Assembly (NCBI GenBank): GCA_019828565.1
Contig: JAHDYR010000022.1
Coordinates: 62,001 to 126,000, forward strand
From: Carpediemonas membranifera BICM
Lineage: Eukaryota; Protista; Fornicata
Reading direction: 5' to 3'
DNA length: 64,000 bases
Shown here in pieces: positions 1 to 64,000 of the stretch; positions within the stretch are counted from its first letter, which is position 1; every line of letters starts with the position of its first letter. The notes beneath the pieces are model-generated. The model did no database searches and was not told where the DNA came from. It saw nothing but the letters and a program-made list of their open reading frames with translations. Both the position numbers and the translations under genes were made by a program.

Positions 1-3000
1 TGCTGACGTCTGCCGTCATCATCGCCTTCGTCATTACCCAACCCGGGACGTCGCCCATGTTCAGCATCCAGTCGGCCTTCCCCAGCGCCGTCGCACTCGG
101 GTTCTTCGTCAGCGACCTCATCCTCCGTCTGTGGCCATTTGCTGAGGCGGGCGATAGGCCCCCGTTCGTGATCACCGTGGCTGGAGCTAGACTGTCGATG
201 AACACGGTCGACGTGCGGTTTGCCATGTTGTCGGCGTACTCTTATGTGATCATCGCCGTGTTTACCATGCAGCTCATCAAGTTTAGACACGCCGTGCTAC
301 ACATAGGGTACGGCGAGCACGCCCACCGCATCGCTGTCCGCCGCCTCGTTCTGATCCGGCGTGTCGGTGTCGTCCTGACGATGCCTCTCTTGCTAGCCCG
401 GGCATGCATGGCGTCCATCCTCATCGCCGCTAGGAGGCTCCTCAGGCTGCCCGACGTCAAGCTAGAATACCTCCCCCTGCGACAGTGCGCTGCATGGCTC
501 GACCGGATCCTGTACGGGCCCGACGATGCGGTGTACGAGGCCATCATCCTCGGACGACCCACAGCCCTCGAGGATTGGGCTCTCACGGGCAGTTACAACA
601 TCAAGCCGCCAGGGAACACGTTCTCCGAGGCTGTGGCCCGCTACTACTGCGCGGTGTGGTCCGTCCCCTGCGATCCTCTCACTTCGATCCACTTTTTAGA
701 CAGACGCACGCCGGCCGCAGAGCTGCATGCCGCGGCGACCATGGACCTGGGTCTGGCGCTGTTCTCGTTCCGGTCCCGTGTGACATCTGTGGCTGGACCT
801 GTGGTCAGTGTCGAAGATCATGTCGAGGCTGACACGATTTCACTCCACACAGAGGGACAGCTGCACGCCCTGCTGCAGGGGCGGCGGGTGAGTGACCCTA
901 ACGGGCTGCAAGAGGACGGCAATCAGAGGCCGCTGAGCATGTCTGCGTCGACGCAGCTCTCCCGGCACAGGAACATTTCCAGGGTTGGCATCGCCCTCAC
1001 GAGTCAGCGGGCCAGCCTGCTGCCCATCGGGTTGCTGGAGAGTTTTCGACCCATTATGGGCCGTGACTTCGGGCTGAAACCTGAGCGGCGTCTGTACTGC
1101 TGGCCGAGTGACATCCGGCAGCTGACGATCGACACGCACCTGTTCAATCGACCACATACAGACTGGATGCTCTCGCTGTTCACCTCATGCTTGCCCATGA
1201 CATCCCAGCTCCTACAGCTGCTGTACATTGGTGGGGTCAAGACCGGCCTGCTCGCTGTCGACGACCCGCACCACTGGACTGACTCCCAGGCTGCGGTAGA
1301 CACCGCGGTCAACGGCATCAACGACTTGACTGCGCTGGGTCTGCCCCTCTCCCAGGAGCTTCTCCGTGCCAGCCTCGTCCGGCTTCAGCACAGGGCGGTG
1401 ATGGTGACAAAGGGCTTGACGTTCCCCCATGTCGGGATTGAGATGGAACGGCTGAGGGGCGTTGTCTCCCGTATCCAGGAGAATGTGGTGGATATCGTAT
1501 CTGATATGGTCATATCTCAGATAAGGACCGTCATTGCAGTCGGCTGTATCCCAGATCTAGTTCGGGTAGACCGCGAGCAGTCATACATCGATCGACCAGA
1601 CCGCATCGAGGACCTCGCCGTGGTCCAAAGGTACGCCATCACCGACTTGAAAGACCAGCTGGCGTCGTCGGCCAGGATGTTTGAGTCGTTGATGACGACG
1701 GACCGGCGGTTTAATACCATTGCCCGGAACACCGAGAGTAGCACATTGCTGGTGTCGTACCGGTCATTCCTCATGACGACGTTCCTGGACACCCGGCGAT
1801 CGGCCACTATTGCTGGACGCATAGAGACGCTGGCAGCACAGATCGGGCTCTACGCAGAGGACGAGGAGGAGCGGGCTGCAGCAAAGAACGTGCTGCCCGC
1901 GCCCAACGCCGTGCTGCCCATGGTGCGGGGCGGGCCGACGGAGGCGAAGGAGTGGCACACATATGCGGCTGTGTGGAATAGATACCGCACGGCTATTGAC
2001 GCCCCGAGCCCCGGCGCCGTCACCCAGGACGGTGGTCATGGCCATCACAAGCGGGGCATGAGGGAGGGCCCCGACCACCTCGGGGTTGCCCACATGGGTC
2101 TCGCGTCCGCCAGTGCGGCCCAGCGTAGGGTCAGGCGCATGCGGTCCAAGGGCCCTCTCGCCCGTGTGGTGGCGCTGAGGCGGTTCATTGACCCTATGAT
2201 CAGCTTCCCCGCCCTGCTAAGCGGCTACCTCGCGCTGCTGGCAGCCATCGCCGTGCTGTTCCCCATGGTCGACGAGATGTGGCACCTATCTAACCTCAGA
2301 CGCATGGCGCGCGAGGTCGACGCCGCTCTTGGTGCCAACACAGTGCAGCAGTCGCTCTGGCAGCCGGTCGGCAACGCCACGGATCCGATGGGCACGTGTG
2401 CCCTCGCCAACAGCACGCTGTCCGACGCCTACTGCCAGTTCGTCGACGACTTCGACCCCCTGCTCTCCAAGTCGTTCTTCGGGACGGACCCCTTTGAGCC
2501 CGACACGGGCGTCTGGGTGTCTCCTCCAGTCGGGCTGGTCGAGTACTACGGCACCACCGTTGGATCATGGGGTGGCCCTCCTATCACCGTGGACGTCGAC
2601 GGGGCGGTGGCCTCGCTGAGACAGGCACAGGAGGACCTTTTCCTATGGGGCATCAACGGCAACAGCGCCCTATTCGACAACCTCCCCACATGCGCTCCCC
2701 TGATAACAGAGGGCGAGCCGCTCACAGAGGCGTGTGAGGCAATGATCGACACGCTCGAGAAGGTCAGCATCTGGCAATCTGGCAGCGTTCTCGGCGGCGG
2801 GGCGCTGCTGACCGACATCACCCACATCCGGGGGCAGACGGCCGTGTTTTATGGCGGGGCGACCGGAATATGCATTGCCCTGACCTTCATGATGGCCATC
2901 GGACTCGCATGGGCAGCGTTGCTCGCCCGAAAGGCAGACATTGTCGCCATTACGATCAACAAGGCCGTCCAGACCGTCCAGGAGTGCACTACATCCGTGC

Positions 3001-6000
3001 TCATCAGCCACCTGCTGACTCTGCTCGACGAGGTCGGCTCTGATCGGGTATACCGGCTCCCCCGCCTGCAGGAGACCGTGGAGGCGGCAGAGGTGATGCT
3101 CTCTGACCCGAGACTTAGCCACGCCTGCGACGACTTCGACAGCGTGAAGAGGCGGTTGCATGACACTGCGGTCCGCATGCACGCGGCCGTCGAGACCCCG
3201 TTCACCATGTCGATGCCGCCCATCATCGACAGCGACGACATCCTCCCCGCCTGGGCTGCCGTCAAGGAGCGCATGGCAAGGGTGTTCAACTTCTCCAGCC
3301 AGACGTACTGTGTCCTGCGGAAACCCCAGATGCTCAACAACGTCATCGTTGTCCTCCTCACTGGCGCCACTGTTGCACTCGCATCACTGGCGGCCACCGT
3401 CGAGCTCTCCTTCCGGGGCGAGCCTCTGGGCACAGTACGGGTCGAGGCGATGCTCCAAAACGGGTACAGTCTGGCGTACGGCGTCGGCCATGGGGTCATG
3501 TCGATGCACTCGGCTGCTATGGACGGTGTCCTCGTGGGCAACCCCACTGTCGCCATGGCCCAGGTCTACGTCGCGTACGACGCCATCCGGAAGTCGGCAG
3601 ACCTTGGCACGACCACGGGACCGCTGCTGGCGCCCGTAGAGGTGGAGAGCTCGCCACTGGTGCTGCAGCTGCTCGACACAGTCCTCAGCAGCAGCGCTGA
3701 CACCAACACCGCCCTGGTCGAGCACCTGGCTCACCTGCTGGCCCACACAGAGGACATGCTCCGTCTCCAGCAGGCGGCGCTGACCGCGGTGGCCGCTATC
3801 ACTGATCGTTGGCTTCCAGTGACCCCCACTACCGGGTCCATGTTCGATAGCAAGACCAACTTTGAGCTCGGCCCGTTCGACATCAGCTCGGTCGGGTCCG
3901 ACTCCTCCACCGGCGACTTTACCGCGGTCTACTCCACTCCCACGGCACTGACGTCAGATGACCTGGACGGACTCAACGACAGCGAGCTCATGGAGGCGGC
4001 CCAGTCAATTCTCCTGGGACCGAGATACCTGGGGGCGCTTAGCGGGGCGAGGGGCGCGGCCCTGGATGTCCTGGACAACATCGACACGTGGAACCGACAG
4101 AGGCTCGATGCCATGCGGCTGAGGGCTGACACCATCGCTGTGGTCGGGCTGCTGTGCTTCGTCCTCACAGTCGTGGCCGGCTGGACCCTCATCATCCGGC
4201 TCAAACTCATCTTCCATGCCCGCCACTGCTGGCACGGTCTCAGAGACACGATGCTGCTGAGCTCAAACCCCGACCAACCTGTGTGCTGCGCCTATCATTA
4301 CTTCCTCGTGTGGGCCAGGCGGGCCGTGCTGTACGCGTTCTTCACGTGGAGCAGGCTGTGGCGGCCCAACAAGGTCACCATTCAGCCCATCCCCTCGTTC
4401 AACTTCAGCGCCATGCTGTCGACCGTGCGGGCGTCGGCAGTCATCAGCACGTTGTTCAACATCTCACTTGTACTGGGCGCCCTAATCTGCGCGGTAATTA
4501 GGGTCGACTATGTGACGACGAAGTACAGCGGCGCACCTGACGCCATATCCCTCGACAAGGCCGCCTTGTTCGATTCATTGCTGGGTGGCCACTACCTTGC
4601 CGCCACAGCATCGACGGCCGTCTTATCTGATCTGGCCGACGTCGCCTGCACCGAGAGCACCTTTTACACACACGCAGTGGCCGAGGCCGTTGCCGCGGGG
4701 GCCGGTCTGAGCTACTCGTCGCCGTGCTCGGCTGTCGACCCGACGGGCCTGGCAGAAGCGGTCAGGGCCTATGCCGCAGCCCACCCCGGGTCAGCTGGGG
4801 CCCGGCTAGTGATGCCACTCGTGCCACTACTGGGCGGTGTTCCAGACGCACCCGAGGCCGAGCTCACCAGCCTCCCCGACATCGACGGCTTCCTGACCAT
4901 CGTCCGCATACCGATGTTGCTGTGCTACGTGCAGATCATCGCGATGCTGGCCGAGGTATGCGTGACGAACAACTACCTCCACTCCAAGCGACGCCACTTC
5001 ACACGGCACCGCTACGTGTTCTGGACCCCGCCGTCCTGCCGAAAGATCAGCAACGCCGTCTTCACCCACCGTCTTCTGGCGCTGGGGGCGTCTGTGCTCA
5101 TCATGGGGCTTTACCTCAGCATCGGATGCACCGGCGTCCACCCCCCGCTGCACCACGCCGTCCGCACTGACCAGCGTGTTCGGGCGATGTCGGCTGTGCT
5201 GTATCGGTTCACAGCCTTGATGCCCGACAACGCCATCGAGACGATAACCCTGCTGCCCTCCCTTCTCGAGGACGCCAGGCAGTCATTCGGAAACCTCTGC
5301 GTGTTCACTGCCGTCGACGGCGGGCTGGTGGGTTCCAGTGACGCGACTGTCGGTACAGAGACCTGCACTGCCAGGAGCATTCAGACCTTCCACAGTCTGT
5401 CCATGGCGATTGCTGACGTCATCGCGGACATTAGGGCAAACCCCACCAGCCTGGCGCCGCTCGCCAAGACCAGAGAAGCGCAGGCACTCATGGCACAGTT
5501 CACGGCCCAGCTCGCGGACCTCAGCCACAGCAGCATCAGACGGGCGGCGTATGACCTCATCATCGACAGAGCAGTGATGTCAATCCCCATCGCCGTCGTC
5601 CTGGCCATCGTGGGAGTCATATCGACGCTGATACTCGCAGCCGCGCAGCTATGGCTCGGTTCCCTCGAGAAGTTCGGACGGTACGTCACCAGCTTAGCGT
5701 CGGCGATCACCGACCCCGCTGAGGTGCACGCGGCCAACCCCGACAGTCTGCCCGCACTGATCCCGATCATGTCATCGCCCCAGCATGCCACGTCCATGGT
5801 TCATGACGTCGAAGTGAGTTCATTCGAGTTCACCAACATTGAGGGAATGGACGACGAGGACGCCGATGTCAGGAGGGACACCATACGCCAGGCTGACGAG
5901 ATCGAGTCCAGCGATCAGAACAGTGTCGCCTCTCTGGTGTCCGAGACCGAGCCCGAGGTTGACGGGCCGGCTCCGGATCCCCTCATACTTCCTGAGCCTG

Positions 6001-6230
6001 TCGCCGAGGTCACGGGCTTCTACGGCATCGACCTCTCCACGGGTCTCAGCGCTGCAGGCCTGCAGAACCTGGAGCGGTTGGGCCTCATGGACGACACGTT
6101 CGCCTTTGCCGACAGAGAGCTCGTTGCACCAGGCACCACACCGCCCCTGCTAAACGTCATGCAGGCGAGCGTGGGGTTCGAGCCCGAGTCCGACGAAGAG
6201 TCGTTCGACATCCTGCCGCCGATCAGATAA
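1..6230 (+). CDS. Large (>2057 aa) multi-pass membrane protein of unknown function; probably 5'-truncated by the window
   Basis: The frame is open from position 3 (ctg acg tct gcc gtc atc atc...) before the first ATG at 57. Multiple hydrophobic helices are separated by long helical loops, and the C-tail is acidic. No family motif recognised. Confidence 0.8.
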   Translation, partial: LTSAVIIAFVITQPGTSPMFSIQSAFPSAVALGFFVSDLILRLWPFAEAGDRPPFVITVAGARLSMNTVDVRFAMLSAYSYVIIAVFTMQLIKFRHAVLHIGYGEHAHRIAVRRLVLIRRVGVVLTMPLLLARACMASILIAARRLLRLPDVKLEYLPLRQCAAWLDRILYGPDDAVYEAIILGRPTALEDWALTGSYNIKPPGNTFSEAVARYYCAVWSVPCDPLTSIHFLDRRTPAAELHAAATMDLGLALFSFRSRVTSVAGPVVSVEDHVEADTISLHTEGQLHALLQGRRVSDPNGLQEDGNQRPLSMSASTQLSRHRNISRVGIALTSQRASLLPIGLLESFRPIMGRDFGLKPERRLYCWPSDIRQLTIDTHLFNRPHTDWMLSLFTSCLPMTSQLLQLLYIGGVKTGLLAVDDPHHWTDSQAAVDTAVNGINDLTALGLPLSQELLRASLVRLQHRAVMVTKGLTFPHVGIEMERLRGVVSRIQENVVDIVSDMVISQIRTVIAVGCIPDLVRVDREQSYIDRPDRIEDLAVVQRYAITDLKDQLASSARMFESLMTTDRRFNTIARNTESSTLLVSYRSFLMTTFLDTRRSATIAGRIETLAAQIGLYAEDEEERAAAKNVLPAPNAVLPMVRGGPTEAKEWHTYAAVWNRYRTAIDAPSPGAVTQDGGHGHHKRGMREGPDHLGVAHMGLASASAAQRRVRRMRSKGPLARVVALRRFIDPMISFPALLSGYLALLAAIAVLFPMVDEMWHLSNLRRMAREVDAALGANTVQQSLWQPVGNATDPMGTCALANSTLSDAYCQFVDDFDPLLSKSFFGTDPFEPDTGVWVSPPVGLVEYYGTTVGSWGGPPITVDVDGAVASLRQAQEDLFLWGINGNSALFDNLPTCAPLITEGEPLTEACEAMIDTLEKVSIWQSGSVLGGGALLTDITHIRGQTAVFYGGATGICIALTFMMAIGLAWAALLARKADIVAITINKAVQTVQECTTSVLISHLLTLLDEVGSDRVYRLPRLQETVEAAEVMLSDPRLSHACDDFDSVKRRLHDTAVRMHAAVETPFTMSMPPIIDSDDILPAWAAVKERMARVFNFSSQTYCVLRKPQMLNNVIVVLLTGATVALASLAATVELSFRGEPLGTVRVEAMLQNGYSLAYGVGHGVMSMHSAAMDGVLVGNPTVAMAQVYVAYDAIRKSADLGTTTGPLLAPVEVESSPLVLQLLDTVLSSSADTNTALVEHLAHLLAHTEDMLRLQQAALTAVAAITDRWLPVTPTTGSMFDSKTNFELGPFDISSVGSDSSTGDFTAVYSTPTALTSDDLDGLNDSELMEAAQSILLGPRYLGALSGARGAALDVLDNIDTWNRQRLDAMRLRADTIAVVGLLCFVLTVVAGWTLIIRLKLIFHARHCWHGLRDTMLLSSNPDQPVCCAYHYFLVWARRAVLYAFFTWSRLWRPNKVTIQPIPSFNFSAMLSTVRASAVISTLFNISLVLGALICAVIRVDYVTTKYSGAPDAISLDKAALFDSLLGGHYLAATASTAVLSDLADVACTESTFYTHAVAEAVAAGAGLSYSSPCSAVDPTGLAEAVRAYAAAHPGSAGARLVMPLVPLLGGVPDAPEAELTSLPDIDGFLTIVRIPMLLCYVQIIAMLAEVCVTNNYLHSKRRHFTRHRYVFWTPPSCRKISNAVFTHRLLALGASVLIMGLYLSIGCTGVHPPLHHAVRTDQRVRAMSAVLYRFTALMPDNAIETITLLPSLLEDARQSFGNLCVFTAVDGGLVGSSDATVGTETCTARSIQTFHSLSMAIADVIADIRANPTSLAPLAKTREAQALMAQFTAQLADLSHSSIRRAAYDLIIDRAVMSIPIAVVLAIVGVISTLILAAAQLWLGSLEKFGRYVTSLASAITDPAEVHAANPDSLPALIPIMSSPQHATSMVHDVEVSSFEFTNIEGMDDEDADVRRDTIRQADEIESSDQNSVASLVSETEPEVDGPAPDPLILPEPVAEVTGFYGIDLSTGLSAAGLQNLERLGLMDDTFAFADRELVAPGTTPPLLNVMQASVGFEPESDEESFDILPPIR

Positions 6231-6307
6231 ATGCCGACAGGTGACATAAAAAATAATGATGAGAACAGCCATTTATACTTGTTAATGTTATGGGTGCAAT
6301 CGAGGTC

Positions 6308-9300
6308 TCAGCGCTTGCGACGCTTTTCCAGCACCACCGACGTAACAGTCAGGGTTATCTCAGACACCGTCATCGGCAGGAACGCCCGAGTCGCGCAGTT
6401 GTACTTATAGTATGCGATGATGGAGGCAGGGTTGAGCTGAAGCGTCCCGGTGCCTGCAACGAGCTCCCATTTGCCGCCCCGCTTGGCGTAAAGCGCCCTG
6501 AACGTCTGACTTGTCTTGCTCGTGAGGACGATGACGAACTGGGATGTACCGTCCATGGCGTTCGAGTCGAAGGCGTCTAGTGCTTTCACACGGGTCGACT
6601 CGATGACCCCCTCGACAAGCCGCTCCAGGGCCCGCCGGACGATCGTAAACTTCGGGTCAAGCTTGATCTTCTGCTGGGAGTCAGATCGAGAGATGGACCG
6701 CGACGGCGTGCGGCGGTGGGTCTCGCTGGTTCTGGAGACGGCAGGGGACGACGCCTGAACGGCGGACTTGCGAGAGCTCGGGGACGCCCGCATTGCGGGG
6801 GGCTCCTTCGCTTTGCCCTCGCGGTACTGCGCCAGGTAGGAGCCTTGTACCTCCTCTTCCTCTGGCTCGGCCTCTGGCTCGGAATCTGGCTTTGGCGCCA
6901 GACCGGCCTGCTCCGCGTATGACGAGACGTGACTCTCCTCAGTGTCCAGCTTGCTCATCCGCAAGGCCGTGACTGATGGCCGGGCCTCAATACCGTCGAG
7001 GATCCTGTTGGCGTGGGCTGTGATGCTCTCGTTCATGTCCCGGGGCGGCGGGATGTCATCGAGCATGCCGTCGTCCTCATCGTGTGTCGACCCAGACTGA
7101 GTCTCGTCATCCTCGGCCTTGGCATGACATTGGGCCAGCATGTCAGTGGCGACGGCCAGATCGTGCTCTAGAGTGGCCGCCTTGCTCTTGAACAGAGCTA
7201 CCTCCTGCTCGAGGCTGCCTGTCTGCCCCTTGAGCGTGGAGATGAGGCGGTCTCTCTGCAGGATGCCCTGCTGCATCTTGGCAGTCGCATGGTCTGCAGA
7301 CCGTGTCTTTTCCTGCACTTCCATCTTCGCAAGCCCGACCTGTCTCGCGGCGGCCTCAGCGGCGGCCCTGGCCTGGGCGAGCTCCTCCTTGGTGCTGTCG
7401 AGCTCCTCGCCCAGCATCGTGACCTCCTTCCGCAGGGCTGCGACGAGCTCATCGTGCGGGAACGATGTGAACGCCAGCGAGTCCGAGACGTCGTCGTCGT
7501 CTTGGGTCAGCGTGTCGATCTCCGTCAGCCGCGGCGCCTCGGGCGTCATTGTTTGCATACGCAGGAGATCCTCCGCGAGGCGAGCGTTGTCGTCGGCCAG
7601 CTCGGCAAGCTTGGCCTCGAGCTTGTCGCGCTCCTCGGCGGTCGACGCGATCTCCGCCTCAAGAGCATCCTTCTCGGCGCGCAGGGCGTCGATCGTGTCC
7701 TCGAAAAGCGCTGGCTGGGCGGCGAGACGCTTCGTAAGCTCGGCTTTCTCGGCGGCGAGACCGTCGACGTTGGTCTCGAGGGCGTCCTTCTCGGCGGTGA
7801 CGGCGGAGAGCTTCGCTTCGAGCTCGGCCTGGGCCGACTCGCGGCTGGCCTTGGCCTCAGCGAGCTGGGTCTCGAGCGCGGCAAGCTTGTCCTCGAGCTC
7901 AGTCTGGGCAGCGAGCTGGGTCTCGAACTCCATCTCGTCCGCCTTGTCACTCTCTTGCATCTCGGCGATACGGGTCTCGAGACCCGTCTTGGCATCGGTC
8001 GCGGCTTCGAGCTCCTCCAGAAGCTCGTCCTTTTCAGCCTGGAGGGTGTCGCGCTCCTTGGAGATGGCGGCGACCATTGTCTCGAGCTCAGAAACCGCAG
8101 CCAGCGAGCTCTCGTCTTCTGCTCTAGCCCGTTCGTCAGACTGCCTCTCCTGCTCAAGCGCGTCGACCTGTCTCGCGGCGGCCTCAGCGGCGGCCCTGGC
8201 CTGGGCGAGCTCCTCCTTGGTGCTGTCGAGCTCCTCGCCCAGCATCGTGACCTCCTTCCGCAGGGCTGCGACGAGCTCATCGTGCGGGAACGATGTGAAC
8301 GCCAGCGAGTCCGAGACGTCGTCGTCGTCTTGGGTCAGCGTGTCGATCTCCGTCAGCCGCGGCGCCTCGGGCGTCATTGTTTGCATACGCAGGAGATCCT
8401 CCGCGAGGCGAGCGTTGTCGTCGGCCAGCTCGGCAAGCTTGGCCTCGAGCTTGTCGCGCTCCTCGGCGGTCGACGCGATCTCCGCCTCAAGAGCATCCTT
8501 CTCGGCGCGCAGGGCGTCGATCGTGTCCTCGAAAAGCGCTGGCTGGGCGGCGAGACGCTTCGTAAGCTCGGCTTTCTCGGCGGCGAGACCGTCGACGTTG
8601 GTCTCGAGGGCGTCCTTCTCGGCGGTGACGGCGGAGAGCTTCGCTTCGAGCTCGGCCTGGGCCGACTCGCGGCTGGCCTTGGCCTCAGCGAGCTGGGTCT
8701 CGAGCGCGGCAAGCTTGTCCTCGAGCTCAGTCTGGGCAGCGAGCTGGGTCTCGAACTCCATCTCGTCCGCCTTGTCACTCTCTTGCATCTCGGCGATACG
8801 GGTCTCGAGACCCGTCTTGGCATCGGTCGCGGCTTCGAGCTCCTCCAGAAGCTCGTCCTTTTCAGCCTGGAGGGTGTCGCGCTCCTTGGAGATGGCGGCG
8901 ACCATTGTCTCGAGCTCAGAAACCGCAGCCAGCGAGCTCTCGTCTTCTGCTCTAGCCCGTTCGTCAGACTGCCTCTCCTGCTCAAGCGCGTCGACCTGTC
9001 TCGCGGCGGCCTCAGCGGCGGCCCTGGCCTGGGCGAGCTCCTCCTTGGTGCTGTCGAGCTCCTCGCCCAGCATCGTGACCTCCTTCCGCAGGGCTGCGAC
9101 GAGCTCATCGTGCGGGAACGATGTGAACGCCAGCGAGTCCGAGACGTCGTCGTCGTCTTGGGTCAGCGTGTCGATCTCCGTCAGCCGCGGCGCCTCGGGC
9201 GTCATTGTTTGCATACGCAGGAGATCCTCCGCGAGGCGAGCGTTGTCGTCGGCCAGCTCGGCAAGCTTGGCCTCGAGCTTGTCGCGCTCCTCGGCGGTCG

Positions 9301-10297
9301 ACGCGATCTCCGCCTCAAGAGCATCCTTCTCGGCGCGCAGGGCGTCGATCGTGTCCTCGAAAAGCGCTGGCTGGGCGGCGAGACGCTTCGTAAGCTCGGC
9401 TTTCTCGGCGGCGAGACCGTCGACGTTGGTCTCGAGGGCGTCCTTCTCGGCGGTGACGGCGGAGAGCTTCGCTTCGAGCTCGGCCTGGGCCGACTCGCGG
9501 CTGGCCTTGGCCTCAGCGAGCTGGGTCTCGAGCGCGGCAAGCTTGTCCTCGAGCTCAGTCTGGGCAGCGAGCTGGGTCTCGAACTCCATCTCGTCCGCCT
9601 TGTCACTCTCTTGCATCTCGGCGATACGGGTCTCGAGACCCGTCTTGGCATCGGTCGCGGCTTCGAGCTCCTCCAGAAGCTCGTCCTTTTCAGCCTGGAG
9701 GGTGTCGCGCTCCTTGGAGATGGCGGCGACCATTGTCTCGAGCTCAGAAACCGCAGCCAGCGAGCTCTCGTCTTCTGCTCTAGCCCGTTCGTCAGACTGC
9801 CTCTCCTGCTCAAGCGCGTCGACCTGTCTCGCGGCGGCCTCAGCGGCGGCCCTGGCCTGGGCGAGCTCCTCCTTGGTGCTGTCGAGCTCCTCGCCCAGCA
9901 TCGTGACCTCCTTCTTGAGCTCAGTGTTCTCGACCTGGAGGACAGCGCGCTCTTCAGCAGCAAACACGCTCTGTTCGGCGAGCTCTACATTGTTGGCCCG
10001 CTCATCATTCACCTCATGCGTCAGCGAAGCAACCTGTTGCCTCAGTGCGGATATAGCGGCGTCCTTGTCAGCTAGGGCGTCTTCTAATGTAGGCTTACGC
10101 TCCATTATAGGCATTTCAAGCGATTCGCTTGGCTGCTCGTGAATCGGCTCTTGAGTTTCAGCAGGTGATGGTCTCCTTTCAGCACGAAGCAACTCCAGCT
10201 TCTTCTGCTTTGCGCGCCGCTCCATTTCAGCGAGCCTTTGCTTTTCCTTCATCAGGCGCTCGAGCATCTCTTGCCGTTTGCCGTCATCGCGGTTCAT
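6308..10297 (-). CDS. Coiled-coil protein with a C-terminal CKK (CAMSAP/Patronin microtubule minus-end binding) domain
   Basis: C-terminal ...FVIVL...QTFRALY...LVAGTG...IIAYYKYNCATRAF...ITLTVTSVVL follows the CKK pattern (IILF..QFRALY..LTGTGP..LYKYSSDRKQF..MSVSVDALTI). The middle is three perfect 276-aa coiled-coil repeats. Confidence 0.8.
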   Translation of the reverse strand: MNRDDGKRQEMLERLMKEKQRLAEMERRAKQKKLELLRAERRPSPAETQEPIHEQPSESLEMPIMERKPTLEDALADKDAAISALRQQVASLTHEVNDERANNVELAEQSVFAAEERAVLQVENTELKKEVTMLGEELDSTKEELAQARAAAEAAARQVDALEQERQSDERARAEDESSLAAVSELETMVAAISKERDTLQAEKDELLEELEAATDAKTGLETRIAEMQESDKADEMEFETQLAAQTELEDKLAALETQLAEAKASRESAQAELEAKLSAVTAEKDALETNVDGLAAEKAELTKRLAAQPALFEDTIDALRAEKDALEAEIASTAEERDKLEAKLAELADDNARLAEDLLRMQTMTPEAPRLTEIDTLTQDDDDVSDSLAFTSFPHDELVAALRKEVTMLGEELDSTKEELAQARAAAEAAARQVDALEQERQSDERARAEDESSLAAVSELETMVAAISKERDTLQAEKDELLEELEAATDAKTGLETRIAEMQESDKADEMEFETQLAAQTELEDKLAALETQLAEAKASRESAQAELEAKLSAVTAEKDALETNVDGLAAEKAELTKRLAAQPALFEDTIDALRAEKDALEAEIASTAEERDKLEAKLAELADDNARLAEDLLRMQTMTPEAPRLTEIDTLTQDDDDVSDSLAFTSFPHDELVAALRKEVTMLGEELDSTKEELAQARAAAEAAARQVDALEQERQSDERARAEDESSLAAVSELETMVAAISKERDTLQAEKDELLEELEAATDAKTGLETRIAEMQESDKADEMEFETQLAAQTELEDKLAALETQLAEAKASRESAQAELEAKLSAVTAEKDALETNVDGLAAEKAELTKRLAAQPALFEDTIDALRAEKDALEAEIASTAEERDKLEAKLAELADDNARLAEDLLRMQTMTPEAPRLTEIDTLTQDDDDVSDSLAFTSFPHDELVAALRKEVTMLGEELDSTKEELAQARAAAEAAARQVGLAKMEVQEKTRSADHATAKMQQGILQRDRLISTLKGQTGSLEQEVALFKSKAATLEHDLAVATDMLAQCHAKAEDDETQSGSTHDEDDGMLDDIPPPRDMNESITAHANRILDGIEARPSVTALRMSKLDTEESHVSSYAEQAGLAPKPDSEPEAEPEEEEVQGSYLAQYREGKAKEPPAMRASPSSRKSAVQASSPAVSRTSETHRRTPSRSISRSDSQQKIKLDPKFTIVRRALERLVEGVIESTRVKALDAFDSNAMDGTSQFVIVLTSKTSQTFRALYAKRGGKWELVAGTGTLQLNPASIIAYYKYNCATRAFLPMTVSEITLTVTSVVLEKRRKR
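7336..9914. repeat. 828-bp perfect tandem repeat, about 3.1 copies, in frame within the CKK gene
   Basis: Identical sequence starts at 7336, 8164, 8992 and 9820; the ORF track shows identical translations every 828 nt. Confidence 0.97.
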
Positions 10298-10470
10298 TTC
10301 CAGTTACGCAGAATAAGCGAATGACAAAAGTTTGCCCATACCCGCCCTGACAACGCTGCTGCTCACGTGGTAGACGCAGTCAGGCCCTGCGCCGGCCCAG
10401 GCTGAGCTGAGCGTACTTTGCAGTTTAGCGACGAATACGATTAGACTGCTGAGCAAGTAGGTCCTTTACG

Positions 10471-11793
10471 ATGCTCAGCAACATCAGACGCACCATAGAT
10501 CAGACTTTAGATAGCGCTGATAAGAAATTTGAGGCTGCATTCAACCCTGCGGCGAGCACTGCCGACCCTGAGGCCAAGGCGACGAGTGAGAGCGCTGGAT
10601 ACGTGATGAGTCTTGAAAACATGCGAGATGTGCTTCAATCCGAGCTCCGTGTGGCCGAAAAGAAGATTGCCACGCTCTCCCAACTTCTCGATGCCAGTTC
10701 CAAGTCGAAAAAGTCCATTCAAGAGCGCCTAGCAGGCAAAGAAACAGAGCTGCAGGCCATACATAGCAAGCTGGACTCATACCAGTCCCAGCTGGACACG
10801 ATGACCCGCCGTCTGGAGGAGACGATGGCTCTGGTGGCCGAGGCCCAGGAAGCCCGGGATGCCGCGCAGTCAGAGCTCGCGGAGGTCCGCACTACAGAGC
10901 TGGGGGAGCTGAAGGAGCGGCACAGTGCGGAGGTGGCCGAGCTGAGCACCGCCCTCGACCGGCTCAGGGAAGAGCACGCGGCGACTGTCGCACAGCAGGA
11001 CAGGGCTGCGCAGAGCGGTACCGAGGAGCTCAGAGACACCAGAGAGCGACTGGAGGTGGCGGAGGCCCGGGTGGCAGAGGTCGAAGCCTTGCTAGAGGAC
11101 CACCGTCAGGCCGCGGCCGAGCTTCTCGCCGAGGCCCCCGAGAGGGCAACGGCGACGGAGGCTCCAGACCAGACTGAGCTCATTGACACGCTGAGGGACG
11201 AGGTTGCTGAACTTACAGGCCGGCTGCAGACGCTGAGCAGCGTGGCCCAGGCGGCGAGGGCGGACGCTGACAGGTACAAGCAGAAGTTCGCCGGAAGTCG
11301 GGGCGAGGTGTTTTCGACTCAGCAGGAGCTCACGACGCTCAGGGGCGACAAGCTTGAGCTACAGGGGCAGCTGGCGACATTGGAGACGGACAACGCCCAG
11401 CTCCAGACGGCCTTGGACGCCAAGGTTGCCGAGCTCGAGGCGACCAGGTATCACCCAGCCGACCCTACGCCGGACCAGGCAAGACTCGAGCAGCTGCAGG
11501 CCCGGCTCCGCGAGAAGCAGGAGGCCGTCGAGAAGCTCAGGGCGAGGGTGTTCGAGCTCGAGGCCGAGGCCCGGTCATCTGACCCCTACACCATAGCTCC
11601 CCAGCTGGCCAGGGGTAAGAAGGTGACCCACCCTCCTGCCCTGGCTGCCCTTGACGAGCTGTTTGCAGCGACTATCGAGGCGCTTAGCCTGCACCCGTTG
11701 ATCCGCGTGGGTGTCAGCTTCTACGTCATTACACTCCACGTGGTGCTCGTCATCGCCATGCTCTTCTCACTGCGGGGCCGGGGCGAGTCATAG
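10471..11793 (+). CDS. Golgin-84/CASP-like tail-anchored coiled-coil protein
   Basis: Long coiled coil followed by a C-terminal TM segment LSLHPLIRVGVSFYVITLHVVLVIAML, matching the golgin-84 P..R....Y...LH motif. Confidence 0.7.
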   Translation: MLSNIRRTIDQTLDSADKKFEAAFNPAASTADPEAKATSESAGYVMSLENMRDVLQSELRVAEKKIATLSQLLDASSKSKKSIQERLAGKETELQAIHSKLDSYQSQLDTMTRRLEETMALVAEAQEARDAAQSELAEVRTTELGELKERHSAEVAELSTALDRLREEHAATVAQQDRAAQSGTEELRDTRERLEVAEARVAEVEALLEDHRQAAAELLAEAPERATATEAPDQTELIDTLRDEVAELTGRLQTLSSVAQAARADADRYKQKFAGSRGEVFSTQQELTTLRGDKLELQGQLATLETDNAQLQTALDAKVAELEATRYHPADPTPDQARLEQLQARLREKQEAVEKLRARVFELEAEARSSDPYTIAPQLARGKKVTHPPALAALDELFAATIEALSLHPLIRVGVSFYVITLHVVLVIAMLFSLRGRGES

Positions 11794-11842
11794 CCCAGAT
11801 CTCCACCACTCATAAATACCGCGGCAGTAATACGTCCTTTTA

Positions 11843-13492
11843 CTAGTCAGTCTTTCTTGTGCCCGAGGTCCTGAATGCCGAGAATGCGGTCATCCTCCAA
11901 TTTCTATCCCATCGGTCGGACCGGTCCTTGTTATGCTGGTCCCCGAACCGCTTCACGATGCTCTGCCGCATCGTATAGAGACGAGACCCGGTCCCACGTC
12001 CCTCTTTGAGTAATTCAAACATGGTAGAGCAGACCTCGTCGGCAATGGGGCCCTTCCCCATGACTATACCGTACTCTGGCTTGAGGACCTCGTGGATGGT
12101 GGGGTAGTCCACCGAGATGACGGGAAGACCACTACCAAACATGTCCTGGACGGTGATAGGCAGGTCGACCCCGCTCGAGGAGGTGTGCAAGTTGATGGAA
12201 ACGTCGGACACGCCGGCCAGCAGGGCGTAGTCCTCGTTGGTAAGCCATGCCGTGTGTATGCGGACGTGCTTCAGCCTGTGCTCCTTGATGCGGGCGACTC
12301 CCTCGTGCAGCATCGGACCGTTTCCCGTGATGACGCAGACAAGCTTCAGTCCAGGCTTAGTGCCGGCCTCGATGAGCTTCTTGTCGAGTTTGGCCAGACC
12401 ATCGATGAGTGCGATGTTGTCTTCATCAGCTGTCCAGGTCGTGCTGGACATGAGCAGCATCGGGCCGACCCGCGTGTTGGACGCGTCTGCCAGCGTGAAC
12501 AGCGAGGGCCTGGAGATGTCCTTATCGGTGGGCGAGCGGTAGATGAGGCGGGTGTGGTTCTCCTCAACGAGCAGGCCGAGACGGTGGAAGAGAGAGTGGG
12601 CCAGTGCGTTGTCACGGCGGTAGAAGACAGAGCCGGGCTTGTCATACACGACGATGGAGTCGGACACACCGAACTTGGCCCTGATGCGCTCAGCCATATG
12701 GCGTGAGACGGCGAAGCAGGCGTCGGCCTTGCGACCAAAGTACTTCTCGATAACGGCGTACACCAGGACCAGGGGGTGAGACATGCCGAAACGCAGGCCT
12801 AACATGGTGTACCCGAAGTTGTGCCAGTCAATGACAAGTCTTGACCTGTGACGGCGGGCAGCGAGCCATGCGATGGGGAGGGCGGGGACGGCGGGGGGCG
12901 TCTGGACCAGGATGTGGGTCGGGCGGCCGGCGATGAGGAATAGAGTGAGGATGAGGAAGAGGGCTTGGAAGAAAAGCTTGAAGGGTATGGTCAGGAAGTA
13001 CCATGTCTTCCCGACCTGCTTGGTGAACGGAATCGAGTAACGAAGGACCTTCACCATCTCGTTGTGGATGAAGGGCTGGAGCTCCTTGATCAGGGGAGTG
13101 CCTGCGAGACCCACGAGGCTGACCTTGAACTTCTGCTCGGCGAGGGAGAGGGCGTGGTACTGCATGCGGATAGCACGGCCAGCATCACCGACGATGAGAA
13201 CAATCACATGCCCCTTGTTAACACGACGAGGACTGTCAATGGAATACGTACGAGGCCTCGTGAGGGCGTCAGGATCGAGGTAGTTGGGCTGGATCCTTCT
13301 TCTCATCGCTTCAACATCCACAGACTGCGCCCGAACACGAGGAATCGCTATAGAATCCATCATTAGAGGTTTGATCGGAATTTCAATGACGTCGGTCATT
13401 TCTGAAAGACCAATTGGTCGCAAATCGGTGGAGAACTTCTGAGGTGGTCGTGATGATTGTCGGAAGGATACCTCAAAAGAAGACCCCTCCAC
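11843..13492 (-). CDS. ALG1: Chitobiosyldiphosphodolichol beta-1,4-mannosyltransferase (ALG1); start codon uncertain
   Basis: Motifs GD.GR..RMQYHALSLA, QTPPAVP, VIDWHNFGY, SSTTWTADED and HTSSSGVDLP...DMFG. The listed start is GTG; the first in-frame ATG is near 13399. Confidence 0.88.
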   Translation of the reverse strand: MEGSSFEVSFRQSSRPPQKFSTDLRPIGLSEMTDVIEIPIKPLMMDSIAIPRVRAQSVDVEAMRRRIQPNYLDPDALTRPRTYSIDSPRRVNKGHVIVLIVGDAGRAIRMQYHALSLAEQKFKVSLVGLAGTPLIKELQPFIHNEMVKVLRYSIPFTKQVGKTWYFLTIPFKLFFQALFLILTLFLIAGRPTHILVQTPPAVPALPIAWLAARRHRSRLVIDWHNFGYTMLGLRFGMSHPLVLVYAVIEKYFGRKADACFAVSRHMAERIRAKFGVSDSIVVYDKPGSVFYRRDNALAHSLFHRLGLLVEENHTRLIYRSPTDKDISRPSLFTLADASNTRVGPMLLMSSTTWTADEDNIALIDGLAKLDKKLIEAGTKPGLKLVCVITGNGPMLHEGVARIKEHRLKHVRIHTAWLTNEDYALLAGVSDVSINLHTSSSGVDLPITVQDMFGSGLPVISVDYPTIHEVLKPEYGIVMGKGPIADEVCSTMFELLKEGRGTGSRLYTMRQSIVKRFGDQHNKDRSDRWDRNWRMTAFSAFRTSGTRKTD

Positions 13493-13717
13493 TGGTCCTA
13501 CTCGTTGTATACACTCATCTGGATGCCCTTCTTGAGGGCTGACCCGTGTTCTTGAACAAGGGTTGCTCCGTGAAGATCTCAGCTTTAAACCACTAAGAGG
13601 AGTTACTAGGCCGAATGGAGGAGTTTGGATAAGATTATGACCGGAGTCGCGCCCTCACTCAATGGTACTGCGCCAGAATAATATTGTCCTTAAAGTGCAC
13701 GGCAGAGCGCGAAAGGC

Positions 13718-16315
13718 ATGGACAGTCCGAGGTCTTCGAGGCTTAGTCGGCTAGTTAACCGGCTAAGATCGACGACACCTAGTCATTCCCCTGCATTATC
13801 AGATAGTAGAAGGGCATCCATTCGGAAACGTCGCAGAGCCAATTCTCATCGTCAATATCCCGGAAGCCCCGATTTATCCACGGCATATCCCGTGAATTTC
13901 CACCCAGAGCATTCATATTCGACCCGTCTTCGTACTGGGGACATCACAGGCTACATGACGGAGCGCCGTCGGAGCTCCATAGGTTCCGAGAGCACGCCAG
14001 CCCCCCGCAACCGGACTCCGATGACACTCCTCTCCCCAAACCGCACAGTGCCGATGCCAGTGGCGTATACCCCCAAGACTACGCCGATTGTCCGCGGCCG
14101 GTTCATTGAGCGAGGCGACGAGCCTCTCACACCCCTAGATGAACGCGGCGACGACGAGGAGGAGGAGGATGTGCCCTACGAAGAGGCCGACGAGGACAGC
14201 AGCAGCGATAGTGGCCTTGAGAGTAGTGGCGGCGACGCAATCGAGGAAGGCTCCGAGTCTTCTGACGAAGAAGACGAAGGTGAGCGGGAAGAAAGCCCCG
14301 AGTCCGACGACGAGGAGGTCCATGCACCCTCCCTGCATGACTCCGACTTCGAGGACGCAGACCTGAACCTTGCGCTGGACGCGGGTGACGGAGACTTCGG
14401 CCGCTACTCTCCCGGCGCCCTCGCCGACCAGCCTGACTTCGACGACTTCCCCACCAGGGCGGGCGCCATGACCACCCTGCCTGCCGAGATGCCACCCACC
14501 CCCAGCCCCGAGGAGGCTCCGACCAGGGTGCATGTGTCGCAGCCAGATGCCCCAGATGCCGAGGACGAGGCGGTGCTTCAGACGGCCATCGAGAGAGTCC
14601 TCAGCGTGTCGTTCGGCCACCCCGTTGTTGTCGCCATCGCCGTGCGTGTGGCCAAGCTCTTCCTGGCCGTCTGTGACACACTCTTCAACATCCCCCTGCC
14701 CCATATGCCCCGCGTTGCTGTCGCCGGCAAGACCAGACCTGCGTTCATCGCCATGGCTGTCATTGTCGTGACTGCTTTCCTCGACATGGCCGACGTGGCG
14801 AGGGCCGCCATCATCGCAGTCTGTGTCAACGCCGTCGTCGGCCTGCTCGCTGTGAGAGACCGTATAGTCCGCCTCAAGGCCGGCCGCACAGCCCTTGTTG
14901 TCCTCATGACTGTTGGCGTCGGCCTGATTGCCATCCTACTCACGCGGGCAGCCGTCAATGTCGACTTTGGCGCACTCATCCACCATGACGGGGCCAAGGA
15001 CATCCCCCTCAACCCAGACCACTCGGCTGACCCAGCCCTCGTTGAGACCATCAGGACCGAGCTTGAGGGCAACAGGAGGCGTGTGACTGACTTTATCACC
15101 AGCACCGAGGCCGGCATGGTTGACCTCGCGGGCCGTGTCGACGCCATGGCCGCAGCCGTGAGTGGGACTCTCGAAGAGGACAAGGTTACCGTGGCAAGCA
15201 TCAAGACCGAGGTCGCTGCCATTCAGAGCGAGGTCGCCGCAAACAGCAAGAAGACAGCCGCGCTCGTTTCCGACTTCGAGAAGCGTTTCGCTGAGGCCAA
15301 CTCCGAAAACCACAAGCTTATGAAGGACGCCGCCGAGCGCATTTCGAAGCTCGAGACCGCGAAGCCCAAGCCGACCGAGAAGCACGACAAAAAGTCAGCG
15401 GAGCAGCTCGAAGCCGTCAAGACCGAGGTCGCTGCCATTCAGAGCGAGGTCGCCGCAAACAGCAAGAAGACAGCCGCGCTCGTTTCCGACTTCGAGAAGC
15501 GTTTCGCTGAGGCCAACTCCGAAAACCACAAGCTTATGAAGGACGCCGCCGAGCGCATTTCGAAGCTCGAGACCGCGAAGCCCAAGCCGACCGAGAAGCA
15601 CGACAAAAAGTCAGCGGAGCAGCTCGAAGCCGTCAAGACCGAGGTCGCTGCCATTCAGACCGAGGTCGCCGCAAACAGCAAGAAGACAGCCGAGCTTGTT
15701 TCCGAGCTTGAGAAGCTCTTTGCCGAGCTCCCCGCCGAGCAGCCAGACACCCCAACCCCCGAACAGCTGGCCGCCCTCAAGGCCGAGCTGCTGGCCATGA
15801 TAGCCCAGCAGACCCTCGTTGAGAGGCCCGCTCGCCGCACCAACGTAGCCAGCCGCAGCCTGGGAGCGAAGGCCTCCTCGAGCCCAGTGTACGGAGACCG
15901 CGGCCTGCTGCTGAACATCCTGACCTCGCAGGGCAAGCCGCTGACGGCCGACCGCATCCTCCATGACTACCGTTCAAACGAACTCGGGTCCTGCCTCCCT
16001 CTGGCCGTGGCCGAGGGCGACTACCACGGTGTCCACGGCCAGGGGGCAGTCCGCATCGCTCTGCCCCAAACCAGACCTGTCTCCGCCGTCAGCATGGTGT
16101 TCCCGGCCGGCACGGAGACCTACCCCACCCGAGTTCGCGTGGTTACTGAGTCTGACGGCCAGTTAACTGACCGTGGGACATTCACGGTCGACCCCACTGC
16201 TGACGTCGCCTTCGCCATTGGCGCGGTGCCTGTTGAAGCTGTGGCGCTTGTTATCGAGGAGGCGGCGGGGGACAAGCCGTGGTGCTGCGTCTATCAGATC
16301 CAGCTTTGTGAATAA
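13718..16315 (+). CDS. SUN-domain (Sad1/UNC-84) inner nuclear membrane protein, divergent
   Basis: S/R-rich then acidic N-terminus, several TM helices, a luminal coiled coil, and a C-terminal beta-rich domain (NVASRSLGA...GSCLPL...VRIAL...VSAVSM...CCVYQIQL) with SUN-like spacing. Confidence 0.65.
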   Translation: MDSPRSSRLSRLVNRLRSTTPSHSPALSDSRRASIRKRRRANSHRQYPGSPDLSTAYPVNFHPEHSYSTRLRTGDITGYMTERRRSSIGSESTPAPRNRTPMTLLSPNRTVPMPVAYTPKTTPIVRGRFIERGDEPLTPLDERGDDEEEEDVPYEEADEDSSSDSGLESSGGDAIEEGSESSDEEDEGEREESPESDDEEVHAPSLHDSDFEDADLNLALDAGDGDFGRYSPGALADQPDFDDFPTRAGAMTTLPAEMPPTPSPEEAPTRVHVSQPDAPDAEDEAVLQTAIERVLSVSFGHPVVVAIAVRVAKLFLAVCDTLFNIPLPHMPRVAVAGKTRPAFIAMAVIVVTAFLDMADVARAAIIAVCVNAVVGLLAVRDRIVRLKAGRTALVVLMTVGVGLIAILLTRAAVNVDFGALIHHDGAKDIPLNPDHSADPALVETIRTELEGNRRRVTDFITSTEAGMVDLAGRVDAMAAAVSGTLEEDKVTVASIKTEVAAIQSEVAANSKKTAALVSDFEKRFAEANSENHKLMKDAAERISKLETAKPKPTEKHDKKSAEQLEAVKTEVAAIQSEVAANSKKTAALVSDFEKRFAEANSENHKLMKDAAERISKLETAKPKPTEKHDKKSAEQLEAVKTEVAAIQTEVAANSKKTAELVSELEKLFAELPAEQPDTPTPEQLAALKAELLAMIAQQTLVERPARRTNVASRSLGAKASSSPVYGDRGLLLNILTSQGKPLTADRILHDYRSNELGSCLPLAVAEGDYHGVHGQGAVRIALPQTRPVSAVSMVFPAGTETYPTRVRVVTESDGQLTDRGTFTVDPTADVAFAIGAVPVEAVALVIEEAAGDKPWCCVYQIQLCE
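15201..15691. repeat. 216-bp in-frame tandem duplication (about 2.3 copies) in the SUN-like coiled coil
   Basis: tcaagaccgaggtcgctgccattcag recurs at 15201, 15417 and 15633. Confidence 0.95.
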
Positions 16316-16361
16316 AAAGATATGAGTCGATGAGCACTTCAAATAAAGTGACCTACGTACT

Positions 16362-17609
16362 TTACACGGCATTGCTGGAGACCCTGGGCCCGAAGAACTG
16401 CCTGTCCTTGAAAATCACTGGGGCGGCAAGACCCCAGAGGTAGAGGGCCACGCCGATGATGACCGACACAATGATAGTCACCGGCAGATACCACGAGATG
16501 AAACCGCTACTGAGAGAGCCGAACGCCACAGGGATGGCGGCCGATGCGAGCGTCATGAGGGCATGGAACTGCCAGTAGTGGTACGTGATGCCGGCACCGC
16601 TCTCCTTGTCATCGTCGTTGCCGCTGTCGTAGCCAGACTCGGGAGCGAACTCACCTTGTGCGAATAGAGGGGCGAATCCAAACTTGGAGATGCAGGCCGT
16701 GACGACGGCGATGACCAGGAAGACACCGCCCCAAATGGAGTGAACGAACTTGAACACGATGCTGATGACGGAGCCGAAGAAGAACTTAAACCAGTAGCCG
16801 CCGTATTCCCCGAAGTCTAGAGGACAGTACGAGACGTTGGGGAGGATGAAATCGAAGAAATGGAAGAAGGAGTTGATCCAGTGGGCCCAGAACTCGCTGT
16901 TGGACTCGATGGCGAGTACAACCATGAATGTGAAGAACAACGAGAGCACGGCGGCGACAAAGAGGGAGCCCCGCTCAATAGCGATGGAGAAGATGACAAC
17001 AATGGCCACGAGAATGAAGCCGAGCATGTACAAGGGCCACACGGGGAAACAGAAGAAGTACAGCGTGCCTGTGACGAGGTACTGCAACGCGGCGACGATG
17101 AGGAGGGTCACGGAGAGGGCGATGAGGAGGATCTTGGAGCCCTCGGGGATGCGGGTGATGATTGCGTTGTTAGTACGAACAGCAAACTCTGTGAGCAGCA
17201 TGACCTGGCAAACGACGAAGATGACCGACAATATGAGGGCGGCGACCATGTAGAGGAGGTATACAGGGTTGGGGATGACGAGGGTGCAGACGTAGAATGT
17301 GACGAGAAGTGGGACCTTGATCCACCACAGCCTGCGGTGGATGTTCTTGAAGATAGTGGTGCCCTTGACGAACGATGCTGGAATCGTTAGGAGGAGCAGG
17401 CAAAGGTGGAAACAGAAGAGTGAAAACGACACCTTCATCAGATGGTAGTAGCCAATGCTGTTTTCACTGCTATAGTAGCACCAGGGGAGGTAATGGAAGA
17501 TGCCGTAGCACAGGACTCCGTATGAACGATCGAGGAGCCAGTCCGAGATCACCACCCAGACAAGGGAGAGGATGAAGATTGCTGCATAGATGAAACGAGC
17601 GTATATCAT
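16362..17609 (-). CDS. SERINC / TMS-TDE family membrane protein
   Basis: About 10 TMs with motifs IHRRLWWIK, GSLFVAAVLS, YHYWQFHALMTLAS and LYLWGLAAPVIFKDRQF. Confidence 0.85.
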   Translation of the reverse strand: MIYARFIYAAIFILSLVWVVISDWLLDRSYGVLCYGIFHYLPWCYYSSENSIGYYHLMKVSFSLFCFHLCLLLLTIPASFVKGTTIFKNIHRRLWWIKVPLLVTFYVCTLVIPNPVYLLYMVAALILSVIFVVCQVMLLTEFAVRTNNAIITRIPEGSKILLIALSVTLLIVAALQYLVTGTLYFFCFPVWPLYMLGFILVAIVVIFSIAIERGSLFVAAVLSLFFTFMVVLAIESNSEFWAHWINSFFHFFDFILPNVSYCPLDFGEYGGYWFKFFFGSVISIVFKFVHSIWGGVFLVIAVVTACISKFGFAPLFAQGEFAPESGYDSGNDDDKESGAGITYHYWQFHALMTLASAAIPVAFGSLSSGFISWYLPVTIIVSVIIGVALYLWGLAAPVIFKDRQFFGPRVSSNAV

Positions 17610-17776
17610 TCAATGGCTCGCTTGCAAACGCTTGGCTTGCTTTTGTGCTCACTTCTGTTACATGAACATAACTGGAGTACATAAATCAATCAAATCGTCG
17701 TTCTGAGTGCATACTTGAGCCCACCACTGTAGCTAGCCACTATTTAAACCAATAATCTACGGATTCGCCGACAAGC

Positions 17777-19093
17777 TCATTCTCCCGCCAGCAACCGACC
17801 GGCAGCAATGCTCTCCGCGACCATGCTCGCCTCTGAACCCATCTCCTCGGCCTCAGCCAGCAGCCTGCTCACAGCCGCACTCTCGGCAACTCGGCCGGCT
17901 CTCAGCCCCTCCTCGCGGGCTGCCAGACACTGCGCCTCTAATCGACGAACGCGCCCGATAAGCTCCTGAACCTCCTCGCCGTGCCTCACCTCAGCCTCCT
18001 CGGCCTGAGCCTTAACCCGCGCCGTCTCCTGCCTGGCCTGTGCGAGCTTATCCACGGCAGATTCGATTCTCTCGTGCATCTCGCGAACCTCCGACTCGGC
18101 CTGCCCCACGGCCGCCATGGCCTCGGCCCGCAGCTTCTCGGCCTGATCTCTCTTGTGAACGAGGACATCCCGGTCCCTGCTAGCGTCCTCGACCTCCTTC
18201 ATGGCGTCCGTTGTCTCCCGTCGTGACTCGTCCAGCAGTCTCCGCAGTTTTGCGATGTCACCTTGGAGTCGATCCACAGTCGAATCTGACTGTGCCAGGA
18301 GCTCGTTCACTCTCAAGACCTCCTCCTCGGCTTGCTCCTTAGCTCTTGCAGTCTCCTCTGCATAAGATCGCCACTCCGCGCACGAGTCGCGCTGGGCTTG
18401 AAGCTGCTGCATCGCCCGATCGAGGTTGGCTGCTAACTGGCCGTTACTGGCGTCCCTGGCCTTGAGGTCCTCCGATACTATGGTCATCGCGTCCTCAATG
18501 GCGCCCTTGGTCAGCCTGGCGACCTTCTTCTCGAGCAGACTGACCTTCTTCCTGAGTGCAGCTCGGTCAGCGGCGAGGGTGTCGTTGCGGGCCTCCAGCT
18601 CCTGCATTCCCTCAAGCAGCCGCTCCACACCACCAGCCTCCTCGGCTTCTTGGACGGCTTTGCTGAGCTTTCTCTCCAGCTCGGCGATGGTCTTGTCTCG
18701 AGAGGCGATGACAGCATCCTTCTCGGTCAGCTCGGCCTCTGACGCCTTCACCGCTTCCTGTGATGCGATCACGGCGTCCATGGCCTCCTTGTACTGCGTC
18801 TCTGCGACTACCACCGCCTGCTGGAGGTCAGCGTTCCACGCCATCAGACCGTTCACGTCAGACTCCAGCGCACCGTTCGTCTCCTTCAGCATGTCGATTT
18901 CTCCCTTGATCCATTCAATATCCTCTCTTTCCTGCTCGCCATCGCTTGAGATGTCGTCCTGAAGCGCCATGATCGCCTTGCTGATGTGCTGGATGCGATT
19001 CTGGGCCTTAGCCCGATCAAACGGGGACATAACCGATAGTACCGAACGTGGCGTTCGTGGAGGCAGCGGGGTCCTCATGGGCGTTGCCAGCAT
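17777..19093 (-). CDS. Coiled-coil protein of unknown function
   Basis: Heptad-rich ORF. The ATG at 19093 (MLATPMRTP) avoids overlap with the upstream eIF4G gene. Confidence 0.75.
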   Translation of the reverse strand: MLATPMRTPLPPRTPRSVLSVMSPFDRAKAQNRIQHISKAIMALQDDISSDGEQEREDIEWIKGEIDMLKETNGALESDVNGLMAWNADLQQAVVVAETQYKEAMDAVIASQEAVKASEAELTEKDAVIASRDKTIAELERKLSKAVQEAEEAGGVERLLEGMQELEARNDTLAADRAALRKKVSLLEKKVARLTKGAIEDAMTIVSEDLKARDASNGQLAANLDRAMQQLQAQRDSCAEWRSYAEETARAKEQAEEEVLRVNELLAQSDSTVDRLQGDIAKLRRLLDESRRETTDAMKEVEDASRDRDVLVHKRDQAEKLRAEAMAAVGQAESEVREMHERIESAVDKLAQARQETARVKAQAEEAEVRHGEEVQELIGRVRRLEAQCLAAREEGLRAGRVAESAAVSRLLAEAEEMGSEASMVAESIAAGRLLAGE

Positions 19094-19140
19094 TTCACCA
19101 ATTTGGCAAAAAACTGCACCTCGTAAGCATATCCGATCGT

Positions 19141-22100
19141 TTACTGTTTCTCGACCATCTCCATGACGGCCTTGCCCTGGGCCTTGAAGCGGGGCAGGGG
19201 CCGGCTCATCATGCCGGTCGCCCACTCCTTCACAGCCTGCACATCACCGCCGACGGCAATGTACTCCGCGAACGTGTCCTCGATGGCCGTGTCGGGGGTC
19301 TGGAACTCCTGGTGGACCCTCGCCACCTCGGCTGCAGTCAGGTCGACCTCGCCGCACAGTGCCTTGAGCTTCTTGAGGGCCTCCGCGGGGGTGGGGTTGG
19401 GGGCCATCTTGCGGCGCTTGATGGTGAAGAGGGCAGCCATCGCAGTCTGGCTCCGGGCAGGGTTCGCGGTGGGCAGGTCGCCGAGGTTCTTGTCGCCACG
19501 GGCGATGGCTGAGGCAAGACGGGAGGCCGAGATCTGGGCGAAGAGGCCGGGCGCCTTGGCGTCAATCGTTTCGGCGAGCTGGGCCTCGTTGACGTGGGTG
19601 AACTCGCGGAGGTTGACGGCAGTGAGCCAGTTGGCGGTGTCCTCGAGGTTGACCTCGTCTTCGTCCTCCTCGTCGACCACCGTCTTGGCAAGGACGCCGG
19701 CGATGAAGGCAAGTGCGTTGGGCGTGTTCGCGCGGATCAGCTCGATGAAGATGGTTGCCTTGAGCTTGAGTGTGCGGTATGCGAACTCGGCCAGGGCCTG
19801 GGCGATCTCCTGGTTCTTCACGGACCCGGCCTCGACCAGCTTAGCCAGGGCCTTGGCGACGTGCTCACACAGATCGTCGTCCCCAGCCTCGACGTGCTTG
19901 AGGCTGATCATCTCCCGGACGTACCGGAAGAACACGGTGAGCTTGCCCTCCTTGGTCCGCCCCACCTGGTCCAGCACGGCCCGCACCATGCGGTTGTGGG
20001 CGTGCGCCATGGCCGCGTCGAAGTCCTCGAGCTCGGCCTCGTCGACGGCATGCTCGACGTAGCCCATGATGTCGTCGAGCGAGGTGCTCTCGTTGAGCCA
20101 TCCGACAGCATTGTCATCGATAATTGAGTCGACGCCCGCGTAGAGATCCTCCTGGGAATCCATCAGGGCCCCGAACAGACTCGCCTTGGGACCCAGGCCG
20201 CGGCGTGCGTTGACAGATGACTGGGCGGCAGGGGTAGTCCGGTTCGAGCCCTTGGAGTGGGACCGCGACTGGGTCCACATGCCAGTGTCGGCGGTCGCCG
20301 TGCGTGTGCTGGCCCTGCTGAGGGAGGACCGGGCCGAGGCCCTGGACCGGGACCTGGCCTGGGACAGCCGGTCCCTCTGGATCGACTCCCGCTCCTGCTT
20401 CGCCTCCTGCTTCGAGAGGGCCTTGGTTGCCTGGAGGGCGGCCCAGTTGCCGTCTCTGATGGTGAAGAGATCCTGGACGAGGTAGCGGGCTCTCACGGGT
20501 CGGTGGGCCTCCTTCTCCCACTCCTTGCACGTGTCGACTAGGGTCTGCATGTCGACCCACATGTCCTGCCACTTCTTCTCCCTCTCGGCGTTGTTACGGA
20601 CGACCGCAGAGTACTTGGCGACCTTCTCGGCCACCTGACGCGCGTTGCACTCCTTGCCGTGGAAGAAACGATCAGAGACGACCTTGAGCTGCCTCTTGAG
20701 CTCATCCGACGCCCCCTCGATGCGGCGCTTGCCCTTGCTGTCCTGGTTCTTGAGGGCCTCCTCGTCGGCCTTCCGGATGAGGGCGTTCAGCTTCTCCCCC
20801 TCCTTCTTGAGCTGGGTCAGCGTGTGCGAGTCACGCTCATCGGCGATCCGCATCTGGTCGAGCGTGGGCCCGACAGCCTTGATGAGGTCGACCAGGCACT
20901 CGATCTTGGGCGTGTCGAGCTGCTCCACGACGAAATCATCCGCCTTAAAGTGCGCCATGAGGCTCGAGAAGCAGGACTGGAAGAGGACCTGTTTGCTGAT
21001 GATCTCAGCCTTGGACTGGACGAAGAGCTCGCCGATGAAGAGCACGTTGTTGCGGACATGATCGGCCCGCTTGGCGTGGAAGTCCGCGCGCTCCTCGTCG
21101 GTCTCGCAGGCGGCGAGCCTCTGCTCCTCCTCCTCGGTCAGCTCGGACATCTGCTGGAACTCCTTCTGGACGAGCTCGACGATGGCCCTCTTGGTCCAGC
21201 GCTTGACCCGTGCCGGGCTGATCGGGACCACGGGTCTCTTGCTGCCGACGAGGTCCGCGGCGCTCTTGGGGGCGCCCTCGGCCGAGCCCTCGGGGGGCGT
21301 GATGGCGTGGGCGAAGACGTCCTTGTGGTAGAGCATCACGATCGTCTCGGCGTACAGCGGGGCGAAGGGCGGCTGGCGGCAGGCCATCTCGAAGATGTCC
21401 TCGATGATCTGCTTGTAGTACACCTCCTTGCCGTAGTGGGTCTCCTTGTTGCCCGCCTTGTCAGTTTCCTCGGTCACCTCGCCGTCAGGGATGCGCTCGA
21501 ACTTGTCGACGCCGCCCTCCTTGCCGGTGATGCGGGCGATGAGCTCCTGCTGGATCTTCTCCTTGTTGTCCTTCACCATCTTGTTCATGATGACCTTGCA
21601 ATCGATTGTGAGCTTCTTGCCAGGCTCGCCGTTGTCGGGCTTGTCGCCGAACACGCTCTTGTACGGGACGACCTTGGCGGGGGTCCGGGGTGCCTTCTTC
21701 GAGTGATCCCGCTCTCTGCGCTCCTTCCTACCCTTGCCCTTGGGACCCTTAGCGCCTCCCTTGCCCTTGGGGGCACGTATCAGGCCCCTGATGAACTTGG
21801 CGAGGTTCTCGGGAAGGGGGTTCTCATCAGAGGCGCGGGGCATCGACTCACCGATCTCGAGCAGCTTCTCGAGGCTGATGGTGATCTTGGCGCCGTCGGC
21901 CTTGACCTCCTCCCGTGGCACCTCCCGCTTGATCTTGGGAGTGTAGACCTTGGGGGCCTCCTGCACGGGTTCGTCCTTCGCCAGCTCGTCCTTGACGGGT
22001 TCGTCTTTGGTGGCCTCCTCCTTAGCGGGAACCTCCTTCTTGGGCTCAGCGGGCTTGGGCTCGTCGTCAACGATATCCTTAACGGGCTCGGCAACAGGCT

Positions 22101-22383
22101 CGGGCTTCTTGTCCTCGGGCTTGGGCACAGCGGGCGTAGCGTCGGGCTTGGGCACAGCGGGCGTAGCGTCGGGCTTGGGCTCCGTATTCTTCTTAGCCAC
22201 TTGGAAAAGACACCTTCCAGTGGATACCGGCGGCTCAGGCTTCGCAGAGCCCTGGGGGGTAGCCGGGGGTCTGTATAGACCATGATATCCGGGAGTAGAA
22301 GCCTTAGACGGTGTGAAAGGCTTAGGTGTGAAAAGCTGTGTGCCTGCAGAGGGCGTGGACTGCTGTTGAGCTGAATTGGACAT
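19141..22383 (-). CDS. Translation initiation factor eIF4G-like (MIF4G plus C-terminal HEAT/MA3-like region)
   Basis: MIF4G motifs IMNKM...IIEDIFEMA..QPPFAPLYA...VQKEFQ...NVLFIGELF...IECLVDLIKAVGPTLD...RARYLVQDL...R..NW. The N-terminus is Pro/Lys-rich; start at 22383 (MSNSAQ) preferred. Confidence 0.85.
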   Translation of the reverse strand: MSNSAQQQSTPSAGTQLFTPKPFTPSKASTPGYHGLYRPPATPQGSAKPEPPVSTGRCLFQVAKKNTEPKPDATPAVPKPDATPAVPKPEDKKPEPVAEPVKDIVDDEPKPAEPKKEVPAKEEATKDEPVKDELAKDEPVQEAPKVYTPKIKREVPREEVKADGAKITISLEKLLEIGESMPRASDENPLPENLAKFIRGLIRAPKGKGGAKGPKGKGRKERRERDHSKKAPRTPAKVVPYKSVFGDKPDNGEPGKKLTIDCKVIMNKMVKDNKEKIQQELIARITGKEGGVDKFERIPDGEVTEETDKAGNKETHYGKEVYYKQIIEDIFEMACRQPPFAPLYAETIVMLYHKDVFAHAITPPEGSAEGAPKSAADLVGSKRPVVPISPARVKRWTKRAIVELVQKEFQQMSELTEEEEQRLAACETDEERADFHAKRADHVRNNVLFIGELFVQSKAEIISKQVLFQSCFSSLMAHFKADDFVVEQLDTPKIECLVDLIKAVGPTLDQMRIADERDSHTLTQLKKEGEKLNALIRKADEEALKNQDSKGKRRIEGASDELKRQLKVVSDRFFHGKECNARQVAEKVAKYSAVVRNNAEREKKWQDMWVDMQTLVDTCKEWEKEAHRPVRARYLVQDLFTIRDGNWAALQATKALSKQEAKQERESIQRDRLSQARSRSRASARSSLSRASTRTATADTGMWTQSRSHSKGSNRTTPAAQSSVNARRGLGPKASLFGALMDSQEDLYAGVDSIIDDNAVGWLNESTSLDDIMGYVEHAVDEAELEDFDAAMAHAHNRMVRAVLDQVGRTKEGKLTVFFRYVREMISLKHVEAGDDDLCEHVAKALAKLVEAGSVKNQEIAQALAEFAYRTLKLKATIFIELIRANTPNALAFIAGVLAKTVVDEEDEDEVNLEDTANWLTAVNLREFTHVNEAQLAETIDAKAPGLFAQISASRLASAIARGDKNLGDLPTANPARSQTAMAALFTIKRRKMAPNPTPAEALKKLKALCGEVDLTAAEVARVHQEFQTPDTAIEDTFAEYIAVGGDVQAVKEWATGMMSRPLPRFKAQGKAVMEMVEKQ

Positions 22384-22597
22384 CGATCGTCGCTCTCTGC
22401 AAGAAAAAAAGATCGACTCAGATTCGACTGCATCCTGGCCGAAGACCATAGAAAGAAGAGGAGAGTTGCCGGCACTGTATACTACCGGCTATGGGAGCTT
22501 CGGGGCCCTTCCACTCCTCGGCCTTGGCTCCCAGTCATCCAGTTCATTTCTGTGCTCACTAGCATGCCCTGCCCGAATCTATCCGCATTTTATGACA

Positions 22598-24220
22598 TTA
22601 ATAGTCAGGCTCGACTCTTCGAGCCCCGTTCAACCGCTTCTTCTTGATGTTCTTGGCCTTCTTCAGGCTGACCGACGGTAGACTGAGCTGGGGTGCCTGG
22701 GCAAGTCCGAACGAGTTGGCCACACCGACCATGTCGTCGATGTCGTCGATGTTGAAGATGTCCTTCATGCTCCGACTGTCGTATGACGTCAGGAACGACC
22801 GCATCGCCTCCTTGCCGAGCTTCCTGAGCTCATCTTTCTTAGTGCCCAGCGCCACGAGCAGTCGCGCCTCCTTATCTATGCGGGCAATGAGCCCCTCCCG
22901 CTTCTCCTTCTCCTCAGCCGACTCGCCTGGCCTGGCGGTGAAGGGACCCCACTCCATGAAGGTGGTCCTCGCGCCGGTCTTCGGGTCGACCTCCAGCACC
23001 CCCAGGAAGGACAACTCAGCCTCGGTCAGGAATATCAGCGCGTTGGCCTTGCGGGTTGAGGCCCCTCTGCATGCTCTACCGACCCGATGGATGTACGTGT
23101 CGCGATCGTTGGGCGGGTCGAGCTGGATGACCCAATCGACGTCGGGGAAGTCCACGCCGCGGGCCGCGACGTCCGTAGTGACTAGCACACCAGAGGAGTC
23201 CTCACGTCTGAACTCGTTATAAGTAGCCCGCCTGTCGCTCTGCTTCATATCACCGAAGAGACGGAACAGCTTGTACGAGTCGCCCTTGGCCGGGTCGTAG
23301 AAGCGGACGACGTTCAGGAAGCTGTAGTAGAACTTCACAGCAGCACAGGAGGAGACGTATACGATGGTCTTGTGGTTCTTGGCCTTGCGCTGTTTGAGGA
23401 GCTTGTACAGTACAGCAAAGCGGTGCTTATACTCACAGGGGACGTAACTCTCAGTCAGGTTGGCGTGGGTCACAGCCTCAGTTGGCGGCCCGACGTTGAT
23501 CCTGGTGAGTGTGACCGCGGCGTCCTCGCTGTACATATCCCCGTCCGTTCCAATGTCAGTAGTGCAGAACAGCGCGGCAAGCTCAGTGACGTTGTTCGTC
23601 TGTGTGGCTGAGAACATGAGGGTCTGCTTGGGGGCCTCGGTGGCGGGCAGCGTCCTGACAATGAGCTCGAGGTCGGGCTTGAAACCCTCGTCGAGGAGGC
23701 GGTCGGTCTCGTCCACAATAAGCATCAGGAGATTCGAGAACTGGTCGCGGGCCTCCTTGTTGTGCGTAATGATGTCCTTGAGACGGCCTGGGGTGGCAAC
23801 AACGATGTGTGCGCCCTTCTTGATCCGATCAAGTTGATCGTCACGGCTGTCGCCTCCAATCACCTTAGCAATCTTAATACTACCCAGCTCACGACCTACA
23901 CAGAGCTTCTGCGCCACGTTGAACGTTTGCTCGGCGAGTTCCCGGGTGGGAGAGAGCACCAGGACGCGGGTCCCTTGGCGCTGCTGGGCACGGAGCTTGT
24001 GGAGAATCTGGACTGCTGGGAGCACAAAGGCAAGTGTCTTACCACTTCCAGTGGGCGCTGAGGCCAGGATATTCTTTCCAGCCAAGATGGCGGGGATAGT
24101 TTCACGCTGAATGGCTGTGAGCTCCTTGTGATCTTTGAAATTCTCGTCAATGGAGTTATACACTACCTTACCGATGATTCCATGCTCATATAGCGAGCGG
24201 AAGGTCTCAACGTCGTCCAT
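22598..24220 (-). CDS. DEAD-box RNA helicase, HAS1/DDX18-like
   Basis: Q motif (LTAIQ), APTGSGKTLAF, PTRELA, ATPGRL, DETD, FSATQT, TTDVAARGVD, DPP and YIHRVGR. Confidence 0.9.
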   Translation of the reverse strand: MDDVETFRSLYEHGIIGKVVYNSIDENFKDHKELTAIQRETIPAILAGKNILASAPTGSGKTLAFVLPAVQILHKLRAQQRQGTRVLVLSPTRELAEQTFNVAQKLCVGRELGSIKIAKVIGGDSRDDQLDRIKKGAHIVVATPGRLKDIITHNKEARDQFSNLLMLIVDETDRLLDEGFKPDLELIVRTLPATEAPKQTLMFSATQTNNVTELAALFCTTDIGTDGDMYSEDAAVTLTRINVGPPTEAVTHANLTESYVPCEYKHRFAVLYKLLKQRKAKNHKTIVYVSSCAAVKFYYSFLNVVRFYDPAKGDSYKLFRLFGDMKQSDRRATYNEFRREDSSGVLVTTDVAARGVDFPDVDWVIQLDPPNDRDTYIHRVGRACRGASTRKANALIFLTEAELSFLGVLEVDPKTGARTTFMEWGPFTARPGESAEEKEKREGLIARIDKEARLLVALGTKKDELRKLGKEAMRSFLTSYDSRSMKDIFNIDDIDDMVGVANSFGLAQAPQLSLPSVSLKKAKNIKKKRLNGARRVEPDY

Positions 24221-24265
24221 TGCTCAGATCGAAGGGTGCAGTTTAGTAGTGTGAGTAGTGAAGGG

Positions 24266-24379
24266 TCGAACAATGTGTTTATACTGCGCAACACTGTCCT
24301 GTCTCCATCCTACTCACGTCTTAAGTCTGTAGGGAGATCGTCTTCTCCAGAGCTTCCACAAAATCATCTTCATCGTGGA
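24266..24379 (+). repeat. Direct repeat copy 1 (28-bp core plus ~85-bp extension)
   Basis: tcgaacaatgtgtttatactgcgcaaca-ctgtcctgtctccatcctactcacgtcttaagtctgtagggagatcgtcttctccagagcttccacaaa...cgtgga; matches 26899-27034. Confidence 0.95.
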
Positions 24380-24421
24380 AGAGAGAACAACAGGCTGCCA
24401 TGCCTTCAAAGTGTTCGTCAA

Positions 24422-26734
24422 TCAAGCTCTCCTACCGACCTGTAACATCGAGCGCCAGTTCACGAGCTTTGCAGGATAACTCGATGCCAGCTGAACAGCG
24501 TCGCTCTCATTAAAAAAATAACGGAGATCACTGATCTTGGTTTCAACTAAACCGACGGAATTGCGCATGTTATCGAAGGAAGGGAGCTTGTCACCGGCGG
24601 CTTGGGTAAAGTTACTGGCGAAACTGCGCATGGTATCGAAGGAAGGGAGCTTGTCACCGGCGGCTTGGGTAAAGTTACTGGCGAAACTGCGCATGTTACC
24701 GAAGGAAGGGAGCTTGTCACCGGCGGCTTGGGTAAAGTTACTGGCGAAACTGCGCATGTTACCGAAGGAAGGGAGCTTGTCACCGGCGGCTTGGGTAAAG
24801 TTACTGGCGAAACTGCGCATGTTATCGAAGGAATGGAGCCAGTCACCGGCGGCTTGGGTAAAGTTACTGGCGAAACTGCGCATGTTACCGAAGGAATGGA
24901 GCCAGTCACCGGCGGCTTGGGTAAAGTTACTGGCGAAACTGCGCATGTTATCGAAGGAATGGAGCCAGTCACCGGCGGCTTGGGTAAAGTTACTGGCGAA
25001 ACTGCGCATGTTACCGAAGGAATGGAGCCAGTCACCGGCGGCTTGGGTAAAGTTACTGGCGAAACTGCGCATGTTATCGAAGGAATGGAGCCAGTCACCG
25101 GCGGCTTGGGTAAAGTTACTGGCGAAACTGCGCATGTTACTGACGGAATTGCGTATGTAACCAAGTAAATGGAAAATACTGCAGACGATACGTGGTATGT
25201 AACGAAGGACAGCGATTATGTAACCAACAACAGCCGTCAAACCATGCCAACGAAACCCGAGACCAATGGCCAGACAAACCAACAGACACGCACCAGCAAG
25301 TATAGTACGGACTTTGAGTAGAGAGGCACAAAAATTGATGCCCACTTCAACCACCACTCCAGCCACCACTCCAACTATGAGGAGGACTACCATGTTCAGC
25401 AGCGACTTGTTTCTGTCGAGATCATCCCCTCTTCGGTCCAACGCGTAGGTCAAACCCTGCACGAGCGTCGGATCTGCCCAGCAATTCACAGTGCGCCTGT
25501 CAAATGTCCGTTGAAGCTTGCCCAAGTCCTTGTGGCGCTTGACCTTGTCAATGTCATTGCGGAATCTGTGGGCATCCGTCGAACACGCATAGGCCGCGGC
25601 GTCAAAGTTCATCTTAACGCTCCGCTCAAACAGCGCAGTCGAGTCGAACGAGCACTGCTTGCACCGCGACTGGAAAGAAATGCCGGCTTCATCAATGAGC
25701 TGCCTCAGCTGCCCCTCGAAAACGTCCTTGTGCAGGGGGATCATCCCACTCACCGCGGTAATGACATCTGCCTCAACATCAACGGTGACCGCACGAGATA
25801 CCTGTGTGGCAAGTCTCTCTGTAGTCGGAGTCGGGTTGGTCAAGAGTAGATCTACGAGTCGCTCAATTAGATTCAGTCGGGAACTGGCACGGCGCCAAGG
25901 CTTTGATATGGTGACAACATGAGACCGCACATCAGCCAGTGCATCCAGATACTCCTCGTCAAACAGAATATTACCTGAATCTAGCCGTTTCCAGAGCTTC
26001 GAATCAGATACAGCCGGGGGTAGAGTCATGATGGGGGTGCCGTCTCCAGAGAAACGGCCGAGTGTGTCTCGGAACAGCCGCATGGCCTTATGGCTGCCTG
26101 GCATGTCTTCCACGATGCTAGGGAGAGATCCTATGTCCAGTGTGTACTTCTGTACGGTGAAGAGTAGGTTTGGGAGTGTGGAGATGTCCGAGTAGACCTC
26201 TGACAGCTTCATAGCGTCCGCAGCCTCGAGAAGGTCGGCCATATCAAGTTTCTGGTCTGTGTTGAAGATAGTGAGGTCCGAGATGGCCAGACTGACCAGC
26301 ACTAACGCGTGGTCAGTCGTTTCATCGCCCTGGGGCGAGTACACGCCTTCCACGTCGAGCAATACAGCACAACGGCGACAGTGCGATTCATTAGCGCATT
26401 GAATGAAGTCTGAGGTGTCTATGCAGACGGGATGGGAGGCCCAAACTCCTGTGGTGCCGGGAGACGAGGCGTCGGATGAAACGTTGAGGCGCTCTTGCTT
26501 GTTGGAAAGACCTAGAAGCTGGTTGATCATGAAGCTCTTGCCGCGCTTGTTGCGCCCGACAACAGATATGAAGTGATATGGATGAGACAAAATGTCACGC
26601 CCGGCATCCGTCAGCTCGATATGATCGTTCACTGAATCTATAATCCGAAGTGGGAACGTTATTTCCTGCGTACATAGCGCTACTGTTGCAATAATCACCA
26701 GCAACCCAAAGAATCTTCCAGAAAGCCACTGCAT
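24422..26734 (-). CDS. GBP/atlastin-like large GTPase with N-terminal signal/TM, C-terminal TM cluster and 21-aa repeat tail
   Basis: ISVVGRNKRGKSFMINQL (G1), GTTGVW (G2), VLLDVEG (G3) and LAISDLTIFN. The N-terminus MQWLSGRFFGLLVIIATVALC is hydrophobic; start at 26734 preferred. Confidence 0.8.
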   Translation of the reverse strand: MQWLSGRFFGLLVIIATVALCTQEITFPLRIIDSVNDHIELTDAGRDILSHPYHFISVVGRNKRGKSFMINQLLGLSNKQERLNVSSDASSPGTTGVWASHPVCIDTSDFIQCANESHCRRCAVLLDVEGVYSPQGDETTDHALVLVSLAISDLTIFNTDQKLDMADLLEAADAMKLSEVYSDISTLPNLLFTVQKYTLDIGSLPSIVEDMPGSHKAMRLFRDTLGRFSGDGTPIMTLPPAVSDSKLWKRLDSGNILFDEEYLDALADVRSHVVTISKPWRRASSRLNLIERLVDLLLTNPTPTTERLATQVSRAVTVDVEADVITAVSGMIPLHKDVFEGQLRQLIDEAGISFQSRCKQCSFDSTALFERSVKMNFDAAAYACSTDAHRFRNDIDKVKRHKDLGKLQRTFDRRTVNCWADPTLVQGLTYALDRRGDDLDRNKSLLNMVVLLIVGVVAGVVVEVGINFCASLLKVRTILAGACLLVCLAIGLGFRWHGLTAVVGYIIAVLRYIPRIVCSIFHLLGYIRNSVSNMRSFASNFTQAAGDWLHSFDNMRSFASNFTQAAGDWLHSFGNMRSFASNFTQAAGDWLHSFDNMRSFASNFTQAAGDWLHSFGNMRSFASNFTQAAGDWLHSFDNMRSFASNFTQAAGDKLPSFGNMRSFASNFTQAAGDKLPSFGNMRSFASNFTQAAGDKLPSFDTMRSFASNFTQAAGDKLPSFDNMRNSVGLVETKISDLRYFFNESDAVQLASSYPAKLVNWRSMLQVGRRA
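24554..25155. repeat. 63-bp tandem repeat, about 9 copies (NMRSFASNFTQAAGD[WLH/KLP]SF[D/G])
   Basis: Directly visible: five WLH-type units then four KLP-type units in protein order. Confidence 0.95.
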
Positions 26735-26898
26735 AAGCCCAAGAGGCTGAACGAAAAAACGCAGGATTGTGATTTGCTCGGGGTGAACGGCCCGTGAGGG
26801 GAGACAAAGGCAACAAGAAGTTGGTACGTTTAATGCCGCAGCAGTGCTGGGGGAGTGAATGTACACCATAAATGGAGTTACGTAATTCGCAGGATAAG

Positions 26899-27034
26899 GA
26901 ACAATGTGTTTATAGGTGTTTACTGGGGGTTCATTTATACTGCGCAACACTGCCCTGTCTCCCTCCTACTCACGTCTTAAGTCTGTAGGGAGATCGTCTT
27001 CTCCAGAGCTTCCACAAAGCGTCTTCTTCGTGGA
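26899..27034 (+). repeat. Direct repeat copy 2; core interrupted by a 19-bp insert flanked by duplicated TTTATA
   Basis: gaacaatgtg-tttata-ggtgtttactgggggttca-tttata-ctgcgcaacactgccctgtctccctcctac...cgtgga. Confidence 0.93.
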
Positions 27035-27777
27035 CGTCAGCACAGCTGCAAACATCACAATCGCTCACACGTCGTCTCATTGTCTTCTATTCCACATTAA
27101 ATTCACTTCTACACTTGTATATGCTGGTAATGGTGTTCATCGTCGGCTCTTATATGTCATCTTCATCAATGACCAGCTGCACACCTGTAGTGCGCAACAA
27201 GATGGAGATATATACGATCAAAGCCTCCATAAACCAAGCTTTCAGACCGTTAGTTCTCCTTCTCAAGGGGTATAACATTGTCGTCGATCTTAACATGGTT
27301 AACGAGGATCGCACCACCGTCGTCTGCCCTCACTGCCACGCTCCCTACAAGCGAGTTCGTCCGCGTGATGACAAGCACGTTCACCCACATCGTGTGATGC
27401 TCTGCGAAAAACCACAGTGCCGTGGTGCTCAGTGGCGCACAACAGTTCCTGATGCTCTGAATGTTGATCATCGGGACAAGAGTGCTGCAGAGAACATCCT
27501 GTGGCGTTCTCTTGCCACGGAAGATGAGCTTGGTCGCTCTCCGTTCAGTCGCACAGTGATCCCGCGCCTTCCAACATCATTCCAGTCAATCATCAATTGG
27601 CTAACCGCCACCATTCGTCTGCTGACGGATGATGTTGTGCAGTTTGGCACTTTGATCGTTCCTTTCAGGCCCTGTCTGGGAGGTTCGAATAATGTGTTTA
27701 TACTGCGCAACATGCCCAGATCCCAGATCCTCCAGGACAGTACCACCATGCCGACTGTCGTGGTGACGCGTCCTTGA
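26989..27777 (+). mobile_element. Truncated TnpB/Fanzor-family RNA-guided nuclease ORF (RuvC-II, zinc finger, RuvC-III), probably a non-autonomous relic
   Basis: VNEDRTTVVCPHC (27298-27336), RVMLCEKPQC (to 27420) and DHRDKSAAENILW (27466-27504) match the V[D/N]ExxTSxxCxxC...C...C...RDxNAAxNI signature. No RuvC-I DPG motif or N-terminal REC/WED region was found. Confidence 0.75.
27685..27712 (+). repeat. Direct repeat copy 3 (28-bp core only)
   Basis: tcgaataatgtgtttatactgcgcaaca, 27/28 identical to 24266-24293. Confidence 0.95.
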
Positions 27778-27955
27778 CTTTTCTGAATCAGACAGGCTGA
27801 GTGAAACATACTGACTGACAGACCAAGCACCGCCAGTCGGCAATCACAACGAGGTGCCGAGCTTCCAGTAAACCATGCCCGCCAGGGAGGAAAGTAGTTT
27901 AACAACATGTCTAACAGATATATACATTCTACATAACACTATGTAACACCCACAC

Positions 27956-30082
27956 TCATTCCCCAGTCAGCCCCGCCGCAATCATGGTGCAGATTACGGC
28001 CATCTCAATGGACTGGCCGGTCCTGCTCGACACAAGCACGTGCGGCCACTGCAACGCCGCTGCCACCCGTCTGTACCTCAGCAGCGTCTCTGGATTCCCG
28101 ATGTACGGGAAAGAGTCGTACTTGAGCCCGACGACGATGCCGGTCTTCGCACTGGCCTTAACCTGCTCAAGCTCCTTCTCAATGTCGCCGCCAGCCCCGA
28201 TGACGCCGAGCTGGACGCTGGGTGCATCTGTGCAGTCGTATGCATAGATGAGGAAGTCGGACTTGGGGGCCCTCGTAATGCCGCAGAGCTTGCCGTTGTA
28301 GCACATCTCGGAGGGGATCTCGGCAAAACGGAGAGTTGTCCCGAACTTCTCCGTCTCTCGCACGGTGATTCCTGTCGTCGGCGAGTGGTCCGGCTGGAAC
28401 ACACCGGTGCACAGCCGAGAGACGAGCGTGCTCTTGCCGCAACACCGCGGTCCGACCACCGCAGCTGTCACTGTGATCTGGACGTTCGGCCCAAGTGTCC
28501 GTAGCCGCAGCATGGTCATCTTGTACCTCTCGGCCACCCGGCGATACGACAGCTGCTCGAACGTCAGGCCTTCAGTCCTGGTGTGCCGCAGCTCGCCGAC
28601 AGACACGGGTATGTCCAGCGTCCACCGCATTGCACCATCCACCAGTGACTTCTGCCGGGCCTCGAGGCTGGTCGACCCCGTGAGTCGAGTCCAGAGCCCC
28701 TTCTTCTTCGACGTCGAGCGGCCGGGGTCGGGCAACGCGCTGTCGGGGTCCGCGACAGGGGCCAGGAGCTGCTCCAGCACCATGGCGTTGGCCTGACCGC
28801 TGGGCTCCATGGCTGAGTCTGACATTCCGTCATCGGACTCACTGCTGGAGCCGGCGGTCATCGACTCAAGATGAGCAGTCCCGATCTGAAGATTCGACCC
28901 GAGGACCTTACGTTTCTTGACCCGTTTGGGCAATAAGAGGCTGTCCGACGCGCGTATCCCGGCGGCGGCCATGATATCCCGCGGCACGACTGATTCCCGA
29001 CCGGCCCCAGGCATCTGGGCGCCGACGATGAGGACGTCACTGCCGACCTTAGCGAATGAGAGCATGACTGTGATCCTGACGCCGTCATTCCTGACAACAA
29101 GGGCGACGTTGGTCGTGCTCGGTTGCCAGTAATCGGTGCAAAAGGGCTTCGACGAGGGGTGCTCGACCAGCGTAGCCGGGTCGAAGAAACGGAAGGGGAG
29201 GTTTGAGATAAGCCAGGGATGGCACTTGACGCCGAATATACGTCGACCGACGCTGTTCATGTAAATCTGCTCCCTGCCGACAACACCGATGAGGACGTGG
29301 GAATAGAGCTCAGCGCGCTGGGCGATCACCTTCATAGGCCGCATGCCAGTCTTGCCACGGTCAGCGCACGACCTTAGCTGCTGAAGCACAGCCGCGACCA
29401 CGTTACCAGGGTACTTGGTCGAGGCAGCTCTCATCCTCTGCCGGGCTCTGATGTGGTACATAAAGAAGTACCGAAGCGTGTGGAGGTACTGGGGCCGCAC
29501 AACCTTGGCTCGGAACATGTATAATGGTAGGCCGAGGGTCGTGGCGGCGGCCTGGCAAAAGAGGCTAAAGGGAACCATGTCTGCCTCACCAAAGTGGGAA
29601 GCCCAGAACCACCACATGGCTGCGACCAGCTGCTTCGTGGGGACGTGCGAGAGGTTGGCCTGGTGCTCCTGGCTGAAGCTCTTGAGTGAATCCCAGCCGC
29701 CCAGCGTCATCGTCAGGTAGTCACCGTCAAGTCGCATTTTCCGATGGATCTCGTCGAGCGCACTGAGTATGCGGCGTTGACCAGACCAGGTCGGGCAGCT
29801 ACGGAGCTCCGCGATCAGGGTGGCTGATCGGTTCATTCGCCGCTCCACTCGTTGGAGAACGTCGTCGAATATCGAATCAGGGCGTTCATGGTTGCGAACC
29901 TGGATCACATTAAGCAGGTTCATGATCTCTCGGAGGCTCTGGGTCATCTTCAAATGACTGGATGGGTTTGTCTTGTCAGTTTCAAGACTATCTCGAAGTT
30001 CCTTCGCATTCGCCAGCATTTTTGCAATTAAACTCTCTCTTTCTTCATTTGTGTAAAGATTTGAGAGCGCTAGGTTCTTCAT
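27956..30082 (-). CDS. Unknown N-terminal region fused to a degenerate C-terminal Ras/Rab-like GTPase domain
   Basis: AVVGPRCCGKSTL (G1), HSPTTG (G2), FAEIPS in place of WDTAG (G3), VVGLKYD (G4) and VSSRTG (G5). Confidence 0.75.
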   Translation of the reverse strand: MKNLALSNLYTNEERESLIAKMLANAKELRDSLETDKTNPSSHLKMTQSLREIMNLLNVIQVRNHERPDSIFDDVLQRVERRMNRSATLIAELRSCPTWSGQRRILSALDEIHRKMRLDGDYLTMTLGGWDSLKSFSQEHQANLSHVPTKQLVAAMWWFWASHFGEADMVPFSLFCQAAATTLGLPLYMFRAKVVRPQYLHTLRYFFMYHIRARQRMRAASTKYPGNVVAAVLQQLRSCADRGKTGMRPMKVIAQRAELYSHVLIGVVGREQIYMNSVGRRIFGVKCHPWLISNLPFRFFDPATLVEHPSSKPFCTDYWQPSTTNVALVVRNDGVRITVMLSFAKVGSDVLIVGAQMPGAGRESVVPRDIMAAAGIRASDSLLLPKRVKKRKVLGSNLQIGTAHLESMTAGSSSESDDGMSDSAMEPSGQANAMVLEQLLAPVADPDSALPDPGRSTSKKKGLWTRLTGSTSLEARQKSLVDGAMRWTLDIPVSVGELRHTRTEGLTFEQLSYRRVAERYKMTMLRLRTLGPNVQITVTAAVVGPRCCGKSTLVSRLCTGVFQPDHSPTTGITVRETEKFGTTLRFAEIPSEMCYNGKLCGITRAPKSDFLIYAYDCTDAPSVQLGVIGAGGDIEKELEQVKASAKTGIVVGLKYDSFPYIGNPETLLRYRRVAAALQWPHVLVSSRTGQSIEMAVICTMIAAGLTGE

Positions 30083-30290
30083 TGCCTAGAACGGCGATGA
30101 GTTTCGCTCTTGCAAGAAAAAATGTCGAAAACGGTTCAGCAATCATCAAAGATCTTCATTGATTGCCGGCAGACAAGTGACATTCTCTGGCCATCTCGCC
30201 GTGCTAGTTTACTCAGGCCTTGCTGTGCACCGCCAGCTGCATAGCCTTGCCAGGCCATCCTCACAGGATCTCACGACAACAGGACTTGCT

Positions 30291-30923
30291 TCAGCGCCCC
30301 ATTCGCTTCACTCTCTTCTTCCTAGCAAGCGCCTTTGCTATATCCGCGGCCTCCTTGTCCACCTCCGCCTTGACACCGTCCTCGACCTTCTTGGCCCCGG
30401 CCGCCACGGCATCAACGCTCAGCCCCTCAATCACACGGGACCTGGCGCTCACGGCATCCAGCTTGGCCACGTCCTTCATCTGTCTGGCGGTTTCAACGGC
30501 CCTGCGCTCCATGCTCTCGATGAGGGTGCCAGTCTCTTCTTCAAGCTTGGCCTGCTCGGCGTCCTCGCGCTGCTGCTTCATATGCTCACCCCAGGCATCT
30601 CTAGGGGCGTATGCTCCGCTCTCAGCCTCATAGCAGCCGTCCTGGGGATTCGTCTTGAAGGTGATTTGGGCTGTGCACTTGTCGCAGTGGATGATGAAGC
30701 GGAATATTTCAATCTTTCCAAGGTACTTCTCCTTCAATGTCTCTTTTCTAGCATTAAACTTCGTGTTTCTGTTGATATAGTTGTGGCAATGTTCACATAC
30801 GAGCGCCATTGGCATCGCCAGAGTGACTGTGGCCTTACCACGACGAAGCTTGGCCTGATTCATGACCTTAGAGGCATCAAAATGATAGGGAACATAGCGG
30901 GATGTCTCCTTTCTATCACCCAT
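30291..30923 (-). CDS. YJU2: Splicing factor YJU2/CCDC94 (Cwc16)
   Basis: MGDRK...YVPYHFD, CEHC...TKFNARKE, YLG..IFRF..HCDKC...ITFKTNPQ...Y..ESGA. Confidence 0.9.
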   Translation of the reverse strand: MGDRKETSRYVPYHFDASKVMNQAKLRRGKATVTLAMPMALVCEHCHNYINRNTKFNARKETLKEKYLGKIEIFRFIIHCDKCTAQITFKTNPQDGCYEAESGAYAPRDAWGEHMKQQREDAEQAKLEEETGTLIESMERRAVETARQMKDVAKLDAVSARSRVIEGLSVDAVAAGAKKVEDGVKAEVDKEAADIAKALARKKRVKRMGR

Positions 30924-31230
30924 CCGGTTTTAGCGTCAGTACTGCACTTTGCCTGGTTTTGTCAGATTTGACTACGACTGTGGAATCGCGCCAAAGAACG
31001 CTCTGAAGACGCGAATACGGCACGGTAATGGGCAGTTCGACTCATACTTTTGGTCGTCTCTTCAAATAGCTTCCCCGATCATCACTCGATTCCTTGTTGA
31101 CTGGATAATTCAATGGACTGCCCGGGACTCTCAGCCGACTGGCAGTTTTTGTCGCGGGTTCTTCATGTCGCGTTTTCCTGTCTCGCGTCATCGACTCTGG
31201 TGGAGTCGCAAAAGTCAGCCAGATTGTTTA

Positions 31231-33465
31231 ATGAACGAAGGCACTGATAATAACAACATTGAGCAGCTCATTGGATCGTTCAGCTACTCTGAGAACAAAG
31301 AGCAGTCTGTAGAGAGCGTTTGTGGGCTGATCTCCCGCAAGGAGGTGACGCCAAGGCAGTTTGTCGAAGCTTTCGCCAACTTCATGCCGAACGATACCAT
31401 CAACGCGCTCTTCGCTCTTATCCAGAACAAGGACTTCTGGATTCACCCTCGTGATCTCGATGAGCTCACCAGCAGATGCAACGCTGGCAACTTCGCCAAC
31501 GTTGATGCCTTCACGCGCCTCGTTCAGGTGGCCACAAGGCTCAACAACAGGCACCTGCTTCGTATTGCCACTGAAGCTGCCTGTATCGTGGAGAACCCCA
31601 CCGATGAGATGAAGCTCGACTGTCTCGAGCTCCTCGACTTCCTCACGAACCAAGCCCTCGTCGATTGGCGCGCTATACACGCCAAGTTCGTCCAAACGTG
31701 CCTTATCTTCGCCCAGGCTGTCCCCGAACACCTCTTCCGCATCATCAACGAGCTCTCCTTCGCCGACATACATGTTCTCATGGACCGCCCCGGTCTCGAG
31801 GGCCTCATCACCATGATCGTCGCTGCCATACAGCCCATGGAGCCCCGGGCCCTCGACACTGCCGTGACGGCGTCTGACTGGCCCCGCCACACCAACCGGC
31901 CTGCTGTCGACGCGCTCACCCGAGTGCTTCAGATCAAGTGGTCGACTGAGGTCACCCCCCTCGTGCCAGGCCTCCTCGCCATGGCCACTCATCCCGAGGT
32001 CAAGGCATGTATCCTTTGGGCGCTGACGTCCTCCCTCACGCTCGGGTCGGCGGCCTCCCATGAGATCAGGGGCGTCGTCATCGGCACTCTCGTCGACCTA
32101 GCACTCAATTCTACCGCTGAGGTGTCCGCTGCAGCAGTGGTTGCCCTCACACAGGCACCCAGGGCTGCCATACTGGCCGGGTCCCCTGACAACTTCAAGG
32201 TCTTCCTCAGCGAGCTTGCACAGAGAGCGGCAAACGACCCCACGCCCGCCCGCCGTAACGCCCTGATCCGCTTTGGCAACGCCAACGTCGCAGAGGGCAA
32301 CCCCGAGAACTTCTGGGGCATGTTTGCCCCTGTCCTTGTTGCCTCGGCCCGACCCGACTCAGATATGCGGGCACTGGCCGAGCTGGCCAAGGCGCTGCAC
32401 CTCATGGAGATCAGACCTGTCAGCCCGGATGCCCTCTGTGACGTGGCACTCGCCTGGCTGCCGGAGACAGGTGACGGTGAGACCAAAGCCGACCAGGTCA
32501 TTGGGGCACTCAACCTGGCTCAGGTGGCGATCGCCCAGGGCATGTCTGAGGGCATGGCGGCCGTTACCCTGGCCAGAGTACTGCCTCGACTCAGCCTCGA
32601 GACCAGCGTCACTGGCGAGCTTGTCATCAACACCGTCGGCTTCCTCGCCGTGAACTACACGAGCCTCCTCACCCCCGCCGTGGTGAATGCCGTGGTTGAC
32701 CCCATTCTCGCCATGGACGACCAGGTCGAGTACCTGACCATTGCAGCACTCAGCCTGCTGGCCTCGTCGCCCGCTGAGATTGTCGGGCAGGAGAAGTATG
32801 GCGCCATGGTCGCCGCCCTTTACGACAAGAGTGTGTGCGAGGTCGACCGACTCGTCGGGCTCATCGATACTGTCCTCCGCCGCATCCTGGAGACGAACGC
32901 CCAAGCCGTGGCACCAAATGCTGAGCAGATTACCAACAGAGCGAGCAACCTGCTCTTTGAATGTGCCCACGCCGACGTCATCGACAACAGGGGCGATATG
33001 ATGGTGGACAAGCTCGGGGTCGCTGTCAGGGACACCGAGCTGACCAGGGAGAGGGGAGAGGTCATGCTCGCATCAACACTGTGTTCCATCGCTCGGGCTT
33101 TCCCTCAGTTCGCATCTGCGGCCATAGACCGTAACGTTGAAACTCTCGTCGCCATCATTAGTGCTCTCGACTCTGCCGACCCCGATCGCCGCGCCATGCT
33201 CGATTCCCTGCTATCCATCGCACTCACACCCGCCATAGAGCAGCTTTGCATGACCGAGCCCGATGTCGCCGTGGCCGTCTTCGAGCTCGCGGCCATGAGC
33301 GGCACTGCACACCCCGAGACTGCCGAGGCCGCTATGAATGTCGGGAAAGCCATGTGGGGGGTGTTTAACAGTGACGAACGGCTGCTGGGCAACGCCGCGT
33401 TCAACCTGACTCCTGAGCACAAGACCTGGTACGCCCAGGCAGGTATTGTTATCAATGAGAGGTAA
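31231..33465 (+). CDS. HEAT/ARM alpha-solenoid protein (karyopherin-like)
   Basis: All-helical Leu/Ala-rich pattern with coding-type codon usage from ATG 31231; no specific family motif. Confidence 0.6.
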   Translation: MNEGTDNNNIEQLIGSFSYSENKEQSVESVCGLISRKEVTPRQFVEAFANFMPNDTINALFALIQNKDFWIHPRDLDELTSRCNAGNFANVDAFTRLVQVATRLNNRHLLRIATEAACIVENPTDEMKLDCLELLDFLTNQALVDWRAIHAKFVQTCLIFAQAVPEHLFRIINELSFADIHVLMDRPGLEGLITMIVAAIQPMEPRALDTAVTASDWPRHTNRPAVDALTRVLQIKWSTEVTPLVPGLLAMATHPEVKACILWALTSSLTLGSAASHEIRGVVIGTLVDLALNSTAEVSAAAVVALTQAPRAAILAGSPDNFKVFLSELAQRAANDPTPARRNALIRFGNANVAEGNPENFWGMFAPVLVASARPDSDMRALAELAKALHLMEIRPVSPDALCDVALAWLPETGDGETKADQVIGALNLAQVAIAQGMSEGMAAVTLARVLPRLSLETSVTGELVINTVGFLAVNYTSLLTPAVVNAVVDPILAMDDQVEYLTIAALSLLASSPAEIVGQEKYGAMVAALYDKSVCEVDRLVGLIDTVLRRILETNAQAVAPNAEQITNRASNLLFECAHADVIDNRGDMMVDKLGVAVRDTELTRERGEVMLASTLCSIARAFPQFASAAIDRNVETLVAIISALDSADPDRRAMLDSLLSIALTPAIEQLCMTEPDVAVAVFELAAMSGTAHPETAEAAMNVGKAMWGVFNSDERLLGNAAFNLTPEHKTWYAQAGIVINER

Positions 33466-33529
33466 ATGGAAGTTTTCACCATTGCCATCACATACGAACT
33501 TTATCCCGGGCAGGCCTACATAGCCACAC

Positions 33530-36500
33530 CTACTGTGCCAGCTGAGCCACCTTGGCGGGGTCGATGGCGATGCTCTTGGTCTGGTCGTTGATCTTATAAA
33601 TGCCGATCAGCCTGTCGGCGAGCTCAAACATGTTCGACCTGAGGCTAATGGTCAAAAACTGGGCGTTCTCGGTCTTACTCTTGACGTACTCAGCAACGAT
33701 CGACACGTTCTTGAAGTCCAGGGCGGCGTCGATCTCATCCATGACATATATCGGCGTCGGACGATAGCAGTGCAACGCAAAGATCAGGGCGAGCGATGAA
33801 AGAGTCCGTTCACCCCCACTGAGGTTCCCGATCCGCTTCCAGCTCTTCCTTGGCGGCAGCACTGAGAGTGACACGCCCTCGGTAAAGGGGTCGAGCGCAT
33901 CGATGATCTCCAACTCCGCGTTACCCCCCATCGTCAGCATTCGGTAGATCACCTGGAGATGGCCTGAAATCTCGGCAGTGCCGGCTGTAAACTTCTCAAT
34001 GCGCTCCTTCCTCAGGCTTTCGTGCTGCTTCCGGGCGGCCGCGAGGTCAGCGGTGTTGGCTTCCACGGCTGCTGCTCTCTGCAGGAACTCGTTGTTCTTC
34101 TCAATCCACTGCTCTACGATGGCCATATTCACGCCGCCCTCACGAAGACGGGTCTTGAGCGTGTCGATGCGGGCCTCGAGCAGCCGTACCTGACGGCTGG
34201 CACTCGGCTGCATGTCAACGTCCTCGTCCTCGTCTTGATCATCGGCTTCTTCGTTATCCTCGTCGTCACCTTCCTCCTCCTCGTCGTCGTCGTACTGGAC
34301 TTCTTCACTGGCCCTCTGCTGTTCTTCGACGTCGGCCAGCCCGAGCTTCTCAAGCACCTGCGCCAGTTCGCCCAGCGCCTTCTCCGCCTTCGCCTCCAGC
34401 TTCTTATAGTTGTCCAGCCGGACCCTCTGATCCTCAGCGAGACGGGCAGCCTTGCGGGCCTCAGCGTCAGCCTCCCTTGCCGCAATACAGACCTCCTCCC
34501 GCCGTTTGGTGAGATTAGTCATTTGCTTGAACAGGTCAGCTGCCTCCGACTGGAAGTCCACGAGTTCCTCCTGAGCGGCGTCAAACGCCTTGGTAGCGGC
34601 ACTGACAGCCGTCTGGAGGGAGCCCAGCTTGGCCCTCTCAGCCTCAGCGGTGCGGGTAGCCTCCTCAAAGGTGACCGATGCAGCCGCAGCCCTCTCCTCA
34701 GCCTTCTCCATGCGCTTCTTGGCGTTCTCCAGCTTCGTTCTGATGTCAGCAAGCTCTGACCGCATCGCCTTGGCCGCGGCGTCACGACGGGCCACGACGA
34801 CCTTGGCCGACTTCAGCCGGGCGCGGTCGGTGTCGCTGAGCACTGCGTCGTTCGCCTCAGTCAGCGCGGCATTACATGCAGCCACTGTCTCCTGCTGGGC
34901 GGCGATCTGCTCTGCCACAGCCTCCGCCTCAGCTCTGGCCTGGGCGATCTCGGGGCTCTCTCCCTGGGCCAGCTCCGCCTCGATACGGGAGACCGCCTCA
35001 GCTGCGGTGGCGAGCTCGGCCTCAGTCCTCTCGAGGCGTCTGGCCAGTCCCGACAGGCTCTCACTCAGCGTACGTCTCGCCTCAGCGTCCCGGGCGGCCT
35101 CTTGCCGTTCCAGTTTGAGTTCGTCAATTCTCCTCGCGATCTCAGCGGCCGGCACAGTGCTGGTTTCGCCTCTGATTCTCAGTGCCCCGGATGCGGCGAC
35201 ACCGCCACCAGTAAGCGACCCCGACGTCTCACTCAACTCGCCCCGCAGCGTCACAATGCGGAACGATCCCTTGCTAGAGAGCACCTTGGCAGCTCTGAGG
35301 TCTGGGACGACCACGGTGCCCTTGACGGCCATGAATACAGCCAGCTCGAGGCGTCTGAGGAGAGAATCCCCGGCCCCTTGCAACTCCGGGATAATGTCGA
35401 TGAGATCAAATAGACGGTGGGTGTCGGGGGTGTCGAACGGTCCGGCCGCCTTCATGGCATCAAGGTTCTTGCCGTAAATGGGCTCTAGCGTGTCTAGGGC
35501 TACAAAGGAGGCCTGGCCGAGTCGCTCATCCCTGAGCAGGTTCATGGCCGTCTTGGCCGTCTTGATCCTGTCGACAATGATCACATCAAAGTTGCCGCTG
35601 CTGGAGACGGCGGTGTCGTAGCGGCCGTCGATCTCGAGCAGACTGCCCAGACGGCCGAGGACGCCGTTGTGGAGCCTGCTGTCGTCAATGAGCTTCTGTG
35701 CGAGCTTCTCGACGGCCTTGGCTCTATTACTGCCCCGCTCCCTTTGGTTCGCTCTACGTTGCTCCACCAACATCCGGTCAAACTCGGCTTGGATGTCCGC
35801 GGGGCTGCGGCTGCCCATGGAGCTCAGCCGGCCCTCTAGGTCAACCCGACTGGCCCTGAGCTTCGTCGCCTCCCCGGTCATGCGGGCCACGGCGGTCTGG
35901 GCCCGACGAAGAGCGGCCGTGCGAGTGTCGGATCCGGTGGCCGCGGATATCTGCTTGCTCAGCCGGGCCCTCGTTGCCTGGAGTGCAGAGAGTGTCTTGA
36001 CCTCAGCGTTGAGCTCCTTCTCCGCCTCCTTGACGCGGGCTGACGCTGCCCCGGCCACCTCCCCCGACGTCTCCTCCACCACCGCACTGAGGGCCTCGCT
36101 CGCCCTCTTCAGCTCAGCCTCCACCTCTTCGGCGTCCTTGGCCATATGGGCCTCTCGCTGGCCCAAGAGCATCGCCTCCGTCTTCAGGCTGTCAGCCTCC
36201 TTCTCGGCAGACCCACGGGACTTCTGGGCCCTTGATGCGGTCTTCTCGGCCCTGCTCGCCGTTGCACTGGCAGTTGACCGCGCTTTCGTGGCCTCGTCCA
36301 GGGCCTCTTGGGCCCCCTCGACGGCCATGGAGAGACGTCCTTCCATCGCCTTCTTCTCGCGGTGCTGGGCAATGATCGCTGCGTGCTCGGCCTCAGCCTC
36401 CTTCACCGCGGCCTTGGCCTCCTCGTGGGCAACCTTGGCAGCCTCAGCGCGGTCTGCCAAGTCGGCAACGTTCTTCTCGCACCGGCCCCGCTGGGTTGAG

Positions 36501-37279
36501 TAAAGTTCGAGCTGGGCGGCCTCGAGGTCCTTCTGTAGCATGAGATGCTCGGCCGCAGCATCCCTTTCCCCGTCGAGCTCAGCCCGGTTCGCCTCTGCGA
36601 TCTGCAGGCGCTTGACGAGGCCATCTCTCTCCTCGGCGACCTCCGTGATGTGCTGCTCCGCCTGCTCGATCATGCTGACGTACACATCAGTCCCGATAAT
36701 CGACTCGAGGTATTCCAGGAAGCCCTCGGGCGACGTCGGTGTCTGTTTCTTGGGCTTCATAAGGGAGATCTGCTCGACCTCGCCCTGGAGAATCAGGAAG
36801 CGGTTCTTGTCAAGGTCGATCTTGTACTCCTTCAGCTTCGCGATGACGTCCTTGGCTGAGGCTGTCTGCTCCCGCTTGTTGGGCTCGGAGAGGTAATACG
36901 AGCTCGTCGCTGTCCGCTTCTCCTTGTTGGCGTTGTAGCTTGCGTTAATCTGACGCTTGACGGAGAAAACAGCCTCGCGAGTGCCAGTAGCGTCGTCGTA
37001 CAGAGAGAAGTTGGCCGTCACGTAGGCCATGTCGATGTCGCCGCCGTTCAATTCCCGTCCAGAGGCAGAGTTGTGGATCAGCTCAACGAGAGAGGGAAGG
37101 CGAAGCTTCTGGGACCGGAAACCGAAGCAGAACAAGAGGGCATCGATCACATTGCTCTTCCCAGAGCCGTTTGGTCCAATGACAACACTAAATGAGGAGT
37201 GGAAAGGACCAAGAGTGTGTGTCCCGTAATAACTCTTGAAATTATGCAGTTCCAGGCTATCTACAATTAGCCGCTGCAT
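33530..37279 (-). CDS. SMC4: Condensin subunit SMC4
   Basis: NFKSY, GPNGSGKSNVIDALLF, NRFLILQGEVEQI, hinge GRLG, PPRKSWK..NLSGGERTLSSLAL and PIYVMDEIDAALDFKNVSIV. Confidence 0.93.
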   Translation of the reverse strand: MQRLIVDSLELHNFKSYYGTHTLGPFHSSFSVVIGPNGSGKSNVIDALLFCFGFRSQKLRLPSLVELIHNSASGRELNGGDIDMAYVTANFSLYDDATGTREAVFSVKRQINASYNANKEKRTATSSYYLSEPNKREQTASAKDVIAKLKEYKIDLDKNRFLILQGEVEQISLMKPKKQTPTSPEGFLEYLESIIGTDVYVSMIEQAEQHITEVAEERDGLVKRLQIAEANRAELDGERDAAAEHLMLQKDLEAAQLELYSTQRGRCEKNVADLADRAEAAKVAHEEAKAAVKEAEAEHAAIIAQHREKKAMEGRLSMAVEGAQEALDEATKARSTASATASRAEKTASRAQKSRGSAEKEADSLKTEAMLLGQREAHMAKDAEEVEAELKRASEALSAVVEETSGEVAGAASARVKEAEKELNAEVKTLSALQATRARLSKQISAATGSDTRTAALRRAQTAVARMTGEATKLRASRVDLEGRLSSMGSRSPADIQAEFDRMLVEQRRANQRERGSNRAKAVEKLAQKLIDDSRLHNGVLGRLGSLLEIDGRYDTAVSSSGNFDVIIVDRIKTAKTAMNLLRDERLGQASFVALDTLEPIYGKNLDAMKAAGPFDTPDTHRLFDLIDIIPELQGAGDSLLRRLELAVFMAVKGTVVVPDLRAAKVLSSKGSFRIVTLRGELSETSGSLTGGGVAASGALRIRGETSTVPAAEIARRIDELKLERQEAARDAEARRTLSESLSGLARRLERTEAELATAAEAVSRIEAELAQGESPEIAQARAEAEAVAEQIAAQQETVAACNAALTEANDAVLSDTDRARLKSAKVVVARRDAAAKAMRSELADIRTKLENAKKRMEKAEERAAAASVTFEEATRTAEAERAKLGSLQTAVSAATKAFDAAQEELVDFQSEAADLFKQMTNLTKRREEVCIAAREADAEARKAARLAEDQRVRLDNYKKLEAKAEKALGELAQVLEKLGLADVEEQQRASEEVQYDDDEEEEGDDEDNEEADDQDEDEDVDMQPSASRQVRLLEARIDTLKTRLREGGVNMAIVEQWIEKNNEFLQRAAAVEANTADLAAARKQHESLRKERIEKFTAGTAEISGHLQVIYRMLTMGGNAELEIIDALDPFTEGVSLSVLPPRKSWKRIGNLSGGERTLSSLALIFALHCYRPTPIYVMDEIDAALDFKNVSIVAEYVKSKTENAQFLTISLRSNMFELADRLIGIYKINDQTKSIAIDPAKVAQLAQ

Positions 37280-37537
37280 TTTCTTGGTCCGGGATGATTT
37301 TCGCGCAGCTTTGCGCCATTCCAAATTTTCGCGCTATAGAAGCCATTAGAGTCCGGCAGAGGCATACTAACACGCAGTGCCGCTTGAAAAGTCGCACCAC
37401 GCTCGCAAATTTTGGTTGGATAATTTTTCGACTATATGTCCCAGATGACGCACCATCCAGGCCCACTCACATTCATCACAGAGTCAAGTAATAGCCCGTT
37501 TCGTCGCTGCGGACGACCGCGTCATATTCTGCAAATT

Positions 37538-38755
37538 ATGTCTGTCGGCGAGATTGCCCTTGCGGGCGCCGCGCTTCTGCTCCCAATCTATGTCCTTTCT
37601 CTGTTTGTTCTCTGGTGCATGCCTTGCTTCCCGAATCCGTCAATGTTAGTTGCTCCTCTCGATCAAGCCATCATGAGCCTTGTTTCCATCATTCCACGTC
37701 GAATGAAGACCATACAAGTGTCAATACTGTCTCTTATTGAGCGTCCGTCGCCTGTTCTCCCAATAGCATTCGTCGTAATGCTGGTTGCGTCCGCCATCTT
37801 CACCCATGCCTCCCTCATGCAAGAGTGGCGGACCCGCAGCGTAGGATGGCACAACGAACGAATCATACAGCCCCCTCGGATCAAGGCCAGCACCAACGAT
37901 CTCCAGTCGAGCGCCACACCGAGATTCCATCCGATCTTCAGATACGTCATCTGGTCAGGCTACACTGTTACCCTCATACTGTTTGCCTACCTTTGCATCT
38001 CAGACCCGGGTTATATCACGCCTGAGAGCGTCCCTGCTGAGCTTGCCCGCTTCAATCCCGACTATGTGACATGCTTCCCTGCAGTATGCCCCACATGTAA
38101 CCTGCCCAAGCCAGCCAGGGCGCGCCACTGTCGCCAGTGCAACCGGTGTGTGTACGGTTACGATCACCACTGCAACTGGATCAACAACGACGTCGGTCAA
38201 TACAACCTCCCCGGCTTCATCGTCTGGCTCGCCGTTGTTAGTCTCGGCGCCGGGATCCTCACCATCTTGCACTCCACTGCTGCCATCGCTGCCATCGCCC
38301 AGGCCGAGACCTTGGACGCGGTGGTCTTCCTCCTCCACGGCCACATGGTCTTCGCCGTCGGTCTCCTCGCCCATGCCTTTGTCACAGTGGCGTTCGGCCT
38401 CTTCTTCTTGAACCACTCCATCCTTGCTCTCGTCAACCAAACCAGCAGCGAGCGGGCTCGTCGGACTCGGGCCATGAGACACGCGCTGAAGTGCTCGGAT
38501 GGGTACGTCACCATCCCAGTTGAAGCCATCCCGGTCGACCAGAGAAGCTCTCATGGTCTGGACGACAAAGTGGCAGGGTATGTACAGGTGCCAGGCATGG
38601 TGGGCTATGACATATTCCAGACAAACCCATATAGCGTGGGCGTCTTCAACATCCTCGCCTGCATAAGGAACCTCAGGGTCAGGGTCGCGATGAGGGAGTT
38701 TGTCCGTAGAAACTTGTTCATGAGGGTTCGACTTGACTGCGGAGGGTCTGAGTGA
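37538..38755 (+). CDS. DHHC palmitoyltransferase (Swf1/ZDHHC4-like)
   Basis: DPG, CPTCNLPKPARARHCRQCNRCV..YDHHCNWINNDVG and flanking TMs. Confidence 0.92.
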   Translation: MSVGEIALAGAALLLPIYVLSLFVLWCMPCFPNPSMLVAPLDQAIMSLVSIIPRRMKTIQVSILSLIERPSPVLPIAFVVMLVASAIFTHASLMQEWRTRSVGWHNERIIQPPRIKASTNDLQSSATPRFHPIFRYVIWSGYTVTLILFAYLCISDPGYITPESVPAELARFNPDYVTCFPAVCPTCNLPKPARARHCRQCNRCVYGYDHHCNWINNDVGQYNLPGFIVWLAVVSLGAGILTILHSTAAIAAIAQAETLDAVVFLLHGHMVFAVGLLAHAFVTVAFGLFFLNHSILALVNQTSSERARRTRAMRHALKCSDGYVTIPVEAIPVDQRSSHGLDDKVAGYVQVPGMVGYDIFQTNPYSVGVFNILACIRNLRVRVAMREFVRRNLFMRVRLDCGGSE

Positions 38756-38812
38756 CCGCTGAATATTCGCGGATTCTCGAATTTTTATCCACGATAAAAG
38801 CTAGCAACGTCG

Positions 38813-41800
38813 ATGAAGGGAGAACCAGGGAAGGAAGGCTTCCCTGAGCATTCCAATGATCGAAATAGTAGTGATTTAGATCATACGATCATTGCGCAGC
38901 AGAATGGCACGATTGCTGCGCTATCGATCAAGGTAGACGAGTTGGAGGCCAATCTGGCTGAATCGTACTACGTTATCCAGGCTTTTCACAGCGAACGAGA
39001 AGCATGGGTGAAGTGGAGAACAGAACTGCAAAGCTATACGAAGGAGCTGGAGTCTCAGGCGCGTTCAAACGATGACCTGATCGTCGCTCTGAAGAAGCGC
39101 CTCAGTGCGGTCGAATCAACAGCTACCAGCCAGCAGAAGGACGCGTTAGCCAATATCCCACTTCCTGACACTGCTTCTGGGGAGGAACTCGCACCACCAC
39201 ACGCCCTGGAGCTTGATATGGTCGCCAAATCTTTCAAGGCAGAAGTCGCCCAATTAGAGGCTCAGCTTGCCGCATACAACGATGAAAAGGCTGAGGCTGA
39301 GCGGTACATGCGGGAGAGAGATGTCTTGGCCGCAGAGCTGGGTCGGGTCCGCGAGGCCGTCGATATGGGTGAGCCCCGAGACGGGTGCAAATCAAGTATC
39401 GAGAAGCAGGTCGCAGCATTGCACGCGGAGAAGAAATCACTTGAGGATGAGCTCATCGCGGTGGCTGAGCTGAACAAGGACGTCTGGCAGACACAACATG
39501 ACCTCGAGGGGGAGCTGGTTGGTCTCGCCGCCGAGAAGGCCGAGCTCGAGACGCGCCTCGCTGCGCTCTCCGAGGCATCGCTCCCAGCCGAGCCTGAAAG
39601 TCCGGCTGCATCCGAGCCGGGCACGCCTCGCCACAAGCACAGCAAGGGCCGCAAGGTCAACGCGGCCGAGCTCAAGGCGAAGGTGAACGATCTCCGCCAG
39701 GCCCGCGACGAACTGCGGCAGGCTCTCGACAAGGTCACCTCCGAGAAGGCCGCGCTCGAGACCCAGCTCGCTGAGGCCGAGGCCAGCCGCGAGTCGACCC
39801 AGGCCGAGCTCGAAGCGAAGCTCTCCGCCGTCACCGCCGAGAAGGACGCCCTCGAGACCAACGTCGACGGTCTCGCCGCCGAGAAGGCCGAGCTCGAGAC
39901 GCGCCTCGCTGCGCTCTCCGAGGCATCGCTCCCAGCCGAGCCTGAAAGTCCGGCTGCATCCGAGCCGGGCACGCCTCGCCACAAGCACAGCAAGGGCCGC
40001 AAGGTCAACGCGGCCGAGCTCAAGGCGAAGGTGAACGATCTCCGCCAGGCCCGCGACGAACTGCGGCAGGCTCTCGACAAGGTCATCTCCGAGAAGGCCG
40101 CGCTCGAGACCCAGCTCGCTGCCCAGACTGAGCTCGAGGACAAGCTTGCCGCGCTCGAGACCCAGCTCGCTGAGGCCGAGGCCAGCCGCGAGTCGACCCA
40201 GGCCGAGCTCGAAGCGAAGCTCTCCGCCGTCACCGCCGAGAAGGACGCCCTCGAGACCAACGTCGACGGTCTCGCCGCCGAGAAGGCCGAGCTCGAGACG
40301 CGCCTCGCTGCGCTCTCCGAGGCATCGCTCCCAGCCGAGCCTGAAAGTCCGGCTGCATCCGAGCCGGGCACGCCTCGCCACAAGCACAGCAAGGGCCGCA
40401 AGGTCAACGCGGCCGAGCTCAAGGCGAAGGTGAACGATCTCCGCCAGGCCCGCGACGAACTGCGGCAGGCTCTCGACAAGGTCACCTCCGAGAAGGCCGC
40501 GCTCGAGACCCAGCTCGCTGCCCAGACTGAGCTCGAGGACAAGCTTGCCGCGCTCGAGACCCAGCTCGCTGAGGCCGAGGCCAGCCGCGAGTCGACCCAG
40601 GCCGAGCTCGAAGCGAAGCTCTCCGCCGTCACCGCCGAGAAGGACGCCCTCGAGACCAACGTCGACGGTCTCGCCGCCGAGAAGGCCGAGCTCGAGACGC
40701 GCCTCGCTGCGCTCTCCGAGGCATCGCTCCCAGCCGAGCCTGAAAGTCCGGCTGCATCCGAGCCGGGCACGCCTCGCCACAAGCACAGCAAGGGCCGCAA
40801 GGTCAACGCGGCCGAGCTCAAGGCGAAGGTGAACGATCTCCGCCAGGCCCGCGACGAACTGCGGCAGGCTCTCGACAAGGTCACCTCCGAGAAGGCCGCG
40901 CTCGAGACCCAGCTCGCTGAGGCCGAGGCCAGCCGCGAGTCGACCCAGGCCGAGCTCGAAGCGAAGCTCTCCGCCGTCACCGCCGAGAAGGACGCCCTCG
41001 AGACCAACGTCGACGGTCTCGCCGCCGAGAAGGCCGAGCTCGAGACGCGCCTCGCTGCGCTCTCCGAGGCATCGCTCCCAGCCGAGCCTGAAAGTCCGGC
41101 TGCATCCGAGCCGGGCACGCCTCGCCACAAGCACAGCAAGGGCCGCAAGGTCAACGCGGCCGAGCTCAAGGCGAAGGTGAACGATCTCCGCCAGGCCCGC
41201 GACGAACTGCGGCAGGCTCTCGACAAGGTCATCTCCGAGAAGGCCGCGCTCGAGACCCAGCTCGCTGCCCAGACTGAGCTCGAGGACAAGCTTGCCGCGC
41301 TCGAGACCCAGCTCGCTGAGGCCGAGGCCAGCCGCGAGTCGACCCAGGCCGAGCTCGAAGCGAAGCTCTCCGCCGTCACCGCCGAGAAGGACGCCCTCGA
41401 GACCAACGTCGACGGTCTCGCCGCCGAGAAGGCCGAGCTCGAGACGCGCCTCGCTGCGCTCTCCGAGGCATCGCTCCCAGCCGAGCCTGAAAGTCCGGCT
41501 GCATCCGAGCCGGGCACGCCTCGCCACAAGCACAGCAAGGGCCGCAAGGTCAACGCGGCCGAGCTCAAGGCGAAGGTGAACGATCTCCGCCAGGCCCGCG
41601 ACGAACTGCGGCAGGCTCTCGACAAGGTCACCTCCGAGAAGGCCGCGCTCGAGACCCAGCTCGCTGCCCAGACTGAGCTCGAGGACAAGCTTGCCGCGCT
41701 CGAGACCCAGCTCGCTGAGGCCGAGGCCAGCCGCGAGTCGACCCAGGCCGAGCTCGAAGCGAAGCTCTCCGCCGTCACCGCCGAGAAGGACGCCCTCGAG

Positions 41801-44800
41801 ACCAACGTCGACGGTCTCGCCGCCGAGAAGGCCGAGCTCGAGACGCGCCTCGCTGCGCTCTCCGAGGCATCGCTCCCAGCCGAGCCTGAAAGTCCGGCTG
41901 CATCCGAGCCGGGCACGCCTCGCCACAAGCACAGCAAGGGCCGCAAGGTCAACGCGGCCGAGCTCAAGGCGAAGGTGAACGATCTCCGCCAGGCCCGCGA
42001 CGAACTGCGGCAGGCTCTCGACAAGGTCATCTCCGAGAAGGCCGCGCTCGAGACCCAGCTCGCTGAGGCCGAGGCCAGCTGCGAGTCGACCCAGGCCGAG
42101 CTCGAAGCGAAGCTCTCCGCCGTCACCGCCGAGAAGGACGCCCTCGAGACCAACGTCGACGGTCTCGCCGCCGAGAAGGCCGAGCTCGAGACGCGCCTCG
42201 CTGCGCTCTCCGAGGCATCGCTCCCAGCCGAGCCTGAAAGTCCGGCTGCATCCGAGCCGGGCACGCCTCGCCACAAGCACAGCAAGGGCCGCAAGGTCAA
42301 CGCGGCCGAGCTCAAGGCGAAGGTGAACGATCTCCGCCAGGCCCGCGACGAACTGCGGCAGGCTCTCGACAAGGTCACCTCCGAGAAGGCCGCGCTCGAG
42401 ACCCAGCTCGCTGCCCAGACTGAGCTCGAGGACAAGCTTGCCGCGCTCGAGACCCAGCTCGCTGAGGCCGAGGCCAGCCGCGAGTCGACCCAGGCCGAGC
42501 TCGAAGCGAAGCTCTCCGCCGTCACCGCCGAGAAGGACGCCCTCGAGACCAACGTCGACGGTCTCGCCGCCGAGAAGGCCGAGCTCGAGACGCGCCTCGC
42601 TGCGCTCTCCGAGGCATCGCTCCCAGCCGAGCCTGAAAGTCCGGCTGCATCCGAGCCGGGCACGCCTCGCCACAAGCACAGCAAGGGCCGCAAGGTCAAC
42701 GCGGCCGAGCTCAAGGCGAAGGTGAACGATCTCCGCCAGGCCCGCGACGAACTGCGGCAGGCTCTCGACAAGGTCACCTCCGAGAAGGCCGCGCTCGAGA
42801 CCCAGCTCGCTGCCCAGACTGAGCTCGAGGACAAGCTTGCCGCGCTCGAGGCCCAGCTCGCTGAGGCCGAGGCCAGCCGCGAGTCGACCCAGGCCGAGCT
42901 CGAAGCGAAGCTCTCCGCCGTCACCGCCGAGAAGGACGCCCTCGAGACCAACGTCGACGGTCTCGCCGCCGAGAAGGCCGAGCTCGAGACGCGCCTCGCT
43001 GCGCTCTCCGAGGCATCGCTCCCAGCCGAGCCTGAAAGTCCGGCTGCATCCGAGCCGGGCACGCCTCGCCACAAGCACAGCAAGGGCCGCAAGGTCAACG
43101 CGGCCGAGCTCAAGGCGAAGGTGAACGATCTCCGCCAGGCCCGCGACGAACTGCGGCAGGCTCTCGACAAGGTCACCTCCGAGAAGGCCGCGCTCGAGAC
43201 CCAGCTCGCTGCCCAGACTGAGCTCGAGGACAAGCTTGCCGCGCTCGAGACCCAGCTCGCTGAGGCCGAGGCCAGCCGCGAGTCGACCCAGGCCGAGCTC
43301 GAAGCGAAGCTCTCCGCCGTCACCGCCGAGAAGGACGCCCTCGAGACCAACGTCGACGGTCTCGCCGCCGAGAAGGCCGAGCTCGAGACGCGCCTCGCTG
43401 CGCTCTCCGAGGCATCGCTCCCAGCCGAGCCTGAAAGTCCGGCTGCATCCGAGCCGGGCACGCCTCGCCACAAGCACAGCAAGGGCCGCAAGGTCAACGC
43501 GGCCGAGCTCAAGGCGAAGGTGAACGATCTCCGCCAGGCCCGCGACGAACTGCGGCAGGCTCTCGACAAGGTCACCTCCGAGAAGGCCGCGCTCGAGACC
43601 CAGCTCGCTGCCCAGACTGAGCTCGAGGACAAGCTTGCCGCGCTCGAGACCCAGCTCGCTGAGGCCGAGGCCAGCCGCGAGTCGACCCAGGCCGAGCTCG
43701 AAGCGAAGCTCTCCGCCGTCACCGCCGAGAAGGACGCCCTCGAGACCAACGTCGACGGTCTCGCCGCCGAGAAGGCCGAGCTCGAGACGCGCCTCGCTGC
43801 GCTCTCCGAGGCATCGCTCCCAGCCGAGCCTGAAAGTCCGGCTGCATCCGAGCCGGGCACGCCTCGCCACAAGCACAGCAAGGGCCGCAAGGTCAACGCG
43901 GCCGAGCTCAAGGCGAAGGTGAACGATCTCCGCCAGGCCCGCGACGAACTGCGGCAGGCTCTCGACAAGGTCACCTCCGAGAAGGCCGCGCTCGAGACCC
44001 AGCTCGCTGCCCAGACTGAGCTCGAGGACAAGCTTGCCGCGCTCGAGACCCAGCTCGCTGAGGCCGAGGCCAGCCGCGAGTCGACCCAGGCCGAGCTCGA
44101 AGCGAAGCTCTCCGCCGTCACCGCCGAGAAGGACGCCCTCGAGACCAACGTCGACGGTCTCGCCGCCGAGAAGGCCGAGCTCGAGACGCGCCTCGCTGCG
44201 CTCTCCGAGGCATCGCTCCCAGCCGAGCCTGAAAGTCCGGCTGCATCCGAGCCGGGCACGCCTCGCCACAAGCACAGCAAGGGCCGCAAGGTCAACGCGG
44301 CCGAGCTCAAGGCGAAGGTGAACGATCTCCGCCAGGCCCGCGACGAACTGCGGCAGGCTCTCGACAAGGTCACCTCCGAGAAGGCCGCGCTCGAGACCCA
44401 GCTCGCTGCCCAGACTGAGCTCGAGGACAAGCTTGCCGCGCTCGAGGCCCAGCTCGCTGAGGCCGAGGCCAGCCGCGAGTCGACCCAGGCCGAGCTCGAA
44501 GCGAAGCTCTCCGCCGTCACCGCCGAGAAGGACGCCCTCGAGACCAACGTCGACGGTCTCGCCGCCGAGAAGGCCGAGCTCGAGACGCGCCTCGCTGCGC
44601 TCTCCGAGGCATCGCTCCCAGCCGAGCCTGAAAGTCCGGCTGCATCCGAGCCGGGCACGCCTCGCCACAAGCACAGCAAGGGCCGCAAGGTCAACGCGGC
44701 CGAGCTCAAGGCGAAGGTGAACGATCTCCGCCAGGCCCGCGACGAACTGCGGCAGGCTCTCGACAAGGTCACCTCCGAGAAGGCCGCGCTCGAGACCCAG

Positions 44801-47800
44801 CTCGCTGCCCAGACTGAGCTCGAGGACAAGCTTGCCGCGCTCGAGACCCAGCTCGCTGAGGCCGAGGCCAGCCGCGAGTCGACCCAGGCCGAGCTCGAAG
44901 CGAAGCTCTCCGCCGTCACCGCCGAGAAGGACGCCCTCGAGACCAACGTCGACGGTCTCGCCGCCGAGAAGGCCGAGCTCGAGACGCGCCTCGCTGCGCT
45001 CTCCGAGGCATCGCTCCCAGCCGAGCCTGAAAGTCCGGCTGCATCCGAGCCGGGCACGCCTCGCCACAAGCACAGCAAGGGCCGCAAGGTCAACGCGGCC
45101 GAGCTCAAGGCGAAGGTGAACGATCTCCGCCAGGCCCGCGACGAACTGCGGCAGGCTCTCGACAAGGTCACCTCCGAGAAGGCCGCGCTCGAGACCCAGC
45201 TCGCTGCCCAGACTGAGCTCGAGGACAAGCTTGCCGCGCTCGAGACCCAGCTCGCTGAGGCCGAGGCCAGCCGCGAGTCGACCCAGGCCGAGCTCGAAGC
45301 GAAGCTCTCCGCCGTCACCGCCGAGAAGGACGCCCTCGAGACCAACGTCGACGGTCTCGCCGCCGAGAAGGCCGAGCTCGAGACGCGCCTCGCTGCGCTC
45401 TCCGAGGCATCGCTCCCAGCCGAGCCTGAAAGTCCGGCTGCATCCGAGCCGGGCACGCCTCGCCACAAGCACAGCAAGGGCCGCAAGGTCAACGCGGCCG
45501 AGCTCAAGGCGAAGGTGAACGATCTCCGCCAGGCCCGCGACGAACTGCGGCAGGCTCTCGACAAGGTCACCTCCGAGAAGGCCGCGCTCGAGACCCAGCT
45601 CGCTGCCCAGACTGAGCTCGAGGACAAGCTTGCCGCGCTCGAGACCCAGCTCGCTGAGGCCGAGGCCAGCCGCGAGTCGACCCAGGCCGAGCTCGAAGCG
45701 AAGCTCTCCGCCGTCACCGCCGAGAAGGACGCCCTCGAGACCAACGTCGACGGTCTCGCCGCCGAGAAGGCCGAGCTCGAGACGCGCCTCGCTGCGCTCT
45801 CCGAGGCATCGCTCCCAGCCGAGCCTGAAAGTCCGGCTGCATCCGAGCCGGGCACGCCTCGCCACAAGCACAGCAAGGGCCGCAAGGTCAACGCGGCCGA
45901 GCTCAAGGCGAAGGTGAACGATCTCCGCCAGGCCCGCGACGAACTGCGGCAGGCTCTCGACAAGGTCACCTCCGAGAAGGCCGCGCTCGAGACCCAGCTC
46001 GCTGCCCAGACTGAGCTCGAGGACAAGCTTGCCGCGCTCGAGACCCAGCTCGCTGAGGCCGAGGCCAGCCGCGAGTCGACCCAGGCCGACCTCGAGAAGA
46101 AGCTCGACGCCCTCCGCGCTGAGAAGGATACTCTCGAGACCAAGATCGCCTCGGTCACCTCCGAGAAGGACGCTCTTGAGACCCGCCTTGACGAGACCGC
46201 CAAGGACCGCGACTCGACCCAGGCCGACCTCGAGAAGAAGCTCGACGCCCTCCGCGCTGAGAAGGACGCTCTTGAGACCCGCCTTGACGAGACCACCAAG
46301 GACCGCGACTCGACCCAGGCCGACCTCGAGAAGAAGCTCGACGCCCTCCGCGCTGAGAAGGACGCTCTTGAGACCAAGATCGCCTCGGTCACCTCCGAGA
46401 AGGACGCTCTTGAGACCCGCCTTGACGAGACCGCCAAGGACCGCGACTCGACCCAGACCGACCTCGAGAAGAAGCTCGACGCCCTCCGCGCTGAGAAGGA
46501 CGCTCTTGAGACCCGCCTTGACGAGACCACCAAGGACCGCGACTCGACCCAGGCCGACCTCGAGAAGAAGCTCGACGCCCTCCGCGCTGAGAAGGACGCT
46601 CTTGAGACCCGCCTTGACGAGACCGCCAAGGACCGCGACTCGACCCAGGCCGACCTCGAGAAGAAGCTCGACGCCCTCCGCGCTGAGAAGGACGCTCTTG
46701 AGACCAAGATCGCCTCGGTCACCTCCGAGAAGGACGCTCTTGAGACCCGCCTTGACGAGACCACCAAGGACCGCGACTCGACCCAGGCCGACCTCGAGAA
46801 GAAGCTCGACGCCCTCCGCGCTGAGAAGGACGCTCTTGAGACCCGCCTTGACGAGACCGCCAAGGACCGCGACTCGACCCAGGCCGACCTCGAGAAGAAG
46901 CTCGACGCCCTCCGCGCTGAGAAGGACGCTCTTGAGACCCGCCTTGACGAGACCGCCAAGGACCGCGACTCGACCCAGGCCGACCTCGAGAAGAAGCTCG
47001 ACGCCCTCCGCGCTGAGAAGGATACTCTCGAGACCAAGATCGCCTCGGTCACCTCCGAGAAGGACGCTCTTGAGACCCGCCTTGACGAGACCGCCAAGGA
47101 CCGCGACTCGACCCAGGCCGACCTCGAGAAGAAGCTCGACGCCCTCCGCGCTGAGAAGGACGCTCTTGAGACCCGCCTTGACGAGACCGCCAAGGACCGC
47201 GACTCGACCCAGGCCGACCTCGAGAAGAAGCTCGACGCCCTCCGCGCTGAGAAGGATACTCTCGAGACCCGCCTTGACGAGACCGCCAAGGACCGCGACT
47301 CGACCCAGGCCGACCTCGAGAAGAAGCTCGACGCCCTCCGCGCTGAGAAGGACGCTCTTGAGACCCGCCTTGACGAGACCACCAAGGACCGCGACTCGAC
47401 CCAGGCCGACCTCGAGAAGAAGCTCGACGCCCTCCGCGCTGAGAAGGACGCTCTTGAGACCCGCCTTGACGAGACCGCCAAGGACCGCGACTCGACCCAG
47501 GCCGACCTCGAGAAGAAGCTCGACGCCCTCCGCGCTGAGAAGGACGCTCTTGAGACCCGCCTTGACGAGACCACCAAGGACCGCGACTCGACCCAGGCCG
47601 ACCTCGAGAAGAAGCTCGACGCCCTCCGCGCTGAGAAGGATACTCTCGAGACCAAGATCGCCTCGGTCACCTCCGAGAAGGACGCTCTTGAGACCCACCT
47701 TGACGAGACCACCAAGGACCGCGACTCGACCCAGGCCGACCTCGAGAAGAAGCTCGACGCCCTCCGCGCTGAGAAGGACGCTCTTGAGACCCGCCTTGAC

Positions 47801-49846
47801 GAGACCACCAAGGACCGCGACTCGACCCAGGCCGACCTCGAGAAGAAGCTCGACGCCCTCCGCGCTGAGAAGGACGCTCTTGAGACCCGCCTTGACGAGA
47901 CCGCCAAGGACCGCGACTCGACCCAGGCCGACCTCGAGAAGAAGCTCGACGCCCTCCGCGCTGAGAAGGATACTCTCGAGACCCGCCTTGACGAGACCGC
48001 CAAGGACCGCGACTCGACCCAGGCCGACCTCGAGAAGAAGCTCGACGCCCTCCGCGCTGAGAAGGACGCTCTTGAGACCCGCCTTGACGAGACCACCAAG
48101 GACCGCGACTCGACCCAGGCCGACCTCGAGAAGAAGCTCGACGCCCTCCGCGCTGAGAAGGACGCTCTTGAGACCAAGATCGCCTCGGTCACCTCCGAGA
48201 AGGACGCTCTTGAGACCCGCCTTGACGAGACCACCAAGGACCGCGACTCGACCCAGGCCGACCTCGAGAAGAAGCTCGACGCCCTCCGCGCTGAGAAGGA
48301 TACTCTCGAGACCCGCCTTGACGAGACCGCCAAGGACCGCGACTCGACCCAGGCCGACCTCGAGAAGAAGCTCGACGCCCTCCGCGCTGAGAAGGATACT
48401 CTCGAGACCAAGATCGCCTCGGTCACCTCCGAGAAGGACGCTCTTGAGACCCACCTTGACGAGACCACCAAGGACCGCGACTCGACCCAGGCCGACCTCG
48501 AGAAGAAGCTCGACGCCCTCCGCGCTGAGAAGGACGCTCTTGAGACCCGCCTTGACGAGACCACCAAGGACCGCGACTCGACCCAGGCCGACCTCGAGAA
48601 GAAGCTCGACGCCCTCCGCGCTGAGAAGGACGCTCTTGAGACCCGCCTTGACGAGACCGCCAAGGACCGCGACTCGACCCAGGCCGACCTCGAGAAGAAG
48701 CTCGACGCCCTCCGCGCTGAGAAGGACGCTCTTGAGACCCGCCTTGACGAGACCGCCAAGGACCGCGACTCGACCCAGGCCGACCTCGAGAAGAAGCTCG
48801 ACGCCCTCCGCGCTGAGAAGGATACTCTCGAGACCAAGATCGCCTCGGTCACCTCCGAGAAGGACGCTCTTGAGACCCGCCTTGACGAGACCGCCAAGGA
48901 CCGCGACTCGACCCAGGCCGACCTCGAGAAGAAGCTCGACGCCCTCCGCGCTGAGAAGGACGCTCTTGAGACCAAGATCGCCCAGTCCAGGTCGGAGAAC
49001 CAGACTCTGTCCTCAGCCCGAGCCCTGTTGGAGAAGCAGCTCGAGGAGTCCGTCCAGACGATCGGGGACCTTGAGGCGACCCGCGCCGAGCTCTCATCCT
49101 CTATCGAGTCCATCCGGGCTGAGAATGCAGCGCTGCATGCGAAGCTAGTGGAAGCATCCGATGGACACTCGCTTGAGTTCAAGCTCGCTGTCTCTGAGAA
49201 GCGGCGTCTCGAGAACGTCAACACTGCGCTACACCAGGAAATCGCCAAGGCCAAGGGTATCGCACAGCATATCAATGAGGGCCTAGGCCTGGCCCCACAC
49301 GCATCGGCCGACCTGGCGCTCAGGAGGATCAATGACATGCGTGTGATGATCGTCGGCAAGACTGAGCGGGCCCGCACAGCAGAACCGGTTAGGCCCCCAG
49401 CTGTCACCCCGACTTTACTAGGCCGCACTACGCCCAGGAGACCATCCCTGGTTGATACTAGGGTCCCTGGCCCAGACTCAACCCTAGCTACAACAGTACC
49501 GCCGCGGGCATCGGACTATAGGCCTAGGGCTGGGCGCCAGGACACTGGAAGGGCAGGGGCGTCGTACAGCGACTACTACGCCCCCAGTAAGGGTACCCAT
49601 CCGCCTGCCGGGGATCCAAGACGGAGTATGGATGCCGCAGAGGCCAAGGTCGCCTACCTTGAGGCCGGCCTGGCAGCAATGGCCTCCCGATTCACCAGGA
49701 CTCCTGCATCCAACGGACGGGAGTCACACGCCCGCGGTGCCCGCAGAGAGCCAAGAGATGAGAACACGCACCTTAAGGTCGAGTCGCCTGTGCCAAGACG
49801 GCAGGCCGAGGTCGTTGCCTTCATGTCGAAGCTGCGGTCGAAATGA
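38813..49846 (+). CDS. Giant (3677 aa) repeat-expanded coiled-coil protein, probably cytoskeletal
   Basis: Uninterrupted ORF with unique N- and C-termini and two in-frame repeat arrays. Confidence 0.85.
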   Translation: MKGEPGKEGFPEHSNDRNSSDLDHTIIAQQNGTIAALSIKVDELEANLAESYYVIQAFHSEREAWVKWRTELQSYTKELESQARSNDDLIVALKKRLSAVESTATSQQKDALANIPLPDTASGEELAPPHALELDMVAKSFKAEVAQLEAQLAAYNDEKAEAERYMRERDVLAAELGRVREAVDMGEPRDGCKSSIEKQVAALHAEKKSLEDELIAVAELNKDVWQTQHDLEGELVGLAAEKAELETRLAALSEASLPAEPESPAASEPGTPRHKHSKGRKVNAAELKAKVNDLRQARDELRQALDKVTSEKAALETQLAEAEASRESTQAELEAKLSAVTAEKDALETNVDGLAAEKAELETRLAALSEASLPAEPESPAASEPGTPRHKHSKGRKVNAAELKAKVNDLRQARDELRQALDKVISEKAALETQLAAQTELEDKLAALETQLAEAEASRESTQAELEAKLSAVTAEKDALETNVDGLAAEKAELETRLAALSEASLPAEPESPAASEPGTPRHKHSKGRKVNAAELKAKVNDLRQARDELRQALDKVTSEKAALETQLAAQTELEDKLAALETQLAEAEASRESTQAELEAKLSAVTAEKDALETNVDGLAAEKAELETRLAALSEASLPAEPESPAASEPGTPRHKHSKGRKVNAAELKAKVNDLRQARDELRQALDKVTSEKAALETQLAEAEASRESTQAELEAKLSAVTAEKDALETNVDGLAAEKAELETRLAALSEASLPAEPESPAASEPGTPRHKHSKGRKVNAAELKAKVNDLRQARDELRQALDKVISEKAALETQLAAQTELEDKLAALETQLAEAEASRESTQAELEAKLSAVTAEKDALETNVDGLAAEKAELETRLAALSEASLPAEPESPAASEPGTPRHKHSKGRKVNAAELKAKVNDLRQARDELRQALDKVTSEKAALETQLAAQTELEDKLAALETQLAEAEASRESTQAELEAKLSAVTAEKDALETNVDGLAAEKAELETRLAALSEASLPAEPESPAASEPGTPRHKHSKGRKVNAAELKAKVNDLRQARDELRQALDKVISEKAALETQLAEAEASCESTQAELEAKLSAVTAEKDALETNVDGLAAEKAELETRLAALSEASLPAEPESPAASEPGTPRHKHSKGRKVNAAELKAKVNDLRQARDELRQALDKVTSEKAALETQLAAQTELEDKLAALETQLAEAEASRESTQAELEAKLSAVTAEKDALETNVDGLAAEKAELETRLAALSEASLPAEPESPAASEPGTPRHKHSKGRKVNAAELKAKVNDLRQARDELRQALDKVTSEKAALETQLAAQTELEDKLAALEAQLAEAEASRESTQAELEAKLSAVTAEKDALETNVDGLAAEKAELETRLAALSEASLPAEPESPAASEPGTPRHKHSKGRKVNAAELKAKVNDLRQARDELRQALDKVTSEKAALETQLAAQTELEDKLAALETQLAEAEASRESTQAELEAKLSAVTAEKDALETNVDGLAAEKAELETRLAALSEASLPAEPESPAASEPGTPRHKHSKGRKVNAAELKAKVNDLRQARDELRQALDKVTSEKAALETQLAAQTELEDKLAALETQLAEAEASRESTQAELEAKLSAVTAEKDALETNVDGLAAEKAELETRLAALSEASLPAEPESPAASEPGTPRHKHSKGRKVNAAELKAKVNDLRQARDELRQALDKVTSEKAALETQLAAQTELEDKLAALETQLAEAEASRESTQAELEAKLSAVTAEKDALETNVDGLAAEKAELETRLAALSEASLPAEPESPAASEPGTPRHKHSKGRKVNAAELKAKVNDLRQARDELRQALDKVTSEKAALETQLAAQTELEDKLAALEAQLAEAEASRESTQAELEAKLSAVTAEKDALETNVDGLAAEKAELETRLAALSEASLPAEPESPAASEPGTPRHKHSKGRKVNAAELKAKVNDLRQARDELRQALDKVTSEKAALETQLAAQTELEDKLAALETQLAEAEASRESTQAELEAKLSAVTAEKDALETNVDGLAAEKAELETRLAALSEASLPAEPESPAASEPGTPRHKHSKGRKVNAAELKAKVNDLRQARDELRQALDKVTSEKAALETQLAAQTELEDKLAALETQLAEAEASRESTQAELEAKLSAVTAEKDALETNVDGLAAEKAELETRLAALSEASLPAEPESPAASEPGTPRHKHSKGRKVNAAELKAKVNDLRQARDELRQALDKVTSEKAALETQLAAQTELEDKLAALETQLAEAEASRESTQAELEAKLSAVTAEKDALETNVDGLAAEKAELETRLAALSEASLPAEPESPAASEPGTPRHKHSKGRKVNAAELKAKVNDLRQARDELRQALDKVTSEKAALETQLAAQTELEDKLAALETQLAEAEASRESTQADLEKKLDALRAEKDTLETKIASVTSEKDALETRLDETAKDRDSTQADLEKKLDALRAEKDALETRLDETTKDRDSTQADLEKKLDALRAEKDALETKIASVTSEKDALETRLDETAKDRDSTQTDLEKKLDALRAEKDALETRLDETTKDRDSTQADLEKKLDALRAEKDALETRLDETAKDRDSTQADLEKKLDALRAEKDALETKIASVTSEKDALETRLDETTKDRDSTQADLEKKLDALRAEKDALETRLDETAKDRDSTQADLEKKLDALRAEKDALETRLDETAKDRDSTQADLEKKLDALRAEKDTLETKIASVTSEKDALETRLDETAKDRDSTQADLEKKLDALRAEKDALETRLDETAKDRDSTQADLEKKLDALRAEKDTLETRLDETAKDRDSTQADLEKKLDALRAEKDALETRLDETTKDRDSTQADLEKKLDALRAEKDALETRLDETAKDRDSTQADLEKKLDALRAEKDALETRLDETTKDRDSTQADLEKKLDALRAEKDTLETKIASVTSEKDALETHLDETTKDRDSTQADLEKKLDALRAEKDALETRLDETTKDRDSTQADLEKKLDALRAEKDALETRLDETAKDRDSTQADLEKKLDALRAEKDTLETRLDETAKDRDSTQADLEKKLDALRAEKDALETRLDETTKDRDSTQADLEKKLDALRAEKDALETKIASVTSEKDALETRLDETTKDRDSTQADLEKKLDALRAEKDTLETRLDETAKDRDSTQADLEKKLDALRAEKDTLETKIASVTSEKDALETHLDETTKDRDSTQADLEKKLDALRAEKDALETRLDETTKDRDSTQADLEKKLDALRAEKDALETRLDETAKDRDSTQADLEKKLDALRAEKDALETRLDETAKDRDSTQADLEKKLDALRAEKDTLETKIASVTSEKDALETRLDETAKDRDSTQADLEKKLDALRAEKDALETKIAQSRSENQTLSSARALLEKQLEESVQTIGDLEATRAELSSSIESIRAENAALHAKLVEASDGHSLEFKLAVSEKRRLENVNTALHQEIAKAKGIAQHINEGLGLAPHASADLALRRINDMRVMIVGKTERARTAEPVRPPAVTPTLLGRTTPRRPSLVDTRVPGPDSTLATTVPPRASDYRPRAGRQDTGRAGASYSDYYAPSKGTHPPAGDPRRSMDAAEAKVAYLEAGLAAMASRFTRTPASNGRESHARGARREPRDENTHLKVESPVPRRQAEVVAFMSKLRSK
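39521..46088. repeat. Tandem array A: 17 units of 399 bp (14 copies) or 348 bp (3 copies)
   Basis: The HKHSKGRK-coding motif recurs at spacings 348,399,399,348,399,399,348, then 399 nine times. Confidence 0.95.
46074..48980. repeat. Tandem array B: about 27 units of 96 bp (32 aa) with eight optional 42-bp (KIASVTSEKDALET) inserts
   Basis: RLDET[A/T]KDRDSTQADLEKKLDALRAEKD[A/T]LET repeated. Confidence 0.93.
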
Positions 49847-49949
49847 TTGTGTTAGAATAGATCCCATTGTTTGGGATCAGCTGTAGATAGCATTAAAATG
49901 ATTTTATCATCGTCACGCTCTATATTTATAAGAGGCGAGAGACTAAGGG

Positions 49950-51319
49950 CTACAAGTGCCTGAGCCCAGTCAGCGTGCTTCTATGGGTGCCTACTAGAAG
50001 CTCCTCTCCCTTCATGTCCTTGGAGATGATCTCCCACATGTCCGGGATATGCTCTATATCTAGTTGACCGCTCCCAGATGTATCGCGGGTGAAGAACAGT
50101 GACAGCAGCACTCTTAACACACTACGGGATTCAGGTAACTCCTGTAGTGTCTGCAGTGCCTGTATGAGCTCTGCATAGAGACTACTGCCCATGAACCGGG
50201 GTAGACTCCCCTCCAGGACCAACCTGACGTCGACAAGGGCGGGTTCGAACAAGCTTCTAGCCCACTCTACCGAGACGTCGGCCTCAGTGGCCTTGTTGAT
50301 GGCGATGTTAAGGGTGGCTTCTGTTTCCATTGGTAGGTTGATCCCGAAGTCGGAGGAGTGGAGGAGGAACTTGGCCTGCAGGTCACGGATGCAGAGGAGA
50401 GCGTGGAAGCGGTCACATCTCGCGTGTTCAATAGCTCTACGGACAGCAAATATGAACGCGATGTTCTCTGACGCGTACTCCTGCTTTAGGAAGACGTAGT
50501 AATAGAGGCAGCCAGTCTTTGATCCCAAGACCTGGGCCAGTGTGCGTGGGAATGTCATCACTGGGCTGGTCAGGAGGACTGTGACATTGAGCAGCGGCAG
50601 CGCTGATGATGCGAATGGAACCAGCAGGATTGACGCGAACCCCGCGGCCCTGGCAACCGGGTAGCGGCGTTCTCATCCACGGGCCAGGCGGACAAGACCC
50701 ACATGCAAGCGAGGGAGAGTGTCATGTGGGCTATCTGGCCCTTGACTGGATACTGAAGGATATCTCCTATTGCAACACAAATTCCCCAGAGTATGAATAG
50801 AACAAAGCGGGGGAGGGTCATTAGTATGAACAGGAAGTTGGTAGAGGTCATGTAGGCATAGGACACCCTCTTCCACGGCCAGGAGAACGAGGGCCTGAGG
50901 AAGACGATGGTGTGGAGCAGCATGTTACTGAGAATGAGTGCTGCGACGACGAGGGCGGGAAAAACCGAGTTGCTGAAGGGGATGCGGATGTTCCTGCGGG
51001 CTAGGGTTATAGAGAGAATGGAGTAGAGCAGCGGGCATGCGCTTACGAAGTATGCTGTGTCCACACCGACGAGGACGAGGTATACCGAGAAGAGATGGGG
51101 GTCCTTGCCGGGCCAGAGGACAACGGACTGGACAAAATCCCACATGTCGATCAGGAAGACGAGGAAGAAGCCGAATGATGCGAATATGACTGCCGTTAAG
51201 GCATTATTCCGTATTCTTTTGAACAGCACTAGTGGTGCGGAGATTAAGAAGGCTGTTGCTGCGATTCCTTCAGCTACGAGATAAGTATACTCGGTAACAT
51301 CCTCAATACTTTGCCGCAT
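49950..51319 (-). CDS. Multi-TM (7-8 helices) protein with a C-terminal RGS domain, split by a frame change near 50670
   Basis: The upstream ORF has about 7 hydrophobic helices. The downstream frame is open from about 50672 (ERRYPVARAAGFASILLVPF...) into an RGS box: LAQVL...YYYVFLKQEYASENIAF...INLP...LFEPA...SLPRFMGSSLY. Confidence 0.75.
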
Positions 51320-51456
51320 TCCCAGATGCCAAAGATTGCGCTGATTGGGTAACAATCGCCAATCTTCTCGGAAGAAAGAAGCGCATCTCCCAAAATCTCC
51401 CGAAATCCACGAATCTACGGCACCAACAGACTGCCGAATACGACTTTAATCGTGTG

Positions 51457-53094
51457 CTATACCCGTTGTATCGGGTTCATCTCCTCAACGCCGTCCCCAA
51501 ACTCACACTCACTGGTTGCCCCAGACATGCAGTCGCCGTGGGCAACAGACGGAGGGAGCATCTGACCCCCGCCTAGACCCACATGCTCTCTGGCCCACAG
51601 CTTGGCGGCTCTCCAGCTCTTTGGGAGAAACAGGCCTCCTGCAATGATCAGAGGGGGGATGGCAGGCTCCGTGAACCGAGAGAGCGAGTAAATGATGTTG
51701 TCGTGGTCGAAAAACTGCACGCAACGCTGTAACACGGCGCTGATAACAAGGACGGAGACGACATAAGCTAGGTCAGACGCCTCCTTGACTGCTTCGAGAC
51801 CTGGGGCCCTAGATGACCTCGTCTGAATGGCTAGTAGACCAGCTGTCACAATCAGGGCAGCGATGACAATCTCCATGGGCAGGGTAGCTACAGGGTCAAG
51901 GAAGGAGTCGCACGCGATAGGCCGGACCGGCGATACCCATAGGGTCAAGGGCGCAGGGATAAAGATGGCGATGGCGTGCAGCACGAGGAAGATGGCCTGG
52001 AGGGCCAGGGCCGCCCAGACAAATCCATGGAGGTACATGGGGTTGAAGTAGCTCTGCTTAAACTGCTTGGCCTTCTGGAATATGCGCCACACCCTGAATG
52101 TCTTGGCGGTGAGGGCAGCCAGGGCCATGCTCTCACCGAGGTAGAAGAGCCACGTCTCGGCCCAGCAGCGGGCAGCGGGGAGGCCGGGCCAAGATGTCCC
52201 GATGAGGGCGCTGAGGGCACACAGGATGCAGCCGGTGAGGATGTAGATGGTCATGCTCCTGCCACCACTGGCGAAGGGGGGTGAGCGGCAGCAGATGCAC
52301 TGAGTTATTATACATAGGCAACCCATAAACAGCAATAGTACAGTAAATATGAGCCATAAGAAGCAGACGCCGGAGATCACGGCCGTTGATCCGAAGTATA
52401 GAGCCCCCACGACTTCCCCATCAACGACGATGGGGGCGTATGCACTGTAGTACGTCTGGCTGAACAGTTCGATGGGCCCACTCCACTCCTCTCCTTCCAG
52501 CAGCGCCTTACTGCGCTCGTTGACGCCGCCGTCCGCGTCGTAGTGCTGCATGACAGCGCCGACAGCCAAGACCTCACCCCCGTAGTCGACGGGTACTGTT
52601 GAGACAATGCGGACGAAGTCGTCGCCGACCCTCTGGAATATTGTAGTAACGCCGTTCCAGACGGTGTCCATGTGGACTAGGAAGTCGAGCACTGTCTTGG
52701 GCTCCCTGGTGGCGAGAGTTGCTGCTGTTTCATACCAAGTCGGGTTCAGGAAGGCGTGGTAGTCGGGTACGATGGTGCGGCTGCCTATGGTGAAGTTGGG
52801 CAAGGACATGTTCCTTGGCTCGGTGCATATGATCTTGATGTTGCAGCCGTCGGCCAGAGAGGAGGATGAGTCGGCATATGTCAGCCAGGTTTGGTTGGTG
52901 GTCGCGGAAACAGAGTACCCGCTACCAAATTGCTCATGGAGCATACTTGTTATGCTTTCGAGCGCGCTTCTGCTGCTGGTGGTGGCGAATAACGCATCAA
53001 TGTCGTTCCAAAACCAGTCCGCGCGAACAGCCTCTATCACACATAGAACAACGATTATCGATGCAAATACACGTTGTAACGAAAGACATTGCAT
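51457..53094 (-). CDS. Class C (GABA-B-like) 7TM receptor with an extracellular Cache-like ligand-binding domain
   Basis: Signal peptide; TTIFQRVGDDFVRIVSTV...AVG...ALLEGEEWSG.IELF...YYSAYAPI..DGEVVGALYFG; then 7 TMs with CWAETWLFYLG...LTAKTFRVWRIF and the TM7-end LFLPK. Confidence 0.8.
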   Translation of the reverse strand: MQCLSLQRVFASIIVVLCVIEAVRADWFWNDIDALFATTSSRSALESITSMLHEQFGSGYSVSATTNQTWLTYADSSSSLADGCNIKIICTEPRNMSLPNFTIGSRTIVPDYHAFLNPTWYETAATLATREPKTVLDFLVHMDTVWNGVTTIFQRVGDDFVRIVSTVPVDYGGEVLAVGAVMQHYDADGGVNERSKALLEGEEWSGPIELFSQTYYSAYAPIVVDGEVVGALYFGSTAVISGVCFLWLIFTVLLLFMGCLCIITQCICCRSPPFASGGRSMTIYILTGCILCALSALIGTSWPGLPAARCWAETWLFYLGESMALAALTAKTFRVWRIFQKAKQFKQSYFNPMYLHGFVWAALALQAIFLVLHAIAIFIPAPLTLWVSPVRPIACDSFLDPVATLPMEIVIAALIVTAGLLAIQTRSSRAPGLEAVKEASDLAYVVSVLVISAVLQRCVQFFDHDNIIYSLSRFTEPAIPPLIIAGGLFLPKSWRAAKLWAREHVGLGGGQMLPPSVAHGDCMSGATSECEFGDGVEEMNPIQRV

Positions 53095-53265
53095 CGAATA
53101 GCGCTGGATGCCTTTTCAATGTTCTGTTCGAAATCTCACCTCGGCCAACTTGCCGATGAATCGAATCAAATCAGTCATATCCACATCAATGCAGGTCCAC
53201 CTCATCATCACCGTGTGCTTTACAAGCTCAGATGGGTGCTTCTCGTCAAGCCTATCTGTACAACG

Positions 53266-55818
53266 CTACTCGACCTCAAACGTCACCGGCCGTCCGCCCA
53301 GCCTCCATTGCTGCACCATAAGGTCGGCCGCCCGCTCCCACGCCCTCACCCAGCCCGCCGTGTCAAACAGACCGGGGCCGAGGCGGGCGGCCGTAAGATG
53401 ACTGCGGATGCTGGTGTAGTACGCACTGTCGCGGCAGAGGTGGTTGGCGATCTCCACAAACTTCTCGGGTGACGTGGCAACGAGTTCGCCCATACCCATG
53501 AACTCCAGCATAGATGTGGCAACCCTCGAGGCCATGGTGTTGGCCGGCATCGTCACGACGGGAACACCCGCCCAGAGGATGTCAGCGACGGTGGTGTGCC
53601 CGTTGCAGTGCCACGTGTCGAGGAAGACGTCGACCATGAGGCCCCGTCTTATATGCTCGGCCTTGGGCGCCGTGTCGAGGAAGATCAGACGCTCGGCTTC
53701 CAGGCCCAGGCTCATCGCGAATGCCCTGAGGCGGGCCTCTGCCTCCGGTGGGAAGCGGAGCAGGACCAGTACGGCGTTACGGCGCTCGTTGGCCATGACG
53801 ATTCGGACCCAACGAGTGAAGGAGGCGGGGTCGAACTTGTACACCTGGTTGAAGCAGGCGAAGACGAATGCGTCGACGGGGATGCCGTACACCCGCCGCA
53901 TCTCGGCCCTGGCCTCACCCCGACGCTCACACGCGCCCTGAAGCTCCTCGTCGGTGAAGAGGTCGGCGTGAGCCTGTCTGTGATCTGTCACAAAGTACGA
54001 CTGCGGTAAGAAGACGAGGTTCTCGCTGTAGAGATAGCCCAGGTCGGGTGGTGATGCCGCCCTGTCCGTCACGAGATAGTCAATGAAGGGCGCGCCCGTA
54101 GTGGAGGGGAAGCCGAGCATGCTGGCAATCACTGGAGCAGGCCGCATGGCGCAGATCTCGTTCCTCGTGCCGCGGGTGTACCCGTTGAGATTGACGAGGA
54201 CATGGATGCCGTCCCCGTGTATTGCACGGGCAGCCTCGACGTCAGTCATTGCAGACAAATCCCTGAACCCATCTGAGTCAGCTTCGACCCGCCCACGCAT
54301 GGCAGACCCGTCTGACGGATTGAGGGCGTAGCAGTAGACACTGACTCGGCACCTATCATGGAGGCCAAACACTGACACCATCTGTGTGTGGGCCATCGGA
54401 TGATCGCCGAAATCTGCAGATACGTATCCGATCCTGATTGTCTCAGAATTCAATAAATGGTCGAATCTAAAACCAAGATCGAGCCCCATCGCGTCGACCC
54501 CCGCCTGACACCTGAGGCCGTACGCCCTACTGATCTCTCTCACCTGGGTGTCATCCAGGGGCATTGCCAGAGCATGGAAGGGCTGGACGGAGGGAAGGGG
54601 GGCCATGCGGTTGAACGACACGCGACGGAGCTGGTCACCAATGAGGTTTCTCAGGGTGTGCGATCTCGACTGCCAGCTGTCCCACTGCCCAACACACAGC
54701 TCGGTGTAAAAGAGCGTGGCAAATGCGTCCGTTGACGCCGGGTCGATGTCGAGGGCCCTTGTGTAGTGGACTAGCGCCTTCTCCAGCCGGGAGTGGTCCT
54801 TGTAGAGGTGTCCGACGTTCATATGGGCGTCAAAGAAGGACGGGTTGAGCTGGAGGGCCTTGGTGTAGTACTGTAGCGCCTTACGGTAGTCGCCCCCGTG
54901 TTTAAGGACATTGCCCAGGTTGCTGTATGGGTCGGCGTAGTTGGGGTCTAGCTTCACAGCCTGCAGGTAGGAGGCAACCGCGTCGGGGAGGTTTCCCAGA
55001 GCTCTGTACGCTGTCCCGAGGTTGTTATGGGCGGGGGCGTACGTCGGGTCGAGCTCGATGGCCAGCTTAAGGTGCTCTATGGCCTCTGCGAACCTGTGCT
55101 CGTGGAGACAGAGGCACCCGGCTCTGTCCCGGACGGGCGCAGTGACGGCCTCGGGGAACTTGTTGATAAAGTGGAGGAACGTCGCATAGGCCTGGGCCCC
55201 GGTGCCGGTCTGCTGCAGGGCGTGAGACAGCCCGATGTAGCCCTCCTGGCGGTCGGGGTAGGTGCTAATAACCCGCTTGTACACGGGGATGGCCTTGCTG
55301 GGGTCGCCCATCTCGCAGAATATGAGGCCTAGAGTTACCAAAGGGTCGAGAGTGTTACCCTGTGCTCCACCGACGTTGAATGCGCGGTGGCAAACGTCTG
55401 CAGCCTTGACAAAGTCATGCAGCTGACGGTAAACATAAGCCAAGCTCATGAGAGAGGGTAGGGACTCCTCAAGCTCCAGGGCCTTGACATGGAACTCCTC
55501 GGCCCTCCTGAGATCACCCTGCTCGAGGTAGAGATTCGCTATGTTGACGTACGGTGTGGCACTGGAGGGATCGCAGGAGATTGCTGTCTGATACGATCGT
55601 AGAGCCAGCTGGAACTCACTGAGCGACCGGTAGATGTTCCCCATAGTATTTTGGGTCTCAGAGTTCGTAGGATCAATGGAAATAGACTTTTCGCAGACCA
55701 TGAGCGCGTTGACAAAGTCTCCCCGTTGGTACAGGTCGCAGGCCTCTTGATTCAGCGCGTCCGCCTGTGCAACGACCAATAAATCGCAAAGTCTGTTGCT
55801 GCATGGTGTTTCCAACAT
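53266..55818 (-). CDS. OGT: O-GlcNAc transferase (TPR repeats plus GT41 catalytic domain)
   Basis: TPRs (HNNLG, YSNLGN), PSVQPFHAL, RIGYVSADFGDHP, LVNLNGYTRG, FNQVYK and NGHTT..DILWAGVPVVT. Confidence 0.92.
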   Translation of the reverse strand: MLETPCSNRLCDLLVVAQADALNQEACDLYQRGDFVNALMVCEKSISIDPTNSETQNTMGNIYRSLSEFQLALRSYQTAISCDPSSATPYVNIANLYLEQGDLRRAEEFHVKALELEESLPSLMSLAYVYRQLHDFVKAADVCHRAFNVGGAQGNTLDPLVTLGLIFCEMGDPSKAIPVYKRVISTYPDRQEGYIGLSHALQQTGTGAQAYATFLHFINKFPEAVTAPVRDRAGCLCLHEHRFAEAIEHLKLAIELDPTYAPAHNNLGTAYRALGNLPDAVASYLQAVKLDPNYADPYSNLGNVLKHGGDYRKALQYYTKALQLNPSFFDAHMNVGHLYKDHSRLEKALVHYTRALDIDPASTDAFATLFYTELCVGQWDSWQSRSHTLRNLIGDQLRRVSFNRMAPLPSVQPFHALAMPLDDTQVREISRAYGLRCQAGVDAMGLDLGFRFDHLLNSETIRIGYVSADFGDHPMAHTQMVSVFGLHDRCRVSVYCYALNPSDGSAMRGRVEADSDGFRDLSAMTDVEAARAIHGDGIHVLVNLNGYTRGTRNEICAMRPAPVIASMLGFPSTTGAPFIDYLVTDRAASPPDLGYLYSENLVFLPQSYFVTDHRQAHADLFTDEELQGACERRGEARAEMRRVYGIPVDAFVFACFNQVYKFDPASFTRWVRIVMANERRNAVLVLLRFPPEAEARLRAFAMSLGLEAERLIFLDTAPKAEHIRRGLMVDVFLDTWHCNGHTTVADILWAGVPVVTMPANTMASRVATSMLEFMGMGELVATSPEKFVEIANHLCRDSAYYTSIRSHLTAARLGPGLFDTAGWVRAWERAADLMVQQWRLGGRPVTFEVE

Positions 55819-56428
55819 CTCCCCGTTCCAGGAAGATTGTCGTGGTGATTGAAGCGATCTGACAAAAACTGCACCGCCGCGATCACCCCCCAATCACGGC
55901 GATCCATGTGGTTTTAACCCTCGCCTTGAGTCTTCTGGAGTGTTTCGTTACCTTGTGAGTGCTCAGAGTCGCTGGCATGTCAGGGCCGCCGGTCCGAGCG
56001 ATTTACCGCATGTCAAGGATGGTCAACGACCAAATCTATCGATATATCTGATATACGAAAAACCGAGGACGCTTGGTTGATCATACGGCGGAATGTCGAC
56101 ACTCTACCCACTGGATCCGGTGGGCCATCCCTTGTTTCACAGTTCTGACTTCGCCGACATTTGACAGAGAAGTCGAGGTGGTTGGCTCTGGGAGCATGGC
56201 TATGATCTGGTTATGAACTTGTGAAATGGTCTTTCTGAGGTAGTCGGGTCGCCGTTTCTCTGACCGCGGTGGGGGTGTCGCAAGGCTTTGGATGAAGCTG
56301 CCGATAAGTGCCCCGTAAACACTATACATAACTGTACATGACGATCATCGATGGCCCTTGACCCCCGTCGATGTGTACTTGGCGGATCGATCAGTGTCGA
56401 ATTTGACATACAACGACGAAGCCGCAAT

Positions 56429-57259
56429 ATGAGCGAAACAAAGGAGGTTCTTATAGACATGGGCTTCGATGCCAATGATGCTGATACTGCTATCCAGAAC
56501 GGCTACAACGACGTTGAATCCGCCCTGGAGTACATCCAGGCCAAGATGAGCGGTAATACCCTCCCGCCAAGGAATGTTCAGGCGATCAACAACGAAAGCA
56601 GTACATCACAGCAAACGGGGGAGACGTTTGAGGAACGACAGGCCCGGTTGAAGCAACAGATCGAGCAGCGGAAGCAGGAACGTTTGCTCAAGGAGAAAGA
56701 AACAGAGAAACTAGACGAGATCAGACGCCGCCAGGACACCAGAGCCACTAGGGACGCCAAGGAGGCGTGGGAGGCCAAACAGGTAGCGATAGACCGTGAG
56801 GCGAGAAAGAACGAGCGTCGCAAGGAGCGGGACTACAAGGCCGCCCTCCTCGCGAGGATCCAGGCGGACAGGGAAGCCAAGCTTGCAGCCCAGCCACCCA
56901 TGCCTGCTGCCCCCCAGTCCCCTGCCGCCTCAGCAGCACCGGATTCCCCTGTAGCGCAGGGTTCGACGCCCTTCTCCATCGCCCGGCAGAGTCCGGCGCC
57001 CCCAGCAGAAATCACGGAGACGGTGGTGCGGGTCCGGCAGCCCGACAACCAGTGCATTGAGCGGGTGTTCAGTGTGAAGGACACTGTCAGAGACGTCGTC
57101 CGGTGGGTTGCTGATGCCCGCACTGACGGCTGTGTTGGGCCGTTCGACCTGTTCATATTCCCCAAACGCAAGTTCAGCGGGGCAGCACTGGATATGACGC
57201 TGAAGGAGGCTAATGCTGTGCCCAAGGTTCTGTTTGCTATGATTAGTCACGTACAGTAA
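56429..57259 (+). CDS. UBA-UBX protein (UBXN1/SAKS1-like p97 cofactor)
   Basis: N-terminal LIDMGF...VESALEYI (UBA), a coiled coil, and C-terminal VRVRQPD...F...DTV...FPKRKF (UBX). Confidence 0.85.
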   Translation: MSETKEVLIDMGFDANDADTAIQNGYNDVESALEYIQAKMSGNTLPPRNVQAINNESSTSQQTGETFEERQARLKQQIEQRKQERLLKEKETEKLDEIRRRQDTRATRDAKEAWEAKQVAIDREARKNERRKERDYKAALLARIQADREAKLAAQPPMPAAPQSPAASAAPDSPVAQGSTPFSIARQSPAPPAEITETVVRVRQPDNQCIERVFSVKDTVRDVVRWVADARTDGCVGPFDLFIFPKRKFSGAALDMTLKEANAVPKVLFAMISHVQ

Positions 57260-57358
57260 AGCATGCCCCATGGTGCGGTGATTGCTACATTCGTTGGTCG
57301 TATCATGGTTGGGCAGGCGATTATATCTAGTGTATCCTGCGGGAATTCGACGACAGAC

Positions 57359-57982
57359 ATGCTGTCACAGGCCCAAATAGGAGCCATATGCGGGTATATG
57401 GCCACAGTTGCATACACTCTTCAGTACATACCACAGCTGGTATCGAATTTCCGCCGTAGATCCGTGGAGGGGCTTAGTTTGACGTGCTACATCATCAAGC
57501 TCATCGGAGCGTACTTCCTGTTCGTAGTGGCGCTTATCTCGGGTGAGCATCCCTCTGTAATATGCTATGGGATGGTCAACTTGATCCAATACAACCTCTT
57601 CATGTTCTTTTGGTTCCGATTCCACCACGTCCACTGGGTCGCCTGGACTGCCCTCACCCCCATGGCTCCCCTTGTGCTCGTCTACCTCTGGCCCGAGGTG
57701 GGCAACTACACCATCTTCCTCAAGCCCCTCTCCCAGGTGTTCTCCCACATCCCCCAACTGATGCACGTGAACAAAGCAAAGACCACTAATGGTGTCAGCA
57801 TGAAGACACAGGGTCTCTGCTTCATGGGCGGGCTGTGCGGCTTCATCATGACCCTTCTAGTCCCCCCCAAGTCGTTTGGAGTCACCGCCGCCTACATCTG
57901 TGCCATGGGGCAGGGGGCCACGCTGGTGGCAGCCAGGGTCTATTACGGCGATCATCCTCGGCTGGGGGCGAGGGGTGTCTGA
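57359..57982 (+). CDS. PQ-loop repeat transporter
   Basis: Two PQ loops: YIPQLVSNFRRRSVEGLS and HIPQLMHVNKAKTTNGVS. Confidence 0.88.
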   Translation: MLSQAQIGAICGYMATVAYTLQYIPQLVSNFRRRSVEGLSLTCYIIKLIGAYFLFVVALISGEHPSVICYGMVNLIQYNLFMFFWFRFHHVHWVAWTALTPMAPLVLVYLWPEVGNYTIFLKPLSQVFSHIPQLMHVNKAKTTNGVSMKTQGLCFMGGLCGFIMTLLVPPKSFGVTAAYICAMGQGATLVAARVYYGDHPRLGARGV

Positions 57983-58358
57983 TGGCTACCGGGGTCAACT
58001 CAACGCTCCGTAAATTTATCACTGCAGTGTGGTGCGACCATTTGAACCAAGTCTATCGAACCCAAGTCGACTGGCTGACCGCAGACTGACTGTCGACTTT
58101 ATGAATGTTGGTGGACCCCGGTCACCTCTCAGGCATGTGCAAGCGTGCATTCACTTGGAGGCAGCGCCGATAAATCTCCCCGAGCAATCTCTGAACTCAT
58201 CAGATTCGGTTCGATTGGATTCAACCCTAGGTTGACTAGGAAATGATGCGGAATGACTCAATAGTACACTGTTCTCGCTTCTGGCCCCACTTCCAGCCTC
58301 TTCATCTCCACCGGATGAGGTGCAGATTTGGTTGCTTCAGTGTGAAAGCGGGGAGATC

Positions 58359-58851
58359 ATGTCGATGCAAAAGACGAATATTGAGCACTCCTTGGATTAT
58401 GATAGGCAAGACATCTACGTATACCCTGTGGACAACCTGGACTACGAAGTATTGTGTGTACGCCCCGCTTTCGCTAACTCAGGGTCGAAATGAACAAATC
58501 CGAGAAGCACACTCACATGGCCATGTTCCGCTTCTTCAAGGAAGACAGTACTATTGGCTGCATCATCCGAGAGTTTGTTACAGCCCCCCTCTCTCACCCA
58601 GTCTTCTTCTCGAGAACCCGCACATCACGTTCGCCGGCCACCGTGTCCCGCATCCCCTCCAGCCCGAGCTGCAGGTGCAGGTACAGACTGATGGCTCGAT
58701 CTCCCCCGAGGACGCCATGATCGAGGCGCTTGAAGACATGGCCCAGATGTTCAACGAGAACGTCGAAAGCCAGTTCGCCGCAGCATACGACCAGAAGATG
58801 GAGGACCTGCGGAAGTCTGCAGTGACACACGTTGGCGATGTAGACATGTAG
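58359..58851 (+). CDS. RPB11: RNA polymerase II subunit RPB11, three exons (58359-58453, 58483-58572, 58602-58851)
   Basis: The spliced product contains KEDSTIGCIIRDLLLENPHITFAGHRVPHPL (RPB11 motif EDHTLGN...LL..P.V.FAGY.VPHPL). Both introns restore the frame. RPC19 is less likely but not excluded. Confidence 0.85.
58454..58482 (+). other. Spliceosomal intron, 29 nt
   Basis: GTGTGT...GCTAACTCAG; removal joins the RPB11 frames. Confidence 0.75.
58573..58601 (+). other. Spliceosomal intron, 29 nt
   Basis: GTTTGT...TCTCACCCAG; removal reconstructs the conserved RPB11 motif. Confidence 0.88.
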
Positions 58852-59037
58852 ACTTATCTTATTGGGACCCATGCGTCGATAGCTAATCTGGGCTGTCTTG
58901 ACGACAGCAGGACAAGTAAAGTGGTAATGCTACCCAGTGAAGCTGTCAGCCGTTCTCTGCCCTGCCTGAACCATGCTGGCAGGGTGCTTTGACCAGCGTT
59001 GAAACAGGGCACACAAATGACGAAAGGAGCACCACGC

Positions 59038-60688
59038 ATGCTGTTGTTCCTTCTCCTCGCTTTATTCGCTGTTGTGGGTGCGGAAGTAGTCCCTGGCTCT
59101 GTCATCATGCAGAGTGGATCCCTTGTATTCCAGAACAAGGAAGACGCGAAGGCTATTGCTTCCGGTTCGTTGATACCACTCAGTTTCTCACACAGGCAAC
59201 TTTGAAGATGTTATGAACAGCACAGGATGGTCCTACCTCCACGTCACTACGAACGGCGATTACAAGGATGGCTACCAAGCCATCGCTGCAGGCTACCTCG
59301 AGGGCTATCTCACCGCTGACCTTCTCGAGGCGCAGTGGCACAACTACCACGACCACTTCGTCGCGGACTTCACTGACAAGCAGGTTCCCGACGCTGTGAT
59401 CACATTTTTCACAGACCACTACTCCTACATGGTTCAGCAGACCCAGATGAAGTCGTACAGCGACGACTACTGGTACCAGGTCATGCTCAGACTCAAGGAG
59501 CTGCAGGGTATGACCGACGGCTACAATGCCGCGGGCAAGAAGACGCAGCTTTCCGTCATCGACATGCTCATGATGACTTCCGAGGGTGACTGCTACGAGA
59601 TCGTCCCCGCGGTCATGCAGGCCACTGAGAAGGACACGCGCCTGTCCATCCCCGACTTCCAGGCCTTCGACATCGAGGCCGAGCGCCACTTCCACTTCCG
59701 GACGCACTGCAGCGCCCTGATCAAGCTCTCGGGGAACGAGGTCGCCGCAGGCCACACTACATGGACCCAGATGAGTGAGATGGTTCGTGTTTACAAGTCT
59801 TTTGAGTACAACTTCTCTACAGGCAAGGCAAAGTATTCGTTCTCCTCCAAGCCCGGCATGCTGTTCAGCAAGGACGACTACTACACCGTCGAGACCCCCG
59901 CTGGCCACAAGATGGTGGTGATGGAGACCACCAACAGCATCATGAACACGACGCTGTACCAGTTCGTCAAGCCGCAGACGCTGCTGACCTGGATGAGAGT
60001 GCCGCTCGCCATCAGGATGGCCGCGACGCCCCAGCAGTGGTTCGAGGTGTTCGAGAAGGAGAACAGCGGCACGTACTGCAACCAGTGGATGGTGCTGGAC
60101 ACTACGACGATCAACGCCGACGGGACCATGCAACCCGGGTCCTTCTTTGTCGGCGAGCAGATCCCAGGATACGTCCACTACGCTGATATGACGGCCGTGC
60201 TCAACGAGCAGGGCTACTGGCCGTCCTACAACATCCCGTACTTCAAGGACATCTACACCGTCAGTGGCTACCCCAACGCCGTCGCAAAGAAGGGCGACGG
60301 CTACTCGTACACCAAGTGCCCCCGCGCCCGCCTCTTCGCCGAGCACCAGGCGACTGTCACTGGTGCCCAGGGCGTCTTCGACCTCCTCCGCTACAACGAC
60401 CCCACCGACCCAGTCCAGAACGGGTCCCCAGCCGCAGCCATCGCCTCTAGATACGACCTGCTGCCCCCTACTGACCCCCTGCACGCGGCATTCGGTGCCA
60501 TTGACGCGAAGACCACGGATTCTTCGCTGCTGAGGACCAAGAGCCTCGAGACGGCCTCGCTGATCCAGTCGGGCCCAACCCACAACAACGGCCGGCCTGC
60601 CTTCAGCTGGAGCGGGTACGTAGGTCAGACGTACACACACCTGGGCATGCCCGACGCATGGAACATGCCTCAGGTGCAGAGCAAGTAA
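59038..60688 (+). CDS. Phospholipase B-like Ntn-hydrolase (PLBD1/2 family), two exons
   Basis: Signal peptide MLLFLLLALFAVVGA; AGYLEGYLT, HCSALIK, GHTTW, SKDDYY, NSGTY.NQW, YWPSYN.PY and GAIDAK. Intron at 59165-59195. Confidence 0.9.
59165..59195 (+). other. Spliceosomal intron, 31 nt
   Basis: GTTCGT...TCTCACACAG; joins the signal-peptide exon in frame with the 59213 ORF. Confidence 0.85.
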
Positions 60689-60909
60689 AGTATAGTTATC
60701 GCCAGTGTCATTTGTTGTGAGTCATTAAGGTAAGAGGTTTACTGATAGTTCGTTGTGGTACGTGGATTCACACGGGTAACTTCACGACTCTCGCACTTTA
60801 AGGCTGCGACAAACGACAGTCATGGTCCCTAATGGTGTGAGGGCCAAGCCAAACATGAGGACTATAGCATTAGTAGAGTCAGACACCATTAACGGTGAAA
60901 TGAATAAAT

Positions 60910-61556
60910 TTACTGGTTTTTGGCGAACTCCGCATTGACAAAGTTCCAGTTCACGAGATTGTGGCCAAAAGTCTTGATCCATCCAGGACGGTTGGACATG
61001 TGAAGCAAGTAGTAGGCGTGCTCCCACACATCGATGGTGAGGAGAGGCTTGAACTTGCCCTCGTTGATGGGGGTCGCCTGGTTGAGCGTCTTCATGATCA
61101 ACAGCTTCTTGGTGGCGGGGTCGATGACAAGCCACGCCCAGCCGGAGCCGAACTGGGTTGCAGCAGCGTCGGCGAAGCCCGTCATGAAGGTCTTGAAGTC
61201 ACCGAAGTCGCGCTCGATAGCAGCACGCAGCTCGGGGCTCATCTCGCCGCGCTCGCCCTCAGGCTGGGTAAGAATGGTGTGTGGTGTGTACAAACGGCCA
61301 TGCACTTCCAGAAGAAGGAGTGGTTCCAGGCGCCGCCGCCGTTGTTGGCGATGAACTGGCGCTTGGCCTCGGGGACCTCGTCGAGGTGGCCGAGGACGTA
61401 CTCGAGGTCCTTGTCCTCCATGCCAACTTCCTTGAGCGCAGCGTTGACCTTGTCGATGTAGGCCTTGTGGTGCTTGTTGTAGTGGACATCGAGCGTTCTA
61501 TCGTCGTAGTGGGGCTCGAGGGACTTGTAGGGAAGAGGGGCTTGTTCGTAGACCAT
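60910..61556 (-). CDS. Fe/Mn superoxide dismutase, two exons (61556-61296, 61263-60910)
   Basis: LPY..LEP, HYNKHH..Y, NNGGGAWNHSFFW, FGSGWAWL and DVWEHAYY. Confidence 0.93.
61264..61295 (-). other. Spliceosomal intron, 32 nt
   Basis: GTTTGTACACACCACACACCATTCTTACCCAG; removal gives in-frame exons of 87 and 118 codons. Confidence 0.9.
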
Positions 61557-61962
61557 TGTTTGGTTATCTTTGCGGATTGTACGCGTTCTGAGGGTTCACA
61601 CTGCCGCCGGCATTGCCGCTGCCTTCTGTGCCGTGGGAATTGACGATTTCATTTCCAATCTCGTTAACGCCGAAGAAGTGGAGGAGGTAGAAGCCTACGT
61701 ACAATGTGTGTAGCACTGCGATCTGGCTCATCGTGCGATCCTGCTTTAACTCGTCCCCCGTTGCACTGTCATACGACCCACCACATGCGGGGTTGACGCC
61801 CTTGTTGAACTCTCTGATGGCCAGCAGAAGCCTCCCATGGGCAGAACTGCGCCATATCTCGACATCCACTCGATATTCCAGACCGGATCAATTTGACTGC
61901 CATGTCGTGGCGGCGGTGACACGGATCAGATCAAGGGGACTAACAACAGCAAGCAAAGTACT

Positions 61963-62913
61963 ATGGCTTCAGATCTTGACTTCATTAAGAAACACACTAT
62001 CGTTGTAGCCGATACCGGCGACTTCCAGTCCATCAAGGGCCTCGGTGTCCGCGATTCAACGACGAACCCTTCTCTCATCCTCCAGGCGGTGCAAAAGCCC
62101 GAATACAAGCATCTCCTGCAGCAAGCAGTCGATATGGCCGAGAACAAGGACGACAGCAGTGAGATCGTCGACTGCCTCCTCGTCGTCTTCGCCTCTGAGA
62201 TCACCAAGCTTCTCCCCGCGGAGGGTCGTGTGAGCGTTGAGGTCGACGCCCGCCTGTCCTTCGATACCGAGGCAACCATCGCCAAGGCGCGTTCGATCAT
62301 CGCCCGACTTGAGGCCCACGGTATTCCCCGCTCGAAGATCCTCATCAAGATCGCCTCCACCTGGGAGGGGCTGCAGGCGGGTATCGCGCTCGAGAAGGAG
62401 GGTATCCACTGCAACTTGACCCTTCTCTTCTCCATCGCCCAGGCTGCTGTGGCTGGTCACGGCGGGGTGACGCTGGTTAGCCCATTCGTTGGCCGTATTC
62501 TAGACTACTACAAGTCGGTCGCCCCCGACGCCGACTACAGCGGCGCCTCGGACCCTGGTGTCCAGAGTGTAACTGCCATCTTCAACTACTTCAAGAAGAA
62601 CAGCATCCAGACTCAGATTATGGGGGCCAGTTTCCGGTCTGTTTCTGAGATCAAGGAGCTGGTTGGGTGCGACCTCCTCACCATCGCCCCTAAACTGCTC
62701 GAGGAGCTTGCCGGAAGTGACTCGGGCCTGACTGTCAAGCTCGACGCCGCTAAGGCCAAGCAGGCTGATGTGCCCAGCATCAAGGTGGACGAGAAGAGCT
62801 TCCGCTGGATGATGAATGAAGACGCGATGGCTACCAACAAACTTGCCGAGGGAATCCGCAAGTTTACCGTCGATATCCTCAAGCTCGAGAGTATGATAAA
62901 ATCCATGAAGTAA
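61963..62913 (+). CDS. Transaldolase
   Basis: VADTGD, DSTTNPSLI, GRVSVEVDARLSFDT, LIKIASTWEG, CNLTLLFS, SPFVGRI and MGASFR. Confidence 0.95.
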   Translation: MASDLDFIKKHTIVVADTGDFQSIKGLGVRDSTTNPSLILQAVQKPEYKHLLQQAVDMAENKDDSSEIVDCLLVVFASEITKLLPAEGRVSVEVDARLSFDTEATIAKARSIIARLEAHGIPRSKILIKIASTWEGLQAGIALEKEGIHCNLTLLFSIAQAAVAGHGGVTLVSPFVGRILDYYKSVAPDADYSGASDPGVQSVTAIFNYFKKNSIQTQIMGASFRSVSEIKELVGCDLLTIAPKLLEELAGSDSGLTVKLDAAKAKQADVPSIKVDEKSFRWMMNEDAMATNKLAEGIRKFTVDILKLESMIKSMK

Positions 62914-62982
62914 ATCGACCGAATCCTATCTTATTTATACTGCGCCGTCCCGGCCAACGGTTCCGGCACTTCAATCATCTGA

Positions 62983-64000
62983 TTAGTACGAAATGAGGCG
63001 CGAGACCTGGACGTACCGGTCGCCGCTGTACTTGCGGTAGATGCCCTTGAGCCCGCTGCTGGGCACACGGTTGACGATGCCCTTGAGGTCCCCGACGACG
63101 GCGCTCAGGTCGTCATGGCTGTAGCCGCTGTACTTGGTCAGGAGAGGTGTCCACACTGCTGGCCTGCGGACAATCTTGTGAGCCAGCATCACACAGCCGG
63201 CGGCAACCTCGGAGGGGAGGTACTTGGCCATGCCGGCCTCCTGGTTGGCGAGCTCCGCGAGGTAGAAGGCGAGGTATCTGTCGCGGGTCGACATATCAGC
63301 GACCTTGGCGAAGCGGCGAAGGAAGGTGATGGACGTGGGGTTCGAGAGGTTGAAGCCCGTGACCTTGAGCAGCATGCGCTCCATGGAGAACATCGACTTC
63401 TGGTCGACCCCAGGAGCCATACGAACGAACGAGCGGACTGAGGGAGTGTAGCTCTCCTCGAACTTGGAGGCGAGCCAGAGAGAGGTGATGCCGACGAGCT
63501 GAAGCTTGGCCTCGGCTACCTGCTTCTTGGCCAGGAATCTGTCGAGGATATTGACCGCGAGGAAGGCGGACTCATTAGCGAGCTTGAGGCGGTGGTGGAC
63601 GTCGACCATCCAGTCGACGATGGCAGCCCTCATCTGAGCGTTGATCGATGTCTGTCTGGAGATGAAGTCTGTGGGCACACGGTATTCGGCAGACTTCTCC
63701 TGCTGACGAAGGTAGGCGTAGATCTCCTTGACGTATACGGGGGCAGCCAGGGGGTTGCCCTGGTCGACGAGGTCGATGTCTTCCAGGTCGTTTGAGTTGA
63801 GGGCGTCGACGACGGTGGAGCCGGACTTCTTGATCTCGGGGTTGGGCGCCTGGTTCGTGGGGGCTGCGAGGCCAGCAGCGCCGAACATGCTCGAGGGCTT
63901 AGCAAATGAGTAAGGCTGCGCAGCAGGCGCCTTATGCTCAGTTCTTTCGGGCTTGAGATGCCCAACGCCCTGGAGATTCGTCACGGTGTTGTTCTGAAGA
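62983..64000 (-). CDS. B-type (mitotic) cyclin; 5' end outside the window
   Basis: YVKEIYAYL, MRAAIVDWM..VH, LAVNILDRFL, KLQLVG...LASKFEE, ME..LL and FLRRF. The frame is open to the window edge. Confidence 0.9.
   Translation of the reverse strand, partial: LQNNTVTNLQGVGHLKPERTEHKAPAAQPYSFAKPSSMFGAAGLAAPTNQAPNPEIKKSGSTVVDALNSNDLEDIDLVDQGNPLAAPVYVKEIYAYLRQQEKSAEYRVPTDFISRQTSINAQMRAAIVDWMVDVHHRLKLANESAFLAVNILDRFLAKKQVAEAKLQLVGITSLWLASKFEESYTPSVRSFVRMAPGVDQKSMFSMERMLLKVTGFNLSNPTSITFLRRFAKVADMSTRDRYLAFYLAELANQEAGMAKYLPSEVAAGCVMLAHKIVRRPAVWTPLLTKYSGYSHDDLSAVVGDLKGIVNRVPSSGLKGIYRKYSGDRYVQVSRLISY

Follow-up and report, generated by a model that had tools for sequence, protein, structure and literature searches.

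A class C receptor of Carpediemonas membranifera carries a formate-sensor-type Cache ectodomain of probable bacterial origin

How could a sensor typical of bacterial chemotaxis come to sit on a eukaryotic G protein-coupled receptor (GPCR), and what might such a receptor detect? This question is raised by a gene of Carpediemonas membranifera, a bacteria-eating anaerobic protist with a genome of 24.2 Mb in 69 contigs. The gene lies within the 64,000-nucleotide stretch of DNA analysed here, which we refer to as the window (contig JAHDYR010000022.1, positions 62,001 to 126,000). A preliminary description had proposed that one reading frame of the window joins a bacterial chemoreceptor-type Cache domain to a class C GPCR. 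This single-frame fusion is real: the protein of 545 residues is encoded without interruption, and both of its Pfam matches lie far beyond chance and recur in a paralogue and in P0003, an orthologue-like protein from another assembly. The features of the gene are:

51457..53094, (-) strand: coding sequence of the Cache-class C GPCR, a single uninterrupted intronless reading frame of 545 codons plus stop
53020..53094, (-) strand: signal peptide, predicted to be cleavable, residues 1-25 (read from the sequence and a hydropathy scan)
52387..53019, (-) strand: sCache domain, predicted to be extracellular, residues 26-236 (Pfam, AF2 model and structure matches)
52396..52644, (-) strand: predicted ligand pocket (HMMER alignment to 8py0_A)
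51595..52377, (-) strand: class C 7tm_3 seven-helix core, residues 240-500 (Pfam and PDB chain matches)
52165-52167, (-) strand: TM3 cysteine C310 (conserved in the window protein, the paralogue and P0003)
52078..52107, (-) strand: cytoplasmic end of TM3 with the basic pair K331/R334 (mGluR4/7 alignment)
51910-51912, (-) strand: ECL2 cysteine C395 (conserved in the same three proteins)
51619..51624, (-) strand: TM7 Pro-Lys, P491-K492, of the class C LxPKxx motif (read from the sequence)
51460..51594, (-) strand: cytoplasmic tail, residues 501-545 (poorly conserved)

The genome holds one paralogue, which lies on contig C32, is 65% identical and shows the same Cache and class C architecture. Among 1.84 billion protein representatives we found one further full-length relative, P0003 (29% identity), which is encoded among eukaryotic genes on contig PPCM01000652.1 of the Carpediemonas-related assembly GCA_002919055.1. 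Judging from its similarity to the window genome in a Pfam-less protein of 1198 aa (43% identity over the full length), peptidase T (45%) and CCDC39 (30%), this assembly belongs to a real but distant kin of C. membranifera. The window reading frame is colinear with both relatives. Moreover, contigs from an independent 2017 run, the sole run containing the gene and one whose library type is only guessed as RNA, tile the window gene with zero joints, and one of them crosses the junction between the Cache domain and the seven-transmembrane (7TM) core. The uncertain library type, together with a public gene model (P0001) that begins at M51 and so misses the signal peptide, could speak for an artefact such as an assembly chimera, bacterial contamination or a gene that is no longer functional. 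Against this stand the spanning contig, the uninterrupted frame, the copies on a second contig and in another assembly, and the eukaryotic nature of the 218.9 kb contig, on which OGT and RGS genes are the neighbours. The dN/dS between the paralogues of ~0.17 in the Cache core and ~0.20 in the 7TM part further shows that the gene is under purifying selection, and the artefact reading is effectively refuted.

The protein begins with a putative signal peptide, as indicated by a hydrophobic core at residues 9-20 and small residues at positions -3 and -1, with cleavage predicted before D26. An equivalent signal peptide is present in the paralogue, and conservation between the two copies extends over residues 24-50. 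The ectodomain that follows is formed by a long N-terminal helix and a PAS-like α/β core and contains a conserved Cys pair (C84/C90), three N-x-S/T sites and a loop at residues ~112-129 that is eukaryote-specific as judged by alignment occupancy. An NCBIfam search gave no match. In Pfam, two families matched above their cut-offs: Cache_3-Cache_2 (E 8e-15, 55.3 bits, profile positions 69-182 of 299) and sCache_3_3 (E 5e-10, 40.2 bits, profile positions 17-95 of 107). A partial Cache_3-Cache_2 match restricted to the distal module, or a full sCache_3_3 match, is the published signature of single-module bacterial formate sensors (PMC11804620), and the window ectodomain carries this signature. The segment at ~52390-52700 in which the Cache pattern had originally been noticed corresponds to residues 131-235 and lies in the Cache-type domain of both Pfam and the structural model; the bacterial pattern given for comparison proved to match, in almost every letter, the consensus of our alignment of 73 bacterial homologues.

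The AF2 model of the ectodomain (pLDDT 82.5, pTM 0.82) matched the sCache chemoreceptor sensors of PDB 8py0 and 8py1, both with formate bound, in Foldseek with an E of 2e-8 and in VIA with Z-scores of 16.9 (8py0) and 15.1-15.9 (8py1), the next fold scoring ~10. In this predicted model, 154 of the 157 residues of 8py0_B could be aligned (rmsd 3.0, Z 16.9), a likeness that is partly inherited, because the alignment used by AF2 is dominated by the bacterial family. The two structures, termed R6 (8py0) and R3 (8py1), belong with PacF and Atu0526 to the bacterial formate chemoreceptor sensors (Monteagudo-Cascales et al. 2025, PMC11804620). A Venus-flytrap domain is absent from the window protein, which agrees with the proposal that a chemoreceptor-type Cache takes its place.

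We also inspected the pocket. In the HMMER alignment to 8py0_A, T151, R162 and Y219 of the window protein fall on the formate-contacting residues T100, R111 and Y160 of 8py0 (chain numbering, which is the numbering of the paper minus 8). This triad is present in all 73 bacterial homologues and all three eukaryotic proteins aligned. The pocket floor, F175 in 8py0, is occupied by Y233, and the bacterial proteins are split at this position between Tyr (37) and Phe (36). In the bacterial sensors, the Arg forms a salt bridge to formate, Thr and Tyr contribute hydrogen bonds and the aromatic residue builds the floor (PMC11804620). Two further positions differ. S165 and A180 occupy the places of PacF T145 and T158, where 96-99% of the aligned bacteria have Thr and where Thr is 98% conserved in the published set (PMC11804620); the paralogue has Ser at both and P0003 has Thr and Ser. 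In PacF, T145A lowers the affinity for formate five-fold while T158A raises it six-fold (PMC11804620). Residues at these positions therefore modulate binding but are not essential for it, and A180 is compatible with binding.

Formate is about an even prospect as the ligand. A reading that deserves weight, though clearly less probable, accepts the same fusion but holds that drift of the pocket has changed the ligand (to acetate, lactate, bicarbonate or another small anion) or that the domain has become a ligand-independent dimerisation module. The Ser and Ala substitutions would fit such a drift, as would the long branch of the eukaryotic clade with its two insertions, of 2 and 18-24 residues near the core. 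The specificity of the bacterial sensors arises from a very tight pocket (PMC11804620), where even slight alterations could have an effect, and the insertions together with S165/A180 could reshape this size-exclusion pocket. However, there is no variation in the three residues that contact formate in the two crystal structures, the floor Tyr is the variant of half the bacterial family and the PacF T158A protein still binds formate, more tightly. Moreover, conservation between the paralogues is highest in the Cache core (75% identity). A homodimer prediction of the ectodomain, run without an alignment, gave a score of 0.00 and counts neither for nor against dimerisation.

The membrane part of the protein matches Pfam 7tm_3 over residues 248-455 (E 1.4e-14, 54.8 bits against a cut-off of 33.5), with the match ending at position 213 of the 251 in the profile. 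In the paralogue, the match spans positions 12-251 and reaches 65.7 bits. Seven helices are predicted between residues 237 and 504 from a hydropathy scan and from the secondary-structure string of a full-protein AF2 model, the only part of that low-confidence model (pLDDT 33, alignment of the two paralogues) that we used; with the signal peptide upstream, the N-terminus would be extracellular. The transmembrane chains of mGluR4/7 and GABA-B in the PDB match this region, those of mGluR slightly better (1e-4 vs 3e-3), and the earlier label 'GABA-B-like' thus gives way to a generic class C core as judged from these matches. The TM3 motif noted earlier as a class C hallmark, residues 330-339 (52078-52107), lies inside the 7tm_3 match and aligns with the TM3 end of the mGluR4/7 chains. 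The TM3 Lys/Arg, the TM3-ECL2 Cys pair and the TM7 Pro-Lys are class C features as defined in PMC3727952, the LxPKxx motif being named there and in PMC11437087, and K331/R334, C310/C395 and P491-K492 are all kept in the paralogue and P0003. TM1 begins at ~240, only ~4 residues after the last Cache strand, which ends at residue 236. Pfam, the model and the hydropathy scan revealed neither a Cys-rich segment nor an EGF match between the two.

Possible partners for signalling are encoded in the genome, which contains two true Gα genes (E 1e-132 and 8e-103) and nine RGS loci. It also contains four class C receptor genes that combine SBP_bac_1/8 with 7tm_3. A gene for a multi-TM protein with an RGS domain lies 101 bp downstream of the window gene on the same strand. 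This neighbour carries a frame break; candidate GT/GC-AG excisions that would restore its frame were listed, none of them compelling, and tblastn did not locate the break site, the paralogous RGS proteins being too diverged.

Coupling of the receptor to a G protein is reasonably probable. An unlikely alternative concerns the output: the receptor might serve as a ligand-regulated scaffold for RGS proteins, possibly the adjoining TM-RGS protein, as described for GPR158 (mGlyR), or act on another effector. GPR158 and GPR179, the only characterised class C receptors bearing a Cache domain, use RGS7-Gβ5 (PMC11437087), and the adjacent gene as well as the short cytoplasmic tail would suit such a role. 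This tail is unconserved (26% identity and a dN of 0.85 between the paralogues) and gave no match in a Pfam search. The adjacency, however, is not repeated, as there is no RGS locus on contig C32 of the paralogue and none was seen beside P0003; the neighbouring gene is broken in frame, and the hallmarks of class C activation in TM3, ECL2 and TM7 are retained. A scaffold function bears on nothing but the output, and the sensing part of our main explanation could stand beside it.

Where the Cache module came from was approached through separate trees of the two domains. In the quick Cache tree (support 97) as well as in the tree of 7TM cores (support 98), the three eukaryotic sequences group as a single clade. 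In the Cache tree this clade sits on a branch too long for it to be placed inside any particular bacterial group that could have been the donor. In the exhaustive HMMER search, all Cache-only matches that were scanned or looked up are bacterial proteins of MCP or SpoIIE type, and the nearest ESM Atlas structures all fall into clusters that are 96-100% bacterial. As the family is otherwise bacterial in every search, lateral acquisition, as already suggested in the preliminary description, is the economical reading, and a lateral origin of the module is very probable. The opposite view, an ancient eukaryotic inheritance lost nearly everywhere, could draw on the unplaced clade and on a composition that is wholly host-like, with a GC3 of 0.73 in both halves of the window gene vs 0.75 in the adjoining OGT gene. 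It is quite improbable, since it would have to explain why, among 1.84 billion representatives, the family turned up in no more than three eukaryotic proteins, encoded by two related genomes, and why the other Cache-type matches that were scanned or looked up are all bacterial; eukaryotic Cache domains are, besides, generally ascribed to horizontal transfer (PMC4822843). We also considered a recent swap of the ectodomain on one of the SBP-type receptors of the same genome and rejected it, as the two groups of 7TM cores form separate, barely similar clades (BLAST E 1e-3 to 0.6).

A comparison with known systems delimits what is new. With the bacterial formate sensors the window ectodomain shares the Pfam families, the partial signature, the fold, the Thr/Arg/Tyr contacts and the aromatic floor, and in both cases the last Cache strand leads straight into a membrane helix. 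Unlike these sensors, which signal through HAMP and MCP domains, its output module is a eukaryotic 7TM core; a predicted cleavable signal peptide replaces the N-terminal membrane helix, and the extra loops, the conserved Cys pair, the N-glycosylation sites, the Ser and Ala at the two Thr positions and the eukaryotic host also set it apart. The metazoan orphan receptors GPR158 and GPR179 likewise have a class C 7TM core with the LxPKxx motif in TM7, and a Cache fold instead of the Venus flytrap forms their ectodomain; RGS proteins occur in the same system. In these receptors, however, an EGF-like cysteine-rich domain separates the Cache from the 7TM core (PMC11437087). Neither protein appeared in the PDB sequence matches, in the results of the exhaustive HMMER search or among the 50 matches listed from Foldseek, VIA and VIA-wide over PDB representatives, where bacterial sensors fill the lists. 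The different linker and the lack of kinship among these sequence and structure matches therefore argue for an independent origin, in line with the convergence with GPR158 proposed at the outset.

Among protists, a class C receptor with a Cache_1 domain has been described from a diatom (T. pseudonana TP_7830; Krishnan et al. 2012, PMC3251606; Port et al. 2013, PMC3727952, Fig. 4), and a diatom cluster of the ESM Atlas carries 7tm_3 with MCP-like_PDC_1. These proteins of ~730 aa, too, mount a bacterial-type ectodomain of the Cache superfamily on a class C core, but theirs is of the double dCache_1/PDC type, and the exhaustive search revealed no full-length similarity to them. The flytrap receptors, i.e., mGluR, GABA-B, CaSR and the protist and fungal proteins combining SBP_bac_1 or Peripla_BP_6 with 7tm_3, share the 7TM core with its hallmarks and follow the same principle of a bacterial solute-sensing module mounted on a 7TM core, their bilobed flytrap being replaced here by a PAS-like Cache. 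The architecture had been thought undescribed. In its general form it is not, given GPR158/179 and the diatom receptors; the formate-sensor-type Cache family, the linker-less junction to TM1, the ligand prediction and the occurrence in Metamonada do appear to be undescribed.

Overall, the explanation that we favour, by somewhat more than even chances, is a functional chemosensory receptor that combines a laterally acquired bacterial Cache with a class C 7TM core and senses formate or a small carboxylate. The Cache would have been gained from bacteria before C. membranifera and the related flagellate separated, then fused to a eukaryotic 7TM core and later duplicated. After cleavage of the signal peptide, a single Cache domain would be exposed outside the cell and run straight into TM1. 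Formate, or a similarly small carboxylate, would be held in the pocket by the Arg salt bridge and the hydrogen bonds of Thr and Tyr. Because the last β-strand lies only ~4 residues away, binding would move TM1 and also shift a probable receptor dimer, changing the state of the 7TM core, which may then act on one heterotrimeric Gα until RGS proteins switch the signal off.

Bacteria co-cultured with Carpediemonas frisia make formate, which accumulates as growth of the protist stalls (PMC5437931). In C. membranifera we found neither PFL nor a FocA-type channel, and formate would therefore be an external cue. In this way an anaerobic bacterivore could monitor a product of bacterial fermentation, whether to locate prey or partners or to quit product-inhibited spots. 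The complete proposal, a eukaryotic GPCR that detects formate through a captured bacterial chemoreceptor sensor and reads fermentation for prey finding or syntrophic positioning, is tentative and stands somewhat below even chances.

To our knowledge, hardly any protist GPCR has a known ligand. The family of the present ectodomain has solved ligand-bound structures and a simple binding motif that was verified by experiment, and the formate hypothesis therefore lends itself to a direct test on this small soluble domain. If confirmed, it would give protist class C GPCRs their first defined small-molecule ligand, and the receptor would prove, in nature, that no linker domain is needed for a bacterial Cache to drive a 7TM core. 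Gating of a class C core through a four-residue junction would bear on signalling by the Cache domains of GPR158/179, and the protein could provide a compact scaffold for engineered biosensors. It would also imply that sensing modules pass between bacterial chemotaxis and eukaryotic GPCRs while staying functional. Exchange of formate and hydrogen governs growth in sediments, and the receptor would provide a molecular entry point to the search of anaerobic bacterivores for prey or partners there. Together with the four SBP_bac_1-type receptors, it also reveals a lineage whose whole class C repertoire rests on bacterial-type solute sensors.

The receptor gene occupies window positions 51457..53094 on the reverse strand as a single open reading frame of 545 codons without interruption, which joins two independent Pfam domains, Cache-type and 7tm_3. 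The preliminary description of a Cache sensor and a 7TM region in one gene is confirmed, as both stretches quoted there lie exactly inside the Pfam matches (Cache_3-Cache_2/sCache_3_3 and 7tm_3), all of which score above the curated cut-offs.

Layout of the receptor (residues of the 545-codon frame)
Residues 1-25: predicted signal peptide
Residues 26-236: Cache ectodomain, three N-x-S/T sites, Cys pair C84 and C90
Residues 118-236: Cache_3-Cache_2, Pfam E 8.1e-15, profile positions 69-182 only, i.e. one module
Residues 146-236: sCache_3_3, Pfam E 4.8e-10
Between Cache and first helix: linker of ~4 residues
Residues about 240-500: seven helices
Residues 248-455: 7tm_3, Pfam E 1.4e-14
C-terminal tail: short, without conservation

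The public gene model (P0001, 495 aa) begins at Met51 and lacks window 52945-53094 (reverse strand), which holds the signal peptide and the beginning of the Cache N-terminal helix; the equivalent part is contained in the public model of the paralogue, a second receptor copy on contig C32 with 65% identity. In residues 1-25, the first Met leads into a hydrophobic core, and the cleavage site has the small-x-small form. An equivalent leader is present in the paralogue, and residues 24-50 are kept between both copies. We take Met1 as the probable start of the gene, and the signal peptide is likely cleaved. C. membranifera is an anaerobic metamonad that lives freely and feeds on bacteria. The assembly searched here comprises 24,237,836 bases in 69 contigs, the published one 24.2 Mb in 69 contigs with 57.1% GC (PMC8516963), and the C32 copy encodes, letter for letter, a protein listed at NCBI under C. 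membranifera. A small, independent public run from 2017 contains 95% of the words sampled. Contigs from it cover 51360-54209 with no joints; one crosses the Cache-7TM junction, and a gap is left at the 101-bp spacer toward the next gene. Since the library type of this run is only guessed to be RNA, the sequence is independently confirmed, while transcription is not thereby proven. The receptor is a real, conserved gene.

Genes adjoining the receptor
53266-55893, reverse strand: upstream O-GlcNAc-transferase (OGT; SPY/SEC-like), 875 aa, TPR repeats and GT41 domain, Glyco_transf_41 E 3e-127
49950-51355, reverse strand: downstream multi-TM and RGS gene, divided between two frames
50570-51355, reverse strand: its TM part, 261-codon frame, about six hydrophobic helices
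49950-50561, reverse strand: its RGS part, 203-codon frame, RGS domain, Pfam 4.6e-7

The OGT gene lies only 171 bp from the receptor start codon, and one public contig covers both. In the TM-RGS gene, the two frames overlap from ~50570 to ~50674, and the RGS frame alone reveals a seventh hydrophobic stretch, from ~50645 on. None of the canonical short introns examined fitted the frame break well; one with a GTGGGT donor at 50702 and an acceptor at 50650 would remove the TM6-TM7 loop. No spliced joint across the break was found in the contigs of two small public runs, each of which is one base short relative to the window, at 50809 and 50815, respectively. One public contig carries 24 unmatched letters past 51346, on the 5' side of the gene. 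At six further RGS loci in the genome, the frame is open over 468-530 aa. The break may stem from an assembly error, mark a pseudogene or represent a recoding site. Farther away, window 40000-48000 shows a very high GC content (0.69) and a strong AT skew (+0.33), unlike the remainder of the window.

An AF2 model of the ectodomain (pLDDT 82.5, pTM 0.82), which draws information from bacterial homologues via its 76-sequence alignment, shows a long helix at the N-terminus and then a single alpha/beta module. Foldseek against the PDB returned 8py0 and 8py1 (E about 2e-8), with GAF/PAS-type domains ranking behind them at E 9e-5 or weaker. Re-alignment by VIA gave Z-scores of 16.9 for 8py0_B (154/157 residues, rmsd 3.0) and 15.9 for 8py1, with CitA, DcuS, WalK and DctB following at ~10, and a VIA-wide search of 48,161 PDB representatives gave 16.9 for 8py0, 15.1 for 8py1 and ~10 for the next match. 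Both structures are formate-bound sensors from two chemoreceptors (PMC11804620), identified in that study by exactly the Pfam signature that our protein shows. In the ESM Atlas, the nearest structures come without exception from Cache_3-Cache_2/sCache_3_3 clusters that are 96-100% bacterial, which fits the proposed lateral acquisition of a bacterial sensor. The bacterial sensor pattern given in the preliminary description differs little from the consensus sequence of 73 aligned bacterial homologues.

Residues were mapped by HMMER alignment to 8py0_A, whose chain numbers equal the paper's numbers minus 8.

Predicted ligand pocket
T100 (8py0), formate contact: T151
R111 (8py0), formate contact: R162
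Y160 (8py0), formate contact: Y219
F175 (8py0), pocket floor: Y233
T145 (PacF), affinity modulator: S165
T158 (PacF), affinity modulator: A180

The Thr/Arg/Tyr contact positions are invariant in the alignment (73/73 bacterial and 3/3 eukaryotic sequences), and the pocket floor carries Tyr in 37 of the bacteria and Phe in 36. In the bacterial formate chemoreceptor PacF, affinity for formate drops five-fold with T145A and increases six-fold with T158A (PMC11804620); such changes tune binding and do not abolish it. The two other eukaryotic proteins have Ser or Thr at these positions. From pocket conservation, we infer that the ligand may be formate or a similarly small carboxylate.

The 7TM core matched the transmembrane domains of mGluR4/7 (E about 1e-4) before GABA-B (3e-3) among PDB sequences, and is therefore class C in general and not specifically GABA-B-like, as initially described. 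All three eukaryotic proteins keep the TM3 and ECL2 cysteines C310 and C395, the TM3 pair K331 and R334 and the TM7 Pro-Lys P491-K492, which are class C hallmarks, as well as the ectodomain pair C84/C90.

Within the C. membranifera genome, the Cache family is confined to the two receptor genes. An exhaustive HMMER search with a two-paralogue profile through 1.84 billion cluster representatives revealed only one other protein matching both halves, P0003 (584 aa, E 3.7e-66, 29% identity, colinear over residues 10 to 495). The remaining 116 matches were Cache alone or 7TM alone (E 1e-8 or weaker). Those scanned or looked up were bacterial chemoreceptors and one SpoIIE phosphatase for Cache, and class C receptors for 7TM. 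Some of the latter carry Peripla_BP_6 ectodomains, and two are named as coming from Blastocladiella. P0003 is encoded on a 24.7-kb contig of an assembly without annotation, with eukaryotic genes around it, of which a Pfam-less 1198-aa neighbour (43%, full length), peptidase T (45%) and CCDC39 (30%) match C. membranifera; its organism is akin to Carpediemonas, though not close. The peptidase T is of bacterial type (M20B; locus L003:500-2047 (+)), with counterparts in C. membranifera (G000:C26:887237-888457; 45% identity) and Kipferlia bialata (44%) and otherwise bacterial matches (43-48%). It looks like an older lateral acquisition common to the three organisms.

Separate phylogenies of the two domains recovered the eukaryotic trio as one clade (SH-aLRT 97 for Cache, 98 for 7TM); there was therefore a single fusion event, predating the split of the two organisms. 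The paralogues show a dN/dS of about 0.17 (Cache core) and about 0.20 (7TM), rough values with dS near saturation, and GC3 is 0.73 in both receptor halves vs 0.75 in the OGT gene; purifying selection acts on the gene, which is old and ameliorated. The nearest bacterial Cache matches span several phyla and are mostly double-module receptors (58, against 4 with a single module). The genome has four more class C receptors (919-984 aa), which all carry SBP_bac_1/SBP_bac_8 ectodomains, not ANF/Peripla_BP_6 flytraps, so that all six use bacterial-type sensor modules.

SBP-type class C receptors (L014-L017)
C8:766423-767148
C4:756806-757546
C13:234595-235314
C68:294896-295618

A recent ectodomain swap within the genome is unlikely, since the SBP-type 7TM cores form a separate clade barely similar to the Cache-type 7TM (BLAST E 1e-3 to 0.6).

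The claim of an undescribed architecture holds in part. GPR158/mGlyR and GPR179 are established class C receptors with Cache ectodomains (PMC11437087), and a diatom class C receptor with a Cache_1 domain was reported in 2012 and 2013 (PMC3251606, PMC3727952); an ESM Atlas cluster of diatom proteins likewise combines 7tm_3 with MCP-like_PDC_1. The literature searched links neither the formate-sensor-type Cache family to any GPCR nor Carpediemonas to GPCR signalling. A 2016 Cache census does not list a GPCR context (PMC4822843), a 2025 survey restricted to opisthokonts saw no Cache in non-metazoan GPCRs (PMC12716839), and the formate-sensor homologues, taken from RefSeq, were reported from bacterial phyla throughout (PMC11804620). 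GPR158/179 contain an EGF-like cysteine-rich domain between Cache and TM1 (PMC11437087), whereas our protein has only its short linker, and they are absent among the best 50 matches listed for the ectodomain model by Foldseek, VIA and VIA-wide. As the suggested convergence with GPR158 implied, the Carpediemonas receptor arose independently of GPR158/179 and the diatom receptors. Taken together, these features describe a class C GPCR in which TM1 is joined directly to a single Cache ectodomain of the formate-sensor type, very probably acquired laterally.

G-alpha has two bona fide genes in the genome (E 1e-132, 8e-103), and RGS has nine loci. Neither pyruvate formate-lyase (PF02901) nor the formate/nitrite transporter family (PF01226, FocA-type channel) had a match in the whole genome, so formate would be an outside signal. 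Where the related C. frisia is cultured, Firmicutes enriched alongside it are inferred to release formate, and formate and hydrogen build up once protist growth stops (PMC5437931). Plausible roles for the receptor are both to draw the cell toward prey or partners and to drive it out of product-inhibited zones. The ligand hypothesis is specific, and testing it would be cheap.
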